DNA of 64,000 nt from an uncultured Clostridia bacterium. Its GTDB lineage: Bacteria > Bacillota > Clostridia > Saccharofermentanales > Saccharofermentanaceae. Below, piece by piece: positions 1 through 64,000 of the stretch. Where the stretch lies: assembly GCA_947304405.1 (NCBI GenBank), contig CAMZBB010000003.1, positions 836 through 64,835 of the forward strand, in the 5' to 3' direction. The translations under genes and the position numbers were made by a program. The notes under the pieces were generated by a model. It was not told the DNA's origin, made no database searches, and was given only the letters and a program-made list of their open reading frames with translations. Numbering within the stretch: position 1 is the first letter of the stretch; each line of letters opens with the position of its first letter.

Positions 1-985
1 TGAACCTGCCGAGGAAGGAGTTTTCCTTCTTTTCGCCGTATTCGTCCACATATAAGCCGGTATCGAAATCGGGTATTTCTTTCCCCGAGAGTTCTTCGGC
101 AAAGGCTTTCCAGTCATCCGAGGCATCTAACTGTCTCTTTGTCAGGATGGCATTGATCCTTTCCTCATACGGCTTTATTGCTTCAAAGTCATAGGTGTCG
201 GTGTTGAAGGCATCTTCTGTGCCTCTTAAGTATTTCATAGCATGGATCATCTGGCAGAATGCCTTACGGTAGTCGGAGGGATTGTCCTTAATGCATTCGC
301 GGTAACAGTCCCATGCAGGTGTGTATCTGTAGCGCATGAAACTGTAGTCGGGGAGGTGGCCTGCGTGTCCGTGTCCCAGATTAAGGATCGAAGTCTCGCT
401 CGTATTGAAAACCGTGCTGTTGAAGATGCCTTTTTCGAGGTCGTCAGAAGCACCGGGAGCATGAATGAAGCTGATCTTTCTGGATGTTCCATCCGGCAGG
501 TATTCAATGAATTTGCTGTCCGTATTATTGATGACAAGGGTCGGCGTGCCCGCAAAACGCTGATGAGCCCAGGTGTCCGCCAAAACATGCATAGCGATCC
601 CCGCGTGCTGGATGCACTTATCCTTGGCGAGTTCCACAGTATCTTTTACAAGATTCCCGTTCGGGCCGCATATTAGTCTGTACTTATTCCTGTAGGTCTT
701 TGTCGCGCGTGGAGTCACGGCATAGAGATCCTTTGGAAGAAAATGAAAGGATGCCCAGATCCTCGTGATATCCTGAAGTCCCGTCAGATCTGTTCTCGTA
801 TCAAGGAGCTCAGCCTGAGTCTGGGTCGTGGCGGCATGGACGGTCGCGGAAATAGACTTTAGGAAGGTCCTTGTGCAGCAGTCAACGAATTGCGCACTAT
901 AGCACAGATCAAGAGACTCCTCGTGTGAGTAGCCTGCAAGATATGCTGCGCAATAAGTCGCATAGTAATGAAAATCTAACTGCAC
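1..985 (-). CDS. hypothetical protein, N-terminal part only (gene runs off the window start); His-rich motifs suggest a metal-dependent hydrolase-like protein
   Basis: Absent from the ORF track because it has no in-window stop. Hand translation of the minus strand from GTG at 985 (AAAGGAG 8 nt upstream) is open to position 1: VQLDFHYYATYCAAYLAGYSHEESL...HVLADTWAHQRFAG...LGHGHAGHLPDYSF. The listed ORFs 242-676(+) and 247-588(-) are off-frame shadows of it. Confidence 0.6.
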   Translation of the reverse strand, partial: MQLDFHYYATYCAAYLAGYSHEESLDLCYSAQFVDCCTRTFLKSISATVHAATTQTQAELLDTRTDLTGLQDITRIWASFHFLPKDLYAVTPRATKTYRNKYRLICGPNGNLVKDTVELAKDKCIQHAGIAMHVLADTWAHQRFAGTPTLVINNTDSKFIEYLPDGTSRKISFIHAPGASDDLEKGIFNSTVFNTSETSILNLGHGHAGHLPDYSFMRYRYTPAWDCYRECIKDNPSDYRKAFCQMIHAMKYLRGTEDAFNTDTYDFEAIKPYEERINAILTKRQLDASDDWKAFAEELSGKEIPDFDTGLYVDEYGEKKENSFLGRF

Positions 986-1002
986 GCTTTCTGCTCCTTT
1001 TG

Positions 1003-1521
1003 TTATTTCGCCAGGCGCTTCTTGTATCTGCGGACGTTCAAAGCCGCAATATACACTTCGACCAGTATGGCTAAGGATGTAAGCTCCATGAAGAAGGAAA
1101 CATAGACTTCAATAAAAGTATCGTCCTCTAAAGTTAAGAACTGATATATGACAGCAATTACTGAGAAAATGCAGAAAAGAATCTCCCACACTGCGAAGAC
1201 AAGATAGAATCCCGGAGCGCGCTTATCGTGATTACGACCCTCGACTACCGAGCAGATACCGATGATAAGCCTGACTATTACGTCACCGGCCAGCATCACT
1301 GCCAGTATACCCACGATAAAATCGACAGGGACCTCCTCAATATTCTTGAGATCTTCCGAAGTGAAGAGAGGAACGCCAAGGATAACGTAAGTGACAACTT
1401 TTGTGATGCTCCAGAAACCGTAAACGATAACACCCGCTCCAAGGATCTTGAGCGTGTCAGAATTGTGCCTGAACTTTATGGCTTCGGGTGAATTACGGAT
1501 ATTGTCTTCAGTCAGTTCCAC
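1003..1521 (-). CDS. small integral membrane protein, function unknown
   Basis: 172-aa ORF with about 4 hydrophobic spans. GTG start preceded by GGAG. Its stop lies 18 nt upstream of the next gene's start, so they are probably co-transcribed. Confidence 0.6.
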   Translation of the reverse strand: MELTEDNIRNSPEAIKFRHNSDTLKILGAGVIVYGFWSITKVVTYVILGVPLFTSEDLKNIEEVPVDFIVGILAVMLAGDVIVRLIIGICSVVEGRNHDKRAPGFYLVFAVWEILFCIFSVIAVIYQFLTLEDDTFIEVYVSFFMELTSLAILVEVYIAALNVRRYKKRLAK

Positions 1522-1566
1522 GAATCAGCTCCGGAAAGATTTGTCAGGAGCATTATACTGCATTTT

Positions 1567-2748
1567 TCACGTTTGTTCTTGAGGCTTTTGATCGCTCTGT
1601 CTTCTGCCTCTTCTGTCATGTATCATGTAGTATGCTTTCTTATCAGAATACATGAGCATATCGATCTGCTTGACGAGATCGCCCATATCGTCTTTATTGG
1701 ATTCAAATATCTTTCCGCCGATCGCTGCCGAGAGTTTGTAGGGTTTTCCGCTTGTCTCGTTGTATTTGTCGAGGTTATTGTGGATGCGTTCCTTGTATTC
1801 CGAAATATCATCGCTTTGGAACTTGGGTAAGATGATGATGAACTCGTCACCTGCGAATCTTACAACGATGCCTTCCGCACCTACAGTCTCGGCCAGTATG
1901 TTGGCAAATGCGACCAGTGCGTTGTCGCCTTCTTCATGTGAATAGGTATCGTTTATCGACTTGAAGTCGTTAAGATCGAGCATCATCGCGGCGGTACGCA
2001 TGTTAGAGCCGAAAAACCTTTTTTTTAGCACTTTGTCGAGTTCATAACGGTTGTACACGCCGGTAAGCTTATCAATATAGATGGATTCATTTTGAAGCGC
2101 TATTGCTATGGCTGCAAATGCCACCGTGAAACTGATCGGAAGAAGGGAGATTCCGTAAAACTGCATCTGCACGGCATTCCCGATCAGGATGGGAGTTAAG
2201 AACCCGATTACGGGGAAGTAGCGGAGCGAAGGATTGATGAACTTGTTTATGAGATAGTAGGCGTATCCGTACAAGACCAGAGCGAAACCTATTATGACGA
2301 AAAGCAGATAATAAGGACCTCTTTTGTATGAATTGTTATTGTCTATGCTGAAAACTACCGGTTTGAAGAAATTAATTATCAGGAGCGTTGCTTCTATTAT
2401 CACAAGGCTCCAGAAGAGCACCATATGCCAGCCTCTGGCCTTGTGTTCTATGTGTTTGATTATGAGATAGATGATACCGATGCCGACGATCAGATTATAG
2501 AAGTACAGGTAAGTGTTGCCGATCAACAAAATACAGTGGAAATTCCATCCCGGTATTCCGTCGCATGCGAAAACGTACAAGTCCGCAATACAATTCATGA
2601 TGGATACCAGGATAAGCCCGACAAGGATACGGCTCTCGTCTTTGCGTGCCGGCAGGTTCCAGCCTTTCGCGGCCAAAATGATCACGAGAATCGAAATGCC
2701 GACCAGATCGGTGATATATACAGACTGCAGGTTGATTGCGCCATTCAT
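1567..2748 (-). CDS. membrane-anchored GGDEF-domain protein (putative diguanylate cyclase, AGDEF variant motif)
   Basis: Multi-span N-terminus followed by LTGVYNRYELD...RFAGDEFIIIL, typical of the GGDEF domain. I prefer ATG at 2748 (AGGTGA 5 nt upstream) to the track's GTG at 2757. Confidence 0.8.
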   Translation of the reverse strand: MNGAINLQSVYITDLVGISILVIILAAKGWNLPARKDESRILVGLILVSIMNCIADLYVFACDGIPGWNFHCILLIGNTYLYFYNLIVGIGIIYLIIKHIEHKARGWHMVLFWSLVIIEATLLIINFFKPVVFSIDNNNSYKRGPYYLLFVIIGFALVLYGYAYYLINKFINPSLRYFPVIGFLTPILIGNAVQMQFYGISLLPISFTVAFAAIAIALQNESIYIDKLTGVYNRYELDKVLKKRFFGSNMRTAAMMLDLNDFKSINDTYSHEEGDNALVAFANILAETVGAEGIVVRFAGDEFIIILPKFQSDDISEYKERIHNNLDKYNETSGKPYKLSAAIGGKIFESNKDDMGDLVKQIDMLMYSDKKAYYMIHDRRGRRQSDQKPQEQT

Positions 2749-2865
2749 AACTTTCACCTGTATGATACAAGGGCCGCCGACTACTTACCCTAATTATATC
2801 GGAAAGAATATTAACGAGATTTCATTGCTGTTAAGAAACAATAAAGTAATTTGAAAATTATTGTC

Positions 2866-3942
2866 TCAAAGTTGAACGGGACGCTCAATGATCCCGCCGC
2901 CCATTACGTGACCTGATTCATCGTAGAAAACCGCAGACTGTCCGGGCGATACGCCCTTAACTGCTTCGTCCAGTCTGACACTCACAAGTCCGTCAGACAT
3001 GACTTCGATCGTTGCCGGACGCTCTGTCTGGTGATATCTGGCCTTGGCGAGACAGCGCATCTTCACACCTTCGGAGGGCGTCGGGATACTCTGGAAATTA
3101 ACGTCCCTGCATAAGAACGTGCCGCACATCAGAGAATCTTCGGTTCCAAGCACGACTGTATTGTTTATGGGGTCGATCATTGTGACAAACGCAGGGTAGC
3201 CCAAAGCAATGCCCAGACCTTTTCTCTGACCGACCGTGTACTGATGGATCCCCTTGTGCCTGCCCAAGACATTGCCTTCTTCGTCAACGAAATTACCTTC
3301 GCCGGGCAAAACCTTGTCAGTATGCTCACTAATGAAATCAGTGTATCTGCCTTCGGTTACGAAGCAGATCTCTTGAGATTCTTCTTTATGTGCGCAGGGA
3401 AGACCTGCGTCTTCAGCTATCTTGCGCACCTCATCCTTGGTGTACTGACCCAAAGGCATCAGCGTTCTCGAGAGTTGCTCCTGGGTAAGCTTATAGAGCA
3501 TGTACGTCTGGTCTTTGCTGATATGGGAAGCTTTGCGGACGGCATATCTTCCGTTTTCGAGTTTATCTATGTAAGCGTAATGGCCCGTTGCTACATAGTC
3601 AGCCCCGAAGATGTCTGCCAGCTCGATCATCTTGGCCCATTTGACATAGCGGTTGCACTCTATGCACGGGTTGGGCGTCTGCCCCTCAAGATATGCGTTA
3701 ACAAAAGGATCAACGACATTTTCTTTGAACAGGGAAGTGCAGTTATGCGGATGGTATTTGATATCCAGGAGATTACAGATGTGCCTGGCTTCATCGATCT
3801 CACAGCATCTGCTGTCTTCTTCGCCGTCAGAACCCCATACGCGGAGAGTCACGCCCATGACCTCATAGCCCTGTTTCTTCAGCAGATATGCTGCAACAGC
3901 GCTGTCGACTCCTCCGGACATACCGACGATCACTTTAGCCAC
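2866..3942 (-). CDS. mnmA: tRNA 2-thiouridine(34) synthase (tRNA-specific 2-thiouridylase)
   Basis: 358 aa with N-terminal PP-loop VGMSGGVDSAVAAYLLK, conserved Cys residues and end-to-end MnmA-like sequence. GTG start. Confidence 0.93.
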   Translation of the reverse strand: MAKVIVGMSGGVDSAVAAYLLKKQGYEVMGVTLRVWGSDGEEDSRCCEIDEARHICNLLDIKYHPHNCTSLFKENVVDPFVNAYLEGQTPNPCIECNRYVKWAKMIELADIFGADYVATGHYAYIDKLENGRYAVRKASHISKDQTYMLYKLTQEQLSRTLMPLGQYTKDEVRKIAEDAGLPCAHKEESQEICFVTEGRYTDFISEHTDKVLPGEGNFVDEEGNVLGRHKGIHQYTVGQRKGLGIALGYPAFVTMIDPINNTVVLGTEDSLMCGTFLCRDVNFQSIPTPSEGVKMRCLAKARYHQTERPATIEVMSDGLVSVRLDEAVKGVSPGQSAVFYDESGHVMGGGIIERPVQL

Positions 3943-4002
3943 GAGATTACCGCCTTACGTTTTTTCGCATGTTATTGTTTCACATTTGGCAGGAAAATTA
4001 AA

Positions 4003-4298
4003 GGTGGTGTTGCTAAAGTGACGATGCCAAGGCCAAGTTGCTCATTTGTAGGAGTGTACATACGAAAACCCGATTATTTATGCTTTCGTATGTACGTTTG
4101 GACTGTTTTTTCGTAATTCCAACAGATATGTACATACGAAAACGCATTATTCTTCAAAATCGTATGTACTCAACCGGATTTTATGATGATTTTTGACGAA
4201 AACATACATACGAAAACGGGTGTTTTTCTATTTTCGTATGTACAAGTGATAGTTTAAAGAGAATTGTCCCGCAAGTGAAAGGATTCACTGGCGGGACA
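4003..4298 (-). repeat. hairpin-array element A (terminal motif, 3 x 74-bp hairpin units, terminator hairpin); inverted copy of element B
   Basis: Terminal motif GGTGGTGTTGCTAAAGTGACGATGCC at 4003-4028. Arms GTACATACGAAAA/TTTTCGTATGTAC at 4056-4095, 4130-4169 and 4204-4243 (period 74 bp). TGTCCCGC...GCGGGACA at 4265-4298 acts as the minus-strand terminator of CDS 4321-5208. Confidence 0.9.
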
Positions 4299-4320
4299 GA
4301 TAATTTCAAACCGGTTATGC

Positions 4321-5208
4321 TTATTTCTTCATGACAGGGAGCCAGATGGCGCTGTGATAGTCCTTGTCTGTAGGCATTGCCTTGCAGTCGTACCATTCGG
4401 CGGTGGCATTGCCGGAAAGCTCATAATCGGGATTGCCGGGAAGCCACTCAGTGAAGATTTTAGTGTTTACGGCCTGGAGAGCTCCGGGGCAAGGTCCGTA
4501 GATGTCAAAGACTGCCCAGTCGCCGTCAGCGAACTCGTAGATCTCCATTCCCTCAGGGATCTCGCCGCCCATATACTTGCCGGCGATCATGTACTTGAAC
4601 TTGGTGCCGCCGATGTCATCGATGCAGATGCCGAACTCACCGATGTTGTTGTCTGCAATTGCCTTTTCAAGAACGTTAGCGGGTTCTTTGCCTGCCCAGA
4701 CATTATTGGCATACTTCTCGCTGATCTCAGTCCAGAACTTCGGGATCTCTGCATAAGAGGTTTCCGAGTCGAAGAACCTCTGAAAGCCTATTACCTTAAA
4801 GTTTTTCATTGGTGTGATCTTGTAATCCATGTTGTTTCCTCCTTGAACGGTTAAGTTGATCTTTATCGGAAGGAAAGGCTTGAACGGAGTACTGTTTCTG
4901 ACCTGTGAAGGCGTTACTCCGTGAAAACGCGAAAAGGCTTTGGTAAAACTCTCGGGTGTCTCATAGCAATAGCGGTAGGCGATGACGATCACCATATCTT
5001 CCGTGTTGACCAGATCGAGCGCCGCCTGGTACAGTCTTCTGTTGCGGATATACTCTCCGACGGTGTAACCCGTCATGAGCGAGAAGCCGCGCTGCAGAAA
5101 GATGGGAGAGATATAAACCTTGCCCGCGACATCCTGTACACTGATGTCTTCTTCAAGATTGTTCTCGATAAAGTCTATCGCTGCTCTGATTCCCGTGAGC
5201 CATTCCAT
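4321..5208 (-). CDS. AraC-family transcriptional regulator with C-terminal GyrI-like effector-binding domain
   Basis: N-terminal AraC HTH (ISVQDVAGKVYISPIFLQRGF...YIRNRRL). The C-terminal ~150 aa resemble GyrI/Rob-type small-molecule binding domains. GGAAGGAG RBS. Confidence 0.8.
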   Translation of the reverse strand: MEWLTGIRAAIDFIENNLEEDISVQDVAGKVYISPIFLQRGFSLMTGYTVGEYIRNRRLYQAALDLVNTEDMVIVIAYRYCYETPESFTKAFSRFHGVTPSQVRNSTPFKPFLPIKINLTVQGGNNMDYKITPMKNFKVIGFQRFFDSETSYAEIPKFWTEISEKYANNVWAGKEPANVLEKAIADNNIGEFGICIDDIGGTKFKYMIAGKYMGGEIPEGMEIYEFADGDWAVFDIYGPCPGALQAVNTKIFTEWLPGNPDYELSGNATAEWYDCKAMPTDKDYHSAIWLPVMKK

Positions 5209-5382
5209 CTCGTGTTCTCCTTCCTTGATGATGTCAGTATAACTTCAGGGAGAATCCCGTTCCTGTCATTTTCGAAACTGATCTGTCCATTTGTAAATCA
5301 TCTATATTCTAATGCCTGCCGCCACGTCTGTCTCGGGTAATTTGTTGTAACGGTTCAAGCGTATTTACGATAGAATATCCCT

Positions 5383-6627
5383 ATGAGTATGAGAGTAGGG
5401 ATAATCGGCGGCGGTGCAGCGGGCCTTTATGCGGCCTGCCAGTTAAAGCGCCTTAAAGAAGACAGCGATGTTGAAGTTACGCTTATCGACAGAAATCCCG
5501 TACCCGGAAAGAAACTGATACTTACCGGACACGGGCGCTGCAATATCACCAACCGCAAAGACGCTTCACAGCTTAAGAAGGGTTTTCACGAAGCAGAGAA
5601 ATTCATATATCCGGCTCTTATGGAATTCGGATCTGAAGATACCATGGCTTTTGCCGAGAACGAACTCAGAATTAAGCTCAAGGAAGAAGAAAACAACAGG
5701 ATATTTCCAAAATGTGACAGCGCGATCGTCGTCAGGGATACCTTAGTTCAGTATATTTCTGACAGTACTGAAATTTTGCGGGAGACCAAGGTCACTAAGA
5801 TCAATAAGTCAGAAGACTTTGAAGTAATAACTGATAAAGGAACATACCATTTCGATCAGATCATCCTTTCGTGCGGCGGAAGTTCATTTGCGAAAACAGG
5901 TTCCACCGGTGATTCATATAAGTTCGCAAAAAGCTTAGGCCATACGGTAAACCCGCCCAAAGCAGCGCTCGCTCCTGTGAAAGCAGATGAGTTTTTCTGC
6001 GGCATCTGCAGAAAGTTAAGCGGTGTCTCTTTGAATGCCATGGTGTCAGTTTTTATAGAAAACAAGAAGACTGCGTCTTATGAAGGCGACGTTCTTTTCG
6101 CCGACTTCGGACTTACGGGTCCTGCGGTGATGGAGATCTCCAGAGAGATACCGTTAGATGTCGTAGAAAAGAAAGCATATCTTGAATTGGATATTGTTCC
6201 ATCAATGAACGATGAAGCATTTGACCGTGAACTGCAGGAACTGATAAGCGCACATGCAGACACTAAGATAACAACGCTTCTTTCGAGGTTTGTGCCGGCA
6301 TCAGTTGCAGCGGAAATAGCAGGGCAGGCCGGCACTGCCGATATGTATGCGCAGGGTTTTGCAAAGGAAAAGCGTAAGACCATATGCCGGCTGATGAAGC
6401 ATCTGCATATCGGTCTTTATAATGCTCCTGAGATCGATAAAGCATACGTCACAAGAGGCGGCGTCGTATTAAGCGAAGTAGACCGCAAGACTATGCAGTC
6501 CAAGATAGTTCCGGGTCTTTATATCCTCGGCGAAGCATTGGACATCGACGGCATAAGCGGAGGCTATAACCTTCAGGCATGCATGAGCGAAGCTTATCTT
6601 GCAGCCAAGGATATCCTTAAGAAGTAG
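5383..6627 (+). CDS. NAD(P)/FAD-dependent oxidoreductase, HI0933/BaiN-like flavoprotein family
   Basis: N-terminal Rossmann motif IIGGGAAGLYAA and GKKLILTGHGRCNITN, characteristic of the HI0933-like family. 414 aa. Confidence 0.8.
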   Translation: MSMRVGIIGGGAAGLYAACQLKRLKEDSDVEVTLIDRNPVPGKKLILTGHGRCNITNRKDASQLKKGFHEAEKFIYPALMEFGSEDTMAFAENELRIKLKEEENNRIFPKCDSAIVVRDTLVQYISDSTEILRETKVTKINKSEDFEVITDKGTYHFDQIILSCGGSSFAKTGSTGDSYKFAKSLGHTVNPPKAALAPVKADEFFCGICRKLSGVSLNAMVSVFIENKKTASYEGDVLFADFGLTGPAVMEISREIPLDVVEKKAYLELDIVPSMNDEAFDRELQELISAHADTKITTLLSRFVPASVAAEIAGQAGTADMYAQGFAKEKRKTICRLMKHLHIGLYNAPEIDKAYVTRGGVVLSEVDRKTMQSKIVPGLYILGEALDIDGISGGYNLQACMSEAYLAAKDILKK

Positions 6628-8109
6628 TCAGATAATCTCGATCTTAAAGCACAAAGGCTTATCAGTTTTGGGGACGCTATCTGTAACTATATTGAGGCCG
6701 CTGCCGTCACGTTCACTTGTTACGACATTAATATCACCGAGAGCTTCAACCTTGCCTGTTACAAGATCGAATTCGCCTTTGATCTTTAACGAACTGATGC
6801 GGAATTCATTTGAATCGGGATGCATACAGAATGCGTAAAGATATCCGTTCTTGTATGTGAATCGGTAGTCCTTCGAAGTGAACTCTTTTTCATCATTATC
6901 TTTGAAAGAACCTTCAACGTTGTTGGTATCACCCTCGCCGAATACTTTCCACGGAGTAGTGCCGTAAATGGCTTCTCCGTTATCCTTCATCCAACCGCCG
7001 ATCTCTTCTAATACAGATGTCTCTTCATCAGTGATGGTACCGTCAGGCTTGGGGCCGACATTGAGCAGGAGCATTCCGTTCTTGCTGACGATATCTACGA
7101 GGTCGCAGATTATCTGTCTTGCGGGTTTGAACTCATTGTCCTTGGTATATCCCCAGGACTTCTTCCCGATAGCGGTGTCGGTCTGCCAGGGAAGAGGATT
7201 GATGCCGGTAAGAGCTCCGCGCTCGACATCGTAAGTTGCGACTGTCGGAGGAAAGGCATTGTGCTTGAAATTTATGGTAACTTCCTTGCCCCATTCTTCA
7301 GCGCGGTTGTAGTAATAAGCGCAGACTTTCTTAAGGTAAGGCTTGAAAGCAGCATTATGTATCCATGAATCGAAATAGAGGACAGATGGCTTAAGCCTGT
7401 CAATGAGTTCGCATGTGCGTACCAGCCAGTCAGTGAGAAATTCTTCATCAGGCTGGGCAGCAAATATGTCGTTTATGGTCGCGAAAACTGCAACGTCTGA
7501 AAGCTCCGGCGACAGATGGGCAGGACCGTAGAAATCACTGTATTCTTCATCGTTGACGTCACTGTCTATGGAACGTCCCATGTTCATGAAGAAATAGTGT
7601 TCGGCCCTGTGTGAAGACGCGCAGAAGGCAAGACCTTTGTCTTCGCATGCACGCTTGATCTCCAGACAGATGTCTTTGCAGGGTCCCATCTTCGCTGCAT
7701 TCCAGCGGTTTAATTCCGTATCGTACATCGCAAATCCGTCGTGGTGTTCCGCTACGGGCATTATGTATTTTGCGCCTGCTCTCTTGAAAAGATCTACCCA
7801 CTGATCAGCATCGAAATTATCACCCTTGAACATGGGGATGAAATCTTTGTATCCGAATGTTTTGGGATCACCGAAATTCTTCTTGTGGAATTCGTATTCG
7901 TGTGATGCTCTGTTATACATCCATCTCGGATACCATTCGCAGGCATATGCAGGAACACTGTAGATGCCCCAGTGAATGAATATTCCGAACTTTGCCTGAT
8001 AGTACCAGTCCGGTATCTTGTGTCCGGACAGGGAAGACCAGTCGGCTTTATATTTACCGCCGTCTATAGTTTTATCTATCAGCTTTAAGTATTCGGATAC
8101 AGTCATCAT
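6628..8109 (-). CDS. alpha-L-fucosidase (GH29)
   Basis: PDWYYQAKFGIFIHWGIYSVPAY...EWYPRWMY and HHDGFAMYDT motifs typical of GH29, plus a C-terminal beta-sandwich-like tail. The start overlaps the upstream GNAT stop (ATGATGA). Confidence 0.88.
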   Translation of the reverse strand: MMTVSEYLKLIDKTIDGGKYKADWSSLSGHKIPDWYYQAKFGIFIHWGIYSVPAYACEWYPRWMYNRASHEYEFHKKNFGDPKTFGYKDFIPMFKGDNFDADQWVDLFKRAGAKYIMPVAEHHDGFAMYDTELNRWNAAKMGPCKDICLEIKRACEDKGLAFCASSHRAEHYFFMNMGRSIDSDVNDEEYSDFYGPAHLSPELSDVAVFATINDIFAAQPDEEFLTDWLVRTCELIDRLKPSVLYFDSWIHNAAFKPYLKKVCAYYYNRAEEWGKEVTINFKHNAFPPTVATYDVERGALTGINPLPWQTDTAIGKKSWGYTKDNEFKPARQIICDLVDIVSKNGMLLLNVGPKPDGTITDEETSVLEEIGGWMKDNGEAIYGTTPWKVFGEGDTNNVEGSFKDNDEKEFTSKDYRFTYKNGYLYAFCMHPDSNEFRISSLKIKGEFDLVTGKVEALGDINVVTSERDGSGLNIVTDSVPKTDKPLCFKIEII

Positions 8110-8519
8110 AAGATTACCTTTTTAAAGAAGTATTTTGAAAGCCTGGGGTCGTTGTCCTCACGTACAAACTCAAGTTCATATCCTTGTTTCTTATAGAACC
8201 CCGGAGCCTGGAAACCGTACGTGGTGAGAGTTATCTTGGCATAACCGCAGCCTTTGTATGCATCTTCAACGGCAGCAACAAGTTTGCTTCCGATACCGCT
8301 CTTTCTGCATTCATGATTAACGATAAGATCGACTATGTGAACTTCGTTATAAAGTGCGCGTCCTTTTATCACACCGAGGATCTTCCCGTCTTCTTCGGCG
8401 ATAAAACAAAACTCGTCGTAGTTAAGCGTTACTTCTTTTTCAATGGCATAAGAAGAGAATTCTTTGTTGATGAATTCTCCGAGCGAATCGCTTATTTCTT
8501 CTATACGTTTGATATCCAT
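8106..8519 (-). CDS. GNAT-family N-acetyltransferase
   Basis: Acetyl-CoA binding core HECRKSGIGSKLV. ATG at 8519 is preceded by GAGGA (the track start at 8531 is a GTG inside the upstream stop region). Confidence 0.8.
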   Translation of the reverse strand: MDIKRIEEISDSLGEFINKEFSSYAIEKEVTLNYDEFCFIAEEDGKILGVIKGRALYNEVHIVDLIVNHECRKSGIGSKLVAAVEDAYKGCGYAKITLTTYGFQAPGFYKKQGYELEFVREDNDPRLSKYFFKKVIL

Positions 8520-8527
8520 CTTGATCC

Positions 8528-8980
8528 TCACAATTTGTACTGCATGAAGTTTCCGTTATGAACAAAACCATACGAAGTATAGAGTTTTACGCCCATGTCT
8601 GATGCGGTGATCTGAACTGCTCCGCATCCGTATTCTCTTGCTTCGCTTACAACACGGTTTAAGAGCTCTTTGGCAATGCCCATGCGCCTGTAACCGGGAT
8701 CTGTATACATGCTCGAAAGGAGACCGATCCTGCCTGTGGGACAGCTGAAATACGGGGGCTTTTCAACAAAAGACATACCGCTGGTTCCGATTATCTTTTT
8801 GCCGTCCAAAGCAAGCCATGAGACAAATGTTCCGTCGGCCAGATGGCGGTTATAGAAATCCTTCAGTGCCGGTACGAGATCTATGTCCTCTGTTGCGCCT
8901 TCTTCTCTCAATTGAGTGATGCGCATGCTGATGAATGTATCAAGATCAGATGTTGTAAGTTTTCTGTATGTGATTACCAT
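8528..8980 (-). CDS. GNAT-family N-acetyltransferase
   Basis: YRRMGIAKELL acetyl-CoA motif. The start is uncertain (8980 preferred from typical GNAT length; the track gives 9037, which would overlap the antiporter stop). Confidence 0.7.
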   Translation of the reverse strand: MVITYRKLTTSDLDTFISMRITQLREEGATEDIDLVPALKDFYNRHLADGTFVSWLALDGKKIIGTSGMSFVEKPPYFSCPTGRIGLLSSMYTDPGYRRMGIAKELLNRVVSEAREYGCGAVQITASDMGVKLYTSYGFVHNGNFMQYKL

Positions 8981-9008
8981 GCTTTTGATCCATCTCTCCA
9001 TTGTGAAT

Positions 9009-10262
9009 TTATAACTCGTCAAATACTTTAGCGTCAATCTTCTGCTGAAGCCTTAAGTAATAGCCTGCGATCATTGAAGAAAGCATAGTTGTAAGTATCA
9101 GTACCGTAAAGAATTCCAGGCTGATGATGTTATACGAATAAGCGACGGTTGCGAGAACGATGCCCGGTCCGCCTCTTGCATTCATAGTTATGGCGAAGTT
9201 TAGCTTTGTGCTCATCTTCAGTCCTGAGAACAAAAGCAGTACCCATGTGCCAATGAATTCGAGTCCGAATGCGATCGCAAAGAACAACAGGAATCTTAAA
9301 GGCGAAAAATCATGCACGACATTGAGCTGGATCCCGACAAGGGCAAAGTAGATCGGGATGAAGAACGAGAATGCAATGTTCTCAAGTGACTTCATACGCG
9401 TCTTTACAACTTCCTCAGTTCCGAAGACAGCCTTGATCAGATATCCCACGACAAAAGCCGAATACATGATGTTGATACCGAGCATGTAAAGAAGTCCGCA
9501 CGTGAGAAGAAGAGCTGAGAAACTCAAAGAATAAAAGGTCACGGGCTTCCACTGGTTCTTTATCTGTTTGATGAATTTCGAAATCAGATATATTGCGATG
9601 AAGATGCCTATGGTTACTGCAACGATGATTATCATCTCAACCAGCTTGATCTCGCCTGATTGTGCGATCTTTGTTGCAACGTTTAGGAGTATCCAAAGGA
9701 CCAGATCCTGAAATGTCGATACTGTAAGTACCGTGTTCGAAAAAGCCGTGTTCATTATCCCCATATCAAAGAAGATCTTTGAGATAACGGGAATCGAAGT
9801 GATGGCAACACCGATCGCGAAAACAAGACAGTAAGCAAATTCGTTGTTGATGCTTCCGATGAAGTGTTCCCTGAATACGCCGAAAAAGGGAATGCTTCCG
9901 GCCATCGGAAGGACCGTGGCACCGATGAATACGAGACTTATGGTCTTTGCATTCGATTTATCGACTTTGATGTCCGTGTTGTAACCCGACAGGAACATCA
10001 GGAAGATAAGGCCAAGTTGATAGAAGATATTCAGAACTTTTCCTTCTTCGGGGTAGGCAAAGAATATCTGCTGAGACAAAGCAGGGAGGATCAGGAACAG
10101 GCAGCTTCCGCCAAGTATCATGCCGCCCAATATCTCACCAACGACACGCGGCCCCTTGATCTTCTCAATGAGCGTGCCGAACACGAACGCAAAGAAAAGA
10201 AGCAGTGCCAGTGCTATCAGGGTTATGATTATCTCTTTTTCGGAAAGGGTCGCGAGTCTCAT
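9009..10262 (-). CDS. cation:proton antiporter (CPA2 / Na+-H+ exchanger family)
   Basis: 417 aa with about 12 hydrophobic spans. The N-terminal VVGEILGGMILGGS motif is typical of the Kef/CPA2 family. Confidence 0.75.
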   Translation of the reverse strand: MRLATLSEKEIIITLIALALLLFFAFVFGTLIEKIKGPRVVGEILGGMILGGSCLFLILPALSQQIFFAYPEEGKVLNIFYQLGLIFLMFLSGYNTDIKVDKSNAKTISLVFIGATVLPMAGSIPFFGVFREHFIGSINNEFAYCLVFAIGVAITSIPVISKIFFDMGIMNTAFSNTVLTVSTFQDLVLWILLNVATKIAQSGEIKLVEMIIIVAVTIGIFIAIYLISKFIKQIKNQWKPVTFYSLSFSALLLTCGLLYMLGINIMYSAFVVGYLIKAVFGTEEVVKTRMKSLENIAFSFFIPIYFALVGIQLNVVHDFSPLRFLLFFAIAFGLEFIGTWVLLLFSGLKMSTKLNFAITMNARGGPGIVLATVAYSYNIISLEFFTVLILTTMLSSMIAGYYLRLQQKIDAKVFDEL

Positions 10263-10263
10263 G

Positions 10264-11319
10264 TCAATGCAGTATTGCTTTCAACTTTTCATCGCTTGTG
10301 AGAAGAGCTTTTGCCAGTTCTCTGTACTTTTCCTCGTGAAGATACGTGTGACGGTGAGGCTTCATAGAAGGCGCCAGGTCAATGGCCTTTGCGTAATCGT
10401 CTGTCTTCAGGTCAAGCGTTGCACAGTAATCCCAGAAACCGGTCTTGGTGAATATCGTATCGACTCTCTGCCAGCGGTGATCTAATATCTTGCACATGAT
10501 GTAAGTCGCGATACCAACCTGCACACCGTGAAGCTGGGGTCTTTCGAGGAAAGAATCAAGTGCGTGCGAGATGAGGTGTTCGCTGCCGCTCGTAGGAGCA
10601 GAATTGCCTGCTATCTCATTGGCGACTCCGCTCATCGCAAGCGAGTCCAGGAGTTCTTTAAGGAAGAGGTTTTCATCAATTGATGCAAAAGGTGTCCTGA
10701 CAAATGAATTGACTGCCTTCTTGGCGATCATGAAAGCGAAATCATTTACTTCTCCGTAGCCTAAGTCTTCCTCGTGCTGCCAGTCGTATGTCGACTGGAT
10801 CTTAGCGACCATGTCGCCGACACCGGAGTGAAGGAATCTGACAGGTGCGCTCTTGATGACGTCGGTATCAACAAGGATGCCGTAAGCCATTTTCGCGGGA
10901 AGCGATTTCCTGTGGCCGTCAACGATCAGTGATGCCGTGGAACTTGAGAACCCGTCCGAAGAAGAACTCGTAGGCACGCTGATAAATGGTATGCGCAGGA
11001 TATAGCCGATATATTTAGCCGCATCTATGACTTTTCCGCCGCCCATGCCGATTATGGCTTGTGTCTTATTTGGAAGTTCGAAAGCGAGGTTCGTGATGTC
11101 CTTGAAATCCACTGTGTCCATCTCCTGGCTGTGAAGGACTTTAACGCCGGCCTCGTCAAATGACTTGAATACGGTATCTCCGAACATCGCGATAAGACCG
11201 TTACCGAAAAGGATAACTACCTGCGTGAAGTCTTCGGCCTTGAGATAATCGCCGATGTGCGCGGTAACTCCTGCTTCGATCTTGAGTATAGGGGGGATCG
11301 AGATCTCGTCTTTAGGCAT
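10264..11319 (-). CDS. iron-containing alcohol dehydrogenase superfamily protein, sn-glycerol-1-phosphate dehydrogenase (AraM/EgsA)-like
   Basis: GMGGGKVIDAAKY nucleotide-binding motif and VPTSSSSDGFSSSTAS, resembling the PTxxSHDGIAS motif of G1P dehydrogenases. 351 aa. GAGAGGAA RBS. Confidence 0.6.
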   Translation of the reverse strand: MPKDEISIPPILKIEAGVTAHIGDYLKAEDFTQVVILFGNGLIAMFGDTVFKSFDEAGVKVLHSQEMDTVDFKDITNLAFELPNKTQAIIGMGGGKVIDAAKYIGYILRIPFISVPTSSSSDGFSSSTASLIVDGHRKSLPAKMAYGILVDTDVIKSAPVRFLHSGVGDMVAKIQSTYDWQHEEDLGYGEVNDFAFMIAKKAVNSFVRTPFASIDENLFLKELLDSLAMSGVANEIAGNSAPTSGSEHLISHALDSFLERPQLHGVQVGIATYIMCKILDHRWQRVDTIFTKTGFWDYCATLDLKTDDYAKAIDLAPSMKPHRHTYLHEEKYRELAKALLTSDEKLKAILH

Positions 11320-11340
11320 AATGAGTTCCTCTCTTTCTTG

Positions 11341-11997
11341 TTATCCGATAACTTCGGGGACGACCTTTGTAAGTTCGTCAAAACTGTTGATATAAGGGAC
11401 TTCGGCGTCGATCGTTCCGAATCCGTATCTTGCGTGGATGAAAGGGAAACCTGCTTTTACGGTCGAGTTGTAATCGCTTTGAATATCACCGACATAGCAG
11501 GCGGCGGAAAGGCCGTTGCGCTCTGCTATCAGCTTTATGTTCTCATCCTTTTGCAGGAAGTTGTTGCCGTAGCATTCGATGTCTTCTACGAGATCTTCAG
11601 GCTTGCCGTAAGCTATGTTATAAAACTCAAGGAAAGACTCGATGTAACCTGCCTGGCAGTTGCTGACGATATAGATGTGATAACCCATTTCTTTGAGCTT
11701 TGCCCATGTCTCGCAGATACCGTCGTAAAGGATGCCGCCGTGACCCCTTAAATATTCGTTTTCGTAATTCTCGCAGGAGAAACGCAGCGCATCGCGCGCC
11801 TCGCCTTTTTCGGCATAGTAGAAAAGGTTATCTGCGATCTCGTCCATGGGCTTTCCCATGTTGCGCTGGATATCTTCGCGGGTTACCGTTTTATCCGTGT
11901 ATCCTGCCTCATGGACCTTAACCGTCCACGCCTTGGCAACATTCTCGGAAGAATCCCAGACTGTGCCGTCCATATCGAAGATTATGCCTTTTTTCAT
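11341..11997 (-). CDS. HAD-family hydrolase (phosphatase)
   Basis: Motif I IIFDMDGTVWDS. Length of 218 aa and a cap region typical of HAD-IA. GGGAGG RBS. Confidence 0.8.
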   Translation of the reverse strand: MKKGIIFDMDGTVWDSSENVAKAWTVKVHEAGYTDKTVTREDIQRNMGKPMDEIADNLFYYAEKGEARDALRFSCENYENEYLRGHGGILYDGICETWAKLKEMGYHIYIVSNCQAGYIESFLEFYNIAYGKPEDLVEDIECYGNNFLQKDENIKLIAERNGLSAACYVGDIQSDYNSTVKAGFPFIHARYGFGTIDAEVPYINSFDELTKVVPEVIG

Positions 11998-12101
11998 GTG
12001 TTGAGCCTCCCGTACTGCTTCCTAATATATCACATAAAGAAAGTCATTATTTTAGGAGCTTTACTGTATAATTAAGGCAAGTTTTCTTCATAGGGGTTTA
12101 A

Positions 12102-13508
12102 ATGCTTGGATTTATAAGGGAATTTCAGACCGATTTCATGCTCTTTTTCCAGGGCATCTGTCTCATCATCGCTTTTTTGACACTGTTTACCAAAAGCCTT
12201 TCCCCAAGGAGAAGAAACGCGATCATACTGCTTGAAGTGTATGCGGCGGTATATCTGGCCTCAAGCCGTTTCTACTATCTGTATAAGGACTATACCGACA
12301 CGAATTTCTGGCCGCTTGTCAGGACCGCAAAGTTCCTGGATTACTTTTTCTGCCTCGCGATACTTCTTTGCTTCAACCTTTATCTCAAGGACCTCTTTAA
12401 GAATGAAGCGGGCCTTAAGAAAAACCCGAAACTGATATACGTCGGAGACGCCATCCTGGTTGCAGGCATCGTGATGCTCATAGTATCAGGCTCAAAGGGC
12501 TTCTATTACTACTGGGATGCCAACAATGTCTATACCCACGGTCCGGGGTTCTTCGTCCAGTATTTCTTCGCGGTTCCGCCTATGCTCATCGCAATGATCT
12601 GCGTATTGCGTCACTACAGGAAGTTCCCGCGTTCCATCAGGATACCAATAATGCTGTTTTTGCTGATCCCGGTCATAATGGCCGTGCTGCAGCTTGTAAC
12701 CAAGGGCATCGCTTTCGCAGTTCTCTCTACCGCCGGCATGGACATTGTATTGTATGTCTTTACGATCCTCGACATGAACAAGAAGGTCGAAAGAGCGCAC
12801 AGGCTCGAGATCGAGATGATGGCCAAGTACCAGAAAGAACTTGAGGAGACTGTTGCGTTAAGGACGGCGGAGCTCCGCGATGCCAACGAAAAGGTCGAGC
12901 ATCTGCTCTTGAACATCCTGCCTGAGAACGTCGCACGTGAGCTTACCGAAGACCCCGATAAGACCATTTCTCAGCGCTATCCCAATGCGACCGTTCTCTT
13001 TACCGATGTCGTTGATTTCACAAAGATAAGCGATTCCATGAGCGCCGAAGAGACGGTAAAGATGCTGAATAACCTGATGACTCTGTTCGATGAACGTTCG
13101 AGGAAAGAAGGCATCGAGAAGATCAAGACCATAGGCGATGCCTACATGGCTGCGACCGGTCTGACTGAAGACATGGACAATGACGGAGCTGAGAAGATGA
13201 TCATGTTCGCCAAGGGTCTTCTTAGTGATATCGAAGAATTCAACAAGACCTCATCAGTTAAGCTTAAGATTCGCATAGGCATCAATTCGGGCGAACTGGT
13301 TGCGGGCGTCATAGGAAAGACGAAGTTCATTTACGACATATGGGGCGATACCGTTAATGTTGCAAGCCGTATGGAGAGCAGTGGAACGGCAATGAAGATC
13401 CATGTTTCCGAAGCGACTTATGAACAGACGAAAGACCTTTTCGAGTATTCAGACAAAGCGAAGATGGATATCAAGGGAAAAGGCAGCATGATCACCTATT
13501 ATCTCTGA
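12102..13508 (+). CDS. membrane-bound class III adenylate/guanylate cyclase
   Basis: Six hydrophobic spans and a coiled-coil linker, then ATVLFTDVVDFTKIS...IGDAYMAATGL...IGINSGELVAGVIG...YDIWGDTVNVASRMES. Confidence 0.88.
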   Translation: MLGFIREFQTDFMLFFQGICLIIAFLTLFTKSLSPRRRNAIILLEVYAAVYLASSRFYYLYKDYTDTNFWPLVRTAKFLDYFFCLAILLCFNLYLKDLFKNEAGLKKNPKLIYVGDAILVAGIVMLIVSGSKGFYYYWDANNVYTHGPGFFVQYFFAVPPMLIAMICVLRHYRKFPRSIRIPIMLFLLIPVIMAVLQLVTKGIAFAVLSTAGMDIVLYVFTILDMNKKVERAHRLEIEMMAKYQKELEETVALRTAELRDANEKVEHLLLNILPENVARELTEDPDKTISQRYPNATVLFTDVVDFTKISDSMSAEETVKMLNNLMTLFDERSRKEGIEKIKTIGDAYMAATGLTEDMDNDGAEKMIMFAKGLLSDIEEFNKTSSVKLKIRIGINSGELVAGVIGKTKFIYDIWGDTVNVASRMESSGTAMKIHVSEATYEQTKDLFEYSDKAKMDIKGKGSMITYYL

Positions 13509-14438
13509 TCACTCGAGCAAGTATTCCGTTACTTGATCTATTACCGCCATATTCTGTTCGGTGTAGGGCACGAATATAATGCCGGTATGCCCGTCTCTGC
13601 CATAGAGGAGAAGGCGGTGTTCTGTCCCTTGGGATTCCAGCACCTTGTCGAAATGGAAAGTCATCTTGCGCAGAACGTCCTTGGGATTCGTGATCAGGAT
13701 GGTCTTTGGGAGCTTAGCAAGGCTTGCGTTCCTTTCAAATGCCAGGTAACCGTATCTCTTATCGTTTTTATAGCCTTTGGGAAAACACATCTTTCTCATG
13801 CCCCAATAAGCAATGCTGCTCTTATAAAAATGCAACAGGCCGCAATCTGTGAGAACACCCTTGTAGCTGTAATCTCTGTCCTTTATGCCGTAATCCCTGC
13901 GCATATCCGGGTCTACGCACAACAGGGCCTCGCTGACCGCAAGTACTCCGCCTGATGAGTGCCCCGCGATAAAGAGCCGTTCTATGTCCGCTTCATAGTC
14001 GCCTGAGTTGTCCAAAACGTATCTTACGCCTTTATCGATGTCTTCTATCTGGTCGAAAACGGTCCATTCGGGATAAGCAAGCCTGACGTTCAGCTCAAAG
14101 ACCACAAAGCCCGCCTGAGCCATGTAGTAGCCGAACATTCGGTTCATCGCTTTGTCCTCTGATACGAAGCCGCCGCCGTGTATATCTATGAGTATGGGCT
14201 TTTTTGTGCCGTCCTTACGGAAAAACACATCCATTTTGTGCCCGGACAGGCCGTCTCCCGCATAATCCGTGTCTGAGATCTCGGTGATATTACCGGGCAG
14301 CCGGGAAGGATCGAGCTTGGCAACGTCGACCTTAAGAGCTTTTTCGCCGATCTTCTTGACTATCCGGTTGATCATGATCAGATTATACAACAAGAATGTC
14401 TGAGCAGGGCGGTGTAACATTGTTACAAAAGCGCTCAA
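13509..14438 (-). CDS. alpha/beta hydrolase (esterase/lipase-like)
   Basis: HGGGF oxyanion motif and GHSSGG nucleophile elbow. The start codon is uncertain (TTG 14438, ATG 14420 or ATG 14375; none has a clear RBS). Confidence 0.7.
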   Translation of the reverse strand: MSAFVTMLHRPAQTFLLYNLIMINRIVKKIGEKALKVDVAKLDPSRLPGNITEISDTDYAGDGLSGHKMDVFFRKDGTKKPILIDIHGGGFVSEDKAMNRMFGYYMAQAGFVVFELNVRLAYPEWTVFDQIEDIDKGVRYVLDNSGDYEADIERLFIAGHSSGGVLAVSEALLCVDPDMRRDYGIKDRDYSYKGVLTDCGLLHFYKSSIAYWGMRKMCFPKGYKNDKRYGYLAFERNASLAKLPKTILITNPKDVLRKMTFHFDKVLESQGTEHRLLLYGRDGHTGIIFVPYTEQNMAVIDQVTEYLLE

Positions 14439-14509
14439 AACCGCATAAATCCAATGTTTGTGGCTTTAAGCGTTCATAAAAGAGTTACAGTCTGAACACA
14501 GATGGTTTT

Positions 14510-14538
14510 TTGACTTTGAAATTCAATACGCATATTAT
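14510..14538 (+). promoter_or_regulatory. putative sigma-70-type promoter for the AMP-ligase gene
   Basis: TTGACT (14510-14515), 17-nt spacer, TATTAT (14533-14538), about 45 nt upstream of the ATG at 14583. Confidence 0.45.
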
Positions 14539-14582
14539 AATTTATAAGAAAAGTGTAAGGAACACAAGTTTCAAGGCCGGAA

Positions 14583-16316
14583 ATGAAAGAATTCAACGAA
14601 GAGAAAGTATTACAAGACATTGATTGTAATCTGTATGATTTCATAACTTCCCATACTCCATATAAGGACACGGACGAAGTCTTTTCTTACGCCGGTATCT
14701 CATACGATTACAAGCGTTTCCGTGACCTTGTCAGCAAACTCATCAGGATCCTGACGTCTGTTCCTTATCTGAAGACAGGGGATAAGGTCGTTATCGCCCT
14801 AGTTAACTGTCCTGAAGCTATAGCGCTGGTCTATGCCTGCAATTACGTATCCCTGACTCCCGTTATGGTCGATGTCAGGTTCTCACCCATGGAATATCAG
14901 AGAATCATTGCCGAGGCTGATGCCAAACTGGCTTTCCTTGCCGATATCTGCTCGAGAGATCTGAAATTGATATGCAGCGCTCCCTGTCTCAAGGATCTAT
15001 ACATAGTTTCTCCGATCCAGAGCGCAAATTTCCTCAAGCGCTTCTTCTGGGGGATCGCATGTCTGATAATGGGCTTCAACTATCTGTTCTCATCCATCGG
15101 TCAGTCTAAGGTTTCTTTTTGGAAGAAGTTCCTCTCAAAAGACCCCGGCGGGGAAGTCAGTCAAGGATTTACAAAGGGCGATGCCGGGACTCCGATCATA
15201 TTTGCCACGAGCGGCTCTACCGGTCAGCGCAAATTCGTCATTCAGACGCCCAGGGCGCTGAATCTGAACATATGCTACAACGAATACTATTTCGACATGA
15301 ATGACCCGGAGATCAGGACGGAGATCACTTTCCTGCCTATCTTTGCATGTGCGGGATTTGCGAGCAGCATCCACTTCCCGCTGTTCTACGGCAAGAAGAT
15401 CTACATCCATCAGATCTATGATTTCCGCAAGATAGACAAGGCAATGCTCATGTTCAGACCAAATATAATCATCGGATCTGTGGGCATGTGGGAGCATTTC
15501 CTTCATTCCGAGCACATAAACGGCACGGATCTGTCGTTTTTGCGCCTTTGTGTATTCAGCGGTGAGAAATGCGAGCCTGAGCGCATCGAGAACATGAACC
15601 GGATATTATCTGAACACGGATGCAAGACCAAACTCATGCAGGCATATGGAATGACCGAGCTGACAGTCGTTGCCATGCATTCGCCTGAATTCTATGATCC
15701 CGCTTCCGCCGGCAAGCCTTTCCCGATGGTAGACGTTCGCATCGTCAAGGAGGGAACACATGAAGAACTGCCGCAAGGTGAAGCGGGTGAAATCTGTGTT
15801 CATTCACTTGGAATGATGAAGGGCTATTGGCTTAATGATGAGGCCACGACAAAGATGATGCAGGTGCATTCAAACGGGAAGTCTTATATCCATACCGGCG
15901 ATATTGGGTACATCGACGATAAAGGATGTCTTTACATCAACGGCCGCATCAAGAACATGCATGTTTCCATCAGCGGAACAAAGATATTCACGCCTGCCAT
16001 CGATGAGGAGATCTTGAAGATGGACGGCGTCATAAGGTGTGCAAGCGTTGTCTGCAAAGTCCCTCAGAGAAATGACATTTCCGGAATTCTTCTTTTCGTT
16101 GAGCTCGAAAAGGGTTCGCCTCTGAATAAACACACTGACAAGAAGATCAAAGCACATTGTTACGATAATCTGCCGATGTTTTTGCGTCCTGACAAAGTGA
16201 TCGTATTAAGCAAGTTTCCTCTCACGTCGACCGGAAAGACCGACTATCAGGAACTGCAGAGACAGGCTGATTCCTATATGCTCAGACACAAGGCAACTGT
16301 AATCAACGTAAAATAA
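14583..16316 (+). CDS. AMP-dependent synthetase/ligase (acyl-CoA synthetase-like)
   Basis: AMP-binding signature FATSGSTGQRKFV and GDIGYIDDKGCLYINGRIKN. 577 aa. Confidence 0.82.
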   Translation: MKEFNEEKVLQDIDCNLYDFITSHTPYKDTDEVFSYAGISYDYKRFRDLVSKLIRILTSVPYLKTGDKVVIALVNCPEAIALVYACNYVSLTPVMVDVRFSPMEYQRIIAEADAKLAFLADICSRDLKLICSAPCLKDLYIVSPIQSANFLKRFFWGIACLIMGFNYLFSSIGQSKVSFWKKFLSKDPGGEVSQGFTKGDAGTPIIFATSGSTGQRKFVIQTPRALNLNICYNEYYFDMNDPEIRTEITFLPIFACAGFASSIHFPLFYGKKIYIHQIYDFRKIDKAMLMFRPNIIIGSVGMWEHFLHSEHINGTDLSFLRLCVFSGEKCEPERIENMNRILSEHGCKTKLMQAYGMTELTVVAMHSPEFYDPASAGKPFPMVDVRIVKEGTHEELPQGEAGEICVHSLGMMKGYWLNDEATTKMMQVHSNGKSYIHTGDIGYIDDKGCLYINGRIKNMHVSISGTKIFTPAIDEEILKMDGVIRCASVVCKVPQRNDISGILLFVELEKGSPLNKHTDKKIKAHCYDNLPMFLRPDKVIVLSKFPLTSTGKTDYQELQRQADSYMLRHKATVINVK

Positions 16317-16464
16317 GCATGTCCGGAAAAGTGCGGAATTGTGGCAATTTTGAGATATAACAGGATTGTCACATAAAAATCCTAAATCTATTATATAATT
16401 ATGGCGCAAGGGAAAGAATAAGCATTATTCTGCAAAGCATTAAAGGCTTTTTGGAGGAGAAAAG

Positions 16465-17343
16465 ATGGGAAAATTCAAGACGGTAATAAGCTTTACGCTG
16501 GTAATGGCTATGCTTGCCGGTGTCGCTGGTTGTAACCAGAAAGTGGATTTCAATTCCACTACGGCAACTATAACGACTACGACAACAACTACCGAGGAAA
16601 CGTCTGAGACGAAGCCTTCCGAGACTGAGACATCTGAAACTGAGACAGAGACATCCGAGACATCATCTGAGACTTCCGAGACAAAGGAATCTTCAGAAAC
16701 ATCAGAGAGCAAAGAGACCTCGGCAACCAGTGAGAGCACCTCCGAGTCCTCGGATGAGACCACAAAGGCTGATTCCGGTCTGAACACTGTTTCTGTTTAC
16801 AACGCATACAAGAGATCTTTCAAGGTCGGCAAGAAGTCAGTTACGACCCGTTACCCCAAGATCATGATCAAGGGCGTCAACACAAACAAGGTCAACAAAG
16901 AGATCGCTGACAAGTTTAAGCCCATCGCAAAGAAGAATAAGAGCAGAGTAACTTACAGCTACTATGTCCGTAAGTATCTCATCTCCGTATTGGTAACGGT
17001 TGAGCTCGAGGCAGGCAACAGCGAGTTTAAGAACTTCTACGTTTACAATGTCTCCAGGATCAACGGCAAGAAGCTGACACGTGAACAGGTTCTCAAGTCA
17101 CTCGGACTCAAGAGCAGCACATTTAACTCAAAGGTAAAGGCCGGCATCCAGAAGATGTGGAAGACAGATTACAAGAAGGATACTAGCGCGGCCAAGAAGA
17201 AGATGGAAGCAAATTCCCTCAAGACATCCAAGCTCAACACTGCAATGCCTTTCATGAACGCTAACGGCAAGATTTCCTATCTTGTACGTCAGATCGAGGT
17301 TCCGGGCCAGATGTCGCATATCGACCTCAAGGGAACAATCTGA
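16465..17343 (+). CDS. lipoprotein with Thr/Ser/Glu-rich linker, function unknown
   Basis: Signal peptide with lipobox LAGVAGC, followed by about 90 aa of T/S/E low complexity (ETSETKPSETETSETETETSE...). GGAGGAG RBS. Confidence 0.7.
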   Translation: MGKFKTVISFTLVMAMLAGVAGCNQKVDFNSTTATITTTTTTTEETSETKPSETETSETETETSETSSETSETKESSETSESKETSATSESTSESSDETTKADSGLNTVSVYNAYKRSFKVGKKSVTTRYPKIMIKGVNTNKVNKEIADKFKPIAKKNKSRVTYSYYVRKYLISVLVTVELEAGNSEFKNFYVYNVSRINGKKLTREQVLKSLGLKSSTFNSKVKAGIQKMWKTDYKKDTSAAKKKMEANSLKTSKLNTAMPFMNANGKISYLVRQIEVPGQMSHIDLKGTI

Positions 17344-17364
17344 TAGATCTGAAACTTAATGAGC

Positions 17365-17660
17365 TGTCCCGCTAGTAAATTTGTTTACTTGCGGGACAAT
17401 TCTTTTTAAACTATCGCATGTACATACGAAAATGGAAAAACAGTCGTTTTTGTATGTACATTTCCGTAAAAAAACATCTTAAATTCTAGTTGCGTACATG
17501 CGATTTTGAAGAATAATGCGTTTTCGTATGTACATATCTGTTGGAATTACGAAAAAACAGTCCAAACGTACATACGAAAGCATAAATAATCGGGTTTTCG
17601 TATGTACACTCCTACAAATGAGCAACTTGGCCTTGGCATCGTCACTTTTGTAACACTACC
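17365..17660 (+). repeat. hairpin-array element B (terminator hairpin, 3 x 74-bp hairpin units, terminal motif); inverted copy of element A
   Basis: TGTCCCGC...GCGGGACA at 17365-17398, followed by ATTCTTTTT. Hairpin units at 17420-17459, 17494-17533 and 17568-17608 (period 74 bp). Terminal motif GGCATCGTCACTTTTGTAACACTACC at 17635-17660. Confidence 0.9.
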
Positions 17661-19203
17661 TTTTTTCTGTCAGCTGTTCGTAGGTAATGCCGTACTTTTC
17701 GGCTATGTCCCTGGCATAAGAACTTGAATCAGGTTCTGCTCTTTTTAGAAGGAACGTGTTTTTCTCATCCTTACGTTCCATAACAAGACTCGTGATCTTG
17801 CCTTGGCCATCCCAATTGTTCATCTCCGGAATGGATTTAGCAAGATCATGCATGTGCGTGTTGAAGATGATATAAGCGCCTTTCTCTTTGAGCACGCGGA
17901 TCAGATCCTTCGAAAGATATAGTCCGTCTGAGGACGATGTTGTTGAGAACGTCTCATTAAACAGCATCAGAGTATCCTGATCTGCATTTTTCACAAGACT
18001 CCTGATCCTAACAGCTTCCTCGCCAAGCCTTCCGTAATTTATTGTAAGGTTCTCATCGATGGGGAAGTGAGTAAGGATGTTGCCAAACGGAAGTCCCCTG
18101 CATGATCCTGCGGTTACGAACATACCGAGAGAAGACATTACCGAGATCAGTCCCAGAGCCTGTTCCATTATGGTCTTTCCGCCGCGGTTCGGACCCGTAA
18201 GAATGAAGATTCTCTCGTCAGGCGTAAATGTGAAGTCGTTTTTGACGATGTTATCCTCACCTTTAAAAGCAAGCCTTATGTTATAGAAACTCTTCATTTC
18301 AAATTTTGAGTCACGAACTGCCGTTATCTCGGGAAAAGATATCTCGTAACCGCTTTTTTTGAGTTTGCGAGCCAGGCCTGCACTTCTTATATAGAATGTC
18401 AGTCCTTCATACATTTCAACAAGGAAACTGCTGTCGTAATTGAAGTATTTTGTTAGTGTTCTTTTGACCTCAAAGAAGTGGGCTTTGAGGTGCTTTTCCA
18501 TCTTTGGCGCTATTGCCGCAAGAAGCGGATCTTCATATCTGACACGTCTGCCGGGCGTTGACAGCTTGGTAGCTGCAGCAATGTCCATTATCGTGTATTT
18601 GGATCTGAGACCGTGAGGCACAAATTCAATGGCTGAAACTTTTTCTATGTCAAAATCAGGAGTGAAATTGACGCCGATCACTGCTGCTCTTACGTCTGAC
18701 AGGTCATCGTGCATCAGGCGGATGTCATCTTTTGCACGGCTGAACTTTTCATCTTTTAATATGATTTCGAGACAGGTTCTGAGAGAAATCAGTCCTTCAG
18801 ATGAAATGCTGTATTTTTGCAGTTCGTTGTAAAGGTTTTCGACTGCATCAACGTAGACTGTAAGTTCTCTTAATGTCTGTAGAAGAGTGTAGAGCGATGT
18901 ATCTTTCTCGTATGTGGCTTTACGTATTCCGCCGAAGAGTTTTAACGTCTTTATCTGATCCAGTATAGGTTTCAGGGAAGAACAAAGTGCTTCGTTTTCG
19001 ACAAAATCTTTCAATATGTCCTGTCTGAAGATCATATCATTAGGATCTTCAGGTATCGCTGTGACGATCTTTTTTATGAAGGCGCGCTCATCGGAATCTG
19101 TGCCCAAATGATTTATGACCTCGCAAAGCGCGATATCTTTTACGGTTTCTTCTGGCAGCTTGATAGACTTTTTAGAAGAGTCTTTCGTAAACAGAACATC
19201 CAT
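17656..19203 (-). CDS. MutS domain V-type ATPase (MutS-related protein, no Smr or mismatch-binding domain recognised)
   Basis: Walker A GPNRGGKT, Walker B region LMLFNETFSTTS, and THMHDLA. ATG at 19203 follows GGGAGGA (the track's TTG at 19236 is less likely). Confidence 0.7.
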   Translation of the reverse strand: MDVLFTKDSSKKSIKLPEETVKDIALCEVINHLGTDSDERAFIKKIVTAIPEDPNDMIFRQDILKDFVENEALCSSLKPILDQIKTLKLFGGIRKATYEKDTSLYTLLQTLRELTVYVDAVENLYNELQKYSISSEGLISLRTCLEIILKDEKFSRAKDDIRLMHDDLSDVRAAVIGVNFTPDFDIEKVSAIEFVPHGLRSKYTIMDIAAATKLSTPGRRVRYEDPLLAAIAPKMEKHLKAHFFEVKRTLTKYFNYDSSFLVEMYEGLTFYIRSAGLARKLKKSGYEISFPEITAVRDSKFEMKSFYNIRLAFKGEDNIVKNDFTFTPDERIFILTGPNRGGKTIMEQALGLISVMSSLGMFVTAGSCRGLPFGNILTHFPIDENLTINYGRLGEEAVRIRSLVKNADQDTLMLFNETFSTTSSSDGLYLSKDLIRVLKEKGAYIIFNTHMHDLAKSIPEMNNWDGQGKITSLVMERKDEKNTFLLKRAEPDSSSYARDIAEKYGITYEQLTEKR

Positions 19204-19297
19204 GATGTATGTGATCCTCCCAACGACACTATACAAACAACAAATGATCGGTTATATAATAATCTTACGATTTATATAAAGATATTGCGGAGTTGTT

Positions 19298-20074
19298 ATG
19301 AAGGAAAAAACAGACCGGCTGATAGATCCCGCCGAGATCAGAAATCTCGTTCACAGAAATGCGGAGAGCAGTTTTGCGCACATGTCCTACAGTGATGAGC
19401 TGGAACGTTTTTTCCTTCTTGCTCAGGGCGATGACAGGGCGATTGATGAAACGATGCGGGTATTAGACGCCGATATTCAGGGAAAACTGTCGGAGGACCC
19501 GCTCCGCAATGTGAGATATCTATTCATCGTTAATACGGGACTTGCAACGAGATTTGCTATAGAAGCAGGCGCACCGCAGGAAATCGTATATTCAACGAGT
19601 GACATCTTTATCCGCAAAGCGGATGTGGCAAAGTCAGAAAAGGAGATAAAAGAACTCAACAGGAGCTTCTGGACCATATTGGTCAAGATGGTCAGGGATT
19701 CCAGAAAAGAAGACAGGTATTCAAAACCGGTTACGCAAAGCATAGACTACATCACGTCGCATTTTAACACCAAAGTGACTCTGGAAGATCTTTCAGAAAA
19801 GACCGGTCTTACGCCGAATTACCTGGCTTCGCTCTTTAAAAATGAGACGGGAAAAACAGTAATGGAATACTTAACAAGGTTCAGGATCGATTCGGCATGC
19901 GCGCTTTTATCGGGAACGGACTACTCCTGTCTGCAGATCGCTTTATCGCTCGGGTTCTGCACACAGAGTTATTTTACTAAAGTGTTCAGGGAGCAAACGG
20001 GAACAACACCGGATTCTTACCGCCGGCAGCATATGGATAAAGCATTTACCGAATTGGGAAACCGAATGGTATAA
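19298..20074 (+). CDS. AraC-family transcriptional regulator
   Basis: C-terminal double HTH (VTLEDLSEKTGLTPNYLASLFK...GFCTQSYFTKVFREQTGTTP). Confidence 0.8.
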   Translation: MKEKTDRLIDPAEIRNLVHRNAESSFAHMSYSDELERFFLLAQGDDRAIDETMRVLDADIQGKLSEDPLRNVRYLFIVNTGLATRFAIEAGAPQEIVYSTSDIFIRKADVAKSEKEIKELNRSFWTILVKMVRDSRKEDRYSKPVTQSIDYITSHFNTKVTLEDLSEKTGLTPNYLASLFKNETGKTVMEYLTRFRIDSACALLSGTDYSCLQIALSLGFCTQSYFTKVFREQTGTTPDSYRRQHMDKAFTELGNRMV

Positions 20075-20106
20075 TCCGATAGGAATAAAAAATAAGGGGT
20101 AGAATT

Positions 20107-20820
20107 ATGGAATTTGTAATAAGCCATTTAGTTAAGAGCTATGGCTCAAAACAAGTGCTCAAGGATTGTGATTTTGTCTTTGAGGAGGGCAGGATATACG
20201 GCCTTCTCGGACGCAACGGATCCGGAAAGACGACGTTCTTCAATTGCATCAACAGTGACATAGATTATAGTTCCGGTTCGTTTTACTTCCGTTCCGGAAC
20301 GGATGCGAAGGAACAGATCCCCGTACAGCCCGAAGATATCGGTTATGTGGTATCAACGCCCACCGTGCCTGAATTCATGACGGGCAGGGAGTTTATGAAG
20401 TTTTTCATCGAGGTCCACGAGGAGATCACTCCGGATAAGACCATTGATGAATATTTCGATTACATGATGATCCCCGAAGATGACAGGGACAGGCTCCTTA
20501 GGGATTATTCCCACGGAACGAAGAACAAGATGCAAATGCTCGTCAACATCATCGCCAAGCCTAAACTGATGCTTTTGGATGAGCCGTTAACGTCGCTTGA
20601 TGTCATCGTCGCAGAAGAGATGAAGAACGTGATCAGAAGCCAGAAAGCGGGAAGGATAACCATCTTTTCGACGCACCTTCTGGACGTTGCGGTCGATCTT
20701 TGTGACGAGATTGTCCTGCTCAACCACGGAAAGCTCGAGCCGATAGATAAAAGCAACCTTGGTGACGATGACTTTAAGGAAAAGATCATTGCCGCATTAA
20801 GAGACGAAGACGATGCTTAA
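20107..20820 (+). CDS. ABC transporter ATP-binding protein
   Basis: Walker A GRNGSGKTT, Walker B LMLLDEPLTSLD, H-loop FSTH. Confidence 0.85.
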   Translation: MEFVISHLVKSYGSKQVLKDCDFVFEEGRIYGLLGRNGSGKTTFFNCINSDIDYSSGSFYFRSGTDAKEQIPVQPEDIGYVVSTPTVPEFMTGREFMKFFIEVHEEITPDKTIDEYFDYMMIPEDDRDRLLRDYSHGTKNKMQMLVNIIAKPKLMLLDEPLTSLDVIVAEEMKNVIRSQKAGRITIFSTHLLDVAVDLCDEIVLLNHGKLEPIDKSNLGDDDFKEKIIAALRDEDDA

Positions 20821-22552
20821 AGAGTTCCGCAAGATATTAGTCAAGGTCCTTCATCTGAGGAGCGTCGTCGGATACAACAGCCTGGTCTTTGCTCTCAAGA
20901 AGACGCCGTTGATCGGAAAGATCATACCTGACAGGCTTTATAAGACGACTTTCCTGAAGGTCATCTACTGGGTGATTCATGTGATCAGGGAAGTGCTCGC
21001 GCTTTTCCTTACCAAGATGGCGGGGATCAGTCTTGTATATTTTTCGGCACTGACCGTTACCATGCTCTATAAATCCGCTGATATGCTGGGGACAATGTCA
21101 TCCCGGTATCTTTTCGGAACGTTCGCACTGCTTTTCTTCTTTGTATATGCATTTTTCGGTTTGGTGTTGAACGTAAAGATCTTCGAGAAGACTACCGAAA
21201 AGGATTATCTTGTCTTCATGATCCGCATGAACGCCAAAAAGCTTAACAATACGCTGTTTACTTACGATCTTGCCAGGATGTTCATCGGTTATCTCATGGT
21301 CGGTTTCGTTCCTGCAATATTCGGTGTACCTGTATGCTGCTGGCTCGGCATACCTGTACTCTCTGTGTTTATAAAACTCTTTGGTGCCGGATTCCTTGCT
21401 TTCAGATATAAATTGAAGAGCAGGCGTCATGAGCTTTTGAAAGGAACTGCAGCAGGAGATGCGCTTAAAGTCATTCTGATAATCGTTCCCATTCCGTTTT
21501 TGTTTGTCATGGTAACCTTCGGATATTATGTTCCTTTATCCGTTTTGCTGTTGATCTCCGCAGTTATGGTCTTAATCGGAACGTGGGGGCTTTTTGAACT
21601 CGTCAAGGCAGGACCCGATCTTCACAGAAGAGCCCTGCACGACGGTGTCATCATGGAAAAGGAATCAGTGCGCGTCGCAAAAGCAAATACACAGAACTTT
21701 AAGAAATTAAAAGCTAAAGGCAGCGTTAATGAAAAGAAGAAAGGTTTTGAATACCTGAATGCCTTATTTGTAAAAAGGCACTTCAAGATGCTTGCGGTAA
21801 AACCCATAGTCTGCGCGCTCATCATCCTGGGTTTAACATTGGCATATATTGTTCTCGTGATCATGGAGTACAATGAACAGTTCGGTTCCGAAAACTGTCT
21901 TAACATGGTCCTTCTGAATATCCGCAACCTTTTTTTATTCAAAGGATATGAAGATCCTCTTACGACTTATGTTCCGGATTCTGCGTCATTGTTTTTCAGA
22001 AATGCGGTTCAGTATCATCTGCCGGCACTCTTGATCCCTTTGGCATTTGCAGACAACTCGTTCAAGAGCACTCAGGCGATGTACATCAACTGTGACAACA
22101 GCCTCATGACTTTCAGCTTTTTCAAGCAGCGCAAGATGATCATGAAACTCTTTGACATAAGGTTCAGACAACTGGTCAGTTTCAACGTTCTTCCTGCAAT
22201 TGCTCTGGCTATCGGTTCAAATCTTATTTTGTTTGCAACGGGCGGCCAGGATTATCCGTTCCAGTATCTGATAACCTTTGTCATCTTGATATGCATGAGC
22301 ATCTGTTATTCGATGTATTGGCTCGTCATTTATTACCTGTTCCAGCCGTTTACCACAACGGTCAGAATAAAGAGCGGAGCGTATAACGCAGCCTATGTCA
22401 TTTTCAGCATTTTCCTGTCCATGGTAGTCTGGTTAAGAGCTCATTCGCTGGTCCTGGCGGCCGTTCTCGTGTTCTTGACCATTGTGTTTGTCTTCTTTAT
22501 GAGAATGCTCGTTTCAAAGAAGGCGCCGAAGTCATGGAAGGTAAAGGCGTAA
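20813..22552 (+). CDS. large polytopic membrane protein, putative permease partner of the preceding ABC ATPase
   Basis: 579 aa with many hydrophobic spans. The start overlaps the ATPase stop by 8 nt. No recognisable family motif. Confidence 0.55.
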   Translation: MLKEFRKILVKVLHLRSVVGYNSLVFALKKTPLIGKIIPDRLYKTTFLKVIYWVIHVIREVLALFLTKMAGISLVYFSALTVTMLYKSADMLGTMSSRYLFGTFALLFFFVYAFFGLVLNVKIFEKTTEKDYLVFMIRMNAKKLNNTLFTYDLARMFIGYLMVGFVPAIFGVPVCCWLGIPVLSVFIKLFGAGFLAFRYKLKSRRHELLKGTAAGDALKVILIIVPIPFLFVMVTFGYYVPLSVLLLISAVMVLIGTWGLFELVKAGPDLHRRALHDGVIMEKESVRVAKANTQNFKKLKAKGSVNEKKKGFEYLNALFVKRHFKMLAVKPIVCALIILGLTLAYIVLVIMEYNEQFGSENCLNMVLLNIRNLFLFKGYEDPLTTYVPDSASLFFRNAVQYHLPALLIPLAFADNSFKSTQAMYINCDNSLMTFSFFKQRKMIMKLFDIRFRQLVSFNVLPAIALAIGSNLILFATGGQDYPFQYLITFVILICMSICYSMYWLVIYYLFQPFTTTVRIKSGAYNAAYVIFSIFLSMVVWLRAHSLVLAAVLVFLTIVFVFFMRMLVSKKAPKSWKVKA

Positions 22553-22559
22553 GATTAAT

Positions 22560-22607
22560 CTTGACAGTGTAAAGTTTCCTGCTATACTCAATCTTGACAG
22601 CGTCAAG
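22560..22607 (+). promoter_or_regulatory. putative promoter with two operator-like palindromes (candidate TetR autoregulation site)
   Basis: TTGACA (22561-22566), 17 nt, TATACT (22584-22589). Imperfect palindrome CTTGACAGTGTAAAG at 22560-22574 and perfect CTTGAC-AGC-GTCAAG at 22593-22607, inside a 21-nt direct repeat AATCTTGACAG.GT.AAGTTT. Confidence 0.5.
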
Positions 22608-22621
22608 TTTGAGGAATGGCG

Positions 22622-23704
22622 ATGAAAGAGAATAAGAGGAAAATGGTTATAGTGATCATTATTTTGGCAGTTCCCTTGCTGATCTTGCTGACATGGGTGA
22701 TCATCAGCCCAGGCAAGATCAGAACTTATGCGGAACCGAACAGTTTGTCGGAAAAGTTTGTTATGGATATCAACGGTGCTCCCAACGGCTTTTTCATAAA
22801 CAGCAGAAATATCGACAATCCTGTCCTGCTAATGGTTTCAAGCGGCCCGGGTACTGATGATTACGTGTTTACCGACAAGTATAAGGACATGAATCTCGAA
22901 GATGACTATACGGTCGTCTACTGGGATTACCGTTGGATGTGCATCGCATATGACTCATCTGTACGGAAAGATGAGATCACGCTTAATAATCTTCTCGATG
23001 ATACGAAGGCCGTAACTGAATATCTTAAAGGTCGTTTTAACAAGGATAAGATCTACATAATGGGCTTTTCCGGAGGTACTCATATAGCATTAAGAGAAGC
23101 GTTAAGACATCCCGAAAACTATTACGCATATATTGGCATGGCACAATGCGTAACCGATTCTTCTGAAAATGACACGCTGATCTATAACTTCATGAAGGAC
23201 GTTTTTACTAAACGTTCTGACAAGAAGAATCTGTCTAAACTTGAATCAGCAGTTGAGCATACTGATGACGGTTTTGTCAGATGCAGGGACTGGTATGAAT
23301 ATGTTATGCTCCTTCACGCTGCCGGCGGCGGAACCATTAAGGATAAGACGGAATTTGCCGGAATTACCTGGCCGATCGTTACGGCAAGATGTTATACGGT
23401 AAAGGAGAAGATCAACTATGTCAGATCAATGAAGATGTACAGGACAACGCCGCTTTCCAAGGAGCTTGACGGATTCGATTACAGACAGAGCATAAAAGAA
23501 TTGAAGATACCCGTATATTTCATCAGCGGTGAATCTGATTACAACTGTCCATGGGAACTGGTAAAGAACTATAATGAAATAATCAAAGCACCGGAAAAAG
23601 GATTCTATCTGATAAAGAACAGCGCACACAGCCCGCTTTGGGAGAATCCTGAAGATACATGCAGGATAATGAGAGAGATAAAGGAGAAAACGTTAAATGG
23701 CTGA
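22622..23704 (+). CDS. alpha/beta hydrolase, membrane-anchored
   Basis: N-terminal TM segment and GFSGGT nucleophile elbow. ATG at 22622 lies 6 nt after GAGGA (the track start at 22616 is too close to the RBS). Confidence 0.7.
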   Translation: MKENKRKMVIVIIILAVPLLILLTWVIISPGKIRTYAEPNSLSEKFVMDINGAPNGFFINSRNIDNPVLLMVSSGPGTDDYVFTDKYKDMNLEDDYTVVYWDYRWMCIAYDSSVRKDEITLNNLLDDTKAVTEYLKGRFNKDKIYIMGFSGGTHIALREALRHPENYYAYIGMAQCVTDSSENDTLIYNFMKDVFTKRSDKKNLSKLESAVEHTDDGFVRCRDWYEYVMLLHAAGGGTIKDKTEFAGITWPIVTARCYTVKEKINYVRSMKMYRTTPLSKELDGFDYRQSIKELKIPVYFISGESDYNCPWELVKNYNEIIKAPEKGFYLIKNSAHSPLWENPEDTCRIMREIKEKTLNG

Positions 23705-24272
23705 CGGTTATCATCACGGCAATCTCAGACAGGCGCTCATCGATGCGGGGATCAGGTTCATAAACGAGAATGGTGAGGATGCCCTGTCTCTTCGCAAAGT
23801 TGCAGCTGAATGCGACGTGTCTCATGCGGCTCCATACGCGCACTTTAAGGATAAAGACGAGCTTCTTGATGCGATGAAAAAGAGCGTTACCGATAAGTTT
23901 ACCGTTGAGCTTGAAGACGCAGTTAAAGATATGGAAAGTGCAGATGAAGCCCTAATAGCAATGGGCAGAGCATACATCTCGTTTTTCAGCAGGAATCCCG
24001 ATTATCTTATGTTCCTTTTCGGAAAACAGAACATAGCTGCTCATCTGCAGATGAATAAGGAGAATAAAGATGATTATCCGCCTTTTCTCCTTTTGAGAAA
24101 GTACTATAAGAAACATCTTGAAGAAAACGGTATAAAGCTTTCCGCAAAAGAACAGGAGATCGAAATGATAAAGACCTGGGCGATCGTCCACGGAATGGCA
24201 TCGATCGCATGCATGAAAGGCGTTAAGACATCATTCGACTGGAATGATCCGGATGCCAGACTGATAACGTAA
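23697..24272 (+). CDS. TetR/AcrR-family transcriptional regulator
   Basis: N-terminal HTH LSLRKVAAECDVSHAAPYAHFKDK. The start overlaps the hydrolase stop. AAGGAGAA RBS. Confidence 0.85.
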   Translation: MADGYHHGNLRQALIDAGIRFINENGEDALSLRKVAAECDVSHAAPYAHFKDKDELLDAMKKSVTDKFTVELEDAVKDMESADEALIAMGRAYISFFSRNPDYLMFLFGKQNIAAHLQMNKENKDDYPPFLLLRKYYKKHLEENGIKLSAKEQEIEMIKTWAIVHGMASIACMKGVKTSFDWNDPDARLIT

Positions 24273-24293
24273 GGTTAAGAAAGGAGATTGTTT

Positions 24294-24464
24294 ATGGCTT
24301 ATGAGATAACAGGAAAATGCAACAAATGCGGCAGATGCGAATCTGCCTGCTCAATGGATGCGATCAGGCGCAGCTGGGGTTCATATAAGATCGATCCGGA
24401 CCTTTGTGATTCATGCGGTGCGTGTGCGTTTGTCTGTCCGTGCAAGGCGATCAGACCGGATTGA
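24294..24464 (+). CDS. 2x[4Fe-4S] ferredoxin (56 aa)
   Basis: Below the ORF-track size cutoff; hand translated as MAYEITGKCNKCGRCESACSMDAIRRSWGSYKIDPDLCDSCGACAFVCPCKAIRPD. It has two CxxCxxCxxxC motifs and AAGGAG 7 nt upstream. Confidence 0.85.
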   Translation: MAYEITGKCNKCGRCESACSMDAIRRSWGSYKIDPDLCDSCGACAFVCPCKAIRPD

Positions 24465-24534
24465 TTGCATTAGCTGAGGGATATTTGTATACTCTTTTTC
24501 GTGGAATGTATTAAACAATTTGGAGGGCTTCGTT

Positions 24535-24909
24535 ATGTTTTATGCGATATTCTATGGACTTATCGTCTTTACGGGTTTTTATCTTATCATCAAGTGCCTT
24601 ATCGCCCGTAAGAGAGGCGTTCATTTGGACGGGCGCCTTGTCGGTTTCCAGGATGAGAGAGGAACACAGTATCCGGTGTTCACTTTTACATATGAAGGCC
24701 AGGAAATGACTCTTCCCGGCGGAGTCCCCGCTGAACCCAAAAAGTTCAAGTATGAGGAAGGCGAGACCGTCAGGATCGTCTACGATCCGAAAAACCCTAA
24801 ATTTGTTGACATTGAAGGCTCCGCAACCGAATTTATTTACGGCCTTGCCGCAATCGTATTGGGTGGATTCCTTTTATGGTATCAGCTTAAAAAGATGGGC
24901 CTGTTCTAA
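24535..24909 (+). CDS. two-span membrane protein, DUF3592-like
   Basis: N- and C-terminal TM segments flank a beta-rich core ending in VRIVYDPKNP. ATG at 24535 follows TGGAGGG (the track's TTG at 24520 lies inside the RBS). Confidence 0.55.
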   Translation: MFYAIFYGLIVFTGFYLIIKCLIARKRGVHLDGRLVGFQDERGTQYPVFTFTYEGQEMTLPGGVPAEPKKFKYEEGETVRIVYDPKNPKFVDIEGSATEFIYGLAAIVLGGFLLWYQLKKMGLF

Positions 24910-24931
24910 AGCGTATCTTTGTAAAAACATT

Positions 24932-25227
24932 AGGGGCTGTCTCATTATATATTGAGACAGCCCCTATCGTTTTACACCCAATTTTGCAATGACCTATAAG
25001 AAATTGATTTTTCATTTCTTATAGGTACGATTTGCTTCAAAAGTGTGTTTTCAGACGCTTGTGTACCTATAAGAATTCAATTTTCGATTTCTTATAGGTA
25101 CTTTTTTATTTGGAAACGGCAAAAAAACCAAAAATGTACCTATAAGAAATTGATTTTTCATTTCTTATAGGTCAGGCATACTAAATAAGAACTGTCCCAA
25201 AAGCAAGATCATTCGCTTTTGAGACAG
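24932..25227. repeat. hairpin-array element C (terminator, 3 x 73-bp hairpin units, opposite-strand terminator)
   Basis: AGGGGCTGTCTCA...TGAGACAGCCCCT at 24932-24965. Units with arms ACCTATAAGAAAT/ATTTCTTATAGGT at 24992-25026, 25063-25101 and 25136-25172. CTGTCCCAAAAGC...GCTTTTGAGACAG at 25192-25227 serves pheA on the minus strand. Confidence 0.88.
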
Positions 25228-25262
25228 ATACTTTGTTTTATGCTCAATAGCAATCAGAAGTC

Positions 25263-26393
25263 TCAGATGTAAGTCCCCAGATATGTGAAATCAGAAGGCT
25301 CAGAGTCCAGCTGGCATAAAAGCTTCACAACCTCGTCGGAATAGACTGATGCTTCGAAATCCAAGTAGAACATGAATTCGAAGTCAGAACCTGCGATAGG
25401 GCGGGATTCGATCTTGGTGAGATTGAGTTCAAGTGAAGAGAATTTCGCGAGAGTGTCCGCAAGAGCGCCGGGGCGATGTCCGAGAGAGAGCATTATCGAT
25501 GTCTTGGAAGCACCGGGATAGATACGGAGATCTTTTGTTATGCAGATGAAACGCGTGTAATTGTGATCGGTATTCTGGATCTTTACCGGGATTGAATCAA
25601 GGCCATAGAGCTGACGGCAGTCGGCAGATGATATTGCAGCGATGTCATTTCTTTCGGAGTCAGCGACCATGCGGGCTGCCACTGCCGTGTTCTGCACGAT
25701 GTTGATCTTGATGTCGGAGTGCTCTTTGAGGAACTGGCTGCATTGTCCGATCGCCTGGTTATGTGAATAGATCTCCTTTATGTCTTTGAGATCGGTACCA
25801 GGTTTTACGAGCAGCTGGTGATTGATCTTAAGCTTATAGTCACGCGCAATGTAGAATTTGTGGTCTGCCATAAGGTCATAGACCTGTGTGACCGAACCAT
25901 AGGAACTGTTCTCGATGGGGAGCATTCCGAATTCGCAGAGGCCGCTCTCAACTGCCTGGAAGACACCGTCGAATGTCTTGAAATACATGATGTTTGCATT
26001 GGAGAACAGTTTGTCGGTCGCTATTTGTGAATATGCGCCCTCGATGCCCTGACAGGCGATCATGCCGGAAGAAGGGAAGAGCTTTGGAGTATCGGCTATG
26101 GCCTTTGCAATCTTGTCTGCCATTTCTGTATTTGTTCCGTAATCGGAGTTCTTATATGAATGGCTCATGTTGAAAAGTGCCTGGAACAGCATGCGCTCAT
26201 ATCCGCTGATATCCTTGTAATCTTTTTCAAGTCCGTTCATGAATCCGCGTTCATAGCGCCTGCATTTCAGTGCTATCTCCGAACTTGATATGCCCTCATC
26301 TGCACGGCGGCTTGCATCAAGGCGCTCTTCTACGAGTCTGGCGATCTCACGGTCGATCTCTTCGATCCTTAAACTTGATTCCTTCTGTGTCAT
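25263..26393 (-). CDS. pheA: bifunctional chorismate mutase / prephenate dehydratase
   Basis: N-terminal chorismate mutase helix (LRIEEIDREIARLVEERL), a PDT domain and a C-terminal ACT domain. ATG at 26393 lies 7 nt after AAAGGAG (the track's TTG at 26414 lies in the attenuator T-run). Confidence 0.88.
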   Translation of the reverse strand: MTQKESSLRIEEIDREIARLVEERLDASRRADEGISSSEIALKCRRYERGFMNGLEKDYKDISGYERMLFQALFNMSHSYKNSDYGTNTEMADKIAKAIADTPKLFPSSGMIACQGIEGAYSQIATDKLFSNANIMYFKTFDGVFQAVESGLCEFGMLPIENSSYGSVTQVYDLMADHKFYIARDYKLKINHQLLVKPGTDLKDIKEIYSHNQAIGQCSQFLKEHSDIKINIVQNTAVAARMVADSERNDIAAISSADCRQLYGLDSIPVKIQNTDHNYTRFICITKDLRIYPGASKTSIMLSLGHRPGALADTLAKFSSLELNLTKIESRPIAGSDFEFMFYLDFEASVYSDEVVKLLCQLDSEPSDFTYLGTYI

Positions 26394-26412
26394 TGCTGTT
26401 CTCCTTTGCTTC

Positions 26413-26444
26413 AAACAAAAACCCCGCAGTTTTTCACTGCGGGG
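26413..26444 (-). terminator. intrinsic terminator of the pheA leader (attenuator)
   Basis: Minus strand reads CCCCGCAG-TGAAAAA-CTGCGGGG followed by TTTTTGTTT, immediately upstream of the pheA RBS. Confidence 0.8.
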
Positions 26445-26487
26445 CTAAAGTCCTAATTTCTTTATCTTGATCTACAGGCAGTGAAAA

Positions 26488-26550
26488 CTATTCGCTCTTT
26501 TTGAGGGCAAAAAACGTAAAGTCAAAGCTTGTAAACCAAAAATTCATCAT
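26488..26550 (-). CDS. Phe-rich leader peptide (20 aa) of pheA
   Basis: Hand translation gives MMNFWFTSFDFTFFALKKSE, with 6 Phe in 20 residues. The stop codon overlaps AGTTTTCACTGC (26489-26478), which is complementary to the 5' arm and loop of the terminator. Confidence 0.65.
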   Translation of the reverse strand: MMNFWFTSFDFTFFALKKSE

Positions 26551-26556
26551 GGGCGG

Positions 26557-26585
26557 ATTATAAACCTGTTTTTGCAGTTTGTAAA
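26557..26585 (-). promoter_or_regulatory. putative promoter of the pheA leader transcript
   Basis: Minus strand reads TTTACA (26585-26580), 17 nt, TATAAT (26562-26557). The leader ATG lies 6 nt downstream of the -10, so the transcript may be leaderless. Confidence 0.5.
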
Positions 26586-26652
26586 TATTACTCTTTTGAG
26601 TCATTAACATGAATTGAGTTTAAATGGTTTATGTGCGCGGTATACTCTTTAC

Positions 26653-28479
26653 ATGGTTTTCTATAAAGAAGAAACATTCAGGCGCGCGCGTTTTAGAAAG
26701 GCCACTCTCATCCTGCTTGCGGGATCCGTTCTGTTGGCGGTTCTTTACGCGGGCTGCACGCTGTTCAAACCGTCCGGGGATCCTGAAGGTACAGCCTCTT
26801 CTTCTGAAACTGTTCTTGAGGAAAAAAGCAATTATTCCAAGTATTCCGCAGGCTTTACAACGATCGAAGGTAACGTAAGCAAATACGAGCTGGGCCCCTT
26901 AGATGACAGGGAAGCGCCTGAAGTTGTTGTCTCGGGCAAATATTTTTATTTCCTCTGCCGGGTATCCGGGAAATATGAGATAAAGAAGATCAATATCGAA
27001 GATCCTTCTGATTCAGGTATTGCCAAGATCGACGGGGACGAAGAATATTTCTGTCTTTTAAGCGATTACGGCGTGAGAGTCGAGAATAAAGACGAAGTCA
27101 TCTTCATGGATCTCGAACTCAATGTCATTTGTTCTGTCCCAAATAAAGAAGATATCGAGTATATTGCCCCGTATAAGGATTCATACATTGTTTTGCAGGG
27201 AGATGATCTCTCCATACTGAAGGACGGGAAGCTCGAGCCGTTCAGGAGACTTAATCAGAACGGTTACGTGGTGATGAACCAGCAGATCACGGAAGATAAT
27301 ACAAGGCTTCTCCTCAATGACAATAACAATAACCATGAAGGCCAGTTCTGTTTCTATATATACGACGTGAATGCCGACAAATATACGGAAGTCAAAAATA
27401 TGGGCTTTAACTACTCGGCAGACGGATTCTACGACATTACCCCCAAAAGGATAATGGTAAGAAAACTGACAGAAGATCAGGAACAGGAGTACGAAAACAA
27501 GTATCCGGGAAACATCGCTACTTCATTTTTTGACGGGGAAAGGCTGTATTTATGCGATGAGGGCGATCTGACGATAAGGTATTACGATCCGTTCCGCCAG
27601 ACGATATGCAGTCTGTCTGATCATGAATTTGCCAGATACGGAGTTAACTTCAGGGGATTATCCGGCAAGAAGCTGTTCTTCATCCTTAACAGTGAACTGT
27701 ATGTCATCGATACCGCGTCTTGCGAAGAACTTCCCGTTGAAGAATTCAATATCGCCCTTCACGGAAAGATAGAAGACCTGTCGACTGAGATCAGAGACAA
27801 GTATTCGGTCAATTTCCAGTACGGCAAAGACGCAGCTAAGGAAATCCGCGATAATGTAGAGGTAACTGAGCTCAAAGAGGAGACAAGGGTTCTTTATTCG
27901 ATGAAAAAGATCTCGGAATACATCAGACGGTTCGGAAAGGAATTCTTTGATGATTTCCGTTACGGAACTTCCAAAGGGCTTTATGTGCTTCTCGGAGGCT
28001 ATACCCAGGTTACGAACGACGGCGCCAAGATCGATGCAGGCGGTGTCGCTTTCAGACAGGGCGATGTATTTTATATAGTCCTGAATGTAACCAATGACGA
28101 CCCCGCAAGAAATTTCTGCCACGAGATCATGCACTCGATGGAACATAACACAGACTCGGATACTATCTTCTCCGAATGGAAAAAATACAATCCCAATGGC
28201 TTCAAATATGCAGACAGTTACGCAGCGGGTACGGATGAAAAATATACGCTTTACGGTCCTGACGAAGAAGAGAAGTATTTCATTGATTCCTACTCAAAGA
28301 CCAATGCCTTGGAAGACAGGGCAAGGATCTTCGAGAATATGCTCGCTACTACAAAGGAAGAATGTCAAATAAATGATTATCCGCATATCAGGGCCAAGGC
28401 TAACTATATGAGGGAAAGGCTGTGTAAACTTTATCCTTCATTGAAGAATACGGATATTTTCAGAAATCTGGACGGTTGA
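26653..28479 (+). CDS. putative lipoprotein with C-terminal zincin-like motif (paralog 1)
   Basis: Signal/lipobox LLAVLYAGC. C-terminal CHEIMHSMEH (HExxH overlapping HxxEH) and EDRARIFE. Clear paralog of the next gene. The start is uncertain (ATG at 26653 has no clear RBS). Confidence 0.6.
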   Translation: MVFYKEETFRRARFRKATLILLAGSVLLAVLYAGCTLFKPSGDPEGTASSSETVLEEKSNYSKYSAGFTTIEGNVSKYELGPLDDREAPEVVVSGKYFYFLCRVSGKYEIKKINIEDPSDSGIAKIDGDEEYFCLLSDYGVRVENKDEVIFMDLELNVICSVPNKEDIEYIAPYKDSYIVLQGDDLSILKDGKLEPFRRLNQNGYVVMNQQITEDNTRLLLNDNNNNHEGQFCFYIYDVNADKYTEVKNMGFNYSADGFYDITPKRIMVRKLTEDQEQEYENKYPGNIATSFFDGERLYLCDEGDLTIRYYDPFRQTICSLSDHEFARYGVNFRGLSGKKLFFILNSELYVIDTASCEELPVEEFNIALHGKIEDLSTEIRDKYSVNFQYGKDAAKEIRDNVEVTELKEETRVLYSMKKISEYIRRFGKEFFDDFRYGTSKGLYVLLGGYTQVTNDGAKIDAGGVAFRQGDVFYIVLNVTNDDPARNFCHEIMHSMEHNTDSDTIFSEWKKYNPNGFKYADSYAAGTDEKYTLYGPDEEEKYFIDSYSKTNALEDRARIFENMLATTKEECQINDYPHIRAKANYMRERLCKLYPSLKNTDIFRNLDG

Positions 28480-30317
28480 TGATGAGAAACGGACAAAAAG
28501 AAAGAACAAGAACTATCATTCGCGCGGCAGGTCTTATCCTGACGCTTTCCCTGGTATTGGGATTATTCTCAGGCTGCAAGGAAAAGCAAACTCCCGTTGT
28601 TATTGGGTCGTCACCTGCAAATACGGAACCTGCTCCTACAGAGACTGCAACGCCTGAGTTCGATCCCGACAAGCCCGTTTCGATCGGCGAGACGGCTGAG
28701 ACAAGCGTACCCTTCGGCCGCCTTACCGAGAATGTCGGATACCTGAATATCGGACTGACTGAAAAGGATTTTCCCGCGTATGTTTTGAAAGGCCAATACA
28801 TTTATTGCCTTTCAGGCGCAGGCGGGAAATATACTTTCCGGAAGATCAATATCGAGAACCTTGAAAGATCCGAGATCAGGGAGATCAGCGTTAACGGCGG
28901 CACGGCCACTCTTCTTGATTTCGGTTTAAGATGTGACGTCAACAATGAATCTGTCTTCTACGATTTCAGTTTTCACGAGATCTGCAGGATGAGAGGCGCT
29001 TCGGATGAGCAGAAGCTGGTTCCCTATAAGGACGGCTATCTTGTAAAGGAAGGCGCTCTGCTGAAGATCCTTCACCTTGATGATGACCAGCCTTACAGAA
29101 AACTGGATTCAAGTGATTATGTTATCACCGGTTATCATTCGACCGGAGACAATACATACCTGATAATGAAGAACAGCAAGGGTACGGATGCCGCGACATG
29201 TACCATTTACGACGTTAACAGAAAAACATACTTCAAGAGAGTTACTGACAATGTTGTCCTTTGCGACAACAGCATGATCAGGCGTTCGGCAGGAAAGTAT
29301 CACGTCACCAATTTTGCAAACAAGAAAACGGATTCTTATAAGAGCAATAATCCCGGAAAGATAGGGAGCAGCCTTTTCGATGGAACGAGACAGTTCTACT
29401 TCGATCAGGCGGACCGCAAGATCAAGTACTATGTACCGTCAAAGCAGCAGATATGCGTGCTTTCTGATGCGGAATTTGTGATCGGAGCCGAGCTCAAGGG
29501 CCTTTACGGAAGCTATGTATATGCCCAGTATGGCGGTGTGCTGTATTTCATCGATTCGGCGGGGCAAAAGGAACAGCCGGCGAGCAAGTATGCAAAGAAG
29601 ATAAAAAAAGAGGCGGCAGAACTCAAGAAGAATCTCGAATTCCATTACAGGATCAAGATCTTAAGCGGAAAAGATGCCGTTAAGGCTGCATCGAAGGAGG
29701 CAAAACTCGTAGCGGTAACTTCAGATCTCGAGACCCTTACCGCCATGAAAGATCTTTCGCCCGCACTTAAGAAGTTCAGTTATAAGTTCTTCGATGAATT
29801 CAAGTGGAATAAGAAAGACGGCATAAACATCCTGCTTTCCGGAAATATCGCCATGGAGGAAAGAGGAGGAATGGAAGGCGCGTCGTTTACCGGGAAAAAT
29901 GCTTATTACATTGCGCTTGATATACATTCAGGCAATATGGCCATGACATTGCTAAGGGAGATAATGCATACGATCGAACACAGGATGGTCAATTCGGAAC
30001 AGATATTTAAGGATTGGGAAAGATATAATCCTGAGGGTTTCTCTTATTCCGAACTGAGCGCAGGTGCCGCGGATGCGCCTTATGTGCCTGAGAACGAGAG
30101 TGACCCCGCGAAAGTATATTTCACGGATTCATATGCCTGTGCAAGTCCCTATGAGGACCGTGCAAGAATATTTGCCTGCATGTTCCTGCCGGAAAAATAC
30201 GGCAGAAACTTAAGCGATTATCCTTGCCTTATGTCCAAGGCTGCGGGATTGAAGCACGTCCTTCTTGTTTATTACCCGTCGCTTTCCGAGTCGGCGGTCC
30301 TTAAGGATATAAGATGA
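28479..30317 (+). CDS. putative lipoprotein with C-terminal zincin-like region (paralog 2)
   Basis: Start overlaps the upstream stop (TGATG). Lipobox LFSGC. Shares the YFYxL..GKY..KINIE and EDRARIF blocks with paralog 1, but the motif reads REIMHTIEH (first His of HExxH lost, HxxEH retained). Confidence 0.6.
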   Translation: MMRNGQKERTRTIIRAAGLILTLSLVLGLFSGCKEKQTPVVIGSSPANTEPAPTETATPEFDPDKPVSIGETAETSVPFGRLTENVGYLNIGLTEKDFPAYVLKGQYIYCLSGAGGKYTFRKINIENLERSEIREISVNGGTATLLDFGLRCDVNNESVFYDFSFHEICRMRGASDEQKLVPYKDGYLVKEGALLKILHLDDDQPYRKLDSSDYVITGYHSTGDNTYLIMKNSKGTDAATCTIYDVNRKTYFKRVTDNVVLCDNSMIRRSAGKYHVTNFANKKTDSYKSNNPGKIGSSLFDGTRQFYFDQADRKIKYYVPSKQQICVLSDAEFVIGAELKGLYGSYVYAQYGGVLYFIDSAGQKEQPASKYAKKIKKEAAELKKNLEFHYRIKILSGKDAVKAASKEAKLVAVTSDLETLTAMKDLSPALKKFSYKFFDEFKWNKKDGINILLSGNIAMEERGGMEGASFTGKNAYYIALDIHSGNMAMTLLREIMHTIEHRMVNSEQIFKDWERYNPEGFSYSELSAGAADAPYVPENESDPAKVYFTDSYACASPYEDRARIFACMFLPEKYGRNLSDYPCLMSKAAGLKHVLLVYYPSLSESAVLKDIR

Positions 30318-31105
30318 AGACACCGAAGATAATAGCTCTCGACCTTGACGGCACGCTTTTAGATTCCCGCAAGAACTTTCCTCCTGAGTTTCCGGGATTT
30401 GTAAGATTGCATCCCGAGACCGTATTTGTCCTTGCGAGCGGGAGGCAGATCTATGCGCTCCTCAAACAGTTTGAAGAGATAAGGGACGAACTGTGGTATA
30501 TAGCTGAAAACGGTGCATGCGTCTATCACGCGGGAGAATTTATCTGCGTGGATTCGATGAGAACGGAAGACTCCTTGATGGTGCTTGAAGAATTTTCGTC
30601 AATGCCTTCGTGCGAGCCGCTGGTATGCGGATTGGACAGTGCCTATGTCAGGAACCTTGGCGGTCAGGCGAAAGAGGAAGCGACCAAGTACTATGACCAT
30701 TTGGAATATAACGATGACCTTTATTCCTGCATCCTGAAGGACAGGATACTTAAGATCGCGGTCTTTGTGAACGATTTCAAGGCTGAAGAGGTATATTCAA
30801 AACTTGCACCGAGAAATGACGGATTGCTGTCGCTGCTGTCCGGTGACAGCTGGATAGACGTTGCAAATTCTTCCGTAGGCAAGGGCGCGGCACTTGAAGC
30901 AATCCAAGGAAAACTGAAGATTACAAGGGAAGAGACTGCCGCGTTTGGTGATTATCTTAACGATGTAAGTCTTTTCGGGGCGGCAGGGCAGACCTATGCA
31001 ATGGCAAATGCGCACCCTGATCTTAAACGGTTGTCAGATCATGTAACAAGATATACTAATGATGAAAACGGCGTTATGGAAGCGCTTAAGGAGATGTTCA
31101 AATGA
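30314..31105 (+). CDS. Cof-type HAD-IIB family hydrolase
   Basis: IIALDLDGTLLDS motif I and GDYLNDVSLF motif IV. ATGA overlap with the upstream gene. Confidence 0.82.
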   Translation: MKTPKIIALDLDGTLLDSRKNFPPEFPGFVRLHPETVFVLASGRQIYALLKQFEEIRDELWYIAENGACVYHAGEFICVDSMRTEDSLMVLEEFSSMPSCEPLVCGLDSAYVRNLGGQAKEEATKYYDHLEYNDDLYSCILKDRILKIAVFVNDFKAEEVYSKLAPRNDGLLSLLSGDSWIDVANSSVGKGAALEAIQGKLKITREETAAFGDYLNDVSLFGAAGQTYAMANAHPDLKRLSDHVTRYTNDENGVMEALKEMFK

Positions 31106-31785
31106 GACCATTCAGGAAATTTATGTCACTTATGCTTGCAGGCGTATTGATCGCAGGCCTTTCCTCTTGCTCAAATCAAGTGCGCACGGACATTTCCGTG
31201 CCTTCTCTGACGGACAATGCCACGAAAAAAGAGATCAGCAAAACGGAGAATGAGACGACCGGGACTACTCCTTCCGAGACGGACAACAGGTTTGGCAAGG
31301 CGGTCGTAGTTTATTTCTCCTGCACGGGGACAACGCGAGACGTAGCATCGAAGATCGCATCAGTGGCAGGGTGCCCTTCATACGAGATAGTCGCTGCCAA
31401 GCCTTATACCGCTGATGATCTGAATTACAACAACAAAAAGAGTCGTGCTGCCAAAGAGCAGAATGATGCTTCAGCAAGACCGGAGATTTCCGGTTCGATA
31501 ACAGACTGGAGTTCTTACGATACCGTATTTCTCGGATACCCGATCTGGTTTGCCAAATCTCCGAGGATCCTTTGCACATTCGTAGAGAGCCAGGATTTTA
31601 CTGGCAAGACAGTGATACCGTTCTGTACATCCGGCAGCAGCGGTATCGGAAACAGCGCTGAAGAGCTTAAGGCTCTTGCGAAAAACAACGGAAAATGGGT
31701 CAACGGAACGAGGTTCTCTTCATCCGTAAAGGAAAAAGACATTACCGAGTGGCTGTCCGCGATGAAAGAAGCAGGAGATATCTGA
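31102..31785 (+). CDS. flavodoxin-like protein with lipoprotein signal peptide
   Basis: Lipobox GLSSCS, a T/S/E linker, then the flavodoxin-type VVVYFSCTGTTRDVASKIA...FLGYPIWF. ATGA overlap with the upstream gene. Confidence 0.7.
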   Translation: MRPFRKFMSLMLAGVLIAGLSSCSNQVRTDISVPSLTDNATKKEISKTENETTGTTPSETDNRFGKAVVVYFSCTGTTRDVASKIASVAGCPSYEIVAAKPYTADDLNYNNKKSRAAKEQNDASARPEISGSITDWSSYDTVFLGYPIWFAKSPRILCTFVESQDFTGKTVIPFCTSGSSGIGNSAEELKALAKNNGKWVNGTRFSSSVKEKDITEWLSAMKEAGDI

Positions 31786-31796
31786 ACTGATTTAAG

Positions 31797-32963
31797 TTAT
31801 TGAGAATCAGCTATCCGTGAGACGTCATCGTATCCGGGCTTGACCTTCTTTACGCCATAACCTTCAGAGATCTTTGCTTTAACCTCACCGTATCTGGTGG
31901 TGATGATCTCTTCACGGCGTTCAAGAATGAAGCGGTCCTTAAGAGAATAGCGGATCCCTATGGTAGTAGTGTTCTCGAAGATCAGCTTTGCGAACCTCTC
32001 TTTATCTGAAGGCCTGCAAAGGCAGGTTATCAGTATGCCGGGACGGTTTTTCTTCATTCCGACGGGAGTGGTGAAGACGTCGAGCGCACCCTCTTTCATG
32101 AGAAGTCCGGTCGCATAGCCTATTTCTTCTCCTGTCATGTCATCAACGTTGCAGCAAAGTTCAATTATCTTGTCGTTCTCGTTGTCTGCAGATTCACCAA
32201 CCATGATCCTGACGCAGTTCGCACGTTCAAAATCCTTTTTACCCATCCCGTAACCGGTCTTTTCTATGCTCATGAGCGGCATCTTGCCGAATTCCGCGGC
32301 AAAATGCTTGAGGAGTGCCGCTCCAGTGGGCGTGCAGAGCTCGCCTTCAACTTCGCCACCGTAAACCGGCACGCCTTCCAATATCCTTGCAGTAGCCGGA
32401 GCGGGGACGGGAAGGATCCCGTGAGCGCACCTGACTTCGCCGAAACCGACGTGAACCGGCGATACTACAACTTTGTCCGGAGCGATCTGTTCCATAAGAG
32501 TGCAGAAACCTACAATATCCGCAACCGCATCCATTGTTCCGACCTCGTGAAAATGGATCTCGGTGATGTCCTTGCCATGAGCCTTGCTCTCAGCTTCGGC
32601 GATGAGCTTATATACCGCGAGAGCATCTGATTTAACCTTATCGGAGACATTTAGGGCAGTGATAATGTGCTCTATGTCGTGGAGCGAACTGTGATGGTGA
32701 TGTTCGTGTTCGTGATCATGGTCGTGGTGATGCTCGTGTTCATGTAAATGCTCATCTTCGGTTTTACCGTTTACCGTGATTTCAGCATGCGTTCCCGTGA
32801 TCCCTGATTTTACGGAAGGTACGAAAGAATAAGTAATGCCGGGGATACCCAATGAATTAAGTGCTTTCTCGCAGGCTTTGACATCACCGGCCGCTTCGGC
32901 TAATGCTGCGGTAAGCATGTCGCCCGCCGCACCCATATTGCATTCGATATACATTATCTTCAT
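31797..32963 (-). CDS. larC: nickel insertion protein LarC (nickel-pincer cofactor biosynthesis)
   Basis: DUF111/LarC-like N-terminus MKIMYIECNMGAAGDM and a His-rich tract HLHEHEHHHDHDHEHEHHHHS. Operon context with larB and larE. Confidence 0.85.
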   Translation of the reverse strand: MKIMYIECNMGAAGDMLTAALAEAAGDVKACEKALNSLGIPGITYSFVPSVKSGITGTHAEITVNGKTEDEHLHEHEHHHDHDHEHEHHHHSSLHDIEHIITALNVSDKVKSDALAVYKLIAEAESKAHGKDITEIHFHEVGTMDAVADIVGFCTLMEQIAPDKVVVSPVHVGFGEVRCAHGILPVPAPATARILEGVPVYGGEVEGELCTPTGAALLKHFAAEFGKMPLMSIEKTGYGMGKKDFERANCVRIMVGESADNENDKIIELCCNVDDMTGEEIGYATGLLMKEGALDVFTTPVGMKKNRPGILITCLCRPSDKERFAKLIFENTTTIGIRYSLKDRFILERREEIITTRYGEVKAKISEGYGVKKVKPGYDDVSRIADSQ

Positions 32964-33709
32964 TTGCCTGTACCTCCGATGTGATTGATCATGCCGGCGA
33001 GATAACCTGCGCCGAATCCGTTGTCTATATTAACCACGCTGACTCCGCTGGCACATGAATTGAGCATTGAAAGCAATGCCGCCAGTCCGTCAAAAGATGC
33101 GCCGTAACCTACACTTGTCGGGACGGCTATGACGGGGCAGTCGGCTAGTCCGCCGATAACGCTGGCAAGGGCTCCCTCCATTCCGGCGATGGCTATAATG
33201 ACCTTGGCCGTCATGATATCTTCAGAATGCGATAAAAGGCGATGGATACCCGAAACGCCTACGTCGTAAAGGCGTGTAACATTGTTACGGAGTAATTCCG
33301 CCGTTACCGCGGCCTCTTCAGCGACCGGAATGTCTGACGTGCCGCCCGTTACTACAAGGATCTTGCCGTCTGTATCGGGAGATTTGATCTTCCCGCAGAC
33401 TCCGATCCTTGCTTCCTTGTAATATGTGAGCGGAACTGTGATCTCTTTGGATTTTTCCTCTGACAGCCTTGTGACCAGGATCGTTTCCTGACCTGATTCG
33501 AGAAGACCGGATGCAATGGCGGATATCTGTTCCGCGGTCTTGCCTTCACCGAAGATAACTTCTGATGAACCCTGCCTTAATGCGCGGTGGATATCGGGTT
33601 TTGCGAACCCAAGATCCTCAAAAGGCTTCATCTTGAGCTTAAGTTCGGCTTCTTCAGGCGTGATCTCGCCTGATGCGACCTTTGAGAGAAGTTCTTTTAC
33701 GTCATTCAT
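32960..33709 (-). CDS. larB: nickel-pincer cofactor biosynthesis protein LarB (AIR-carboxylase-like)
   Basis: PurE-like C-terminal domain (KILVVTGGTSDIPVAEEA...IAIAGMEGALASVIGG). ATGA overlaps on both sides. Confidence 0.85.
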   Translation of the reverse strand: MNDVKELLSKVASGEITPEEAELKLKMKPFEDLGFAKPDIHRALRQGSSEVIFGEGKTAEQISAIASGLLESGQETILVTRLSEEKSKEITVPLTYYKEARIGVCGKIKSPDTDGKILVVTGGTSDIPVAEEAAVTAELLRNNVTRLYDVGVSGIHRLLSHSEDIMTAKVIIAIAGMEGALASVIGGLADCPVIAVPTSVGYGASFDGLAALLSMLNSCASGVSVVNIDNGFGAGYLAGMINHIGGTGK

Positions 33710-34524
33710 TTATCCACCTCTGTGAGCAGGCTGTTCATGCTGCCGGTACGATATCCTTTTGGGTCAAGGATAACATCATCAAAGCCAAACTTCATGAATT
33801 CGGATGTGATTTTTGCAAAATTCCCGGTTACGACAGGGAATTCATCCGGCATAACCTCGATCTTTGCCTTCTTCCCGAACTTACGCACACGGTATTGTGA
33901 AAGGCCGAGATTTTTCAGTACTTTCTCTGCGGAATCAACCATTCTGATGCCTTCCGGGGTTATCTCTTCACCGTAAGGAAATCTCGATGCCAGGCAGGCC
34001 ATGGAGGGCTTATTCCAGGTCGGAAGCCCTAGGGCTTTTGACAGGATGCGGATGTCGTTTTTCGTAAAGCCGCATTCTTTCAAAGGACTTATTATGCCCA
34101 GCTCCTCAGCGGCTTTTGCGCCCGGACGGTAATCTTTCGTATCGTCAGAATTGGAGCCGTCAGCCACAACGGCAAATCCGTTTTTGAGGGCTTCTTCCTT
34201 GATCTTCGCGAAAAGGACTTTCTTGCACCAATAACATCTGTCTGGCGGATTGCTGATAAACCCCGGTATCCCGAAAACATCCGCATCGATCACGATCTGC
34301 CTGACTCCTAGCGAACGGCAAAAAGAAGATGCCTCTTCATTCTCTCCGTCAGGCATGACTGAAGAACGTATCGTGACGGCAAGCACATCATCTCCCAGGA
34401 CATCACGGGCGGCTTTCAGAAGATATGCCGAATCAACACCTCCTGAAAAAGCAATAGCGATACGCCCTGCAGATCTGAGCAGGGCGTAGAGGTTTTTGAC
34501 TTTTAAATCGATCTCAACTGTCAT
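33706..34524 (-). CDS. larE: ATP-dependent sacrificial sulfur transferase LarE
   Basis: PP-loop AFSGGVDSAYLL and a conserved Cys region (CYWCKK). 272 aa. Confidence 0.85.
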   Translation of the reverse strand: MTVEIDLKVKNLYALLRSAGRIAIAFSGGVDSAYLLKAARDVLGDDVLAVTIRSSVMPDGENEEASSFCRSLGVRQIVIDADVFGIPGFISNPPDRCYWCKKVLFAKIKEEALKNGFAVVADGSNSDDTKDYRPGAKAAEELGIISPLKECGFTKNDIRILSKALGLPTWNKPSMACLASRFPYGEEITPEGIRMVDSAEKVLKNLGLSQYRVRKFGKKAKIEVMPDEFPVVTGNFAKITSEFMKFGFDDVILDPKGYRTGSMNSLLTEVDK

Positions 34525-34533
34525 CAGGACAGA

Positions 34534-34839
34534 TTACTTGTGTGACAGCGCTGCGCGGAGCTTGCCGTCCGGATCTTTGACCAAAAGGACGACGATCCAG
34601 ATTATGAGGCCCAGGGCAACTACTGAAAGACCGAGATATGCATCGTTTACCATATCTTTGAATGCAGGTTCGAAAAACTCGGCGCCGGCTTCCAGATATT
34701 CAACAACGGAATCGACAAGCCACATCAAAGAAGCTCCCCAGTACATGAGCGCCAGTGTTCCGAGCTTGCGGTCAGATTTGACGGTGTACCAAGCGACAGT
34801 AGCGATGACTGCGGCAAATGTGGTGATAAGTAGAGTCAT
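34534..34839 (-). CDS. small membrane protein, function unknown
   Basis: 101 aa with 3 hydrophobic spans. AAGGAGG RBS inside the end of the upstream gene (1-nt gap). Motif YWGASLMWLVDSVVEYLE resembles the upstream neighbour. Confidence 0.6.
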   Translation of the reverse strand: MTLLITTFAAVIATVAWYTVKSDRKLGTLALMYWGASLMWLVDSVVEYLEAGAEFFEPAFKDMVNDAYLGLSVVALGLIIWIVVLLVKDPDGKLRAALSHK

Positions 34840-34840
34840 G

Positions 34841-35218
34841 TCACGCCTCCTTATTGTCCTTGACTACTTTAGCCTTCTCGGACACAATGCTCTTTTTCGA
34901 AAGAGATATCGAGACACAGACCATGGCTATCCAGGCCAGCGTTACAAGAACTGCCATTGCGACTCCGTTCGTTGCCATCTCGTGAAGCATCTCGGAAGCC
35001 TGTTCAGGAGTAGCGGCATTCGTAAGGAACGGGAACCAGGGAGTTACTTCGCCATGCCAGACATGCTCGAACGCAAGAAGGGCACTGCCGCCCCAAAGCA
35101 TGTTGTTGAGCCAGTTCATGCGCTTTAAGAAAGGGCTCTCAACGCCTTTTTTGTCAGCGAGGTGCTTAATGACCGTTGTTACGATCGCTTCTCCGGTGGG
35201 TACAAGAAAACAAGCCAT
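34841..35218 (-). CDS. small membrane protein, function unknown
   Basis: 125 aa. GGAGG RBS 7 nt upstream. Motif LWGGSALLAFEHVWHGE. Confidence 0.6.
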   Translation of the reverse strand: MACFLVPTGEAIVTTVIKHLADKKGVESPFLKRMNWLNNMLWGGSALLAFEHVWHGEVTPWFPFLTNAATPEQASEMLHEMATNGVAMAVLVTLAWIAMVCVSISLSKKSIVSEKAKVVKDNKEA

Positions 35219-35401
35219 AACGATACCTCCATAATCCCCATGAATAATTATTCAAATAATAGCTTATTTCACAGCCTTTCGGTAGAAGAAAAATGATAGG
35301 TGAGTGATATAAATGTTAATTTTCTGATAGTCTTTTTTCTTTTCGCATTTGAATCTGTGATAAAATTACAGATACGAAATAAGGGTAGGAAAGAGGCAGA
35401 A

Positions 35402-36130
35402 ATGAAAAGATTCAAAATCAGTTTATTGGCACTTATGGCGTCATTTGCTGCAATATCCCAGTTTTCAGGATGTTCTGCCGGCAAGGTTGCTTCAGGTCTG
35501 ACGGCAAAAGCATCACCTTCGGTATCTGAGACTCAAACGGCAGCAACGGCTTCGTCCGCCGTCACTTCAGAGACGGATGAGACCGCATCGACTTCCGTTC
35601 AGAAGCAGGCTGAGGTAACATTCACCGCTGATACCTATAAAGGCAAAAAAGCGGCGATCAAGGGCGATACGTATGCCATAGGGACCACATATCTCGGAGA
35701 ATCCCAGAATGAGGCAGCTCTTGAAGTCGTTCTTGCCGAACTCGGCGTAGATGAGGAATTTCTCAAGGCAAATCCTGACCGTCTCGTAGATTGCGGTGGA
35801 ACAGACATCTGGTTCCTGTGCTTCAACGATGATGTTACCCGTGTCTCGGTGATAATGGGCGACGAAGATGACGGAAATGAGATCTTTAAGTCCGAGAATC
35901 CCGGTTTTATCTTCATCAGGTGCGTTTCCTCGGGGGAGATCCCGGCATGCACGGTTACCGTTGACGGTGCGAAAACGGGACACACGGTTTATTATCCGTT
36001 CATGGTGGGGGATCAGATCCTTTTGCCAAACGGCGGAACGGTCCTTAACCAGAGCGAAGGGATCGACAGTTATATTGATGAGTATGACGGCACAAATAAT
36101 ACTGAAGAGACTGAGGAGGAAGCACCATGA
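35402..36130 (+). CDS. lipoprotein, function unknown
   Basis: MKRFKISLLALMASFAAISQFSGC lipobox. ATG at 35402 follows AAGAGG (the track start at 35300 is an upstream extension). Confidence 0.65.
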   Translation: MKRFKISLLALMASFAAISQFSGCSAGKVASGLTAKASPSVSETQTAATASSAVTSETDETASTSVQKQAEVTFTADTYKGKKAAIKGDTYAIGTTYLGESQNEAALEVVLAELGVDEEFLKANPDRLVDCGGTDIWFLCFNDDVTRVSVIMGDEDDGNEIFKSENPGFIFIRCVSSGEIPACTVTVDGAKTGHTVYYPFMVGDQILLPNGGTVLNQSEGIDSYIDEYDGTNNTEETEEEAP

Positions 36131-36519
36131 ATACTGTCAATGATTTTCTTAAGCAGGCAGGAGTCTATTATCTTGCAACCGCAGAAGGCGATCAGCCCAG
36201 AGTAAGGCCTTTCGGAACGGTAAATATCTTCGAGGGCAAGCTCTATATCCAGACCGGGAAAAAGAAGGATGTCGCTAAGCAGATCGAAGCAAACCCGAAG
36301 GTAGAGATCAGCGCATTCAAGGATGGCAAGTGGATCCGTGTTGCGGGTGAACTCGTGGAAGATGACAGGATCGAAGCCCAGAAATCAATGCTTGACGCTT
36401 ATCCGGAACTTGCCGGTATGTATCAGCCGGGAGACGGAAATACCGTTGTTTATTATTTCAGGAATGCGGTGGCAACCATCTCGTCGTTTACTGAAGCACC
36501 TGTGGTAATCAAGTTCTGA
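36127..36519 (+). CDS. pyridoxamine 5'-phosphate oxidase-family (FMN-binding split barrel) protein
   Basis: 130 aa. GVYYLATAEGDQPRVRPFG...IQTGKKKDVAKQIEANPKVEISAF is typical of the PNPOx-like fold. Confidence 0.7.
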   Translation: MNTVNDFLKQAGVYYLATAEGDQPRVRPFGTVNIFEGKLYIQTGKKKDVAKQIEANPKVEISAFKDGKWIRVAGELVEDDRIEAQKSMLDAYPELAGMYQPGDGNTVVYYFRNAVATISSFTEAPVVIKF

Positions 36520-36586
36520 TCTGCTTGACATCATAATTGTTTTAGTTTATTAAAGAAGAATTGATACATCGAATGGAGGGATTGTT

Positions 36587-38542
36587 ATGTTCTGTATGAA
36601 ATGTGGTCAAAAACTCGCCGATAACGCGACGTTTTGCGGAAATTGCGGAACGCCTGTAACTGACGCGGCTCCGGCAGCTGTACCGGCTCCCGCAGAAGCA
36701 GCACCTGCCCCTGCAGCGCCCGCTGAAGTTGTTCCTGCGGTACCTGCTGCTCCGGTTGAACCGGTTCCCGCAGTTGAAGTTCCTGCTGAGGTTGCACCTG
36801 TAGCAGCCGTTCCTGCAGTTGAAGTTCCTGCTCCTGCAGTACCTGTGGCGGAAACTGTTCCTGCGCCTGCCGTACCGGTTGCTGCCGTACCCGGAGCTGC
36901 TCCTGCTCCTGCACCTGCTCCTGCGGCAAAGGGCGGAAAGAAGAAATGGCTTCTTCCTGTCATCATCGGCGGTTCTTCGCTTCTTTTGGTCATTATCGGC
37001 ATAGTTGTTTTCTTTATTCTCTGGAACAACCGCATTACCAAGATCGACCTTAATGAGTTCGCAAAATTCGAATACAGCGGCTACGACACCGTCGGCAAGG
37101 CCGTATTCGAATATGATTACGACAAGCTCATAGAGAAGTACAAGAAAGACATCAGATATACCAAGGAAGGCAAGATCATCTATGGTGATGACTACGATGC
37201 TGACGAGGCTTTCGAGAAGATACTCAAGAGCAGCGCCAGGAGCGGACGTACAGTCGCTGACGGCCTGAAGAACGGTGATACTGTCGATTATGAGTGGAGT
37301 AATTCACTCGTTTCGAAGCTTACGCAGTATTTTAAGGTCGATATCACCGAACTGAAGTTTACCGATACCGTTAAGGGCCTTGATGAGGCTAAGATCGTTG
37401 ATATCTTTGAGGGATTGCAGATTGAATATAAGGGCGTTGCTCCTTATGCGTACATTTACTCGATCAAGTCAAACAATCAGTATAATATCCGTTTCCGTGC
37501 CGATAAGTTAGAGCAGTTAAGCAATGGCGACACCATTACCATTACTACCAGCCGCGGTGATGATCTCACCAGATATCTGCTCGAGAACTTCGGCGTTCTT
37601 CCTAAAGCAGTATCCACAACGATCACTGTTTCAGGCCTCGGAACCTATATAATGAATCCTGAAGAGATCTCGTCAGACTTCATGGCTAAGCTTCAGGCTC
37701 AGGCTGATGCTACTAATAACGCATATCTTGCAAAGGATATCACGAATAATGATGAGACTCTGGTAAGCACGACATGCGTAGGTTATTACTTCCTCAAGAA
37801 TAAGACGTCTTCGAACACTTCCACGAACAACCAGATGATCTTCGTTTATAAGAACGTGGTGCACAATACCCACACTTATAACAAAAAGACGTATTCCAAG
37901 GACAATATGTTCCTGTCGTTCTGCTTCATCAATAACCTTACTGTTCTTCCTGACGGTTCAAGCAGCGTTGATCTCAGTTCGTTTAAGATGTATCAGGGCA
38001 AGAGCATCAAGTTCTCAAGCACGACCGGTTACCGCTCATGGTATTATTCCGGTTTCGAGGATATCGATTCCCTCAAGAATCAGGCTGTCACAAGATATAT
38101 CGACAGATATGATTATTTCGAGAAGATCGATATGGACAAGATTAATGCAGGCGGCGGTACGGCTGAGCCTACTGCACCTTCCGAATCTGATGCGGCTGAG
38201 CCGTCTGAAGGTTCAGCGAAGACCATTGAAGAGGCTATCAAGCCTGAAGAGCTTCAGAAGATGATCGATAAGCTCAAGGAAAGTAGTGTTTTTAAGGACA
38301 ACTACGTTGATGTCAAGATCGAGATCAGTGGAAACAACGTTAAATACCAATATTACTACAACAAAGACTTTGACACAGAGCAGATCGAGAAAATAAAGAC
38401 TCAGCTCGAGAACAGCTCCTTGAAGAGCCAGATTTCGACTCTCAAGAACACATTCAAGTCGTCTTACGGTGTCGCAGCTGAAACGATCACATTTGAGTAT
38501 TACACAAAGAGCGGCACGCTCATTGCATCCATCTCAGGGTAA
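36587..38542 (+). CDS. zinc-ribbon domain membrane protein with Pro/Ala-rich linker
   Basis: N-terminal CxxC...CxxC (MFCMKCGQKLADNATFCGNCG), about 90 aa of P/A/V repeats, one TM segment and a large extracytoplasmic domain. Confidence 0.7.
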   Translation: MFCMKCGQKLADNATFCGNCGTPVTDAAPAAVPAPAEAAPAPAAPAEVVPAVPAAPVEPVPAVEVPAEVAPVAAVPAVEVPAPAVPVAETVPAPAVPVAAVPGAAPAPAPAPAAKGGKKKWLLPVIIGGSSLLLVIIGIVVFFILWNNRITKIDLNEFAKFEYSGYDTVGKAVFEYDYDKLIEKYKKDIRYTKEGKIIYGDDYDADEAFEKILKSSARSGRTVADGLKNGDTVDYEWSNSLVSKLTQYFKVDITELKFTDTVKGLDEAKIVDIFEGLQIEYKGVAPYAYIYSIKSNNQYNIRFRADKLEQLSNGDTITITTSRGDDLTRYLLENFGVLPKAVSTTITVSGLGTYIMNPEEISSDFMAKLQAQADATNNAYLAKDITNNDETLVSTTCVGYYFLKNKTSSNTSTNNQMIFVYKNVVHNTHTYNKKTYSKDNMFLSFCFINNLTVLPDGSSSVDLSSFKMYQGKSIKFSSTTGYRSWYYSGFEDIDSLKNQAVTRYIDRYDYFEKIDMDKINAGGGTAEPTAPSESDAAEPSEGSAKTIEEAIKPEELQKMIDKLKESSVFKDNYVDVKIEISGNNVKYQYYYNKDFDTEQIEKIKTQLENSSLKSQISTLKNTFKSSYGVAAETITFEYYTKSGTLIASISG

Positions 38543-38573
38543 ACTCAAATCCGGATAAGCGAGAACTAAAGCA

Positions 38574-38605
38574 AAGGGCTGTTGCTGATTTAAGCGACAG
38601 CCCTT
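38574..38605 (+). terminator. intrinsic terminator
   Basis: AAGGGCTGTTGC...GCGACAGCCCTT (one G-U pair) followed by TTCGTATGTTTT. Confidence 0.65.
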
Positions 38606-38729
38606 TTCGTATGTTTTACAGCAGCATTACATCTTTGTAACGATTGATTTCCTTGACATATTTTGCATTACTGTGTATAAATTTTGAGTTATTATCTATG
38701 AGTAAAAAGATGCAATTGGAGGATGACCA

Positions 38730-39662
38730 ATGAAGAAAACGAGGATAGCAGCAGGATTCATGGTGCTTGTCATGGCTGCTTCGCTTTCCGGGTGCGACAG
38801 GATTTTGCCGCCCCGCGCTACCTCAATGATCACCGAACCGCCGGTTGAGACGACTGCGATCACAACGAAGGCTACTAAGGCAACCTCTGAAACGGCTGCT
38901 ACTACAACTGAGCCCAAGAAACCGAGTGAATGTCTTGTAGGCGTATGGATCGGTGCATCTTATAATGCATATCCCGGAGGAATCCTCGAATTCAAAGAGG
39001 ATGGTTCGTTCGTATACAGGGAATTAAGGAAAAAGTCAGGAGCCGCAGTTGATCCTGCTCTTGAGATCAGGACTACGTATAAAGCTGCCGATAAGGATGA
39101 GAAAACCTGCACGGTTGATCTTGCGCAGAGCGGGGAGAAAACATTTAAGCAGTTGGAATGCAAAGTCGAAGGCCATAAATTGAGGATTACCGGACTTGAT
39201 TACATTCCTGAAGGCCAGTTCTTTGATTTCTACAGCAATAATTTCAATTCGGCTTCAAAGGTCAGAGATACGGATCTTTTCGGTGAATGGGTCCTTTACG
39301 GACAGAACGGAAAGAAGGTCGCAAACACCGAAGACGAGCGTCTTGAGATCTACGAGGATAATACCGCCAAGTATACAAGTTATCTTCCTAACGACAAAAA
39401 GAAAGAGAACCGCGGTAAGGTCGATTTTCTTTATAACGTCGAATATAACTGGGACGGCGACTATATGCTGCTTCTCTGGGAGAAAGAGAGCGGAAGCCTT
39501 TACAAGGTATATTACTCATATAAGCTCACTACGACAAAACTACAATTCCCTACGTCCGTCAAGATCGATCCCGAGTCCAAAAAACTCGTATGGGTGAAAT
39601 GGGTTGAGTTTAAGCACCCGATTCCTTCACTCGAAGATACGACAACGCCTACGGAATCCTGA
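38730..39662 (+). CDS. lipoprotein, function unknown
   Basis: Lipobox SLSGC and a Thr-rich linker. GGAGGA RBS. Confidence 0.65.
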   Translation: MKKTRIAAGFMVLVMAASLSGCDRILPPRATSMITEPPVETTAITTKATKATSETAATTTEPKKPSECLVGVWIGASYNAYPGGILEFKEDGSFVYRELRKKSGAAVDPALEIRTTYKAADKDEKTCTVDLAQSGEKTFKQLECKVEGHKLRITGLDYIPEGQFFDFYSNNFNSASKVRDTDLFGEWVLYGQNGKKVANTEDERLEIYEDNTAKYTSYLPNDKKKENRGKVDFLYNVEYNWDGDYMLLLWEKESGSLYKVYYSYKLTTTKLQFPTSVKIDPESKKLVWVKWVEFKHPIPSLEDTTTPTES

Positions 39663-39672
39663 TATCAGTTTT

Positions 39673-39993
39673 TCAGTCTTCTTTTTCCTGTCCGTCGTCA
39701 AACTTTTTGACGGCGAAGATAAGAAGACCCGCAGTTCCGCCTATCAGCACTGCCAGCGAAGGCCATATCATGATATTGATATCACCGAACATCGAGATAA
39801 GTCCGCTTGCGAAAGGCGCGATCGCGACAAAAGCGACTATTTTGCCGACATATCTTGCATAGGCCTTTTTGTCGCGGGGTTTGGTGGCATGACCGCGCAG
39901 CACCAGTCCGTAATTGCCGGAACTTAAGGCTAAAGCATAGAGCCAGAGCGCTACCGCAAATACCATCATGAGGATCCCATAGGCGTGTTCCAT
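39673..39993 (-). CDS. small membrane protein, function unknown
   Basis: 106 aa with 3 hydrophobic spans. AAGAGG RBS. Confidence 0.55.
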   Translation of the reverse strand: MEHAYGILMMVFAVALWLYALALSSGNYGLVLRGHATKPRDKKAYARYVGKIVAFVAIAPFASGLISMFGDINIMIWPSLAVLIGGTAGLLIFAVKKFDDGQEKED

Positions 39994-40004
39994 AAAAAGA
40001 CCTC

Positions 40005-40583
40005 TTATGCTTCGGGTGTCTCGTGTGTTAAGGAAATGGTTATTACTTTGCCGGAGCCGTCAGAAAGGAACTGGAGCTTTATTCCGTTTTTCACATAAGT
40101 GATACCGAAATCCTCGACAGACGTCGGCTCGCCAAAGACTTTTTTCACATCGTCAAAAGACTGGCCGACCTTTATGCCGTTGCAGTCAACGGTATCGTTA
40201 CGGGCCTCGACTGTATCGATAACGATCTTACCGCCATTTTCCTGGGCAAAGATGATAAGCGATTTGTAATCGTAAGTGTAATCGATGCCGACATATGCGC
40301 ATGACGGGTTTTCCGTGTATATGTATTCTTTTCCGAGCTCTTTGATGACCGGCTCGACCTCGGTGTCCAAAACCAGCTTCACTCCGTTGTAAGTGAAAAA
40401 GAATCCGCTTTCAACGGCAGCATTATTGTTTCCGTCTGAAACAGGACGGTTTCCTGCCTGAGATACCTTTGTCTGCCCGCCGGCAATGCGTTCGGGGTTG
40501 TTGTCTCCTGAGCTGGAGGCACTGCATGATGATAACGTCAGGATAATGCCGGCTGCTAATGCTAAAGTTAAAAGTCTTCTCAT
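40005..40583 (-). CDS. lipoprotein, function unknown
   Basis: MRRLLTLALAAGIILTLSSC lipobox. ATG at 40583 follows AAGGGGA; the track start at 40670 would overlap the upstream gene. Confidence 0.65.
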   Translation of the reverse strand: MRRLLTLALAAGIILTLSSCSASSSGDNNPERIAGGQTKVSQAGNRPVSDGNNNAAVESGFFFTYNGVKLVLDTEVEPVIKELGKEYIYTENPSCAYVGIDYTYDYKSLIIFAQENGGKIVIDTVEARNDTVDCNGIKVGQSFDDVKKVFGEPTSVEDFGITYVKNGIKLQFLSDGSGKVITISLTHETPEA

Positions 40584-40608
40584 ATAATTTTCCCCTTGTT
40601 TTTCCTTA

Positions 40609-41847
40609 TCACTTTGTTGCGCGCTTAGGATACTTGCTTGATTTGAACTTGTGGTACTTATCGAGTTCACTGTCAGTCAGTTTGAAATAGACCTTCGGAT
40701 GATTTCTGAAAGGCGTTGCATCACAGTGGTACCATCCGCCGTTCATATAAACCAGATTCCAATAATGATGTGTGGTAACCGGATAACGCGTTACTATCAT
40801 GTTTGGGATCCCGGCTTTTTGCAGGAGGATCTTGCATGTATATGCATAGACCCTGCAGTTGCCTTTGTATTTGGTCAATCCCTGATAAGCCGCTTTTTTG
40901 CCGGTTGCCTTTGAAGCAGAGTGGACGTAGTGGATATTTTTGTGAACCCATTTGAATATTGCACGCGCCGTCTCAACATCACTGCCTCTCTTTAGTTTCT
41001 TCACAAGCTGTCTGGCAAGCGCATCGACTTTACTGTAATCAGGTTTTGCATAACGTACTACACGCTTTTTTGCTGTCTTTTTCCTGGGAGGAGACTTCCT
41101 GGCTACCGTGACAGTTGCCTTTTCGGTCGTCTTGTTGCCAGCGTTGTCCTCTGCCTCGTAAGATATCTCGTAAGAGCCCGGAGTATCAACGTTGAGGCCG
41201 CTTATGTTTATACGGACAGGAACGTTTCCGGAGACGTTGTCCGTAGCGTAAACTCCTTCTGAAAGATCCGGTGATTCACCCGGGTTTATGGTTATATCTT
41301 TAAAGCCGTGGATCACGGGGGGCGTTGTATCGTATCCTACAATGAATCTCGCATTGACAACGGAAGAGTTACCGTAGTTATCGGTCAGACGTACCGGAGC
41401 ATTTATGATCCCGCCGTTCCTGAAATCGGGAACGCTCTCGTATTCGATAGAAGAGATCCCGCTGAGATCATAGGCGTCTTTGACCATTTCGGCAGGGGAA
41501 GGGACCTGATCGTAGGAAAGAACAGTCTTTGTAACACCTTCAGCCTGCGGAGCAACGGTGTCTTCGATCCTTAATGTGACGGTCTCGTTGAAAACTATGC
41601 TGTAGTGGACTTTGATCTTGTAGATGGAAGGCACATTAGTATCTATGGACGATACATCGGTTATGAATTTGGCATCATCGGGAACTTTGTGAAAAAAAGA
41701 ACCGATCCTTATGGGGCTGCCTGCTTCAATAACTGCTTCATGTATCAGGTTTGCCTTGGAGTCACGCAAAGAAAACAGCACAGTCATCACTACGATCCCT
41801 GCGCAATAAGCAATTTTCAGAAACGTTCCAAGTCTTTTACGGTCCAA
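40609..41847 (-). CDS. transglutaminase-like cysteine protease-fold protein with Ig-like domain, membrane-anchored
   Basis: N-terminal TM segment and an Ig-like repeat (PPVIHGFKDITINPGE...ATDNVSGNV). Transglutaminase core GNCRVYAYTCKILL...HHYWNLVYMNGGWYHCDAT. Confidence 0.72.
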   Translation of the reverse strand: MDRKRLGTFLKIAYCAGIVVMTVLFSLRDSKANLIHEAVIEAGSPIRIGSFFHKVPDDAKFITDVSSIDTNVPSIYKIKVHYSIVFNETVTLRIEDTVAPQAEGVTKTVLSYDQVPSPAEMVKDAYDLSGISSIEYESVPDFRNGGIINAPVRLTDNYGNSSVVNARFIVGYDTTPPVIHGFKDITINPGESPDLSEGVYATDNVSGNVPVRINISGLNVDTPGSYEISYEAEDNAGNKTTEKATVTVARKSPPRKKTAKKRVVRYAKPDYSKVDALARQLVKKLKRGSDVETARAIFKWVHKNIHYVHSASKATGKKAAYQGLTKYKGNCRVYAYTCKILLQKAGIPNMIVTRYPVTTHHYWNLVYMNGGWYHCDATPFRNHPKVYFKLTDSELDKYHKFKSSKYPKRATK

Positions 41848-41999
41848 TGAATCTATCCTTCATAAAATAATCTTGCTAATTATATACCAAAAGCAAAGTC
41901 CTCGTATATGTTAGGAAAAATATGGGAAAATGTGCCTTTGTACGCAATCGTGGCTTTAAAGTGTTATTATTGTATAGCATCCGATGGAAAGGGATTAGT

Positions 42000-42827
42000 A
42001 TGTCAGAGATCAAGAAATGTCCTATATGCGGCGGGACGATACATAACAAAGTTGCCGGCAAATACATCTGCTCGCAGTGCGGAAACGCAATATCCGAGAG
42101 CGATGTGATCATCGAAAGGGATAATGAGACCTCCGGTGCAGACTGGAGCTACACGAGCTTTGAGAACGAGCCCAAAGAAGAGCCCGTTCAGTCTTATAAG
42201 GCCGAAAGAGAGGAACCTGTAAAGGAGAATCCGCGGAAGGAAAAGCAAAAAAAAGAGAAGGTAAAAAAGGAGCGGAAGAAGAAAGAACCCAGGCAGAAAG
42301 TCTATTCTGCAGGGAAGGCCCGTTCTTTTGATCTCAAAGATCTGGATTACACTCTCCTCTGGCCGGTCTTATGCGCAGGAGTTGCGGGGATCTGCTTTAC
42401 ATTGATCCTTATCCTCATGTGCGTGTACAAGTTCAGGTTCCTTGTTTTGTGGCTGCCGTTTCTCGGTCTTTCTGCTTATCTCATGTTTGCGCTGCTCTTG
42501 TGGCCTGTTTTCGACAAGGCCGGAGAAAAGCCCTGGAAAGCATTGGTACCTGTTTATAACGGCTATGTACTGTATGAGATATCCGGCTACAACGGTTGGA
42601 TCTTTTTCATTACGCTTATTCCGACGTTCGGACAGCTTGTGGGTGTCTTCACAGGGTTGATGGCATCGGTATCGCTGGCCGCTAAATTCGGCAAGCCGCC
42701 AAAGTGGGGGATCATATATCTTTTCCTCCTGTTTGTTGCAGGCTGGGTTATCATCGACGTTACCAACATGACTTATAATTCGAGTGCCGGACATCAGAAG
42801 AACATGTCTCCGTTCCAGAACTTTTAA
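42000..42827 (+). CDS. zinc-ribbon protein with Lys/Glu-rich linker and C-terminal membrane domain (DUF5684-like)
   Basis: MSEIKKCPICGG...CSQCGN. The membrane domain has the WKALVPVYNGYVLYEISG motif. Start at 42000 preferred over the track's 41922. Confidence 0.55.
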   Translation: MSEIKKCPICGGTIHNKVAGKYICSQCGNAISESDVIIERDNETSGADWSYTSFENEPKEEPVQSYKAEREEPVKENPRKEKQKKEKVKKERKKKEPRQKVYSAGKARSFDLKDLDYTLLWPVLCAGVAGICFTLILILMCVYKFRFLVLWLPFLGLSAYLMFALLLWPVFDKAGEKPWKALVPVYNGYVLYEISGYNGWIFFITLIPTFGQLVGVFTGLMASVSLAAKFGKPPKWGIIYLFLLFVAGWVIIDVTNMTYNSSAGHQKNMSPFQNF

Positions 42828-42845
42828 GAAGAGGAGGGATCAGTT

Positions 42846-43589
42846 ATGTCATATCAGCAACCGCAGTACTATCAGATGCCTCCCGTTCCGCAGCAGGTTT
42901 ATCCGGCACAGCCTGTGCCTCAAAAGTTCAAAGGCGGCTTTCATCCTTTATACATATGGTCTTTGGCCTGTCTTGTCCTGACGTACACTTATATTTTCAT
43001 CTTTGTTTTCGCAACTAATTTGTTCAGCAAGATTGGAAACAAAAGCTCCAGCATCCCGTTTATCTTCTTTTTGTTTCCGCTGTTCCTTACCGTTGCGAAT
43101 ATCGTGATCTCGATAGTTTACAGGAGACGCATAGACAGGAGATACTTCCTCGGGGCAGCGATCATATTGAAGTACGGTCTCATTCCGTATTTCATCGTTG
43201 GCGGCCTGTTGATAGCCATCTTTTTCCTGCTCATCTTTACCCCGGTCGTCATTATGGTATTCGTATCTCCTCCGATCATAATCACCCTCCTTTTCCTCGG
43301 ATGGTTCTCGATGTCGGAAAGCGCGCCGTTCATGATCGTCTATTTCGTTGATGCGGCCAAAGAAAGCGCAAAGACCGGCAAGAAATCACTCAAGGTCGGC
43401 GGCGTTTTATATGCGGTATTCGGAGGCATTATGCAGATGTTTTTCTGCCTCGACGTACTGGCGGCTGAGATCGCCTGCTACAAAGAAAGACGGCATGTTG
43501 TCCTGACGACGATCGTCATTGTCCTGCCTATTGTAATCTTCATCATCGGAATAGCCCTGATCCTCATCAAGGTCTTTTCTTCCATCTGA
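42846..43589 (+). CDS. polytopic membrane protein with Pro/Gln-rich N-terminus
   Basis: MSYQQPQYYQMPPVPQQVYPAQPVPQ followed by about 6 hydrophobic spans. GAGGAGGG RBS. Confidence 0.6.
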   Translation: MSYQQPQYYQMPPVPQQVYPAQPVPQKFKGGFHPLYIWSLACLVLTYTYIFIFVFATNLFSKIGNKSSSIPFIFFLFPLFLTVANIVISIVYRRRIDRRYFLGAAIILKYGLIPYFIVGGLLIAIFFLLIFTPVVIMVFVSPPIIITLLFLGWFSMSESAPFMIVYFVDAAKESAKTGKKSLKVGGVLYAVFGGIMQMFFCLDVLAAEIACYKERRHVVLTTIVIVLPIVIFIIGIALILIKVFSSI

Positions 43590-43612
43590 GCAGTGTAAGT
43601 TGCCGACAGGAT

Positions 43613-44431
43613 CTAATTGTCGGTCTTTGGCGAGTCCCCGTGTTCCATGCGGTAACCCTTGAGCGAGGTTATGTTGTCGATCATGGATGTCGGCACGAAA
43701 AGATTCAAAGAACCGAAAGCATTTATCACAAAGCCGTTGATGTCCGGATTTGCAGCCATGGTTACGATATCAGAGAATCTGAGTATCATAGTCTGGATCT
43801 GTCCGTCGGCATCTTTCGGAACATCGGGCCATTTGTTAAGTTCAGCCCAATCGGTGAATACGGGCAGTGTTGCTTTGCCCGGATATTTGCCGTTAGCCAG
43901 AGTATGGAAGTTGATCTGAGTTTGGGCTTCTATCACGGATCTGCCGTTGCCTTTGTCCACAGGCGGCTTGCTCATCGTTATCGCCGTAAGATAATGAGCA
44001 TGGGCGATGGCATAAACAAATTTGCCGAAGTATAGCGGATCGTCCCTGAAATCGTTCCCGTATAGAAGTCCGACGAGATACGGGTTCTCAACGGCAATGT
44101 TGACGTCTTTGTTTACCCATGGACGTACGTTAGTGACAACACAGTACTTGTCCACTTCCGAAGGGCTTACGCCGAGAACCAGGGCCACAGGGCCTTCGCT
44201 AAATGAATCCGGATGTTCCTTGCCATTGTCATTAACGCTTTCCAACTGCCTGACATCGGTGAGCAGCGTTTTTCCGGTGTGATCGATGATATAGACCGCA
44301 TCGCCTTTATTGACGGTCCCGTGAACCGTTCCCGTTACGACAGTCAAACCGTCAGAGTCAAGCCGGTAGTCGAACTTGTCTTCAACAAGATAGAAAAATC
44401 TGCCGGGAGCCTTTGCAATACCGTCTTCCAT
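43613..44431 (-). CDS. SseB-family protein with N-terminal beta-barrel domain
   Basis: The C-terminal half (ATLPVFTDWAELNKW...GFVINAFG) resembles SseB. The N-terminus resembles an EF-Tu domain-2-like barrel (VVTGTVHGTVNKGDAVYII). Confidence 0.5.
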   Translation of the reverse strand: MEDGIAKAPGRFFYLVEDKFDYRLDSDGLTVVTGTVHGTVNKGDAVYIIDHTGKTLLTDVRQLESVNDNGKEHPDSFSEGPVALVLGVSPSEVDKYCVVTNVRPWVNKDVNIAVENPYLVGLLYGNDFRDDPLYFGKFVYAIAHAHYLTAITMSKPPVDKGNGRSVIEAQTQINFHTLANGKYPGKATLPVFTDWAELNKWPDVPKDADGQIQTMILRFSDIVTMAANPDINGFVINAFGSLNLFVPTSMIDNITSLKGYRMEHGDSPKTDN

Positions 44432-44552
44432 CCTTTTAGCCTTCGGCCTCCTTTACGATGCGTCCGGTTAGATTCTAACATAACTTGCCTAACACCTTTC
44501 CGTAAACTAAAATATAAAGTCGCGTATGCGCGCGATGATTAGGGGACCGTTA

Positions 44553-45617
44553 ATGAAGAAGAAACCGTTGGACAGGAACAGATTGATTCTTACAGTACTG
44601 GCGTTGACGTCGCTGGCGCTTCTTCTCGCGACAGTTATCGGACTTATCTACTTTAACGGCAGGGTCAATGCATTCAGTGCCGGCGGTGACGAGCAGATAA
44701 ATCAATACAAATACGTCTATGCGTTCATTGCCAACGATACTGACGATACGCTTTCTGCCAGTCTTTACAAGGACATGGTCGAATACGGCAAGGAACACGA
44801 CTGCTTTGTCGAAAGGATCGGAAGCGGTCTTGCGGCAAATTATTCCAAGAGCGATCTTTTCAATATCGCGATATATTCCAAAGTTGACGGGATCATACTT
44901 CAGGGCGACGGCACGGCTGAGACCGATGCCCTGATCGACCGTGCGGACAAGGCCGGGATCCCGGTAGTTACGGTTCTTACCGATAACAAGAACTCCGCAC
45001 GCAAGAGCTTCATCGGAATGAACGATTTCAGCGTCGGAACCGATTACGGCACACAGATAATCAATGCGGCGAGAGACAGCGGAAAACAGATGGGAGACAC
45101 GGTATCTGTCCTTGTCATAATGAATGCGAAAGATTCCAACCAGAATACCATCCTCTCGGCCATTCAGGATAAGGTGGCTTCAGCCAACCCCGTAGGTCCG
45201 AAGATAAAGCTTACCACTGAGACTATTACGAGCAGCACGGCTTTCAGCATCCAGGAGAACGTTAAGGACCTTTTGGACGGTTATGCTTCGCTTCCTGACG
45301 TTATCGTCTGCTTAAGCGACATTAACACCAGGAGCGTTTACCAGTGCATAGTCGAGAGCAACCGAGTCGGTAGCACGAGGGTATTGGGATATTACGATTC
45401 CGATACGGTCATTAAGGCGATCGAGCGCGGATCGGTCTATGCGACGTTTACGGTCGCAACTGAACAGATGGGCAAGTTCTGTGTCGATGCTCTTAACGAA
45501 TACAAGACCTTGGGTAACGTAAGCGCATATTTCAGTACGGACTATGAGCTCGTTACAAACGATACACTGGCGGCAAAACAGCAGAACGGCGGCAAGGGCA
45601 AAGATGAAGAAGATTAA
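44553..45617 (+). CDS. membrane-anchored periplasmic-binding-protein (PBP1, sugar-binding) domain protein, probable sensor partner of the kinase
   Basis: N-terminal TM segment and a LacI/RbsB-like fold (IILQGDG...AGIPVVTV). Sits immediately upstream of, and overlaps, the histidine kinase gene. Confidence 0.7.
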   Translation: MKKKPLDRNRLILTVLALTSLALLLATVIGLIYFNGRVNAFSAGGDEQINQYKYVYAFIANDTDDTLSASLYKDMVEYGKEHDCFVERIGSGLAANYSKSDLFNIAIYSKVDGIILQGDGTAETDALIDRADKAGIPVVTVLTDNKNSARKSFIGMNDFSVGTDYGTQIINAARDSGKQMGDTVSVLVIMNAKDSNQNTILSAIQDKVASANPVGPKIKLTTETITSSTAFSIQENVKDLLDGYASLPDVIVCLSDINTRSVYQCIVESNRVGSTRVLGYYDSDTVIKAIERGSVYATFTVATEQMGKFCVDALNEYKTLGNVSAYFSTDYELVTNDTLAAKQQNGGKGKDEED

Positions 45618-47094
45618 CTATTACTTCAGAAATCTCAAGCTCAGGCACAAGCTGGTCCTTGTGTTCTTGTTAACGTCGCTTGCATCACTGGGCATCAACA
45701 TAATCGTTTACATGAACCTCAACGTCAGTCTTAACAAGATGGACGTTGTCTATTCAAGTAATATCAGCCTCAACAACATATCCGACAGCCTTGAGAAGAT
45801 ACAGACGAGTCTTACGGGATTCCTTGAGACCAAGGGAACGGATGAACTTGAGACTTACTACAAGTATGAGCAGGAGATCAAGAACCAGCTGTTGGATCTG
45901 AACAGCCTTCCGACTGATAATACGAGCAAACTGACGGAACGTACCATCAGGATGATGACTGATAACTACCTGAGCGTTGCGAATGCTGCGATAACTGCCA
46001 AGCGAGGCAGGAACATAATGGAATATACAAAAAGGTATCAGGAGTGCCAGCAGCTCTACGATTACCTGAACGTTTACATATACAGTCTCAACAACGAACA
46101 GTTCAAGAACAACTCCGAGAACTATAAATCGCTCATGAGGTCGATCCAGTATTCGGAGGTCTTGTGCCTGTCTATTTTCGCCATCGTCTCAGTAATGAAC
46201 GTTCTGTTGATCATATTCATGACGGGAAGGATCACGATGCCTTTGACCACGCTTTCCGAGAAGGCAAACGAGATCTCGGAGAAGAGCCCTGAGAAGGTCG
46301 ATCCTCTCGAGATCAAGTATAACGACGAGATCGGAACCGTTACCAAAGCTTTCAACCAGATGCTGTCGAGCATCAAGGAATACATCAGGCGCATCAGGGC
46401 CCAGATGGTCACCGAGAGCGCCATGAAGGAGAAGAGCCTTCTGATGGAGAACCACCTGAAAGATGCCCAGCTCAAGTATCTTCAGGCTCAGATCAATCCG
46501 CACTTTTTGTTCAACACGCTGAATGCCGGTGCTCAGCTCGCCATGATGGAAGGCGCTGACAGGACCAACGAATACATCAGGAACATGGCGGATTTCTTCA
46601 GATACAACGTCAAAAAGGATAATGAAGTCGTTACGGTATCGGAGGAGATCGGGCTCGTTGACAGCTATATCTACATCCTTAACGTCAGGTTCTCCGGTGA
46701 TATAAGATTCCGTAAGGTAATCGATGAGACACTCTTGTCAGTGCGTGTTCCGAGCATGATCATCCAGCCTTTGGTCGAGAACTCGATCAAGTACGGAACC
46801 CCGGATCCGGAGAGCGGCGAGAACGAAGGTGAGGTCGTCCTCTCACTTTACAAGAAAGATGATATGGCCTGCATCGAGGTCAGCGACAACGGACCGGGCA
46901 TGCCGGAAGAGACGGTTCACATGATACTTGCAAGAGAACCCGTCGGCACCGATACGGACGAGACCAAGGGCATAGGACTTAATAACGTTATCTCGAGGCT
47001 CGATCTTTTCTACGACGGCAGGGAAGGCATCGACATAATCAGCAATGCCGGAGAAGGAACAAGAATAATAATCAAGATCCCAATGGAGCAGTGA
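45604..47094 (+). CDS. sensor histidine kinase (LytS/YesM type)
   Basis: TM, HAMP, His-kinase region LQAQINPHFLFNTLN, and an HATPase domain (DNGPGM...GIGLNNV). Confidence 0.88.
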   Translation: MKKINYYFRNLKLRHKLVLVFLLTSLASLGINIIVYMNLNVSLNKMDVVYSSNISLNNISDSLEKIQTSLTGFLETKGTDELETYYKYEQEIKNQLLDLNSLPTDNTSKLTERTIRMMTDNYLSVANAAITAKRGRNIMEYTKRYQECQQLYDYLNVYIYSLNNEQFKNNSENYKSLMRSIQYSEVLCLSIFAIVSVMNVLLIIFMTGRITMPLTTLSEKANEISEKSPEKVDPLEIKYNDEIGTVTKAFNQMLSSIKEYIRRIRAQMVTESAMKEKSLLMENHLKDAQLKYLQAQINPHFLFNTLNAGAQLAMMEGADRTNEYIRNMADFFRYNVKKDNEVVTVSEEIGLVDSYIYILNVRFSGDIRFRKVIDETLLSVRVPSMIIQPLVENSIKYGTPDPESGENEGEVVLSLYKKDDMACIEVSDNGPGMPEETVHMILAREPVGTDTDETKGIGLNNVISRLDLFYDGREGIDIISNAGEGTRIIIKIPMEQ

Positions 47095-47095
47095 T

Positions 47096-48694
47096 ATGTA
47101 CAGGATAATGCTTGCAGACGACGAAGGAATAGTCATAGATTCTCTTAAGTTCATCATCGAGAACAATTTCCCGGGTGAATGTGAGGTCCAGTCGGCAAAG
47201 ACCGGCAGGAGCGTAATTGAGCTTGCCGAGACATTCCGTCCCGACATCGCTTTCATGGACATCAGGATGCCCGGCATCAACGGCATCGATGCGATGAAAG
47301 AGATAAAAAAGAACAATTCAAACATAGTGTTCATAGTTCTTTCAGCCTACGATAAGTTTGATTATGCGAAGGAAGCCATCAACCTTGGAGTGCTTGAATA
47401 CATCAACAAGCCGTTTGACAAGATGCGTATCGTTGAAGTCCTGAAGAAGGCGATGGCAGCAGTTGATTCAGAGAGAAAGAGCAGAAGGGAAGAACTCGAG
47501 ATCAAGGAGAAATTCGAGACCGTTATGCCTATCATCGAAAACGGCCTTATCCAGAACCTCCTTTTCCACGAGCACTTCAAAGAGGATATCGATAACTACA
47601 TGAACCTGCTCGGGATCAAGGAACAGTACGGTTACATGATGGTCATCGTCAGCGGAAGCGAGCAGGTTGGAAGCTACATGAAAGGCGCCGTTCCCGCGTC
47701 CATCGAGCTGCAGAACAACTACTCTGACCTAAGACTCATAATCGAAGATTATTTCCATGGCGTCATCGGTTCAGTGATGGGCAACAAACTGCCTATCCTG
47801 ATCCCGTACGAAAAGGACGAGCTTTCTTACAACAGGAGATCCGAGATCGTTGAGAAGGCAAGACAGATGTCCCATAAGCTGGCTCACAGTTTCGGAATCA
47901 AGTTCAGGATAGGAATAGGTTCCGTAAGGCCGATATCGAATATTTCCGAGTCTTACAGCGAAGCAATAGCAGTGCTCGTCCGTTCGGAGGAGCGCGTTGC
48001 ACACGCTGATGACGTCAGCGTCAGCTGCGAATACGATGACAGCTATCCTCTTCAGTATGAGAAGAAGCTTTTCGCCGCGGTAGAGGCCGGGCAGGTTCAG
48101 GAATCGGCAGATGAGGCTACCAGGTTCTTCGATTGGATGAGCAACAGCTCAGGCGGAACATTATCCGATATCAGGCTCAAAACACTTGAATTCGTGCTTT
48201 GGGCCGAACGCCTTGCGTACAGTAGGGGCGGACACGTATACCATTTCAGGTCCAGAAGCGAATACCTCCCTGAAGTATGTTCGATAGAGAGCCTGAGCGA
48301 GCTTCGTCTCTGGTTCGTCAAGCATATCGAAAAGGCCGTTACCATGATCAATTCCGCTCATGAGGACAAGACTGCGAGCGCAGTTGATAAGGCAAAGGAT
48401 TATATTGACGTCAATTACAGCAAGGATCTGTCGTTGGATGACATTTCGAGAAAGTTCGATATTAGCCCGTACTATTTTTCCAAGTTGTTCAAAAACAAGA
48501 CCGGCGTAAATTTCATCGATTACCTTACGAACATAAGGATCGAAAAAGCCAAGGAACTACTTGCTGATTACGATATCTCGATCAAGGAGATATGTCTCGA
48601 GGTAGGTTATTCCGATCCTAACTATTTCTCGAGGATATTCAAGAAGGTGACCGGCGTAACGCCCACGGAATACAAGGAGGTAACGCACAAATGA
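47096..48694 (+). CDS. response regulator with AraC-type HTH output (YesN type)
   Basis: Receiver domain (LADDE...DIAFMDIRMPGINGID) and a C-terminal AraC double HTH. Confidence 0.88.
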   Translation: MYRIMLADDEGIVIDSLKFIIENNFPGECEVQSAKTGRSVIELAETFRPDIAFMDIRMPGINGIDAMKEIKKNNSNIVFIVLSAYDKFDYAKEAINLGVLEYINKPFDKMRIVEVLKKAMAAVDSERKSRREELEIKEKFETVMPIIENGLIQNLLFHEHFKEDIDNYMNLLGIKEQYGYMMVIVSGSEQVGSYMKGAVPASIELQNNYSDLRLIIEDYFHGVIGSVMGNKLPILIPYEKDELSYNRRSEIVEKARQMSHKLAHSFGIKFRIGIGSVRPISNISESYSEAIAVLVRSEERVAHADDVSVSCEYDDSYPLQYEKKLFAAVEAGQVQESADEATRFFDWMSNSSGGTLSDIRLKTLEFVLWAERLAYSRGGHVYHFRSRSEYLPEVCSIESLSELRLWFVKHIEKAVTMINSAHEDKTASAVDKAKDYIDVNYSKDLSLDDISRKFDISPYYFSKLFKNKTGVNFIDYLTNIRIEKAKELLADYDISIKEICLEVGYSDPNYFSRIFKKVTGVTPTEYKEVTHK

Positions 48695-49734
48695 AAAAGA
48701 AGCCAGTAATCGCACTCCTTTTGGTATTCGTATTCCTTTTCACATCCTGCAGGAGCGAGAAGGATAAACCCGGCGAAAAGCAGTCAACAAAGGAAAATTC
48801 ATGCACTATAGGAATGAGCTTCGACTCGTTTGTTATTGAGCGCTGGATCAGGGACCGCGATGTTTTCGTTTCGACGGCCAACGGTCTCGGTGCAGAAGTC
48901 AACGTCCAGTCCGCCAACGGAGACATTGAAACGCAGATCTCGCAGATCAAGTACTTCATCAAGAGCAGGGTCGATGCGATAGTCATAGTTACAATCGATT
49001 CGGATGCCCTCACACCCGTTGTTGAAGAGGCTGAGAATGCGGGGATCCCGGTCGTTTGCTACGACAGAATAGTTAGAAATGCGGGATGCAGCCTTTACAT
49101 CTCATTTAACAATGAAGCGGTAGGCGTGGCTATGGGTAACGGCATCTGCAAGAAGATCGAAGACGGTGCCGGAATAGTCAAGGTCATGGGACCGAACAGC
49201 GATTATAACGTCGAACAGGTCATGAGCGGATTTGACAAGGCGTGCAAGAACCACAATCTCAAAGTCCTTGCCGGCTGCAATTGTGATGAGTGGAAGCCAG
49301 AGATAGCATACGAGTTTATAAATAATAATATAGATACCGTTAAAGAAGCCAAAGCGATCATGTGCGGTAACGATGCCCTTGCGGGAGAAGTCATCCATGC
49401 TCTTGCCGAGCGCGGTCTGTCACGCACGATCTATACGACTGGACAGGATGCCGATCTGGAGGCATGCCAGAGGATCGTCGAGGGAACACAGCTCATGACG
49501 GTCTATAAGCCCGTTGAAAAGCTTGCGGTGCTTGCGGCTGAATGCACGGTAAAACTCGCCAAACGCCAGCCTCTGGAGAATGTTTCAAAGTTCAATGACG
49601 GAAAACACGAGATACCTTATATTGCTATCGAGCCGATTGCCGTATATAAGGATAATATTGATGAAATAATAATAAGCAGCGGATTCCATCAGTACGAAGA
49701 AGTGTACATGAATGTGAGCGGTAGCAAAAAATAG
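48691..49734 (+). CDS. sugar-binding PBP1-family lipoprotein (XylF-like; sensor or transport SBP)
   Basis: Lipobox LFTSC and a periplasmic-binding fold. ATGA overlap with the response regulator gene. Confidence 0.7.
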   Translation: MKKKPVIALLLVFVFLFTSCRSEKDKPGEKQSTKENSCTIGMSFDSFVIERWIRDRDVFVSTANGLGAEVNVQSANGDIETQISQIKYFIKSRVDAIVIVTIDSDALTPVVEEAENAGIPVVCYDRIVRNAGCSLYISFNNEAVGVAMGNGICKKIEDGAGIVKVMGPNSDYNVEQVMSGFDKACKNHNLKVLAGCNCDEWKPEIAYEFINNNIDTVKEAKAIMCGNDALAGEVIHALAERGLSRTIYTTGQDADLEACQRIVEGTQLMTVYKPVEKLAVLAAECTVKLAKRQPLENVSKFNDGKHEIPYIAIEPIAVYKDNIDEIIISSGFHQYEEVYMNVSGSKK

Positions 49735-49908
49735 CATATTTTTTTCATTTTTGTTACATTTGAGGCAAAAATGTGCTAAACCCCGCTCCTGATTTAGGAC
49801 AATCAGTCAAAAATATCAAGAATCTCGATAAGTATCTCCTATATAAGTAATGTTACTTTGTATGTGGCAGGAATTGCCGAAACACTATTAATAGGAGGAA
49901 ATTTCCAA

Positions 49909-50961
49909 ATGCTCAAGAAAATTCTTGGAACAATTCTTTGTGCTGCTATGTGTGTAGCTGCATTATCAGGATGCGCTGGTTCCGGAAAGAAAAAGGTCGG
50001 AATCTCAATGCCTACCAAGGATCTCCAGAGATGGAATCAGGATGGCGATTACATGAAGCAGAAGTTCGAAGCTGCCGGCTACGAAGTAGACCTTCAGTAC
50101 GCTGGTAACAAGGCTGACACTCAGCTTTCACAGGTTGAGAACATGATCAACTCCGGTTGTAAGGTTCTCGTTATCGCAGCAATCGAGTCTTCTTCACTCG
50201 GTACAGCTCTTGACAAGGCTGCTGCTAAGAAGATCCCCGTTATTGCTTATGACCGTCTCTTGATGGACAACGAGAATGTCAGCTACTATGCAACATTCGA
50301 CAACTACAAGGTTGGCACGATCCAGGGTGAGTTCGTTAAGAAGGCTCTCGATCTTGACAACGCTGCTGGTCCGTTCAACATCGAGTTCACAGCAGGCGAT
50401 CCTGGCGACAACAATGCAGGTTTCTTCTTCAAGGGCGCTATGGACGTTCTTAAGGGTTACATCGATTCCGGCAAGCTCGTAGTTCAGTCTGGCGAGAAGG
50501 AATTCGAGAAGGTTGCTACAGCTGAGTGGTCTACAGCTAATGCTCAGTCCAGAGCTGAAAACATCATCAACGCTAACTATGCTGACAAGCAGATCGACGC
50601 TTGGCTCTGCTCCAACGACTCTACTGCTCAGGGCGTTGTCAATGCTCTTGACTCTCGTTATGCAATGAAGGATAAGTGGCCTGTAGTTACTGGTCAGGAC
50701 TGCGACATCGTTTCCGTTAAGAACATGCTCGCTGGCAAGCAGACAATGTCCGTATTCAAGGATACACGTACTCTTGCTGAGAGAACAGTTACAATGGTTG
50801 GCCAGATCCTCGACAACAAGACTGTTGAGACCAACAACACTTACAACAACAACAAGAAGGAAGTTCCTTCTTACCTCTGCGAGCCTGTATTTGCTGACAT
50901 CAACAACTACAAGCAGATTCTCATCGATTCCGGCTACTACAAAGAAGATCAGCTCAAATAA
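49909..50961 (+). CDS. sugar ABC transporter substrate-binding lipoprotein (ChvE-like)
   Basis: Lipobox ALSGC. KVGISMPTKDLQRWNQDGDYMK is typical of ChvE / multiple-sugar SBPs. TAGGAGGA RBS 9 nt upstream. Confidence 0.8.
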   Translation: MLKKILGTILCAAMCVAALSGCAGSGKKKVGISMPTKDLQRWNQDGDYMKQKFEAAGYEVDLQYAGNKADTQLSQVENMINSGCKVLVIAAIESSSLGTALDKAAAKKIPVIAYDRLLMDNENVSYYATFDNYKVGTIQGEFVKKALDLDNAAGPFNIEFTAGDPGDNNAGFFFKGAMDVLKGYIDSGKLVVQSGEKEFEKVATAEWSTANAQSRAENIINANYADKQIDAWLCSNDSTAQGVVNALDSRYAMKDKWPVVTGQDCDIVSVKNMLAGKQTMSVFKDTRTLAERTVTMVGQILDNKTVETNNTYNNNKKEVPSYLCEPVFADINNYKQILIDSGYYKEDQLK

Positions 50962-50973
50962 TTGATGCGATTT

Positions 50974-51018
50974 CAGCCCATTACAGGCGGGGGAAACCCC
51001 GCCTGTATATTGGGGCTG
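50974..51018 (+). promoter_or_regulatory. long intercistronic stem-loop after the SBP gene
   Basis: CAGCCCATTACAGGCGGGG-GAAA-CCCCGCCTGTATATTGGGGCTG with no strong T-run. Its position between the SBP and ATPase genes fits an mRNA-stabilising or partial-terminator role. Confidence 0.55.
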
Positions 51019-51094
51019 ATACTTACTCCCGTTTTTCGGGCTTTCTTACGAAACACAAAGGAACAATTTTTGATTTATATGAAAGAGGCGACAC

Positions 51095-52666
51095 ATGGCA
51101 AAAGTTTTGCTTGAAATGAAAAGCATAACCAAAACTTTTCCGGGCGTTAAGGCTCTCGACAACGTCAACCTGAAGGTTGAAGAGGGTGAGATTCATGCGC
51201 TGGTCGGCGAGAACGGTGCCGGTAAATCGACATTGATGAACGTTCTTAGCGGTATTTATCCGTATGGCACCTACGATGGCGACATAGTATACGACGGCGA
51301 AGTATGCGAATTTCATAACATAAAGGATTCCGAGAAAAAGGGAATCGTTATTATCCACCAGGAACTCGCGTTGGTCCCTTACATGACGATCGGCGAGAAC
51401 ATGTTCCTCGGTAATGAACAGGGAAGCAAATGGTGTATCGACTGGTATAAGACCTATGCAGAGGCAGACAAGTACCTCGCCATGGTAGGTCTTTCAGATT
51501 CATCGAAGACACTTATTAAAGATATTGGTACAGGTAAACAGCAGCTCGTTGAGATCGCAAAGGCATTGGCAAAGAACGCCAAGCTCCTGATCCTTGATGA
51601 GCCTACTTCATCACTTAACGAGACAGATTCAAGAGCACTTCTCGATCTCATGAAGAAGCTTCAGAGAGAAGAGAACCTCACGATGATCATCATCTCTCAC
51701 AAGCTCAACGAAGTCTCATACGTAGCAGATAAGATCACGGTCGTAAGAGACGGTTCCACGATCGAGACTCTTGATGCTACCACCGATGATATCTCGGAGA
51801 CGAGGATCATCAAGGGCATGGTAGGCCGTGAGATCACCGACAGATTCCCGAAGCGTCACGACGTCGAGATCGGTGATGTCATGATGGACGTCAAGGACTG
51901 GACGGTCTATCATCCGGAGTTCTCAGAAAGAAAAGTCTGCGATAACGTATCTATTAACGTCCGTAAGGGTGAAGTAGTAGGTATCTACGGACTCATGGGC
52001 GCAGGCAGAACAGAGCTTGCAATGAGTATTTTCGGCCGTTCATACGGAATCGGAATCTCAGGAGACCTGATCCTCCGCGGCGAGCCGGTCGTTTTGAAGA
52101 GCCCGAAACAGGCTATCGAAGCAGGACTTGCATATGTTACCGAAGACCGTAAGGGCAACGGACTTGTCCTTACCAATTCGATCCTTAGAAATACGACTCT
52201 TGCAAACCTCAACGGTGTCAGTAAGAACACGTTTATCGATAAGGATAAAGAGTACGAAGTAGCAGTCGAGTACGTTAAAAAACTTAAGACAAAAACACCT
52301 TCTGTTGATCAGCTTGTCGGAAACCTTTCCGGCGGCAATCAACAGAAGGTCCTCCTTGCGAAATGGATGTTCGCCAACCCGGATGTACTCATTCTTGACG
52401 AACCTACAAGAGGTATCGACGTAGGTGCCAAGTATGAGATCTACTGCATTATCAACGATCTTGCAAAGGCCGGAAAATCGGTTGTCATGATCTCGTCCGA
52501 GCTCCCTGAAGTCATCGGCATGAGCGACAGGATCTACATCATGAACCAGGCCAAGATCGTTGGTGAGATGAAGGCTTCCGAGGCAACGCAGGAGAATATC
52601 ATGGCCTGCATTGTTGGTGTTAGCGGCGAAGACAGCGGCGCTGATAGTAAAGGAAGTGAGGGGTGA
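51095..52666 (+). CDS. sugar ABC transporter ATP-binding protein (two fused NBDs, GguA/MglA-like)
   Basis: Walker [18 protein letters not shown], two Walker B motifs. 523 aa. Confidence 0.88.
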
Positions 52667-52668
52667 AT

Positions 52669-53922
52669 ATGAGCGGAAGTAATGTTTTAAAATTCTTGCG
52701 TAAATACATGATGATCATCGCAACGGTGGTGGTAGTCTTCGTTTTCTACTTCATTACCGGCGGTAAGAATCTGTATCCGAACAGTATCGATGCCCTGATA
52801 TCACAGAATGCATATGTGTTCATCCTTGGAACCGGTATGCTCCTTTGTATCTTAACAGGCGGTAACATCGATCTTTCAGTCGGTTCGGTCGTTTGCCTCG
52901 CAGGCGGTGTCGGAGCCATCCTTATGAGAATGATGAAGGGCATGCCTGAAGTTGCATGGCCCATAGCCGTTATCGCAATGCTCGCAATGGGTCTTTTGGT
53001 CGGCCTCTGGCACGGCTTCTGGATCGCATATGTCAAGGTTCCTCCGTTCATTGCTACACTCGTCGGAATGCTTGCATTCAGAGGCGTCGCAAACATCATC
53101 ATGAAAGGTGAAGCTGTTGAGGTAGATAACAGATCCTTCCTTAACATCTTCGGCGGCGGAAGTACCTGCTATGTTCCTGATTTCCTCAGATTCCTGTCAC
53201 CCAGCAGTTCTCTCAACGTGACCTGCTTTGTTTTGGGAATCGCAATTGCAGCCGGTTATGCAGTATTCACTTTTGTGAACCGTACAAGGCTTATCAAGAA
53301 GGGTTACAAAGTAGATTCTCTGGTAGCAGTCATCGTTAAGACTATCCTCATCGTTGCCGTTGTAGTCTGGTTCAGCTATAAGCTTGCAGGTTACAGAGGA
53401 ATTCCTACGGCTCTTATCTGGATCGCTCTTGTACTCGGTGTATTTGCTTACATTACAACCAAGACGACGTTGGGCCGCAACCTCTACGCTGTCGGCGGTA
53501 ACGAGAAGGCTACAAGGCTTTCCGGTATCGATACCAGAAAAGTCATGTTTTCCGCATATACGCTCATGGGTGTTCTCTCCGGTTTTGCAAGTATCGTAAA
53601 CATCGCAAGACTCCAGGGTTCAACACCTACATATGGCGTCGGTTATGAGATGGACGCTATCGCTGCATGCTTCATCGGCGGCGCTTCCGCTTACGGCGGA
53701 ACAGGTTCGATCGGCGGCGTTATCATCGGTGCTGCCCTGATGGGTATCATCAACCAGGGCATGTCTCTTGCAAGTACGCCCGTCAACTATCAGAAGGTCG
53801 TTAAAGGTATCGTTCTTATCGTCGCTGTCCTCTTTGACGTAATCATGCAGATGAAGAGAAAGGGCGGAAAGAAGAAGGCAACAAGTGTTGCAGGTGCAGA
53901 GAAGGGAGGTGCTAAAGCATGA
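52669..53922 (+). CDS. sugar ABC transporter permease (GguB/XylH-like)
   Basis: Polytopic, with the GGNIDLSVGS motif of the BPD_transp_2 family. ATG at 52669 follows GAGGGG. Confidence 0.82.
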   Translation: MSGSNVLKFLRKYMMIIATVVVVFVFYFITGGKNLYPNSIDALISQNAYVFILGTGMLLCILTGGNIDLSVGSVVCLAGGVGAILMRMMKGMPEVAWPIAVIAMLAMGLLVGLWHGFWIAYVKVPPFIATLVGMLAFRGVANIIMKGEAVEVDNRSFLNIFGGGSTCYVPDFLRFLSPSSSLNVTCFVLGIAIAAGYAVFTFVNRTRLIKKGYKVDSLVAVIVKTILIVAVVVWFSYKLAGYRGIPTALIWIALVLGVFAYITTKTTLGRNLYAVGGNEKATRLSGIDTRKVMFSAYTLMGVLSGFASIVNIARLQGSTPTYGVGYEMDAIAACFIGGASAYGGTGSIGGVIIGAALMGIINQGMSLASTPVNYQKVVKGIVLIVAVLFDVIMQMKRKGGKKKATSVAGAEKGGAKA

Positions 53923-55121
53923 ACGGTTTCAGCATGAAAAATGTTATGAAAAAGAACGTAATGACAATAGCACTTTTCGCTGTCTATGTATTGTTCGTAA
54001 TACTGGCAGCCGCGATCAAGGGCACAAACATGCTCGATCCGTCTGTCGTTACCTCTCTTATTGAACAGAACGCTTACGTATTTATCCTGGGTGCCGGCAT
54101 GCTCATGTGTATGCTCACCGGCGGTAACATCGACCTTTCCGTAGGTTCGTTCGTCTGCTTCGCAGGTGCCGTCATCGGTCTGTTCTCGGTCGAGAACAAG
54201 ATCATCCAGAATACGACCAGCACTCCTGTTACTCTTTTGATCATTGTCGGAGTCGGCCTCGCTTACGGCGCGCTCTTAGGATTCCTTATCGCTTACGTAA
54301 GGATACCTCCGTGGATCGCTACGCTCGCAGGTTACCTCGCATTCCGCGGACTCGGTACACAGATTCTGACAACTGCATCTACGACAAATGCTATTTCCAA
54401 TTTTCCTAAGTCTTTGCTGGCTATCTTCAGCGGCAAGCTTTTCGAGTCGGCTTGGGGCGTGCTTAACGTACCTTGCCTCATCCTGGGCCTTGTAGGTTCG
54501 GCTGCGGTTATCTTCATCAACTTCAAATCCCGTGCAACCAAGGTTAAGAAGGGATATCAGGCTGATCCTCTGTGGTTCGTTATCGTAAAGAGCTGCCTCA
54601 TCGTTGCAGTCATAATGTTCCTTACCGTTGAGTTCGCTCTTGACGGCGGTATCCCGGTAGTAGTTATCTGGATTCTGGCAGTCCTCATCATCTACGGCAT
54701 CATCACCGAGAAGACTACGATCGGACGCCACTTCATGACAGTCGGCGGTAACGCAGAAGCTTCAAGGCTTTCAGGTATCAACAACAAGCGCATCATGTTC
54801 TGTGCATACCTCAACATGGCGATCCTCACAGTTATCGCTTCGTTGATCGTAACTGCAAGAACCGGCGCAGCTAACGCTTTCGCAGGTCAGGAATTCGAGC
54901 TCGATGCTATCGCAGCTTGTATCGTCGGCGGCGTATCCGCATACGGCGGTGCCGGTACTATCGTAGGAATGGTAGTCGGTGCTACGCTCATCGGTGTCAT
55001 CAACCAGGGCATGTCCCTCGTCGGCGTTGACCAGGACTGGATCAAGATCGTTAAAGGCTTGGTCCTCCTCGGAGCAGTTGTTTTCGACATCATGTCGAAG
55101 AAAGGTAACAAGAAACAGTAA
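53919..55121 (+). CDS. sugar ABC transporter permease (second paralogous subunit)
   Basis: Same GGNIDLSVGS family. ATGA overlap with the upstream gene. GAAGGGAGG RBS. Confidence 0.82.
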   Translation: MNGFSMKNVMKKNVMTIALFAVYVLFVILAAAIKGTNMLDPSVVTSLIEQNAYVFILGAGMLMCMLTGGNIDLSVGSFVCFAGAVIGLFSVENKIIQNTTSTPVTLLIIVGVGLAYGALLGFLIAYVRIPPWIATLAGYLAFRGLGTQILTTASTTNAISNFPKSLLAIFSGKLFESAWGVLNVPCLILGLVGSAAVIFINFKSRATKVKKGYQADPLWFVIVKSCLIVAVIMFLTVEFALDGGIPVVVIWILAVLIIYGIITEKTTIGRHFMTVGGNAEASRLSGINNKRIMFCAYLNMAILTVIASLIVTARTGAANAFAGQEFELDAIAACIVGGVSAYGGAGTIVGMVVGATLIGVINQGMSLVGVDQDWIKIVKGLVLLGAVVFDIMSKKGNKKQ

Positions 55122-55156
55122 TTATTTGCCTGCTCAAGAATAATTATTGCTATTGG

Positions 55157-55184
55157 CCGCCGTGGTTTATCCGCGGCGGTTTTC
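55157..55184 (+). terminator. intrinsic terminator of the ABC operon
   Basis: CCGCCGTGG-TTTAT-CCGCGGCGG followed by TTTTCCTTTCTTT. Confidence 0.7.
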
Positions 55185-55227
55185 CTTTCTTTGTTGTCCT
55201 TGCCGAAAAGAAGTATAGAATTATCTT

Positions 55228-56262
55228 ATGAGAAAGCGTTCATTACCGTTAAATTGTCTGCACATTGTACGGCTCGTGGCTTTTCTGCTCGCAGCCGTTC
55301 TTTTGATATCTTCCTGTTCGAATAAGATAGCGCCGAAGGCGAAGAACGCGAGCAAACTGGATTATTCGAAGCAAAGCCTTTGGGCTTACCTGGGTGATAA
55401 CGGCGGGACTGAAAGCAAAGCCGCCGATTGTTTTCTCATCTGCCCGACGGTCTATATCGGAAGAGGCAGAGCGGACAATATGTCCGTTAACGATCCTGGC
55501 GTAAAGCGGTCATTTACAGCAGCCCTCAATGCCCAGAAGGGAATCTATTCAGATTGCTGTACCATGTACGCGCCATTCTATTCCCAGGCTTCGATCGAGG
55601 TCTACAGCCTTAAAGATTCCGAGGCCGGACAGTTTTTCGATATTGCTTATGCGGATATTGAAAATGCTTTTCTCTACTACATGCAGAACTATAATCACGG
55701 CAGGCCGCTCATACTGGCAGGGTTCTCGCAGGGCGCTGACATGTGTATCCGTCTGCTTAAAGACCACGGCGATGATCCCAAGGTCAGGAAAGTGCTTGTA
55801 GCCTGCTATGCGATTGGCTGGAGGTTGACAGATGAAGATGTGTCAAAGTATCCGCATCTGAAGACTTGTCAAGGCGAGAGCGACACCGGGGTCATCATCG
55901 TTTACGACTGTGAGGCAGAAGATGTCAAGACATCCCTGATCGTTCCCGAGGGGACAAAGACCAGATCCGTCAATCCGCTTAACTGGAAAACCGATTCCAC
56001 ACCCGCTGACAAGTCACTGAACAAAGGCTCGATAATGGAAGACGGGAGCGAGACTGCAAATCTGACGGGCTGCTATATAGACCCCGTCAGAGGAACGCTG
56101 AAGGTCACTGATGTTGCCAGGGGCGATTATCCTCCCGGTCCGTCGTGCTTTGCAGAAGGCGAATATCATATCTACGATTTCAGATTCTTTTACCGCAACC
56201 TTAAAGAGAACGTAGCAGTCAGGCTGAAGGCTTTTGAAGGTCAAGAGGGCAGTATAGTATAA
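55228..56262 (+). CDS. DUF3089-like alpha/beta-hydrolase-fold lipoprotein
   Basis: Lipobox LISSCS. YAPFYSQAS and GFSQGADM motifs. Confidence 0.6.
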   Translation: MRKRSLPLNCLHIVRLVAFLLAAVLLISSCSNKIAPKAKNASKLDYSKQSLWAYLGDNGGTESKAADCFLICPTVYIGRGRADNMSVNDPGVKRSFTAALNAQKGIYSDCCTMYAPFYSQASIEVYSLKDSEAGQFFDIAYADIENAFLYYMQNYNHGRPLILAGFSQGADMCIRLLKDHGDDPKVRKVLVACYAIGWRLTDEDVSKYPHLKTCQGESDTGVIIVYDCEAEDVKTSLIVPEGTKTRSVNPLNWKTDSTPADKSLNKGSIMEDGSETANLTGCYIDPVRGTLKVTDVARGDYPPGPSCFAEGEYHIYDFRFFYRNLKENVAVRLKAFEGQEGSIV

Positions 56263-56284
56263 TTTCTCCAGACGGAGGCAGTTT

Positions 56285-57160
56285 ATGTTTGAGAAAGAAG
56301 GAAAATGGTTCAAAGGGAACCTTCATATGCATACCACGCTCTCGGACGGACGGCTTGATCCTGATGCCGCGCGTGAAGAGTACCGCAAAGCAGGATTTGA
56401 TTTCATAGCGATCACCGACCACTGGCATGTCAGCAGTGATGTCCCTTCAAAAAACGGGAGCATGCTCGAGATCTCGGGCGTCGAGTACGACACCGGTGAT
56501 ATGCTGAATTCTAAGGTCTTTCATATTCTGGGAATTGGAATGGATCACCCCGCTTTTGACAAGGTTGACCATAACATACCTCCGCAGAAGATAATCAAGG
56601 CAGTCAGGGAAGCAGGAGGAATAGCGATCCTTGCCCATCCCGCTTGGTCGATAATGAATCCGGAGGATATTGCCAAATGTGAAGGCATAGCCGGTGCGGA
56701 GATATTCAACACGGTCTCAAATATGCAATTCAAAAACGGAAGACGCTCTGACGCTTCACAGTATTTTGATATATGGGCCGATAACGGTTACCTGATCAGA
56801 CCTTTTGCTTCCGATGACAGTCATTGGTACGGGGGCGAGCAGACGCAGAATTACATAATGGTCAAAGCGAAGGAGCTTACGCGTGAAGCAATAATCTCTG
56901 CGATCATGGATGGAGATTTCTATGCAAGCCAAGGCCCCGAATTTATTGCGATCAGACGCTCCGGAGACACGATCGCGGTTGAGTGCCGCGGCGCCTCGAA
57001 AATTCTGTTCCTGTCTAATTGTGTCTGGGATGCCCAGAGAGTCCAGGATTGTACGAACGGATTTGCAAGATATACTTTCTCGTCGATAGATAAATACGTA
57101 AGGGTTGAGCTTATCGCAGAAGACGGCAAGATAGCCTGGAGCGCGCCGATCGCAAAGTGA
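56285..57160 (+). CDS. PHP-domain metal-dependent phosphoesterase
   Basis: GNLHMHTTLSDGRL...FIAITDHW, typical of the PHP/CehA-like family. GGAGG RBS. Confidence 0.75.
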   Translation: MFEKEGKWFKGNLHMHTTLSDGRLDPDAAREEYRKAGFDFIAITDHWHVSSDVPSKNGSMLEISGVEYDTGDMLNSKVFHILGIGMDHPAFDKVDHNIPPQKIIKAVREAGGIAILAHPAWSIMNPEDIAKCEGIAGAEIFNTVSNMQFKNGRRSDASQYFDIWADNGYLIRPFASDDSHWYGGEQTQNYIMVKAKELTREAIISAIMDGDFYASQGPEFIAIRRSGDTIAVECRGASKILFLSNCVWDAQRVQDCTNGFARYTFSSIDKYVRVELIAEDGKIAWSAPIAK

Positions 57161-57181
57161 CCTGTAACGGATCTTTATCCA

Positions 57182-57219
57182 TAGAAAAAAGAAAGGGGGC
57201 TTCAAGTTGAAGCCCCCTT
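57182..57219 (-). terminator. intrinsic terminator of the pilin-like gene
   Basis: Minus strand reads AAGGGGGCTTC-loop-GAAGCCCCCTT followed by TCTTTTTTCTAT. Confidence 0.75.
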
Positions 57220-57243
57220 CCCAGATGGATATACGAATGAATC

Positions 57244-57447
57244 TTACTGCATTGCGTCTTCGATCTCACTTGTGAGGATAGAAATGGAAGAATTGTGCTG
57301 CGTTACTGAAGAAGCTGCAGCCTTAGCCTTGTTGAGGTATGTGCCGATACCAAGCACCAGAACGGCTGCGAGAATAACGATAATTGCAATAACGAGGACC
57401 ATTTCTACCAATGTGAAACCTTTGCGTGATTTTATAACCTTTTTCAT
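57244..57447 (-). CDS. prepilin-type N-terminal cleavage/methylation domain protein (small pilin/pseudopilin)
   Basis: MKKVIKSRKGFTLVEMVLVIAIIVILAAV is a class III signal (G/FTLVE). AGGAGG RBS 7 nt upstream. Confidence 0.85.
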   Translation of the reverse strand: MKKVIKSRKGFTLVEMVLVIAIIVILAAVLVLGIGTYLNKAKAAASSVTQHNSSISILTSEIEDAMQ

Positions 57448-57895
57448 AGTACTACCTCCTGATGTAGTTGTTTACTCCCATGCAATAGTTATAACACAAT
57501 TAGTTCACAAATGCTTCACATTTTTGAATAAATGTGTATTTTTGTCATTTTGCACAACGAGAAAAAGGCTGCACTTGCCAAAACGCATAAAAACGGGGCT
57601 GATATGTACAATATCAGCCCCACACAAAGGAAAGATTTTGAATAAAAATGTGATCCGCGACACATTTTTCAATTCGGATCGTTTACAATTTGTTAATTAT
57701 TTTGATAGTATCACGCCCTTTCTGTTGTTTGATGACCTTAATATATCGTTCATATTTGGATGGAACTCGTGAATCCGCAGGCAAAAATGTATGAAAACCT
57801 CGGCACAGCTCTTCATATAACTTTTAATATGCAATATTGATTAGAAAACCTATTGTGATAGTCTTATATACATTGGAATCACGGAGGGGCGTTTG

Positions 57896-59392
57896 ATGAA
57901 AAAGGTCATCATCATCGGCGGTGGTATTTCCGGACTCACGGCAGGCATAGTTCTTCAGAAGTCCGGCTTTGAGACACACATTTACGAGAAGAATCCGATC
58001 GCAGGCGGTGAACTCACCGGCTGGAAGCGTGAGGGCATCTATATTGATAACTGTATAGACTGGCTGACCAACAGCAAGGCTGATGACAGCGAGATGTACG
58101 CACTCTGGAAGGACATCGGCATGCTCGGAGACGGCGTAAAGCTTCTTCCGAAGAACAGGTTTTTCTCATATACCGCAGACGGCAAGACGGTATCTTTCTG
58201 GCGCGATCTTGAGAAGACCAGATCTGAGATGCTCGCCATTTCTCCTGAAGACAAGGAAAATATCGAGAAATTCTATAATGCGGTAAAAGCCGCAGAGGTC
58301 TTCACGGTTCCCGCAAATAAGCCCATGGATAAGTTCGGCCTCAAAGAACTCATCAAATTCTGGCCTTTCCTAAAGGGAATGGGTGCAGTGCAGAAAGCTT
58401 ACAAGGGCATGAGCCTTAAAGATCTCGCGGACTCGTTCAAGAGTCCTGTCCTCGGCAAGGCATTCACTATGCTGCATCCTGAGAATACTCAGGCTTTCTC
58501 GTTCATAGTCTCATACGCAACGATAACTTCGGGCAGCGGAGACATCCCCGAGGGTGGATCCCTTGCAGCTGCCATGAGGATCTGCGACAGATATAAAGAA
58601 CTTGGCGGCACGCTTCATACGAACAGTCCCGTCAAAAAGATAGTGATAGCCGGCAGCCGTGCCTCGGGCATACTCCTTGAGGACGGCAACGAGATCAACG
58701 CTGATTACGTCATCACCGCGACCGATGCCAACCACTGCTTTACAAAACTCCTGCCTGCCGAATACATGCCTGAGAAGATGAGGGCTGTTTTCGACGATAA
58801 GGAGCACTATACGACTTTCTCGAAATACCATGCCCTTTTCATTATCGATGGTAAGGTCGGGATCCCCGCAGATACCAATTACTGGAAGTGCGACGGACCC
58901 CTTATCGGGCACAACAAGCTGGATTCCATAGGGCTCCTCTGTTATGACTACGATCCTTCGACATATCCCGCAGAAGATAAGACCCTGGTTCAGGTAAAGG
59001 TCATACAATATCTTGAAGACTGCCTTGATTGGATAGAACTCGCTAAGAAGGACAAGGCTGCGTACGATGCAAGACGCAAGGATTATGCAGACAAGCTCAT
59101 GGCCGAGATCGTAAAGCGCTATCCCGAAGCGGAAGGGAAGATCAGATTGATCGATACATGGACTCCTGCCACGTATGCGCTTCACTGCAATTCTTTTAAC
59201 GGTTCGTATATGTCGTTTGTCGCAGACAAGAATTCCAAGACAGTGACCACTCCGGGCGTAATAAAGCAGCTTAAGAACGTCTTCATCGCAGGCCAGTGGA
59301 ACATGGGTTCCGGCGGACTTCCCCCGGCAGCGGTCCAGGGCAAATTTGCCGCCTGGCGCATCTGCAAAGCTGAAGGCGTAACTTGCAAATAA
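57896..59392 (+). CDS. NAD(P)/FAD-dependent oxidoreductase (phytoene-desaturase/amine-oxidase-like)
   Basis: VIIIGGGISGLTAGIVL dinucleotide motif. About 498 aa. ATG at 57896 lies 8 nt after GGAGG. Confidence 0.75.
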   Translation: MKKVIIIGGGISGLTAGIVLQKSGFETHIYEKNPIAGGELTGWKREGIYIDNCIDWLTNSKADDSEMYALWKDIGMLGDGVKLLPKNRFFSYTADGKTVSFWRDLEKTRSEMLAISPEDKENIEKFYNAVKAAEVFTVPANKPMDKFGLKELIKFWPFLKGMGAVQKAYKGMSLKDLADSFKSPVLGKAFTMLHPENTQAFSFIVSYATITSGSGDIPEGGSLAAAMRICDRYKELGGTLHTNSPVKKIVIAGSRASGILLEDGNEINADYVITATDANHCFTKLLPAEYMPEKMRAVFDDKEHYTTFSKYHALFIIDGKVGIPADTNYWKCDGPLIGHNKLDSIGLLCYDYDPSTYPAEDKTLVQVKVIQYLEDCLDWIELAKKDKAAYDARRKDYADKLMAEIVKRYPEAEGKIRLIDTWTPATYALHCNSFNGSYMSFVADKNSKTVTTPGVIKQLKNVFIAGQWNMGSGGLPPAAVQGKFAAWRICKAEGVTCK

Positions 59393-59439
59393 CAGAATGC
59401 AACAGTCCTTTTGCTTTTGAACTAATCCGGCATGCGTTG

Positions 59440-59689
59440 ACTTACGAAAAAGGCCTTTTTGCTGTTTTCGTAAGTGCGTTTCTCAACATTTTTCGGCTTA
59501 ACAGGAAAAAAGCACTTACGAAATCGAGATATTTTCCTATTTCGTAAGTGCAGTTCCTTAGAAATTGAGCAAATTTCATGAAAACGCACTTACGAAAATG
59601 AGTTTTTTCCGGATTTAGTAAGTCGTCAGCCTTTTCAGGACTTTATGGAAGCCTCACAACGAAGCAGCATCGTCACTTTGCAACACCAC
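59440..59689 (+). repeat. hairpin-array element D (3 x 74-bp hairpin units, terminal motif)
   Basis: Arms (GC)ACTTACGAAAA/TTTTCGTAAGT(GC) at 59440-59475, 59512-59551 and 59586-59623 (period 74 bp). Terminal motif GCATCGTCACTTTGCAACACCAC at 59667-59689. Confidence 0.88.
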
Positions 59690-59694
59690 TTTTC

Positions 59695-60825
59695 TTACGC
59701 GTTATTGAATAATCCCATCAACTGGCTCTGCGCGGTTGTCACTGCATAGCCTTGTTCTTGAAGTGACGTTTGAACATATTTATCGCCGTCTTTGAAGCCG
59801 ACATATACGCTGCCGCCCATGATGGCTGCAGCTGACTTATCTTTGAAGTCCGGGTCATCAAGCCTGTTCTTTCTGATGATCTCTCTGGCAGGTTCGATGA
59901 CATCAACTGAGATCAGGCGGCGTTTTCCGTTGCAGTCGTAAAGAAGCTGAGTGTCAGAGTACTCATAGACAGTGGCATAGGTGGTGACGGGCGGATTTGT
60001 CGATTGATAAGTTGAAACGCTGAAAAGGACGACCGGCTCGAATTCTTTGCCGCAAACAGTACACTTGCCCTCCTGATTCTCTGCTCCGCAGGAAGGACAT
60101 TTCCAACCGAGCTTTATTTCCTGTTTAGCTGGTTCTTTTGGGGATTCCAGGCCAAAAGCCGGCACGGAAGCGGAAAATGCTGGCACGCCGATGTTGATCG
60201 CTGCTACTGGTTTTCCGCAGTTCGGACAGAACTTTACACCTTTGCATTTATATCCGCATTCGCAGGTTATCTCTTCTTCAATGGCTTTGCCGCAGTTGGG
60301 ACAGAACTTGAGAGCGAGCCCTGTATAACCGCACTCGCACGTGAAGGTCTTTTCTTCCTTGCGCGGGAGGCCGCAGTTCGGGCAGAACTTGCTCGTGAAT
60401 GATTGTCCGCACTCACATTTATATGTTGCAGGAGTCGAATCGGTAGTAAATCCGATGCCGTCACGCTTAAGCGCAATTCTTTGAACCATGCCGTTGCTAA
60501 GGTCGGTCATATCCATGTTGATCGTCTCAGAACCATACCAAATGCTGTTTACCTGATAGAAGACTTTGTCGCCTTTGATCAGTTTTGCGTCGGGAACGTT
60601 GATCCTCAGTTCTTCTCCGGGATTTGGCTGATAGTTGTTTACTGCCATGCCCATCATCAGATTAATGCCCTCGTGCACGAAATAGTTTTTCGACATATGA
60701 GCTTCGCCATATTTGATCTCAATATTCGCAGTCGTACCAAGCTTTACCTCGCATGAACCGTCGGCGTTTAACCATGTGCCTGCGAGTTTTTTATAGTACT
60801 GATACTGAGGATTCTGAACCTGCAT
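59695..60825 (-). CDS. multi-zinc-ribbon protein, function unknown
   Basis: Three tandem CECG-x(8-9)-FCPNCG units plus CPSCG...CTVCG. ATG at 60825 lies 7 nt after GGAGGT (the track start at 60840 contains that RBS). Confidence 0.65.
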   Translation of the reverse strand: MQVQNPQYQYYKKLAGTWLNADGSCEVKLGTTANIEIKYGEAHMSKNYFVHEGINLMMGMAVNNYQPNPGEELRINVPDAKLIKGDKVFYQVNSIWYGSETINMDMTDLSNGMVQRIALKRDGIGFTTDSTPATYKCECGQSFTSKFCPNCGLPRKEEKTFTCECGYTGLALKFCPNCGKAIEEEITCECGYKCKGVKFCPNCGKPVAAINIGVPAFSASVPAFGLESPKEPAKQEIKLGWKCPSCGAENQEGKCTVCGKEFEPVVLFSVSTYQSTNPPVTTYATVYEYSDTQLLYDCNGKRRLISVDVIEPAREIIRKNRLDDPDFKDKSAAAIMGGSVYVGFKDGDKYVQTSLQEQGYAVTTAQSQLMGLFNNA

Positions 60826-60931
60826 GATCTTAACCTCCATAGATTTCTGTTCTGATTGTACCGCAATTAAATACAGTAACCAAAGTTGATATTGATATAA
60901 TAAGGTCTAACAATGGAAGGAGTGGTTACTT

Positions 60932-61486
60932 ATGAAAGCACTTGTCATTAACTGCAGCCCTGTAAGGACCGGCGCAACCGCTGAGATTGTTAAGATCATA
61001 AAGGAAGAATTAAGCGCGCGCTACGAAGCGAAAAGCATCTGCATAGACGACTATTCTTTTGCTTTCTGCAAAGGCTGCAGAGCCTGTCATAAGACCGCTT
61101 CCTGCGTCATGAGTGACGCACAGGTCATCAGAGACATAATGAACGAATTTGATGAAGCCGACATAATAGTTTCCGTTGCTCCTTCATACTGGGCTGACAT
61201 TCCGGGACAGTACAAAGCTTTCATCGACAGGGTTACCCCATGGTGCAACACTCACGAGCCACACGCTGCTATAAAAGCAGGGAAGAAGGGCTACGCAGTC
61301 GCTTTGAGGACCGGTCCCAACATGCCTGAGTGCGAAAGGCTTATAGGAAGCATAGAGCATTTCTACGGACACCTCGAGATAGAACGCGCCGGCCATCTGG
61401 GCCTGACTTCCGTTGAATTTAAGGAAGACGTGGAACCCAGAAAGCAGGAGATCATTGATTTCTGCAAGACTATCTTAAGCGAATGA
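60932..61486 (+). CDS. NADPH-dependent FMN reductase / iron-sulfur flavoprotein (Isf)-like
   Basis: Flavodoxin-like MKALVINCSP, plus the compact Cys motif CKGCRACHKTASC (CX2CX2CX5C) as in Isf proteins. Confidence 0.65.
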   Translation: MKALVINCSPVRTGATAEIVKIIKEELSARYEAKSICIDDYSFAFCKGCRACHKTASCVMSDAQVIRDIMNEFDEADIIVSVAPSYWADIPGQYKAFIDRVTPWCNTHEPHAAIKAGKKGYAVALRTGPNMPECERLIGSIEHFYGHLEIERAGHLGLTSVEFKEDVEPRKQEIIDFCKTILSE

Positions 61487-62031
61487 AACGCAAAGTCACA
61501 CCTGAAGAGAGGCAGATCCTTCTTAATAATCCCGAACTCGTCATGTTCGAGCCGTACAGCGCGATGAAAGTGCACCGCGCATCCTTGGGAAAGGCCTTGA
61601 TCATGCCGTTCATCACCGGAGCACTCTTTTTTGCCTGGGGGTTCTTATGCCCGGACTTCATTAATGAACATCCGACGCTGTTTGCGGCAACCGGATGCAT
61701 CGCTTTGGTATTGGCAAGCGGCTTTCTGCCGATCCTTTACTTCATTATGGATGACAGGGACTTCAAGAAGGCAAGGGAGGAACATTACGCAAAACAGCTG
61801 AAAATGCTGCTTCCCAAAGATCTTGAGTGTAATGTGGCAACCATTCAGTACGTCACGGTCGAAAAGGCTGAAGGTGGATGGATCATTGACGGCAGGGAAG
61901 AGCCCTTCGTTTACAGCGGCTGCGTGAATTACTTTAAGTTCGAACCGCAGACCGAAGTTGCTGTCGTCTATGGTGAAAAGTTTTACGCATATATCAGGCG
62001 CGATCCCAAGACGGAGTGCTTTTACAATTAA
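61483..62031 (+). CDS. membrane protein, function unknown
   Basis: 182 aa with 2 hydrophobic spans. ATGA overlap with the upstream gene. Confidence 0.55.
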   Translation: MKRKVTPEERQILLNNPELVMFEPYSAMKVHRASLGKALIMPFITGALFFAWGFLCPDFINEHPTLFAATGCIALVLASGFLPILYFIMDDRDFKKAREEHYAKQLKMLLPKDLECNVATIQYVTVEKAEGGWIIDGREEPFVYSGCVNYFKFEPQTEVAVVYGEKFYAYIRRDPKTECFYN

Positions 62032-63140
62032 GACCCCTTCAGCATCTTTTGCCTGTATGTCGTGTTATCCGTTGCATCAAAGCCTTTGAGAAGATATTCG
62101 TCCTTCATGTATTTGTGTACGTCAACGTCAAGGGCGTAGTTGCAGAAAACGACGGCCACATATGTGATCTTCGTGTTGTCTGCACTTCCTTCGGGGATCA
62201 TGGCATAAACGAATCCGTCGTGACTGTCAGAATCCATCGCGATAAGATCGAAGCCTTCCGGCTCGTCAGTTACCATGTAAAGGCCCTTATAGTCCTCAAC
62301 ACCGATCTTCTTAAGCCTTGAGATCTCTGCATCATAGCCTTCCTTGTAATCCAGCGTCATGTAGACAATGTACTGCGGATCCCACGGATTGTAGTAAAAG
62401 AGGCTGAACTCTTTTACCTCGGCGTTGATCTTCTCGGGCATGACGTTAAAGATAGCCTGGTTTCCCATGCTGTATTCGCTGTTCGGGCCTTTGTCGTTAT
62501 GAATGTACTTGTTGTATTCGGCGGGATCATTTGTGACGTATTTTTTTGCGCTTGTATATGCAGCTCCGAACAAAGCGACTACAAGCAGACCCGTGACGAC
62601 ATAGTACGTTCCGACGGCCATTATGACTATAGTAAGTATCTTTATCGTCTTAACAAGCTTTTTACGCTTGCCCATCTTCTGAAGAACACCAGTAACGTAC
62701 AATGTGATCACGCACATCACTATGAATGCCAGGAATGTGGCCAGTATTGCTCCCGAACGGCGCAAGTCCGGCTGGTATGAGGCCGTTTGAAGTATCAGTG
62801 ACAGCAGGGATATGAAGATCCCCGCGATCCCCGATATCTGAACGAACTTTAAAAGTGCGCCCTTTTCGTTTCCCGCATAGGCTGCCATCTTACCGGCGAC
62901 CTCTCTTGTCTCGTTATCCATCATCTCGCTTTTCCTTTCCCCGTCTATGATCTCCCTTACGTCGACATCATAGAAATCGGCTATCTCGACCAGTAATGAG
63001 ATATCGGGAAGATTGCTTCCAGTCTCCCAGCGCGAAACTGACCTGTTGGTCACATTGAAGTGTTTAGCCAGCTGTTCCTGGGTAAGTCCTTTCTCATTAC
63101 GAAGGGTCTTCAAGAATTGTCCTGTTTTCTTCTGATCCAA
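62028..63140 (-). CDS. XRE-family HTH protein with transmembrane region and C-terminal extracytoplasmic domain
   Basis: LRNEKGLTQEQLAKHFNVTNRSVSRWETG HTH, followed by 3 TM segments. TTG at 63140 lies 8 nt after AAAGGAGG. Confidence 0.7.
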   Translation of the reverse strand: MDQKKTGQFLKTLRNEKGLTQEQLAKHFNVTNRSVSRWETGSNLPDISLLVEIADFYDVDVREIIDGERKSEMMDNETREVAGKMAAYAGNEKGALLKFVQISGIAGIFISLLSLILQTASYQPDLRRSGAILATFLAFIVMCVITLYVTGVLQKMGKRKKLVKTIKILTIVIMAVGTYYVVTGLLVVALFGAAYTSAKKYVTNDPAEYNKYIHNDKGPNSEYSMGNQAIFNVMPEKINAEVKEFSLFYYNPWDPQYIVYMTLDYKEGYDAEISRLKKIGVEDYKGLYMVTDEPEGFDLIAMDSDSHDGFVYAMIPEGSADNTKITYVAVVFCNYALDVDVHKYMKDEYLLKGFDATDNTTYRQKMLKGS

Positions 63141-63266
63141 GGTTGGCGCCTCCTTTCGAACGGTTTCAGGATAAGCAGTCCGTAGGGAAAATAACACGAC
63201 ACAAAGCGAGAATTGCCGTTTTTCCGGTTGACGGACACGAGATGTCTAACGGATATTATACAACCT

Positions 63267-64000
63267 TCACATATTAACTTCTCTGTCTGAGACAGCTTCA
63301 GAAAAGGTCCTGTCGTGCTCTACGAAGAGCATTGTAACATTGTTACACTTGACCAAACGCTCGATTTCCTGACGCAGATAGACGTCGATATAATTAAGAG
63401 GCTCGTCCCAAAGGTAGAGGTCCGCGTGCTCGCAAAGAGATAGGGCGATCATGACGAATTTCTTCTGACCGAGTGACAGGGCGGACACGTCACGATAGAG
63501 CATTTCCTTCGTGAAACCCATCTTGATTAGTATCGTCGAAAAGATCGTCTTGTCACATCCGCGCTCGGTTGCAATGTCGTAGAGTGAACCGACCAGGGAA
63601 GAAGTGTCCTGACCCACATAAGAGATCTTCAGGTCATTTGCGATATAGATGTCGCCTTCCGCGGTTATTCCTTCGTCTTCACCCATGCCTGCAAGGTATT
63701 TGATGAGCGTACTCTTGCCGCAGCCGTTTTTTCCTTGCAAAGATATCTTGCTGCCACGTTCCACGGTAAGTGAAAAGTCCGTGACGACAGGCTCACCGTA
63801 ACGCTTAAGAGTAATGTTCTTCAGTATTATCGGTGTCTTGTTGTGGTGTTCGGTGCCTGTCAGTTTAAGCGTTTCTGTGCGCTCAAGGTCTTTGAGAAGG
63901 CTCTGCTTTTCTTCTAACTTGCGTTCGTTTCTCTGTTCGAGGTTCTTTGAAAGCGACATGAGCTTTTTTGCTTTTGCGCCTTCGTAAGCCCTGGCCCAAT
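63267..64000 (-). CDS. ABC-F family ATPase, C-terminal part (linker plus NBD2), Lsa-like; gene continues beyond the window
   Basis: Walker A GKNGCGKST and LYLWDEPLNYID Walker B. The frame stays open upstream of the track's Met to position 64000 (..WARAYEGAKAKKLMSLSKNLEQRNERKLEEKQ is an ABC-F interdomain linker). Confidence 0.7.
   Translation of the reverse strand, partial: WARAYEGAKAKKLMSLSKNLEQRNERKLEEKQSLLKDLERTETLKLTGTEHHNKTPIILKNITLKRYGEPVVTDFSLTVERGSKISLQGKNGCGKSTLIKYLAGMGEDEGITAEGDIYIANDLKISYVGQDTSSLVGSLYDIATERGCDKTIFSTILIKMGFTKEMLYRDVSALSLGQKKFVMIALSLCEHADLYLWDEPLNYIDVYLRQEIERLVKCNNVTMLFVEHDRTFSEAVSDREVNM

What the first reader, a model, noticed from the sequence alone, without database searches (positions are those of the whole stretch)
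4003..4298. Family of intergenic 3 x 74-bp hairpin arrays, four copies in this window
Four intergenic elements share one architecture (4003-4298, 17365-17660, 24932-25227, 59440-59689). Each has three tandem units with a 74-bp period (73 bp in the third element). Each unit carries a 10-13-bp inverted repeat ending in an A/T run, around a 9-18-nt loop. Within an element all six arms are nearly identical, although loops and inter-unit spacers have drifted apart. Between elements the arm sequence differs: GTACATACGAAAA, GCACTTACGAAAA and GTACCTATAAGAAA. The partner arm always carries the compensating change. All four sit at gene 3' ends, three of them between convergent genes. I see no coding capacity, cas genes or transposase. 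The placement resembles REP/BIME elements, while the compensated arm changes resemble a structured RNA. Because 74 bp is about 7 helical turns, a phased DNA-binding array cannot be excluded. I do not recognise this as a described family.
Basis: partly seen in the sequence, partly recalled or inferred. Interest (0 to 1): 0.8.

Follow-up and report, generated by a model that had tools for sequence, protein, structure and literature searches.

The report
Interspersed hairpin-array repeats replacing terminators
The four elements are copies of an undescribed family of small non-coding interspersed repeats (tandem 74-bp hairpin units between end modules) that occupy the places where gene terminators normally sit in rumen Clostridia and, unexpectedly, also in Fibrobacter; this is a new family of a familiar kind of bacterial repeat, not a new RNA gene or a CRISPR-like system.

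Summary
All four elements have three hairpin units at a 74/73-bp step, and nothing else in the window looks like them.

The elements belong to a large dispersed family.
- Arrays of 2 to at least 9 units occur in Saccharofermentans, Mageeibacillus and related Clostridia.
- The E3 arm type also occurs on Fibrobacter contigs, a different phylum.
- There is no match in Rfam, plasmid or phage collections, or the searchable literature.

Close relatives show turnover.
- The E2 and E4 sites are empty and hold a plain terminator.
- The E1 site holds an E4-type copy.

Across 133 distinct hairpins the arms covary: 92% of cells are paired against 82% in shuffles. Within one genome, variants are one-sided.

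Arrays are enriched between convergent genes. Flanking genes are ordinary, and no transposase, TIR or TSD was found.

Best reading: a non-autonomous, modular BOX/BIME-like repeat that replaces intrinsic terminators and probably substitutes for them. The mobilising enzyme is unknown. An RNA-only function and a phased DNA-binding array remain possible but less supported.

The parts
4000..4305 (.). E1, whole repeat copy (A module, three hairpin units, C hairpin). It is the inverted partner of E2.
   Evidence: inverted pair I1: 306 nt, 91% complementary. Sequence read.
4003..4055 (+). E1 'A' end module, GGTGGTGTTGCTAAAGTGACGATGCC...
   Evidence: 2 matches against 0 expected by chance. The module is also present, inverted, at the other end of E4. 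It resembles CACCATCGTCATTTG in the right module of the OH_SDB_170 elements.
4056..4095 (.). E1 hairpin unit 1, arms GTACATACGAAA / TTTCGTATGTAC.
   Evidence: DNA fold -9.5 kcal/mol, z = -5.2.
4130..4169 (.). E1 hairpin unit 2.
   Evidence: z = -4.4.
4204..4243 (.). E1 hairpin unit 3.
   Evidence: z = -4.6.
4264..4299 (-). E1 'C' module: a terminator-like hairpin, CTGTCCCGCCAGTG..CACTTGCGGGACA followed by a T-rich tail, placed directly downstream of the AraC/GyrI gene (4321-5208, minus strand).
   Evidence: The simple terminator scan misses it because the stem has one internal mismatch.
17358..17663 (.). E2, whole repeat copy in the inverse orientation to E1. C hairpin at 17364-17400; units at 17420-17459, 17494-17533 and 17568-17607; A module at 17608-17660.
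   Evidence: The orthologous site in an 84%-identical relative is empty.
24931..24966 (.). Bidirectional terminator-like hairpin on the left side of E3, GGGGCTGTCTC..GAGACAGCCCC.
24990..25174 (.). E3 array: three hairpin units (24990-25030, 25063-25103, 25136-25176) at a 73-bp step, arms GTACCTATAAGAA / TTCTTATAGGTAC.
   Evidence: family D8; z from -7.6 to -8.6. The arm type forms a large family in metagenomes.
25192..25227 (-). E3 'C'-like terminator hairpin downstream of the prephenate dehydratase gene (25263-26414, minus strand).
   Evidence: Similar to the C module of E1/E2.
59420..59685 (.). E4, whole repeat copy. Left module GCAACAGTCCTTTTGCTTTTGAACTAATCCGGCATGCGT; units at 59438-59477, 59512-59551 and 59586-59625; right part ending in the inverted A module GCATCGTCACTTTGCAACACCAC (59663-59685).
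   Evidence: Boundaries come from the empty site in a 95%-identical relative and from the E4-type copy in L095/L096.

Best explanation
The four elements are copies of a non-autonomous, modular interspersed repeat, comparable to pneumococcal BOX elements and enterobacterial BIMEs.

**Anatomy.**
- Each copy has a terminator-like end module and a tandem array of 40-nt hairpin units with a 34-nt spacer.
- The step is 73-76 bp in most cases.
- This genome's copies have three units; other genomes have 2 to at least 9.
- A second end module closes the element.

**Shown.**
- Copies are spread through intergenic DNA.
- They take the place of the intrinsic terminator stem-loop between genes.
- They are gained, lost or swapped between close relatives.
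- They exchange sequence by gene conversion.
- Their internal part can be inverted.
- The number of units varies.
- The complementarity of the two arms is kept in evolution by compensating changes.

**Inferred.**
- The hairpin, in single-stranded DNA or in RNA, is the feature that matters. It is probably the site recognised by a trans-acting enzyme that copies the element. The closest analogy is an IS200/IS605-type or RAYT-like enzyme, which leaves no target duplication, but none was found.
- Once in place, the element stands in for the terminator it replaced. One end carries a canonical terminator hairpin, and several units are followed by T runs.
- Arm 'dialects' would mark subfamilies.
For: **Multi-copy family.**
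- The genome scan returned 71 loci, 67 of them in five Clostridia MAGs.
- 199 hairpin units were counted in the sampled loci of one MAG alone.
- The metagenome scan returned 42 loci, including false positives.

**Positional homology between copies at different loci and in different genomes.** E4 matches the Saccharofermentans RUI139 copies, including the degenerate first and last arms.

**Presence or absence at orthologous sites.**
- E4 site: the 95%-identical relative has only 35 bp there, a plain terminator AAAGCCGGGCATTGCCCGGCTTTT.
- E2 site: the 84%-identical relative has 31 bp there, with the terminator GGGTGAC..GTCACCC.
- E1 site: the same relative carries an E4-type copy instead of an E1-type copy.
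- L116 carries an array downstream of a gene where the window has none.

**Other signs of a repeat that moves or recombines.**
- Contigs L095 and L096 end inside the element.
- E1 and E2 are a mosaic: 148 nt are identical, and the remaining stretch is about 82% identical.
- The internal orientation differs between copies.
- One unit (L101/L131) and some end modules carry nested insertions.
- In MAG OH_SDB_170 conserved end modules surround arrays of variable unit number.

**Arm covariation**.

| Measure | Observed | Shuffled |
|---|---|---|
| Cells paired | 92.0% | 81.8% |
| Cells changed on both sides | 233 | 103 |

No shuffle out of 500 reached either observed value.

**Context.**
- Arrays are enriched between convergent genes: 23 of 53, against a 17% background, p = 6.7e-6.
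- The 210 non-redundant flanking proteins are housekeeping genes with no recurrent partner family.
- E3 is flanked by terminator hairpins.
- BOX, RUP and SPRITE show the same placement bias and modularity (PMC3049150).
Against: - No terminal inverted repeats and no target-site duplication are seen at the two junction pairs that could be read.
- No transposase or RAYT was found:
  - none in the window;
  - none in about 570 kb (71 loci) of array-bearing loci by tblastn, using an IS200 sequence recalled from memory;
  - none among the flanking proteins.
- Transposition has not been shown. Recombination-driven spread, or loss in the relatives, would give the same presence/absence pattern.
- The terminator role is inferred from position and from T runs only. 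The units themselves have large loops and AT-rich stems and do not pass a simple terminator scan.
- The arm sequence is conserved far beyond what pairing alone requires, and the step length is conserved. Both could instead reflect a DNA-binding protein.
Confidence: 0.6

Rival explanations
1. The array is mainly a cis-acting RNA element of 3' untranslated regions. It would be a series of hairpins that terminates or insulates convergent transcription, or that protects the upstream mRNA from 3' exonucleases, as REP elements do. On this reading its spread is secondary.
For: - The stems are kept by compensating changes.
- Arrays sit at gene 3' ends and between convergent genes.
- They replace terminators in relatives.
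- Canonical terminator hairpins form one or both ends of the element.
- Several spacers start with T runs and end with A runs.
- In four or five Fibrobacter loci the array starts just after the stop codon of a co-oriented gene.
- There is a slight excess of G-U over A-C mismatches in the element's forward orientation, 14 against 7.
Against: - Orientation relative to flanking genes is about even in OH_SDB_170, though the ORF calls were crude.
- Internal arrays occur in both orientations.
- Loops are not conserved between genera.
- The units fail a simple terminator scan.
- The arm sequence is conserved across genera and phyla well beyond what a structure alone requires.
- The G-U excess is not significant.
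Confidence: 0.2
2. The array is a phased set of double-stranded DNA binding sites (palindromes on one face of the helix) for a sequence-specific protein, for example a nucleoid-organising or roadblock protein, or for the synaptic complex of a recombinase.
For: - The 12-nt arm is 95-100% conserved over 199 units in one genome and nearly identical across genera.
- The step is 73-76 bp in 214 of 249 cases, about 7 helical turns.
- The other spacing classes (62-64, 86 and 95-96 bp) differ by about one helical turn.
- Compensating changes are also what a symmetric dimer site would show.
Against: - The spacing classes come from only about two master element types, so there are few independent events.
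- Half-site separation varies. Between the 13-nt arms used in the census the gap is 13-15 nt in most units. The two arms lie about 2.6-2.8 turns apart, so they are not on the same face.
- Several arm dialects coexist in one genome.
- No DNA-binding gene is linked to the arrays.
- The element is mobile and replaceable, which suggests the host does not need it at fixed places.
Confidence: 0.12
3. E1 and E2 are the ends of a 13.7-kb composite transposon or an invertible segment, and the hairpin arrays are multiple transposase or recombinase binding sites at its ends, as in Mu or Tn7.
For: - A 306-bp inverted repeat pair has its A modules outermost and three repeated sites per end.
- A 148-nt perfectly identical tract could support homologous inversion.
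Against: - The 13 kb between them holds only ordinary metabolic and regulatory genes, with no transposase or recombinase.
- The 84%-identical relative has the same genes in the same order and orientation, with the E2 site empty and a different subfamily at the E1 site.
- E3, E4 and hundreds of other copies are solitary.
Confidence: 0.04
4. The arrays are degenerate or orphan CRISPR arrays.
For: - The period of about 74 bp is in the CRISPR range, and the repeated parts are palindromic.
- The E3 arm resembles part of a CRISPR repeat found by the same pattern search..GTACCTATGAGGAATTGAAAC.
Against: - There are no cas genes.
- The 'spacers' are conserved between copies at different loci and are repeated within arrays.
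- The conserved parts are two inverted arms around a variable loop, not one direct repeat.
Confidence: 0.01

Closest known systems
BOX elements of Streptococcus pneumoniae and S. suis (boxA, boxB x n, boxC), PMC3049150
   Same: - Both are non-coding interspersed repeats of Firmicutes with a modular build: two end modules around a variable number of tandem internal modules.
- Both are predicted to fold into strong stem-loops and are over-represented between convergent genes.
- In both, copies insert into one another.
- Neither has a proven transposase.
   Different: - There is no sequence relation, and nothing in Rfam matched.
- The internal unit here is a 40-nt hairpin plus a 34-nt spacer (74-75 bp), not the 45-nt boxB.
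- The window copies lack end modules that pair with each other.
- These copies replace terminator stem-loops.
- The family crosses phyla.
REP / BIME / REPIN elements with RAYT transposases (PMC3333891, PMC3116915, PMC3733652)
   Same: - Both are high-copy extragenic palindromes of about 40 nt, clustered in arrays with conserved linkers and placed at gene 3' ends.
- Both show family-specific stem sequences with compensated differences.
- Neither leaves a target duplication.
- Proposed roles for both are in termination or mRNA stability.
   Different: - There is no GTAG or CGTC tag; the arms start with GTAC, GCAC or ATAC.
- Loops are large (12-17 nt).
- Units are direct tandem copies rather than alternating Y/Z orientations.
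- No RAYT gene was found in the sequence available.
- The hosts are Clostridia and Fibrobacter, not Proteobacteria.
[quoted passage not shown]
   Same: Both are interspersed repeats that look like, and sit in the place of, intrinsic terminators close to the 3' ends of genes.
   Different: SPRITE is a single 18-bp duplex followed by a U-rich tract. The elements here carry a terminator-like end module plus a tandem hairpin array.
Classical MITEs (for example Correia elements, RUP)
   Same: Both are small, AT-rich, non-autonomous and structured, and both show presence/absence polymorphism.
   Different: No terminal inverted repeats and no target-site duplication are seen at the junctions read here.

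Membership tests
REP/BIME (REPIN) | Extragenic imperfect palindrome of 20-40 nt, present in many copies | tested here: met
   Hairpins of 39-41 nt account for 350 of 357 units. 199 units were counted in the sampled loci of one MAG. All are intergenic.
REP/BIME (REPIN) | Conserved GTAG (or CGTC) tetranucleotide at one end of the palindrome (PMC3733652) | tested here: not met
   Arms start with GTAC, GCAC, ATAC or TTAC. Neither a GTAG nor a CGTC tag is present.
REP/BIME (REPIN) | A cognate RAYT (IS200/IS605-like Y1 transposase) gene flanked by the repeats in the same genome | tested here: inconclusive
   None was found in the window, in about 570 kb of loci (71 loci) by tblastn with an IS200 query recalled from memory, or among 210 flanking proteins. 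Whole genomes could not be searched.
REP/BIME (REPIN) | Clusters of palindromic units in alternating orientation, joined by conserved linker motifs | tested here: inconclusive
   Conserved linkers and arrays are present. However, the units are head-to-tail. In OH_SDB_170 two spacer types alternate, giving a 150-bp higher-order repeat.
BOX-type modular repeat | Two end modules around a variable number of tandem internal modules | tested here: met
   The window copies have A and C modules around three units. OH_SDB_170 has left and right modules around 2 to at least 9 units.
BOX-type modular repeat | Sequence homology to boxA, boxB and boxC | not tested
   No BOX models were available. Rfam gave no match. 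By eye there is no similarity.
MITE | Terminal inverted repeats and a target-site duplication | tested here: not met
   The E2 and E4 junctions, read against the empty sites, show replacement of the terminator stem-loop with no duplication. In OH_SDB_170 a direct repeat of the terminator's left arm flanks some copies and varies with the locus (L045). That is suggestive but unresolved.
CRISPR array | Identical direct repeats separated by unique spacers, usually with cas genes nearby | tested here: not met
   Spacers are conserved between loci. No cas genes are present.
Any Rfam family | A match at the family's gathering score | tested here: not met
   There were no hits on the window or on 23 loci apart from tRNA, 5S rRNA and an FMN riboswitch elsewhere in those loci. 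E1 gave only chance-level hits (E-value of 1 or more) at the lax threshold.
Intrinsic terminator | G+C-rich stem with a short loop, followed by a T run | tested here: inconclusive
   The end hairpins of E3 qualify. The C hairpin of E1/E2 qualifies by eye only. The repeated units have 12-17-nt loops and AT-rich stems and do not qualify.

The most novel reading that the evidence does not exclude
**The reading.** The family would be a distinct class of terminator-homing element. Hairpin arms of about 12 nt, occurring in lineage 'dialects', would be read by an unknown hairpin-specific enzyme or protein. The element would excise the terminator stem-loop and install itself without a target duplication. 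It would also have moved between phyla in the rumen, from Bacillota (Saccharofermentans and relatives) to Fibrobacterota or the reverse.

**A variant reading.** The steps of about one helical turn in unit spacing would mean the array works as phased double-stranded DNA sites.

**What the evidence allows.**
- It shows the cross-phylum sharing of the same arm, the same 40-nt hairpin and the same 74-bp step.
- It shows precise terminator replacement at two sites.
- It does not exclude either reading.
Probability: 0.2. Interest if true: 0.7.

Novelty: new variant of a known kind. Interest (0 to 1): 0.45.

Why it matters
**Practical consequences.**
- The arrays break metagenome assemblies; contigs end inside them.
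- Their period of about 74 bp overlaps the CRISPR range.
- In arrays with a 75-bp period, a mechanical ORF listing finds open reading frames running through the array.
- A model of the family would improve annotation of rumen Clostridia and Fibrobacter genomes.

**Biological interest.**
- The family gives clean examples of an interspersed repeat replacing intrinsic terminators.
- It shows concerted evolution by gene conversion between dispersed copies.
- It shows hairpin-preserving covariation in a non-coding mobile sequence.
- The same arm and geometry occur in two phyla that share a habitat. This raises a testable question: what moves such small non-coding elements between distant bacteria, and which enzyme reads the hairpins?

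Tried and rejected
- **Three left arms at a fixed period as a collection pattern.** It only found unrelated tandem repeats in viral contigs, so I added the hairpin constraint.
- **First hairpin finder.** It missed units with mismatches near the loop and was replaced.
- **Exact look-ups of two window proteins.** Both failed because of start-codon choice. The contig was later identified through the esterase.
- **Fe-ADH relatives.** They were not syntenic and told nothing about the E1 and E2 sites.
- **Rfam.** Nothing at the gathering or the lax threshold.
- **tRNA-likeness of the 74-nt unit.** None.
- **IS200-type transposase.** tblastn found nothing below E = 0.1; the query was recalled from memory, so this is a lead and not a test.
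- **Recurrent neighbouring protein family.** None by BLAST clustering or by Pfam on 210 flanking proteins.
- **CsrB-like sponge idea.** GGA occurs in the OH_SDB_170 loop consensus, but I dropped the idea because loops are not conserved in other genomes.
- **Similarity of the E4 left flank to the lost terminator.** I rejected this once the same flank was found in the L095 copy, which shows it belongs to the element.
- **Phage or plasmid vector.** There are no arrays in IMG/VR and no blastn match in the plasmid or phage collections.
- **Literature.** Searches by arm sequence and by topic found nothing describing the family. One possibly relevant preprint could not be opened.
Full report
**1. The observation**

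- The repeat finder gives start-to-start spacings of 74, 74 for E1; 74, 74 for E4; and 73, 73 for E3.
- The degenerate arm GYACNTAYRARAA, with up to one mismatch, occurs 25 times in the window against 3.35 expected. Nineteen of these lie in the four elements.
- A scan of the whole window for stems of 10-14 bp with loops of 6-23 nt finds clustered hairpins only there.
- Eight of nine units tested fold as single hairpins, with z-scores from -4.4 to -8.6. E4 unit 3 is degenerate.
- The flanking genes are as described. E1 lies downstream of an AraC/GyrI gene and upstream of mnmA. E2, E3 and E4 lie between convergent genes. There is no cas gene or transposase.

- E1 and E2 are one 306-nt inverted repeat pair, 91% complementary, around 13 kb of ordinary metabolic genes.
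- The elements include end modules. An 'A' module, GTGTTGC(N)AAAGTGACGATGC, is present in E1, E2 and E4. A terminator-like 'C' hairpin is present in E1, E2 and E3.
- The 29 differences between E1 and E2 avoid a 148-nt stretch entirely (4015-4162). The remaining stretch is only about 82% identical. By my own rough estimate (about 1e-7; no script was run), such a gap is very unlikely under an even spread of differences. The two copies have recently exchanged sequence.

**2. It is a large dispersed family**

*Genome scan.* A scan of one genome per species, using a pattern of one hairpin plus the next arm, returned 71 loci.
- Sixty-seven loci come from five Clostridia MAGs: Bacillota bacterium OH_SDB_170, an uncultured Mageeibacillus, Clostridiaceae AS06rmzACSIP_271, Saccharofermentans RUI139 and Ruminococcaceae RUG12081.
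- Saccharofermentans and Mageeibacillus are both Oscillospiraceae in the NCBI taxonomy.
- Arrays there have 2 to 9 or more units at a 74-76-bp step.
- The Saccharofermentans copies share the three-unit layout of E4 position by position. This includes the degenerate first arm (TGAC..), the degenerate last arm (TTTAGTAAGTC) and the GAAAAC that precedes unit 3. That GAAAAC is also present in E1.

*OH_SDB_170.* In this MAG the arrays sit inside a longer conserved repeat.
- The left module is about 110 nt.
- The right module is about 230 nt and ends in a terminator hairpin.
- The right module contains CACCATCGTCATTTG, which resembles the window's A module.
- Some copies carry a nested insertion of about 190 bp.
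- The same MAG holds arrays of the same build with other arms, TATGGGCGAAA and TTGTGGACGAAA.

*Metagenome scan.* A scan with a degenerate GTAC-type pattern returned 42 loci.
- Part of them are false positives (CRISPR arrays and other tandem repeats).
- The E3 arm GTACCTATAA[AG]A forms a large family.
- The E1 arm also recurs.

*Hosts.* Exact matches of flanking proteins to named database entries place the arrays as follows.
- The three-unit arrays lie on Saccharofermentans, Oscillospiraceae or Clostridiales contigs.
- A four-unit type, with spacings of 62/63, 74 and 95 bp, lies on Fibrobacter contigs.
- The same arm, the same 40-nt hairpin and the same 74-bp step therefore occur in two phyla that share the rumen.

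*Source of the window.* The window comes from a 66.6-kb contig of a Saccharofermentans-like organism.

*No described match.*
- Rfam gives nothing.
- The plasmid and phage collections give nothing.
- IMG/VR holds no arrays.
- Literature searches by sequence and by topic found no description.

**3. Turnover at orthologous sites**

- *E4 site.* In a relative whose amine oxidase is 95% identical, the oxidase gene and the convergent zinc-ribbon gene are only 35 bp apart. That gap holds a plain terminator, AAAGCCGGGCATTGCCCGGCTTTT. The window has 302 bp with E4 there.
- *E2 site.* A relative at 84% identity is syntenic with window positions 4.3-24.3 kb. Its E2 site holds only a 31-bp spacer with the terminator GGGTGAC..GTCACCC. 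At both sites the element takes the place of the stem-loop, between the A run and the T run. I see no target duplication.
- *E1 site.* In the same relative the E1 site is occupied by an E4-type copy with arms GCACTTACGAA. It is visibly very similar to the window's E4, including a left module that forms a complete terminator hairpin. Both contigs end inside it.
- *A fourth case.* Another relative has an array downstream of a gene where the window has none.
- *Other relatives.* About 110 kb of other related sequence holds no array.
- *Internal inversion.* The loops and spacers of E1(+) match E4, L024, L061 and L096, while L044 matches E1(-). Relative to the A module, the E1/E2 array is inverted compared with E4. 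Recombination between the inverted arms would produce this.

**4. Covariation**

I collected hairpins whose two arms each fit the degenerate consensus. Complementarity at the variable positions was not imposed. This gave 357 units and 133 distinct arm pairs.

| Measure | Observed | Shuffled |
|---|---|---|
| Cells paired | 92.0% | 81.8% |
| Cells changed on both sides | 233 | 103 |
| Covariation score | 0.369 | 0.189 |

- No shuffle out of 500 reached any of the observed values. Slid controls stayed at or below 0.145.
- The sequences are related, so the shuffle counts are not probabilities.
- The covarying positions are 2, 5, 8, 9 and 11.
- The arm types combine them in several ways: GTAC-A-TA-CG, GTAC-A-TA-TA, GTAC-C-TA-TA, GCAC-A-TA-CG, GCAC-T-TA-CG and ATAC-A-TA-CG. 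This implies several independent events.
- Mixed arrays exist in which each unit is self-complementary but differs from its neighbours (L099, L126, L133). Compensation therefore acts on each hairpin, not on the array as a whole.
- Within one genome (OH_SDB_170, 199 units) the arm is 95-100% conserved at every position. Over the 190 units that could be oriented, 98.3% of cells are Watson-Crick pairs and the rare variants are almost all one-sided. In the element's forward orientation there are 14 G-U against 7 A-C mismatches, which is not significant.
- Uncompensated arms also occur in L024.

**5. Context**

- Arrays lie between convergent genes in 23 of 53 cases. Convergent pairs make up 17% of adjacent gene pairs in the same loci (p = 6.7e-6). 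These figures rest on crude ORF calls.
- The 210 non-redundant flanking proteins are housekeeping enzymes and transporters, with no recurrent partner family.
- E3 is bracketed by two canonical terminator hairpins.
- The repeated units themselves do not pass a simple terminator scan. Several are nevertheless followed by T runs in one or the other direction.
- The step between units is 73-76 bp in 214 of 249 cases. The other classes are 62-64, 86 and 95-96 bp, which differ by about one helical turn. They come from only about two master element types.

**6. Interpretation**

The best-supported reading is a non-autonomous, modular interspersed repeat of the BOX/BIME kind. It occupies terminator positions, is gained, lost and swapped between close relatives, and is homogenised by gene conversion.
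- Shown: the complementarity of the arms is under selection.
- Inferred: the hairpin is the recognised feature. It would be read either by a still unknown enzyme that copies the element, or as RNA or single-stranded DNA structure that substitutes for the terminator.
- Against: the lack of TIRs, of a TSD and of any transposase keeps the mechanism open. REP/RAYT-type single-strand transposition, which leaves no duplication, is the closest analogy. However, the GTAG tag is absent and no RAYT was seen.

The rivals are, in order of support:
1. a mainly RNA-level role;
2. a phased DNA-binding array;
3. a composite or invertible 13-kb element, largely refuted by synteny;
4. a degenerate CRISPR array, refuted by spacer conservation between loci.

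**7. Novelty**

This is an undescribed family within a known kind of element. It has several unusual features.
- It replaces terminator stem-loops cleanly.
- Its arms occur in dialects that are compensated hairpin by hairpin.
- Its step length is conserved.
- It is present in both Bacillota and Fibrobacterota.

Interest is moderate as the evidence stands. It would be higher if a dedicated hairpin-reading enzyme or cross-phylum transfer were demonstrated.

Noticed in passing
L098 836-1110, L104 25-235, L109 7900-8175, L127 3596-3870 (also L100, L107, L111-L113, L117, L120, L138, L139): Four-unit arrays with arm GTACCTATAAAA and spacings of 62/63, 74 and 95 bp lie on Fibrobacter contigs. Flanking proteins match Fibrobacter sp. 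database entries exactly or at 90% identity or more. The family is therefore shared between Fibrobacterota and Bacillota of the rumen.
   Followed up: partly
window 4000-4305 and 17358-17663: The two inverted copies flank 13 kb of ordinary genes and share a 148-nt identical tract (4015-4162). This makes them a possible substrate for inversion of the segment. The one syntenic relative has the same orientation.
   Followed up: partly
all loci; summary: Spacing between successive hairpins falls into four classes: 62-64, 73-76, 86 and 95-96 bp. The classes are about one helical turn apart. There are few independent events, and the pattern is unexplained.
   Followed up: partly
L022 2890-3640, L034 4538-4915, L039 4801-4973, L064 4449-4568, L047 7189-7456, L057 3889-4083, L067 4055-4322: The same MAG (OH_SDB_170) and the Mageeibacillus MAG hold other tandem hairpin arrays with a period of about 75 bp but quite different arms: TATGGGCGAAA, TTGTGGACGAAA, AAACACAGCCT, AAAACTACCGCCTA and CAAACCTACTCA. 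The first two of these share the inner CGAAA..TTTCG.
   Followed up: no
L023, L045, L012 (right module of the OH_SDB_170 element; alignment): A nested insertion of about 190 bp with its own terminal inverted repeats (GAGTACCTTGTTAA..TTAACAAGGTACTC) sits inside the right end module in three copies.
   Followed up: no
L101 and L131 (unit 2 of an E1-type array): Within unit 2, a pair of inverted arms of another type (TTATCCGTG..CACGGATAA, about 40 nt apart) lies between the GTACATACGAAAA left arm and the next TTTCGTATGTAC right arm. The element is therefore a mosaic of two arm types.
   Followed up: no
L103, L114, L122, L123: True CRISPR arrays were picked up by the pattern. Their repeat, ..GTACCTATGAGGAATTGAAAC, shares GTACCTAT.AG.AATTGA with E3 unit 1. 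This is probably an effect of the search pattern.
   Followed up: no
L095 6690-6735: The plain terminator at the empty E2 site of the relative (GGGTGACTTCAATCGTCACCC) shares the 8-mer ATCGTCAC with the A module of E1, E2 and E4. Whether this is a footprint of a lost copy or chance is unresolved.
   Followed up: no
L044-L045 flanks in OH_SDB_170: The left arm of a terminator (GGGGCTGTCTC; ATGAGCTGTCTC in L045) is present as a direct repeat at both ends of the long element, and it varies with the locus. This could be a long target duplication created by insertion into a terminator loop.
   Followed up: partly
window 60211-60390: Direct repeats of 75-81 bp lie inside the gene for the zinc-ribbon protein (59695-60840, minus strand). 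They are coding repeats of the zinc-ribbon motif and are unrelated to the hairpin arrays.
   Followed up: no
window 52803-55018 and 36670-36924: Two paralogous ABC-type permease genes are 70-78% identical over about 100-nt stretches. Short imperfect repeats also occur in a coding region (36670-36924).
   Followed up: no
L140 3086-3117, L141 3685-3716, L142 2488-2519: Single 32-nt hairpins GTACCTATAA..TTATAGGTAC lie between genes of three viral contigs. Their geometry differs from the 40-nt units, so they are probably unrelated.
   Followed up: no

Follow-up and report, generated by a model that had tools for sequence, protein, structure and literature searches.

Does the 12-gene segment bracketed by two long inverted repeats in this DNA behave as an invertible unit, or do the repeats have another origin? 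The window, i.e. the whole 64,000-nucleotide stretch of an uncultured Clostridia contig that was analysed, includes the following features around the repeats:

2866 to 3942, minus strand: mnmA, the left outer flank
4000 to 4305, plus strand: IR-A, a complete hairpin-array element from head to tail, in the spacer separating the start of mnmA from the stop of AraC/GyrI
4015 to 4162, no strand assigned: the 148-bp core, identical to the reverse complement of 17501 to 17648
4321 to 17343, no strand assigned: the enclosed 12-gene block, ancestral chromosome and not a mobile island, collinear in relatives
4321 to 5208, minus strand: AraC/GyrI, an end gene of the block, reading outward
16465 to 17343, plus strand: lipoprotein gene, the other end gene, also reading outward
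17358 to 17663, minus strand: IR-B, the second element copy, inverted relative to IR-A and placed where the lipoprotein and MutS-like genes converge
17656 to 19203, minus strand: MutS domain V protein, the right outer flank (true start Met at 19203, 515 aa)

Domain annotation of the window's ORFs bears out the domains named in a sequence-only reading of this DNA and gives these 12 genes for the block: AraC/GyrI, an HI0933 flavoprotein, GH29, 2 GNAT proteins, a Na/H exchanger, Fe-ADH, HAD, a class III cyclase, an esterase, an AMP-ligase, and the lipoprotein. The MutS-like ORF takes its final codon and its TAG stop from the outer end of IR-B.

Aligning the window to itself confirms the perfect repeat of that reading, with 148/148 core positions matching. 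The whole arms (4000–4305 and 17358–17663; 306 nt) align ungapped with 277/306 identical positions (91% complementary), distributed as 12/15 in the outer 15 nt, 148/148 in the core, and 117/143 in the inner 143 nt. Small indels had been described in the inner and outermost parts, but the arms differ by substitutions only within 4000–4305. Similarity is lost beyond the arm ends, where the adjacent 40 nt show 8/40 and 14/40 matches. The inverted repeat is no assembly artefact: both copies, along with the 26 differences between their inner parts, recur unchanged in metagenome assemblies made independently.

The arms form a mosaic, with 0/148 differences in the core vs 26/143 in the inner part. 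When the 29 mismatches are shuffled over the 306 positions, a 148-nt identical run arises in 0 of 500,000 permutations (analytic bound 3.6e-8). This mosaic is best explained by gene conversion, i.e. non-reciprocal homologous exchange, over the outer part of the arm. The earlier suggestion of recent conversion or recombination holds in that the pattern is beyond chance and fits conversion best, but the homogenisation is not very recent, because the mosaic is fixed in all sampled strains, two of them carrying a core SNP (147/148). We propose that the copies first diverged by ~18%, and that the outer 148 bp (head and hairpins 1–2) would then have been homogenised by non-reciprocal homologous recombination, probably before the sampled strains diverged. 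The donor may have been the other arm or a third family member elsewhere in the genome.

Each arm is built from a conserved head module, three hairpins with 13-bp stems repeated every 74 nt, and a tail hairpin that is GC-rich and terminator-like:

4000 to 4028, plus strand: head module AAAGGTGGTGTTGCTAAAGTGACGATGCC, common to IR-B, the array at 59 kb, and a sister-species array (L041); the junction point of cassette exchange
4056 to 4095, plus strand: IR-A hairpin 1, arms GTACATACGAAA and a 16-nt loop
4130 to 4169, plus strand: IR-A hairpin 2
4204 to 4243, plus strand: IR-A hairpin 3
4266 to 4297, minus strand: IR-A tail hairpin (GTCCCGC..GCGGGAC), probable intrinsic terminator of AraC/GyrI
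17366 to 17397, plus strand: IR-B tail hairpin, followed by AATTCTTTTT; probable terminator of the lipoprotein gene
17420 to 17459, minus strand: IR-B hairpin 3
17494 to 17533, minus strand: IR-B hairpin 2
17568 to 17607, minus strand: IR-B hairpin 1

The hairpins toward which the AraC/GyrI (minus strand) and lipoprotein (plus strand) genes read have predicted folding energies of −28.7 and −22.2 kcal/mol, in agreement with the earlier view that both outermost genes are transcribed outward into terminator hairpins.

The same build recurs away from the block. Scanned with a covariance model built on the hairpin unit, the 64-kb window yields exactly 12 hairpins and nothing else, in 4 arrays of 3 (~1 array per 16 kb in the window). 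The period is 73–74 nt in every array, and all 4 are intergenic and adjoin gene 3′ ends. Two lie outside the repeat pair:

24990 to 25174, plus strand: third array, 3 hairpins with stems GTACCTATAAGAA and a 73-nt period, where the DUF3592 and prephenate dehydratase genes converge
59438 to 59689, minus strand: fourth array, 3 hairpins with stems GCACTTACGAAAT and a 74-nt period, between the convergent amine oxidase and Zn-ribbon genes

Both share the build of the arms with different, compensated stems. The 25-kb array has units and tail without a head module, and the 59-kb array has units and a head (59665–59689); within the window the head 12-mer AAGTGACGATGC is found at three arrays only. The arms are thus members of a dispersed hairpin-array repeat family and not a dedicated inversion device, and since four arrays occur in the window, the bracketing of a gene block is incidental. 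No plasmid or phage match was found. In a distant MAG (JAAYBI01), the same 11-nt arm occurs at >25 loci in both orientations, as singles and in tandem arrays, with the "spacers" between arm repeats themselves repeated. A simple selfish or neutral repeat leaves unexplained the identical arms specific to each array, the fixed loop and spacer lengths with unrelated sequence, and this sharing of an 11-nt arm with a >25-locus repeat of a distant MAG.

Hairpin symmetry is maintained across the arrays. Among the 13 stem pairs, 7 are changed on both sides and 0 on one side only, a covariation reached by 0 of 500 shuffles. Between IR-A and IR-B, the diverged inner part has 5/59 differences at stem positions vs 21/84 elsewhere (P = 0.015), and 2 of these 5 form a single compensatory pair in the tail hairpin (4277/4286). 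Loop and spacer lengths are exactly kept while their sequences are unrelated, and arms are identical within each array and different between arrays.

Such patterns could also arise if the arrays were structured small-RNA genes or 3′-UTR RNA modules, with the 148-bp identity kept by selection on a duplicated RNA. The strong predicted folding (z ~ −5.5 for the whole arm, −11.5 to −15 kcal/mol for single hairpins), the compensatory stem changes, and the position at gene 3′ ends are consistent with an RNA function. We nevertheless regard it as quite unlikely. Rfam yields 0 matches at the gathering threshold over the whole window (4227 models), the arm itself reaching only chance level (E at least 1.3), and promoter-like matches are at chance level and differ in relative position between the two copies. 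The stem changes are all Watson–Crick on both sides, with no G-U intermediates, and DNA-level palindromy fits them equally; loop and spacer sequence is unconstrained, and presence varies between sister species.

Alternatively, the arrays may be phased sites for a DNA-binding or nucleoid-associated protein, as in BIME-2/gyrase or RIP/IHF. The exact 73–74-bp period (~7 helical turns), the fixed loop and spacer lengths despite unrelated sequences, and the recurrence of the 11-nt arm in a distant genome would all suit such a role. However, one genome holds three different arm sequences, with both arms changed together, which a single sequence-specific binder would not tolerate, and no candidate protein was identified; we find this role very unlikely.

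Contigs of the same species bear directly on orientation. All 13 (97.7–100% identical) are collinear with the window, and the 7 that span a junction, from 5 assemblies, are all in the window's orientation with 0 recombinant, although consensus contigs represent the majority arrangement only and low-frequency flipping could escape them. Two of these (L059 and L060) span IR-B and five (L064, L065, L067, L068, and L069) span IR-A, collinear at 98.3–99.6% identity. The other 6/13 end inside the 148-bp core, so they are uninformative on orientation. The Logan contigs, presumably k=31 assemblies, include only ~30 nt of the core before they end, and a contig labelled k87 in its record name (L061) ends 86 nt past the strain SNP; a repeat present in two copies would by itself halt each assembler at these points.

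Related genomes place the block in the ancestral chromosome. Their gene order (MutS-like..esterase-HAD-FeADH-Na/H-GNAT-GH29-AraC/GyrI-mnmA) and orientation are the same in all those examined, several of which lack the repeats. For example, an 85% relative (L042) has AraC/GyrI and mnmA 100 bp apart without an array, and a sister-species contig (L054) has the MutS-like and lipoprotein genes 31 bp apart, also without an array and with a 25-nt terminator at the site. In the filled B site, the array stands in place of these 25 nt of the empty site, with no target-site duplication. Upstream of mnmA, another sister-species contig (L041) carries a cassette of the 59-kb type, joined exactly at the head. 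In sister-species contigs the MutS-like/lipoprotein junction has no array, and the cassette upstream of mnmA is a different one. The 25-kb array is absent from L055. More distant relatives lack arrays at both sites, and no family hairpins were found in the loci examined from 78–85% relatives. The 13-kb block is ancestral syntenic chromosome in its ancestral orientation, and the end copies are lineage-specific arrivals or, at the mnmA site, cassette replacement.

These comparisons weigh on every account that treats the block as a unit. In one, RecA-dependent crossover within the core inverts it at an appreciable rate, giving a population polymorphism of which gene conversion is the footprint. 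The perfect inverted homology of the core (148 bp, with the copies 13 kb apart) would allow this, the converted tract indicates that array sequences do undergo homologous exchange, a flip would not disrupt the genes at the junctions given that a terminator faces outward at either end, and six contigs end in the core. But the spanning contigs include no recombinant, the window's orientation is ancestral in every relative examined, and the contig break points are expected from a two-copy repeat alone. Moreover, an inversion within a replichore would swap genes between the leading and lagging strands, which is generally selected against (PMC9297083). We consider frequent flipping unlikely. The segment inversion envisaged in the sequence-only reading thus fails its own one-orientation check; its homologous-inversion substrate stands as a formal RecA-type substrate, with no inverted arrangement among the available assemblies or relatives.

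Programmed inversion, in the manner of an inverton or shufflon with a site-specific recombinase acting on repeated 13-mers such as GTACATACGAAAA, is highly improbable. Each arm does carry several identical short inverted sites, and the arm sequence is also conserved in a genome that is only distantly related. Still, none of the ORFs in the 64 kb has a serine or tyrosine recombinase or transposase domain, arrays built in this way also stand alone at 25 and 59 kb, and the enclosed housekeeping genes keep their synteny in relatives that lack the repeats. Both end genes read outward, which leaves no promoter-in/promoter-out logic, and a single orientation is seen, in 7/7 spanning contigs and the relatives; this candidate is disfavoured.

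The 306-nt inverted repeats at both ends might likewise suggest a 13.6-kb composite transposon or genomic island, a candidate we rejected as almost certainly wrong. Relatives without the repeats are collinear across the block, including the AraC/GyrI–mnmA and MutS-like–lipoprotein adjacencies, no transposase is encoded in the window, the array at the B site replaces 25 nt without duplicating a target site, and the GC content of the block does not differ from that of its flanks.

Among known repeats, REP/BIME and REPIN clusters, described from Enterobacteria and Pseudomonas, resemble the arrays in being short extragenic hairpin palindromes, single or in ordered tandem clusters, with in-hairpin spacers less conserved than arms, several sequence "flavours" per genome, a preference for intergenic gene 3′ ends, and a presence that varies between close relatives (PMC3116915). 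The 40-nt units with 12–13-bp stems fall within the REP/BIME size range (~20–60 bp), 4 intergenic arrays per 64 kb can be set, for the window only, against tens to hundreds of REP copies per genome, and the JAAYBI01 arm shows a classic REP-like distribution. As in REPINs, arms are conserved and loops unrelated within an array, but the arms are 13-mers that are not self-palindromic, unlike REP sequences. The arrays further differ from REP in having exactly three hairpins each in the window and in being bounded by dedicated head and tail modules. REPIN/RAYT systems are known mainly from Proteobacteria, whereas the host here is a Firmicute. REPIN genomes carry a cognate RAYT (Y1 HUH transposase) gene, typically with the repeats on either side. 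No RAYT/Y1 transposase domain occurs in any window ORF, and a heuristic tblastn with an approximate IS200 TnpA query gave no match in the 0.52 Mb of sequence searched.

The Streptococcus BOX elements (boxA-boxB(n)-boxC; PMC3049150) are likewise modular Firmicute intergenic repeats with terminal modules around a tandem module. As in the arrays, stem-loop folding of the internal module is predicted to depend little on the ends, and BOX elements are often transcribed as 3′ adducts of operons, as the arrays would be too. IR-A and IR-B show the corresponding head, three units, and tail. Unlike BOX, the arrays have no sequence relation to it, a unit of 74 nt vs ~45 nt, array-specific arms, no terminal inverted repeats, and no target-site duplication. 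Whereas boxB number varies between strains, three units are found in all 4 arrays and are invariant among 5–7 strains, with no length differences in 7 strain contigs. Two other classes were rejected: a MITE (the best local score of head vs reverse-complemented tail is 6, at chance level, and the B site has no target-site duplication) and a CRISPR array (units are evenly spaced at 40 + 34 nt, but the "repeats" have differing loops, there are only 3 units, and the window has no cas domains). With rrn-, IS-, and long-repeat-mediated inversions (PMC9297083) the arms share inverted homology in the same replichore flanking a gene block, which a crossover would invert, but this homology extends over little sequence (perfect for 148 bp, 91% over 306 bp) and no inversion is seen in the strains or relatives examined. 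The family is unannotated and has odd features, yet is REP/BIME/BOX-like, a known kind.

A more speculative account, to which we give a small but real chance, is that the arrays are a new cassette-like element class, swapped or installed at the head core GTGACGATGC by a sequence-specific enzyme encoded elsewhere. Such an enzyme would be HUH/RAYT-like or a recombinase, and a templated process would keep the six arms per array identical and loop and spacer lengths fixed while leaving sequences free. On this account, rumen Clostridiales would harbour an active mobility system that is so far undescribed and has relatives elsewhere among the Firmicutes (JAAYBI01), and the inverted pair around the block would be one of its side effects.

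Overall, we think it probable that the repeats are two opposite copies of a dispersed, non-coding intergenic repeat, partly gene-converted, with inversion only a possible by-product. As members of this family, the arrays probably persist as tolerated 3′-end hairpins, acting as terminators or in RNA-end protection between convergent genes. The least certain step is their spread or mutual replacement, for which recombination with the conserved head module as its anchor is the probable route. The arm homology may make the block a RecA-type inversion substrate, and inversion would be neutral or mildly harmful, not a regulated switch. Because the repeats recur in the genome and every available assembly and relative shows the ancestral orientation, the most that can be said of the block is that it might serve as an inversion substrate; it is no demonstrated switch.

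As an inversion candidate the locus has little weight, being ordinary chromosome in ancestral orientation in which a flip would rewire no promoter. Its interest lies in a hairpin-array family of an uncultured rumen Clostridiales species that breaks short-read assemblies exactly at the conserved core and can alter gene ends, as in the MutS-like gene, whose stop codon comes from IR-B. The family also has regularities that could merit closer study, namely arms particular to each array, a 74-nt phasing that stays fixed while the sequence varies freely, and a head module at the exchange junction, and the empty, filled, and swapped sites in sister lineages make this a clean natural case of ectopic gene conversion and cassette replacement.

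Self-comparison of the window confirms the perfect 148-bp inverted repeat described in the sequence-only reading, i.e. positions 4015-4162 equal the reverse complement of 17501-17648 at 148/148 sites (hereafter the core). This core sits within a longer, ungapped inverted repeat of 306 nt and 91% identity, formed by the arms IR-A (4000-4305, on the mnmA side) and IR-B (17358-17663, on the MutS-like side). Identity between the arms is 12/15 at the outer end, 148/148 in the core, and 117/143 in the inner part, and beyond the arm ends the similarity is gone. The small indels also reported at that stage are absent from the arms, where substitutions account for every difference. The mosaic is real, because random placement of 29 mismatches never yielded a 148-nt identical run (0/500,000 trials; analytic bound 3.6e-8). 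The 12 genes listed between the arms are present, and the outermost two are indeed transcribed outward, each into a very stable arm hairpin (AraC/GyrI and lipoprotein: -28.7 and -22.2 kcal/mol, z -8.0 and -4.6, respectively).

Arms, neighboring genes, and hairpin arrays in the window
4000-4028, head module AAAGGTGGTGTTGCTAAAGTGACGATGCC, outermost part of arm IR-A
4056-4095, 4130-4169, and 4204-4243, the three hairpins of IR-A, exact 74-nt period
4266-4297, GC-rich tail hairpin of IR-A, adjoining the inner gene's stop codon
4321-5208, minus strand, AraC/GyrI gene, left end of the 12-gene block, reading outward
16465-17343, plus strand, lipoprotein gene, right end of the block, reading outward
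17656-19236, minus strand, MutS domain V gene, longest ORF with a TTG start (Met12, at 19203, is the start of the database protein, 515 aa)
24990-25174, 25-kb array, arms GTACCTATAAGAA, 73-nt period, between convergent genes
59438-59625, hairpins of the 59-kb array (to 59689 with the head), arms GCACTTACGAAAT, 74-nt period, between convergent genes
59665-59689, head module of the 59-kb array

Both IR-A and IR-B comprise, from the outer end inward, a head module, three hairpins at the 74-nt period, and a GC-rich tail hairpin. The three hairpins of IR-A and IR-B each pair a 13-nt stem arm, GTACATACGAAAA, with its complement around a loop of 13-14 nt. Exactly 12 such hairpins, in four arrays of three, are detected in the window by a scan for hairpins and by a covariance model of the unit. 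Each of the four arrays is in intergenic DNA: IR-A separates a gene end from the mnmA leader, and the other three have convergent genes on their two sides. On either side of the 25-kb array stands a separate terminator-like hairpin (24931-24966 and about 25193-25228). When the arrays are compared, 7 of 13 stem pairs are altered on both sides and none on one side only, a covariation reached by no shuffle. Similarity of loops and spacers is undetectable within or between arrays, though their lengths are identical everywhere, and positional spacer homology between arrays was rejected, with every pair at the level of shuffled sequences. Because the inter-array spacers are unrelated, slow spacer divergence after copying of the whole 300-nt element is supported for IR-A/IR-B only. 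In the diverged inner part of these two arms, 5/59 stem positions are changed vs 21/84 in loops and spacers (P=0.015), and two of the five stem changes, at 4277/4286 in the tail hairpin, compensate each other. This pattern suggests that the hairpins are under constraint.

Terminal inverted repeats are lacking from the element. Rfam searches of the arms at gathering and E-value thresholds return no family, a tRNA/tmRNA scan finds none, and matches to promoter and terminator consensus sequences are at chance level only, in positions not equivalent between IR-A and IR-B. Of the window's ORFs (roughly 55), none carries a transposase, recombinase, or Cas domain, and the arm has no blastn match among plasmids and phages. 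Scans of viral contigs reveal no head motif and two isolated single hairpin matches, which we take as chance, and neither a 29-mer of the core nor the head motif had a match in scans of JGI metagenomes. Feature tests led us to reject a CRISPR array and a known RNA family, as well as composite transposon and inverton readings.

The IR-type hairpin was also scanned across 185,579 species-representative genomes. This revealed one MAG with many copies, JAAYBI01 (labelled Clostridiaceae; "Clostridiaceae bacterium AS06rmzACSIP_271"), with an mnmA that shares just 47% identity with the window's. More than 25 of its loci carry the hairpin ATACATACGAAA-N15-17-TTTCGTATGTAT, with the same 11-nt arm as IR-A/B. 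Some of its copies are solitary and others form tandem arrays with a period of 75 or 86 nt; they lie in both orientations and often at contig ends, and the loop is largely conserved, in either orientation. A second hairpin type, TTACCGCCAAA..TTTGGCGGTAA, accompanies some copies, and odd GGTG/CCAC-rich tracts were seen beside some as well.

Example loci in JAAYBI01
L013:180-620
L027:4990-5300
L025:6240-6620

Exact database look-ups of the window's mnmA (V or M start), of AraC/GyrI, and of the 100%-identical protein P0241 gave no record. Moving the MutS-like start to Met12 produced an exact match to a database protein, which was used as query together with P0303, an mnmA cluster member 98% identical to the window's mnmA. 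We find 13 same-species contigs from independent assemblies, 97.7-100% identical to the window and all collinear with it, and none of the 13 has a recombinant junction. IR-B is spanned by two of them (L059 and L060) and IR-A by five from five different assemblies (L064, L065, L067, L068, and L069); both junctions occur on one 67-kb scaffold, of which L059 and L064 are parts. Six of the 13 contigs terminate within the core. Specifically, the Logan contigs, which we assume to be k=31 assemblies, end about 30 nt into it, and the k87 contig L061 ends 86 nt past a strain SNP, i.e. the core-terminating contigs end where a two-copy repeat would halt each assembler.

Among strains, IR-A is identical in all five except at position 4300. 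In two strains, IR-B carries two differences from the window, of which one is within the core (147/148 there), and the 26 inner differences are fixed in the sampled strains. The contrast of 0/148 vs 26/143 differences requires a nonreciprocal event, because a reciprocal crossover swaps flanks and does not equalise sequences. The mosaic thus supports gene conversion, which the first reading had suggested, and the source of the converted tract could be the other copy of the pair or a third family member. Because the mosaic is fixed in the strains, and a core SNP is found in two, the homogenisation appears to be older than the sampled strain diversity; it also appears to be younger than the split from the sister species.

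By its protein homologues, the window belongs to an uncultured Clostridiales lineage close to Saccharofermentans, and ENA record names point to rumen metagenomes. Relatives with 78-85% protein identity have MutS-like .. esterase-HAD-FeADH-Na/H-GNAT-GH29-AraC/GyrI-mnmA in this order, oriented relative to one another as in the window, and the unit model detects no family hairpins in their loci. For example, on contig L042 the 100 bp between the AraC/GyrI stop and the mnmA start contain just a small terminator together with the conserved mnmA leader, and on L055 a 66-nt spacer with a plain terminator occupies the position of the window's 25-kb array.

The sister species is 85-93% identical to the window at the nucleotide level. 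On its contig L054, the MutS-like and lipoprotein genes are 31 bp apart and share a common bidirectional terminator, with no array, and the window element (17364-17660) stands in place of 25 nt at this site. The array brought a new stop codon, so the MutS-like protein has 515 aa vs 518 aa in the sister, its C-terminus changing from ..TEKKGDD in sister orthologues to ..TEKR in the window. The empty site (L054:3254-3280) has AAAGGGTGACGATTGA at exactly the place that AAAAGTGACGATGCC takes in the head module of the window (17630-17663). The 8-nt GTGACGAT is common to the target site and the element end, and this sharing could reflect target preference or microhomology. Upstream of mnmA, a second sister contig, L041, has an array of the 59-kb type. 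As far as GCATCGTCA in the head, its sequence is nearly that of the window's 59-kb array, and from there to mnmA it is identical to the window's IR-A flank. Because relatives keep the gene order, with empty or swapped array sites, the block is ancestral chromosome in its ancestral orientation, and the arrays at its ends are recent arrivals or replacements, with the head module as the exchange junction.

A spacer of ~320 nt lies 3' of prephenate dehydratase in an 83% relative (L051:11970-12290; also L052 and L053) and is rich in other palindromes (TTTTGCCTAT.., TCCGACTTTTC..). The family model gives no match to this spacer, which was rejected as a member, and its palindromes may represent an unrelated repeat at a similar kind of site. 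Two adjacent large ORFs of the window (26614-30317, plus strand; 621 and 613 aa), with no Pfam match, are conserved as neighbors of prephenate dehydratase in relatives (L055, L059). On the minus strand, 31797-34524 encodes in a row a nickel-insertion protein (LarC-type, PF01969), an AIR-carboxylase-like protein (LarB-type, PF00731), and an unannotated 272-aa ORF, which may form a biosynthesis cluster for the lactate-racemase cofactor (NPN).

The block had also been proposed as a substrate for homologous inversion. This is formally possible, because 148 bp of perfect inverted homology is in principle enough for RecA-type recombination, but every available comparison is unsupportive and shows a single orientation, i.e. 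no evidence of block inversion is found in the same-species contigs or relatives compared. GC skew is flat over 1-19000 (about +0.01), with genes mostly on the minus strand inside and outside the block, and clearly positive from 19 kb on (19000-31000), with genes mostly on the plus strand; no local reversal limited to the block is seen. An inversion would move 12 genes between the leading and lagging strands, leaving promoter-gene connections unchanged, and such a switch within one replichore is generally disfavoured (PMC9297083).

Word searches of the literature yielded no relevant account of a Clostridia repeat of such kind. The closest known kinds are REP/BIME/REPIN clusters and BOX-type modular repeats. 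Like these, the arrays are hairpin palindromes at extragenic 3'-end sites, form tandem clusters, come in several flavours per genome, have terminal modules, and are present or absent among close relatives. The 3'-end site and terminator-like tail seen here fit the way in which REP and BOX elements are placed within transcripts (PMC3116915, PMC3049150). In contrast to those systems, the 64 kb searched yielded neither a RAYT nor any other mobilising gene, the number of units is always three with no strain variation, and terminal inverted repeats and a target-site duplication are absent. The arms are also array-specific, with loop and spacer lengths fixed and their sequences free. The substance of the finding is a hairpin-array repeat family that had not been annotated before and whose general kind is known.

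What the first reader, a model, noticed from the sequence alone, without database searches (positions are those of the whole stretch)
26413..26585. Ribosome-mediated Phe leader-peptide attenuator upstream of pheA
Between a good promoter (TTTACA-17-TATAAT) and pheA lies a 20-codon ORF, MMNFWFTSFDFTFFALKKSE, with 6 Phe including an FxFF cluster. Its stop codon overlaps AGUUUUCACUGC. That sequence can pair (10 bp plus) with GCAGUGAAAA, which forms the 5' arm and loop of the terminator CCCCGCAG-UGAAAAA-CUGCGGGG-UUUUU just before the pheA RBS. A ribosome reaching the stop would mask the antiterminator and allow termination. A ribosome stalled at the Phe codons would leave the antiterminator free. 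This is the enterobacterial pheL logic. In Firmicutes, aromatic amino-acid genes are usually described as controlled by T-box or protein-mediated mechanisms, so a leader-peptide attenuator here is unusual. The ATG lies 6 nt after the -10 box, implying a possibly leaderless leader mRNA.
Basis: partly seen in the sequence, partly recalled or inferred. Interest (0 to 1): 0.7.

Follow-up and report, generated by a model that had tools for sequence, protein, structure and literature searches.

The report
Leaderless Phe leader-peptide attenuator of pheA
In this rumen Clostridia relative (Saccharofermentans group), a tiny phenylalanine-rich reading frame, apparently starting at the first base of the transcript, sits before a terminator and most likely switches the phenylalanine-synthesis gene pheA on when phenylalanine runs short; this is the classic E. 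coli pheL trick in an unexpected lineage.

Summary
A near-consensus promoter (26585-26557) is followed 6 nt later by ATG. The 20-codon ORF has 6 in-frame Phe codons (26550-26488). A perfect 10-bp antiterminator (26487-26478 with 26440-26431) overlaps an intrinsic terminator (26446-26413) just before the pheA RBS.

A long 1:2 anti-antiterminator helix pairs codons 4-8 with the sequence just after the stop. This completes the classical three-helix attenuator.

The module is conserved upstream of pheA in all 11 related species genomes (PheA 63-92% identical) and in 14 metagenome contigs, giving 21 distinct sequences. The ORFs are 17-28 codons with 5-10 Phe. The peptide sequence drifts but the Phe codons stay. 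Terminator and 1:2 helix show compensatory changes. The ATG always lies 6-8 nt after the -10 box and has no Shine-Dalgarno sequence.

It matches no Rfam family, and more distant Clostridia lack it.

Verdict: a real, very probably Phe-responsive ribosome-mediated attenuator. It is a new member of a known kind. Its leaderless start was previously reported mainly in Actinobacteria. No experiment supports it yet. Interest is moderate.

The parts
26580..26585 (-). -35 hexamer TTTACA
   Evidence: Promoter scan, 11 of 12 match with a 17-nt spacer. A -35-like hexamer (TTTACA, TTTACT or TTGTAA) sits at 16-18 nt in all 26 leaders, while the spacer sequence varies.
26557..26562 (-). -10 hexamer TATAAT
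   Evidence: TAnAAT is invariant in alignment A1. It reads TATAAT or TAAAAT in all 26 leaders.
26548..26550 (-). ATG of the leader ORF, predicted to be at or next to the transcription start (leaderless)
   Evidence: The ATG lies 6 nt after the -10 box here and 6-8 nt after it in 26 of 26 leaders. ATGA is invariant. No Shine-Dalgarno sequence can fit. In 17 of 21 distinct leaders no in-frame upstream start exists. The TSS itself is inferred, not mapped.
26488..26550 (-). pheL-like leader ORF, MMNFWFTSFDFTFFALKKSE plus TAG. Phe codons are 4, 6, 9, 11, 13 and 14 (26541-39, 26535-33, 26526-24, 26520-18, 26514-09).
   Evidence: In-frame Phe enrichment has P = 0.0002. Orthologous ORFs are 17-28 codons with 5-10 Phe. 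Positions between the Phe codons vary, and TTT/TTC synonymous changes occur.
26527..26541 (-). Region 1: 5' strand of the anti-antiterminator (1:2) helix, UUUUGGUUUACAAGC, covering codons 4-8
   Evidence: Seen in the MFE fold. The same helix appears in the MFE of all leaders folded and in the RNAalifold consensus. Pairing is 85-86%, with 4-5 pairs showing compensatory change.
26465..26487 (-). Region 2. It holds the antiterminator 5' arm UUUUCACUGC (26487-26478), which starts directly after the stop codon. It also holds the 3' strand of the 1:2 helix, GC-C-UGUAGAUCAAGA (26479-26465).
   Evidence: (10 of 10 complementarity). The two helices share 26479-26478, so they exclude each other.
26431..26440 (-). 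Region 3: GCAGUGAAAA, which is the upper 5' arm plus the loop of the terminator and pairs with region 2 to form the antiterminator
   Evidence: The terminator loop sequence GUGAAA is conserved across orthologs. The 2:3 helix is 97% paired, and one pair changes U-A to G-C.
26413..26446 (-). Intrinsic terminator: stem 26446-26420 (11 pairs, 7 of them G-C) and U tract UUUUUGUUU 26421-26413
   Evidence: Pairing is 94-100% across 12 and 21 leaders, with 3-4 pairs changed on both sides, for example C-G to U-A.
26401..26407 (-). Shine-Dalgarno sequence AAAGGAG of pheA
   Evidence: Read from the sequence. It is conserved in the orthologs.
25263..26393 (-). pheA (prephenate dehydratase, 376 aa), the regulated gene and apparently monocistronic
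   Evidence: Pfam PDT, E = 3e-57. NCBIfam prephenate dehydratase models. A terminator-like hairpin lies at 25227-25192 downstream, and the next gene is convergent.

Best explanation
This is a classical ribosome-mediated (leader-peptide) transcription attenuator that makes pheA transcription depend on charged tRNA-Phe.

Transcription starts at or next to the A of the ATG at 26550 (inferred). The first ribosome loads on the 5'-terminal AUG without a Shine-Dalgarno sequence and follows the polymerase.

When Phe is plentiful, the ribosome reaches the UAG. Its footprint covers the 10-nt arm UUUUCACUGC that begins right after the stop. After release, region 1 re-pairs with region 2. Region 3 is then left free, the GC-rich terminator forms, and transcription stops at the U tract before pheA.

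When Phe is scarce, the ribosome stalls on one of the six Phe codons. Four of them lie in or just after region 1. The stalled ribosome holds region 1 away from region 2. Region 2 then pairs with GCAGUGAAAA as soon as it is transcribed. This removes half of the terminator's 5' arm and its loop, so the polymerase reads into pheA.

Without any translation, the 1:2 helix forms and termination is the default in the window's leader.

Shown here: the sequence elements, their mutual exclusivity, their conservation and covariation, and the restriction to pheA.

Inferred here: the transcription start, translation of the ORF, and the response to Phe.
For: 1. Anatomy. Promoter, ORF, a perfect 10-bp 2:3 pairing and the terminator are all present. 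The 1:2 helix plus terminator is the MFE fold (-46.3 kcal/mol, z = -4.2).

2. Conservation in genomes. All 11 species-level genomes whose PheA is 63-92% identical carry the same module directly upstream of pheA.

3. Conservation in metagenomes. A pattern scan gave 29 hits. Fourteen are true leaders and every one precedes a pheA-like start. This includes a new variant, L085, with 10 Phe in 27 codons.

4. The codons are selected, not the peptide. ORF length ranges from 17 to 28 codons and the stop position moves by about 25 nt relative to arm 2. Residues between the Phe codons vary (D/A/N/I, T/S/W/F). Phe count stays at 5-10 and TTT/TTC swaps occur. In-frame TTY enrichment has P from 0.009 to below 5e-5 in six lineages.

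5. Structure conservation.
- Terminator: 93.9% paired with 4 compensatory pairs in 12 sequences, and 100% paired with 3 compensatory pairs in 21 sequences.
- 1:2 helix: 85% paired with 4-5 compensatory pairs. Covariation score is reached by 2 of 500 and 0 of 500 shuffles, and slid registers drop to 27-48% paired.
- 2:3 helix: 97.4% paired, mostly invariant.
- RNAalifold independently recovers the 1:2 helix plus the terminator.

6. Ribosome-mask folding of the nascent RNA. In the window, no ribosome gives 0 pairs of 2:3. A ribosome at any Phe codon gives 8-10 pairs. A ribosome at the stop gives 0 pairs. Most orthologs behave the same way.

7. Leaderless start. The ATG lies 6-8 nt after the -10 box in 26 of 26 leaders. 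No upstream in-frame start exists in 17 of 21. In a crude motif scan that chose the candidate start with the best match, 50 of 57 other genes in the window have an SD-like motif, so the missing SD here is specific. The intergenic space up to the divergent gene (ATG 26654) is only 103 nt.

8. Precedent. pheL-pheA attenuation is established in gamma-proteobacteria (PMC3082878). Leaderless leader peptides are established in Corynebacterium and mycobacteria (PMC4046766; bioRxiv 10.1101/834739).
Against: - There is no experimental evidence of any kind: no TSS, no ribosome occupancy, no Phe response.
- At equilibrium the full-length RNA prefers the terminator in almost every masked state. Read-through must therefore be kinetic, as in classical attenuators. 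That is assumed here, not shown.
- In several leaders (L002, L005, L006, L087, L101, L106) a ribosome stalled at the last Phe codons (13 or 14) leaves region 1 free, and the simulation returns 1:2 rather than 2:3.
- In L004, L008, L009 and the L011-type leaders, the untranslated nascent RNA already prefers 2:3. The default state therefore differs between lineages.
- In L007 and L009 a ribosome at the stop does not reach the arm.
- The 2:3 helix is nearly invariant, so covariation says little about it (171 of 500 shuffles reach the observed score).
- The metagenome leaders were selected with a pattern that contains both arms. They add no independent support for the 2:3 helix or the upper part of the terminator stem.
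- Leaderless initiation is generally regarded as uncommon in Firmicutes (background knowledge).
Confidence: 0.8

Rival explanations
1. The attenuator works the same way but the ORF is not leaderless. Transcription starts further upstream from another promoter, and the ORF is translated by SD-independent internal initiation. In the window it could be the longer 38-40-aa ORF.
For: The window and L001 have an open in-frame extension with an upstream ATG. Automatic gene callers call a 38-aa ORF in several assemblies. No TSS data exist.
Against: In 17 of 21 distinct leaders there is no in-frame upstream start. In most of these the frame upstream is closed by a stop within 3-9 codons of the ATG (15 and 29 codons in L009 and L007). 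The -35 and -10 hexamers are conserved while the spacer varies, and the ATG keeps a 6-8 nt distance in 26 of 26 leaders. No SD-like motif lies upstream. Only 103 nt separate the ATG from the divergent gene.
Confidence: 0.12
2. The terminator/antiterminator switch is controlled without translation. The controller would be a tRNA (T-box-like), a metabolite riboswitch or an RNA-binding protein (TRAP- or PyrR-like), and the Phe codons would be incidental to a U-rich leader.
For: T-box and protein-mediated control are the commonly described modes for aromatic amino-acid genes in Firmicutes (background knowledge). The leader is U-rich (38% T).
Against: No Rfam family reaches its gathering score in the window or in 13 orthologous loci. 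In the E <= 10 scan there is no T-box hit. TTY triplets are concentrated in one frame (6 against 2 and 2, up to 10 against 4 and 5), far beyond composition-matched shuffles. That frame opens with a conserved ATG and closes with a stop placed next to or inside arm 2 in every lineage. I saw no repeated triplet array of the TRAP kind in the sequence.
Confidence: 0.04
3. The small ORF encodes a functional hydrophobic micro-protein, and the hairpin is simply that gene's terminator or a leaky terminator, unrelated to Phe sensing.
For: The peptide is hydrophobic and conserved within the closest species.
Against: Across lineages the peptide changes in length (17-28 aa), C-terminus and most non-Phe residues. 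The Phe codons and the RNA pairings are kept. It matches no Pfam or NCBIfam family. Every true leader found, in genomes and in the metagenome scan, lies immediately upstream of pheA. The conserved terminator loop is complementary to the sequence at the ORF's stop, which a plain terminator does not need.
Confidence: 0.03

Closest known systems
Enterobacterial pheL-pheA attenuator (Rfam Phe_leader RF01859; E. coli pheL [15 protein letters not shown])
   Same: The logic and the target are the same. A short Phe-rich leader ORF is followed by mutually exclusive 1:2, 2:3 and 3:4 helices and an intrinsic terminator directly before pheA. The regulatory amino acid is the pathway's product (PMC3082878, and established knowledge).
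   Different: No sequence or structure homology is detectable: 14.8 bits against a gathering score of 55. The host is a Clostridia lineage. The 2010 survey found pheL only in gamma-proteobacteria plus Bacteroides and Desulfobacterium. The Phe codons are interspersed (FxFxxFxFxFF) rather than in long runs. The ORF has no Shine-Dalgarno sequence and begins 6 nt after the -10 box. An independent origin is likely, because more distant Clostridia have pheA inside an aroC-pheA operon without a leader.
Leaderless leader-peptide attenuators of Actinobacteria (C. glutamicum ilvB, trp, leuA and aroF leaders; mycobacterial poly-Cys leaderless short ORFs)
   Same: The leader peptide is translated from a 5'-terminal start codon without a ribosome-binding site, and it controls downstream amino-acid genes (PMC4046766 and Morbach 2000 as cited there; bioRxiv 10.1101/834739 and PMC4633059).
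   Different: The phylum differs: Bacillota rather than Actinomycetota, where leaderless mRNAs are common. The amino acid and target gene differ. In this case the leaderless start is inferred only from conserved promoter geometry.
Leu/phe leader of Lactococcus lactis (Rfam RF01743)
   Same: It is a candidate leader-peptide attenuator in a Firmicute associated with Leu or Phe genes (it is listed in the table of PMC2864571; the details are from my own knowledge of the Rfam entry).
   Different: It gave no hit at E <= 10 in the Rfam scan of the region. It belongs to a different class (Bacilli) and has no resemblance in sequence.
Predicted His leader-peptide attenuators in Firmicutes (B. cereus group, Peptostreptococcaceae including C. 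difficile, Erysipelotrichales)
   Same: These are lineage-restricted, computationally predicted classical attenuators in Firmicutes. They appear to have replaced other control modes (PMC9413887).
   Different: They use His codon runs and his operons. That paper does not report a leaderless start.
T-box leaders (the usual tRNA-sensing antitermination in Firmicutes)
   Same: They have the same output, a terminator/antiterminator choice, and sense the same physiological signal, tRNA charging.
   Different: T-boxes read uncharged tRNA directly, with no ORF. No T-box is detected here.

Membership tests
Classical ribosome-mediated (leader-peptide) transcription attenuator | Short ORF in the 5' leader enriched in codons for the amino acid made by the downstream gene | tested here: met
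   The window ORF has 6 Phe in 20 codons. Orthologs have 5-10 Phe in 17-28 codons. In-frame enrichment has P <= 0.009 in six lineages. The downstream gene is prephenate dehydratase.
Classical ribosome-mediated (leader-peptide) transcription attenuator | Intrinsic terminator between the leader ORF and the structural gene | tested here: met
   An 11-pair stem plus U tract lies at 26446-26413. It is 94-100% paired across orthologs with compensatory changes.
Classical ribosome-mediated (leader-peptide) transcription attenuator | Antiterminator that excludes the terminator, plus an anti-antiterminator that overlaps the ORF | tested here: met
   The 2:3 helix is 10 of 10 bp and shares GCAG and the loop with the terminator. 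The 1:2 helix shares 26479-26478 with 2:3 and covers codons 4-8.
Classical ribosome-mediated (leader-peptide) transcription attenuator | Codon placement such that a stalled ribosome favours the antiterminator and a terminating ribosome favours the terminator | tested here: met
   In the mask simulation for the window, stalling at a Phe codon gives 8-10 pairs of 2:3, while a free RNA or a ribosome at the stop gives 0. Most orthologs agree. The exceptions are listed in the Against line. This is in silico only.
Classical ribosome-mediated (leader-peptide) transcription attenuator | Read-through responds to Phe or charged tRNA-Phe in vivo or in vitro | not testable with these tools
   This needs Term-seq, Northern blots or reporters under Phe limitation.
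Rfam Phe_leader (RF01859) | Covariance-model score at or above the gathering threshold (55 bits) | tested here: not met
   The score is 14.8 bits, E = 8.5. There is no hit at gathering level.
Rfam Leu/phe leader (RF01743) and T-box | Covariance-model match | tested here: not met
   Neither is among the 14 matches at E <= 10 in 26300-26700. Neither appears at gathering level in the window or in 29 related loci.
Rfam GcvB (RF00022) | Score at or above 42 bits and the GcvB stem-loop architecture | tested here: not met
   The score is 35 bits. Stem-loop 1 is aligned with many non-canonical pairs, and the match is carried by the terminator and a UUUUCACU..CCUGUA stretch. I judge it a chance resemblance.
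Leaderless mRNA (5'-terminal AUG) | Transcription start at, or within a few nt of, the start codon, with no Shine-Dalgarno sequence | tested here: inconclusive
   Promoter geometry is conserved: the -10 box is followed by 6-8 nt and then ATG in 26 of 26 leaders, and no SD is present. The TSS has not been mapped.

The most novel reading that the evidence does not exclude
A lineage of Clostridia (the Saccharofermentans/Mageeibacillus/KHP2 group) independently evolved a pheL-type attenuator when pheA left the aroC-pheA operon. It built the attenuator on a truly leaderless transcript. The first 70S ribosome loads on the 5'-terminal AUG as soon as it leaves the polymerase, which gives obligate transcription-translation coupling without any ribosome-binding site. 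If true, this would be the first leaderless leader-peptide attenuator described in Bacillota. It would also imply efficient leaderless initiation in a phylum thought to depend strongly on Shine-Dalgarno pairing.
Probability: 0.55. Interest if true: 0.5.

Novelty: new member of a known kind. Interest (0 to 1): 0.42.

Why it matters
It adds a clean, well-conserved example of leader-peptide attenuation in a class (Clostridia) where amino-acid genes are usually described as controlled by T-boxes, repressors or RNA-binding proteins. Attenuation of pheA had been reported only for gamma-proteobacteria and a few others.

The conserved spacing of 6-8 nt between the -10 box and the ATG gives a directly testable case of leaderless translation serving a regulatory purpose in Bacillota.

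The two architectural subtypes form a small natural series for asking how much of the classical trp/phe model is really required. In one the stop lies just before arm 2. In the other the ORF runs through arm 2.

In practice, the mini-ORF is either missed or over-extended by gene callers, and no Rfam model covers the element. The alignment made here could seed a new family.

Tried and rejected
- Rfam. There was no hit at gathering level in the window, in 16 distant pheA loci or in 13 orthologous loci. Sub-threshold hits were GcvB at 35 bits, trpB motif at 22.7, and Thr, His and Phe leaders at 15-17.5 bits. All of them share the terminator region (26410-26446), and I rejected them as memberships.
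- Extra copies of the leader. nhmmer with the leader profile against the window plus 80 loci found only the 12 pheA leaders. The metagenome pattern scan found the leader only before pheA. The other 15 of its 29 hits were chance matches with no promoter or ORF.
- Phe-rich ORF plus terminator in 69 more distant pheA loci. It found only 14 scattered spurious hits, none upstream of pheA.
- Peptide families. The mini-peptides match nothing in Pfam or NCBIfam.
- Longer 40-aa reading of the ORF. I rejected it because 17 of the 21 distinct leaders have no in-frame upstream start, and in most of them the frame is closed by a stop within a few codons of the ATG.
- Searches I could not run. Looking for analogous leaderless leaders before trp, his, leu or ilv operons of the same genomes was impossible.
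- Literature. Searches for a Firmicutes pheA leader peptide found none. The library is limited to open-access texts.
Full report
**1. What is in the sequence**

The feature lies on the minus strand. Reading 5' to 3':

- -35 TTTACA (26585-26580), a 17-nt spacer, -10 TATAAT (26562-26557). This is an 11 of 12 match and the best promoter-like site in the 3 kb scanned.
- Six bases (CCGCCC), then ATG at 26550.
- A 20-codon ORF, MMNFWFTSFDFTFFALKKSE, ending in TAG at 26490-26488.
- Directly after the stop, UUUUCACUGC (26487-26478). It is perfectly complementary to GCAGUGAAAA (26440-26431). This is a 10-nt inverted repeat with 37 nt between the arms.
- The second arm forms the upper 5' arm and the loop of a terminator hairpin (stem 26446-26420, 11 pairs, 7 G-C). 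The hairpin is followed by UUUUUGUUU (26421-13).
- The pheA Shine-Dalgarno sequence AAAGGAG (26407-01) and the pheA ATG (26393).

pheA (25263-26393) encodes a 376-aa prephenate dehydratase (Pfam PDT, E = 3e-57; NCBIfam). A terminator-like hairpin (25227-25192) and a convergent gene follow it, so it looks monocistronic.

A divergent 608-aa gene starts at 26654. Only 103 nt are left for both promoters.

**2. Is it more than chance?**

- The 10-mer of the antiterminator occurs exactly twice in the 64-kb window, and those are the two arms. The shuffle mean is 0.2, and 0 of 100 shuffles reach 2.
- Phe codons are frame-specific: 6 TTY in frame against 2 and 2 out of frame. P = 0.0002 against shuffles that keep the ORF's T-rich composition.
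- The leader RNA folds at -46.3 kcal/mol (z = -4.2; 0 of 200 shuffles fold as well).
- A generic search asked for a -10 box, 5-8 nt, ATG, a short ORF with at least 20% of one amino acid, and a terminator. Over about 1 Mb of held DNA it returned 27 hits, and 25 are this leader and its orthologs.

**3.

The MFE fold shows more than the terminator. A long hairpin pairs UUUUGGUUUACA-AGC (26541-26527, codons 4-8) with GC-C-UGUAGAUCAAGA (26479-26465). The 3' strand of this hairpin overlaps the last two bases of the antiterminator arm.

The leader therefore has the full classical set:

- 1:2, the anti-antiterminator;
- 2:3, the antiterminator;
- 3:4, the terminator.

**4. Relatives**

A scan of one genome per species found 339 pheA relatives, of which the best 80 were kept. 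The organism belongs to the Saccharofermentans/Mageeibacillus group of rumen and gut Clostridia (NCBI family Oscillospiraceae).

All 11 loci with an intact upstream region and 63-92% PheA identity carry the same module directly upstream of pheA. These are L001-L009, L011 and L012.

Loci at 57% identity or less mostly have pheA immediately after aroC, and none shows a leader upstream of pheA. A search for any Phe-rich short ORF plus terminator found nothing upstream of pheA in those 69 loci.

A metagenome scan used a pattern built from the two arms. It gave 29 hits. Fourteen are true leaders, and each precedes a pheA-like start. The other 15 have no promoter or ORF and are chance matches.

Together there are 26 leaders, 21 of them distinct.

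**5. What is conserved and what drifts**

- Promoter: the -35 and -10 hexamers are conserved while the spacer varies.
- Start: the ATG lies 6 nt (18 leaders), 7 nt (7 leaders) or 8 nt (1 leader) after the -10 box, and ATGA is invariant. No Shine-Dalgarno sequence can fit. By contrast, a crude motif scan that chose the best-matching candidate start found an SD-like motif for 50 of 57 other genes in the window.
- Upstream frame: in 17 of 21 distinct leaders there is no in-frame upstream start. In L002-L006 a TAG sits immediately before TATAAT. The 38-40-aa extended ORF that the window allows, and that some gene callers report, is therefore not the conserved unit.
- Peptides: they are 17, 20, 21, 27 or 28 residues long with 5-10 Phe. 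Residues between the Phe codons change (D/A/N/I, T/S/W/F). The C-terminus and the stop position change, and TTT/TTC swaps occur. This is the signature of selection on codons rather than on a peptide. The peptides match no protein family.

**6. Structures across relatives**

Every leader folded on its own gives the 1:2 hairpin plus the terminator as its MFE. RNAalifold recovers both from the alignment. Pair counts are as follows.

| Helix | Set | Paired | Pairs changed on both sides | Control |
|---|---|---|---|---|
| Terminator | 12 sequences | 93.9% | 4 | |
| Terminator | 21 sequences | 100% | 3 | slid registers 38-56% paired |
| 1:2 helix | 12 sequences | 85.1% | 4 | covariation score reached by 2 of 500 shuffles |
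| 1:2 helix | 21 sequences | 85.7% | 5 | covariation score reached by 0 of 500 shuffles; slid registers 31-44% paired |
| 2:3 helix | 12 sequences | 97.4% | 1 (U-A to G-C) | two pairs drift to G-U; 171 of 500 shuffles reach the score |

The 2:3 helix is almost invariant, so covariation says little about it. What speaks for 2:3 is that the loop of a terminator is conserved and stays complementary to arm 2. In the L011 type the pairing is even extended to 12 bp (CGGUUUCAUUGC with GCAGUGAGACCG).

One caveat applies. The metagenome sequences were selected with both arms in the pattern. They add independent weight only for the promoter, the ORF, the 1:2 helix and the lower terminator stem.

**7. 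How it most likely works**

I folded the nascent RNA, cut before the 3' arm of the terminator, with a 28-nt ribosome footprint masked.

For the window:

- no ribosome gives the 1:2 helix and 0 pairs of 2:3;
- a ribosome with any of the six Phe codons in the A site gives 8-10 pairs of 2:3;
- a ribosome at the stop gives 0 pairs of 2:3.

So Phe starvation favours the antiterminator. Both efficient translation and no translation at all favour the terminator. This is the trp/phe paradigm, including superattenuation.

There are two subtypes.

- Type A (window, L001-L009 and similar leaders): the stop lies 3-4 nt before the arm core, or 15 nt before it in L007 and L009.
- Type B (L011, L012, L085, L094, L095): the ORF reads through arm 2 and stops inside the 3' strand of the 1:2 helix (GCC UGA). 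The translating ribosome itself melts the antiterminator. In this type the untranslated RNA already prefers 2:3.

Weak points of the model:

- At equilibrium the full-length RNA nearly always prefers the terminator, so the decision must be kinetic.
- Stalling at the last Phe codons leaves region 1 free in some leaders.
- The default state differs between lineages.

None of this has been tested at the bench.

**8. Known relatives and membership**

- It works like enterobacterial pheL-pheA, but it is not a detectable member of Rfam Phe_leader (14.8 bits against 55).
- It is not a T-box or a Leu/phe leader (no hit at E <= 10).
- A 35-bit GcvB match (threshold 42) is carried by the terminator and a short U-rich stretch. 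I reject it.
- A 2010 survey found pheL only in gamma-proteobacteria, with possible cases in Bacteroides and Desulfobacterium (PMC3082878).
- Leader-peptide attenuators have been predicted in Firmicutes for his operons (PMC9413887). The Lactococcus Leu/phe leader is another case (PMC2864571).
- Leaderless leader peptides are documented in Corynebacterium (PMC4046766 and Morbach 2000 as cited there) and in mycobacteria (bioRxiv 10.1101/834739; PMC4633059).
- My searches found no report of a Phe leader-peptide attenuator in Clostridia or of a leaderless one in Firmicutes. The library holds only open-access texts, so this absence is weak evidence.

**9. Verdict**

This is a new member of a known kind. 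It is a lineage-restricted, probably independently evolved pheL-type attenuator in Clostridia.

- Confidence in the attenuator mechanism is about 0.8.
- Confidence that the leader ORF is truly leaderless is about 0.55-0.65.
- Interest is moderate (0.42). The mechanism is a textbook one. The host lineage, the leaderless geometry and the two natural subtypes are worth a short experimental follow-up and an Rfam entry.

Noticed in passing
window 26654-28479 (+) and 28476-30317 (+): Two tandem paralogous ORFs of about 610 aa lie divergent from the pheA leader. They have no Pfam match. Both carry an HExxH-like motif near the C-terminal third (..CHEIMHSMEH.. and ..LREIMHTIEH..) and a hydrophobic N-terminus. 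They may be an uncharacterised family of secreted or lipoprotein metalloproteases.
   Followed up: no
window 26085-26393 (-), PheA residues 1-103: The N-terminal ~100 residues of PheA are conserved in the relatives but give no significant chorismate-mutase match. CM_2 scores E = 0.13 over 23 residues. Only the PDT domain and the C-terminal part match. The protein may therefore not be a true bifunctional P-protein.
   Followed up: partly
L002:300-400, L003-L006 about 3715-3815 (upstream of the leader promoter); absent from the window and L001: In five orthologous loci the intergenic region holds about 54 extra nt next to a well-conserved block, TTGCCCCGAAAGTGTCTCGGAAGCGTAACATAACGG (alignment A3). 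It may belong to the divergent gene's promoter or 5' UTR. It has no Rfam match.
   Followed up: partly
window 26413-26587 (-): A sub-threshold full-length Rfam match to the gamma-proteobacterial sRNA GcvB scores 35 bits (gathering 42, E = 3e-6 for the 401-nt search). It includes a UUUUCACU-CCUGUA stretch resembling part of GcvB. I judged it coincidental.
   Followed up: partly
window 5383-6627 (+): A 414-aa ORF has no SD-like motif before its ATG but has TAGAAT exactly 6 nt upstream. It may be a second leaderless start in this genome. If real, it would support efficient leaderless initiation in this organism.
   Followed up: no
L011, L012, L085, L094, L095 (type B leaders), codon 25 or 26: These leaders carry an extra Phe codon (UUC) inside the antiterminator 5' arm. 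A ribosome stalled there masks the arm, and the simulation gives 0 pairs of 2:3. The last Phe codon would therefore act against read-through. This wrinkle is unexplained.
   Followed up: partly
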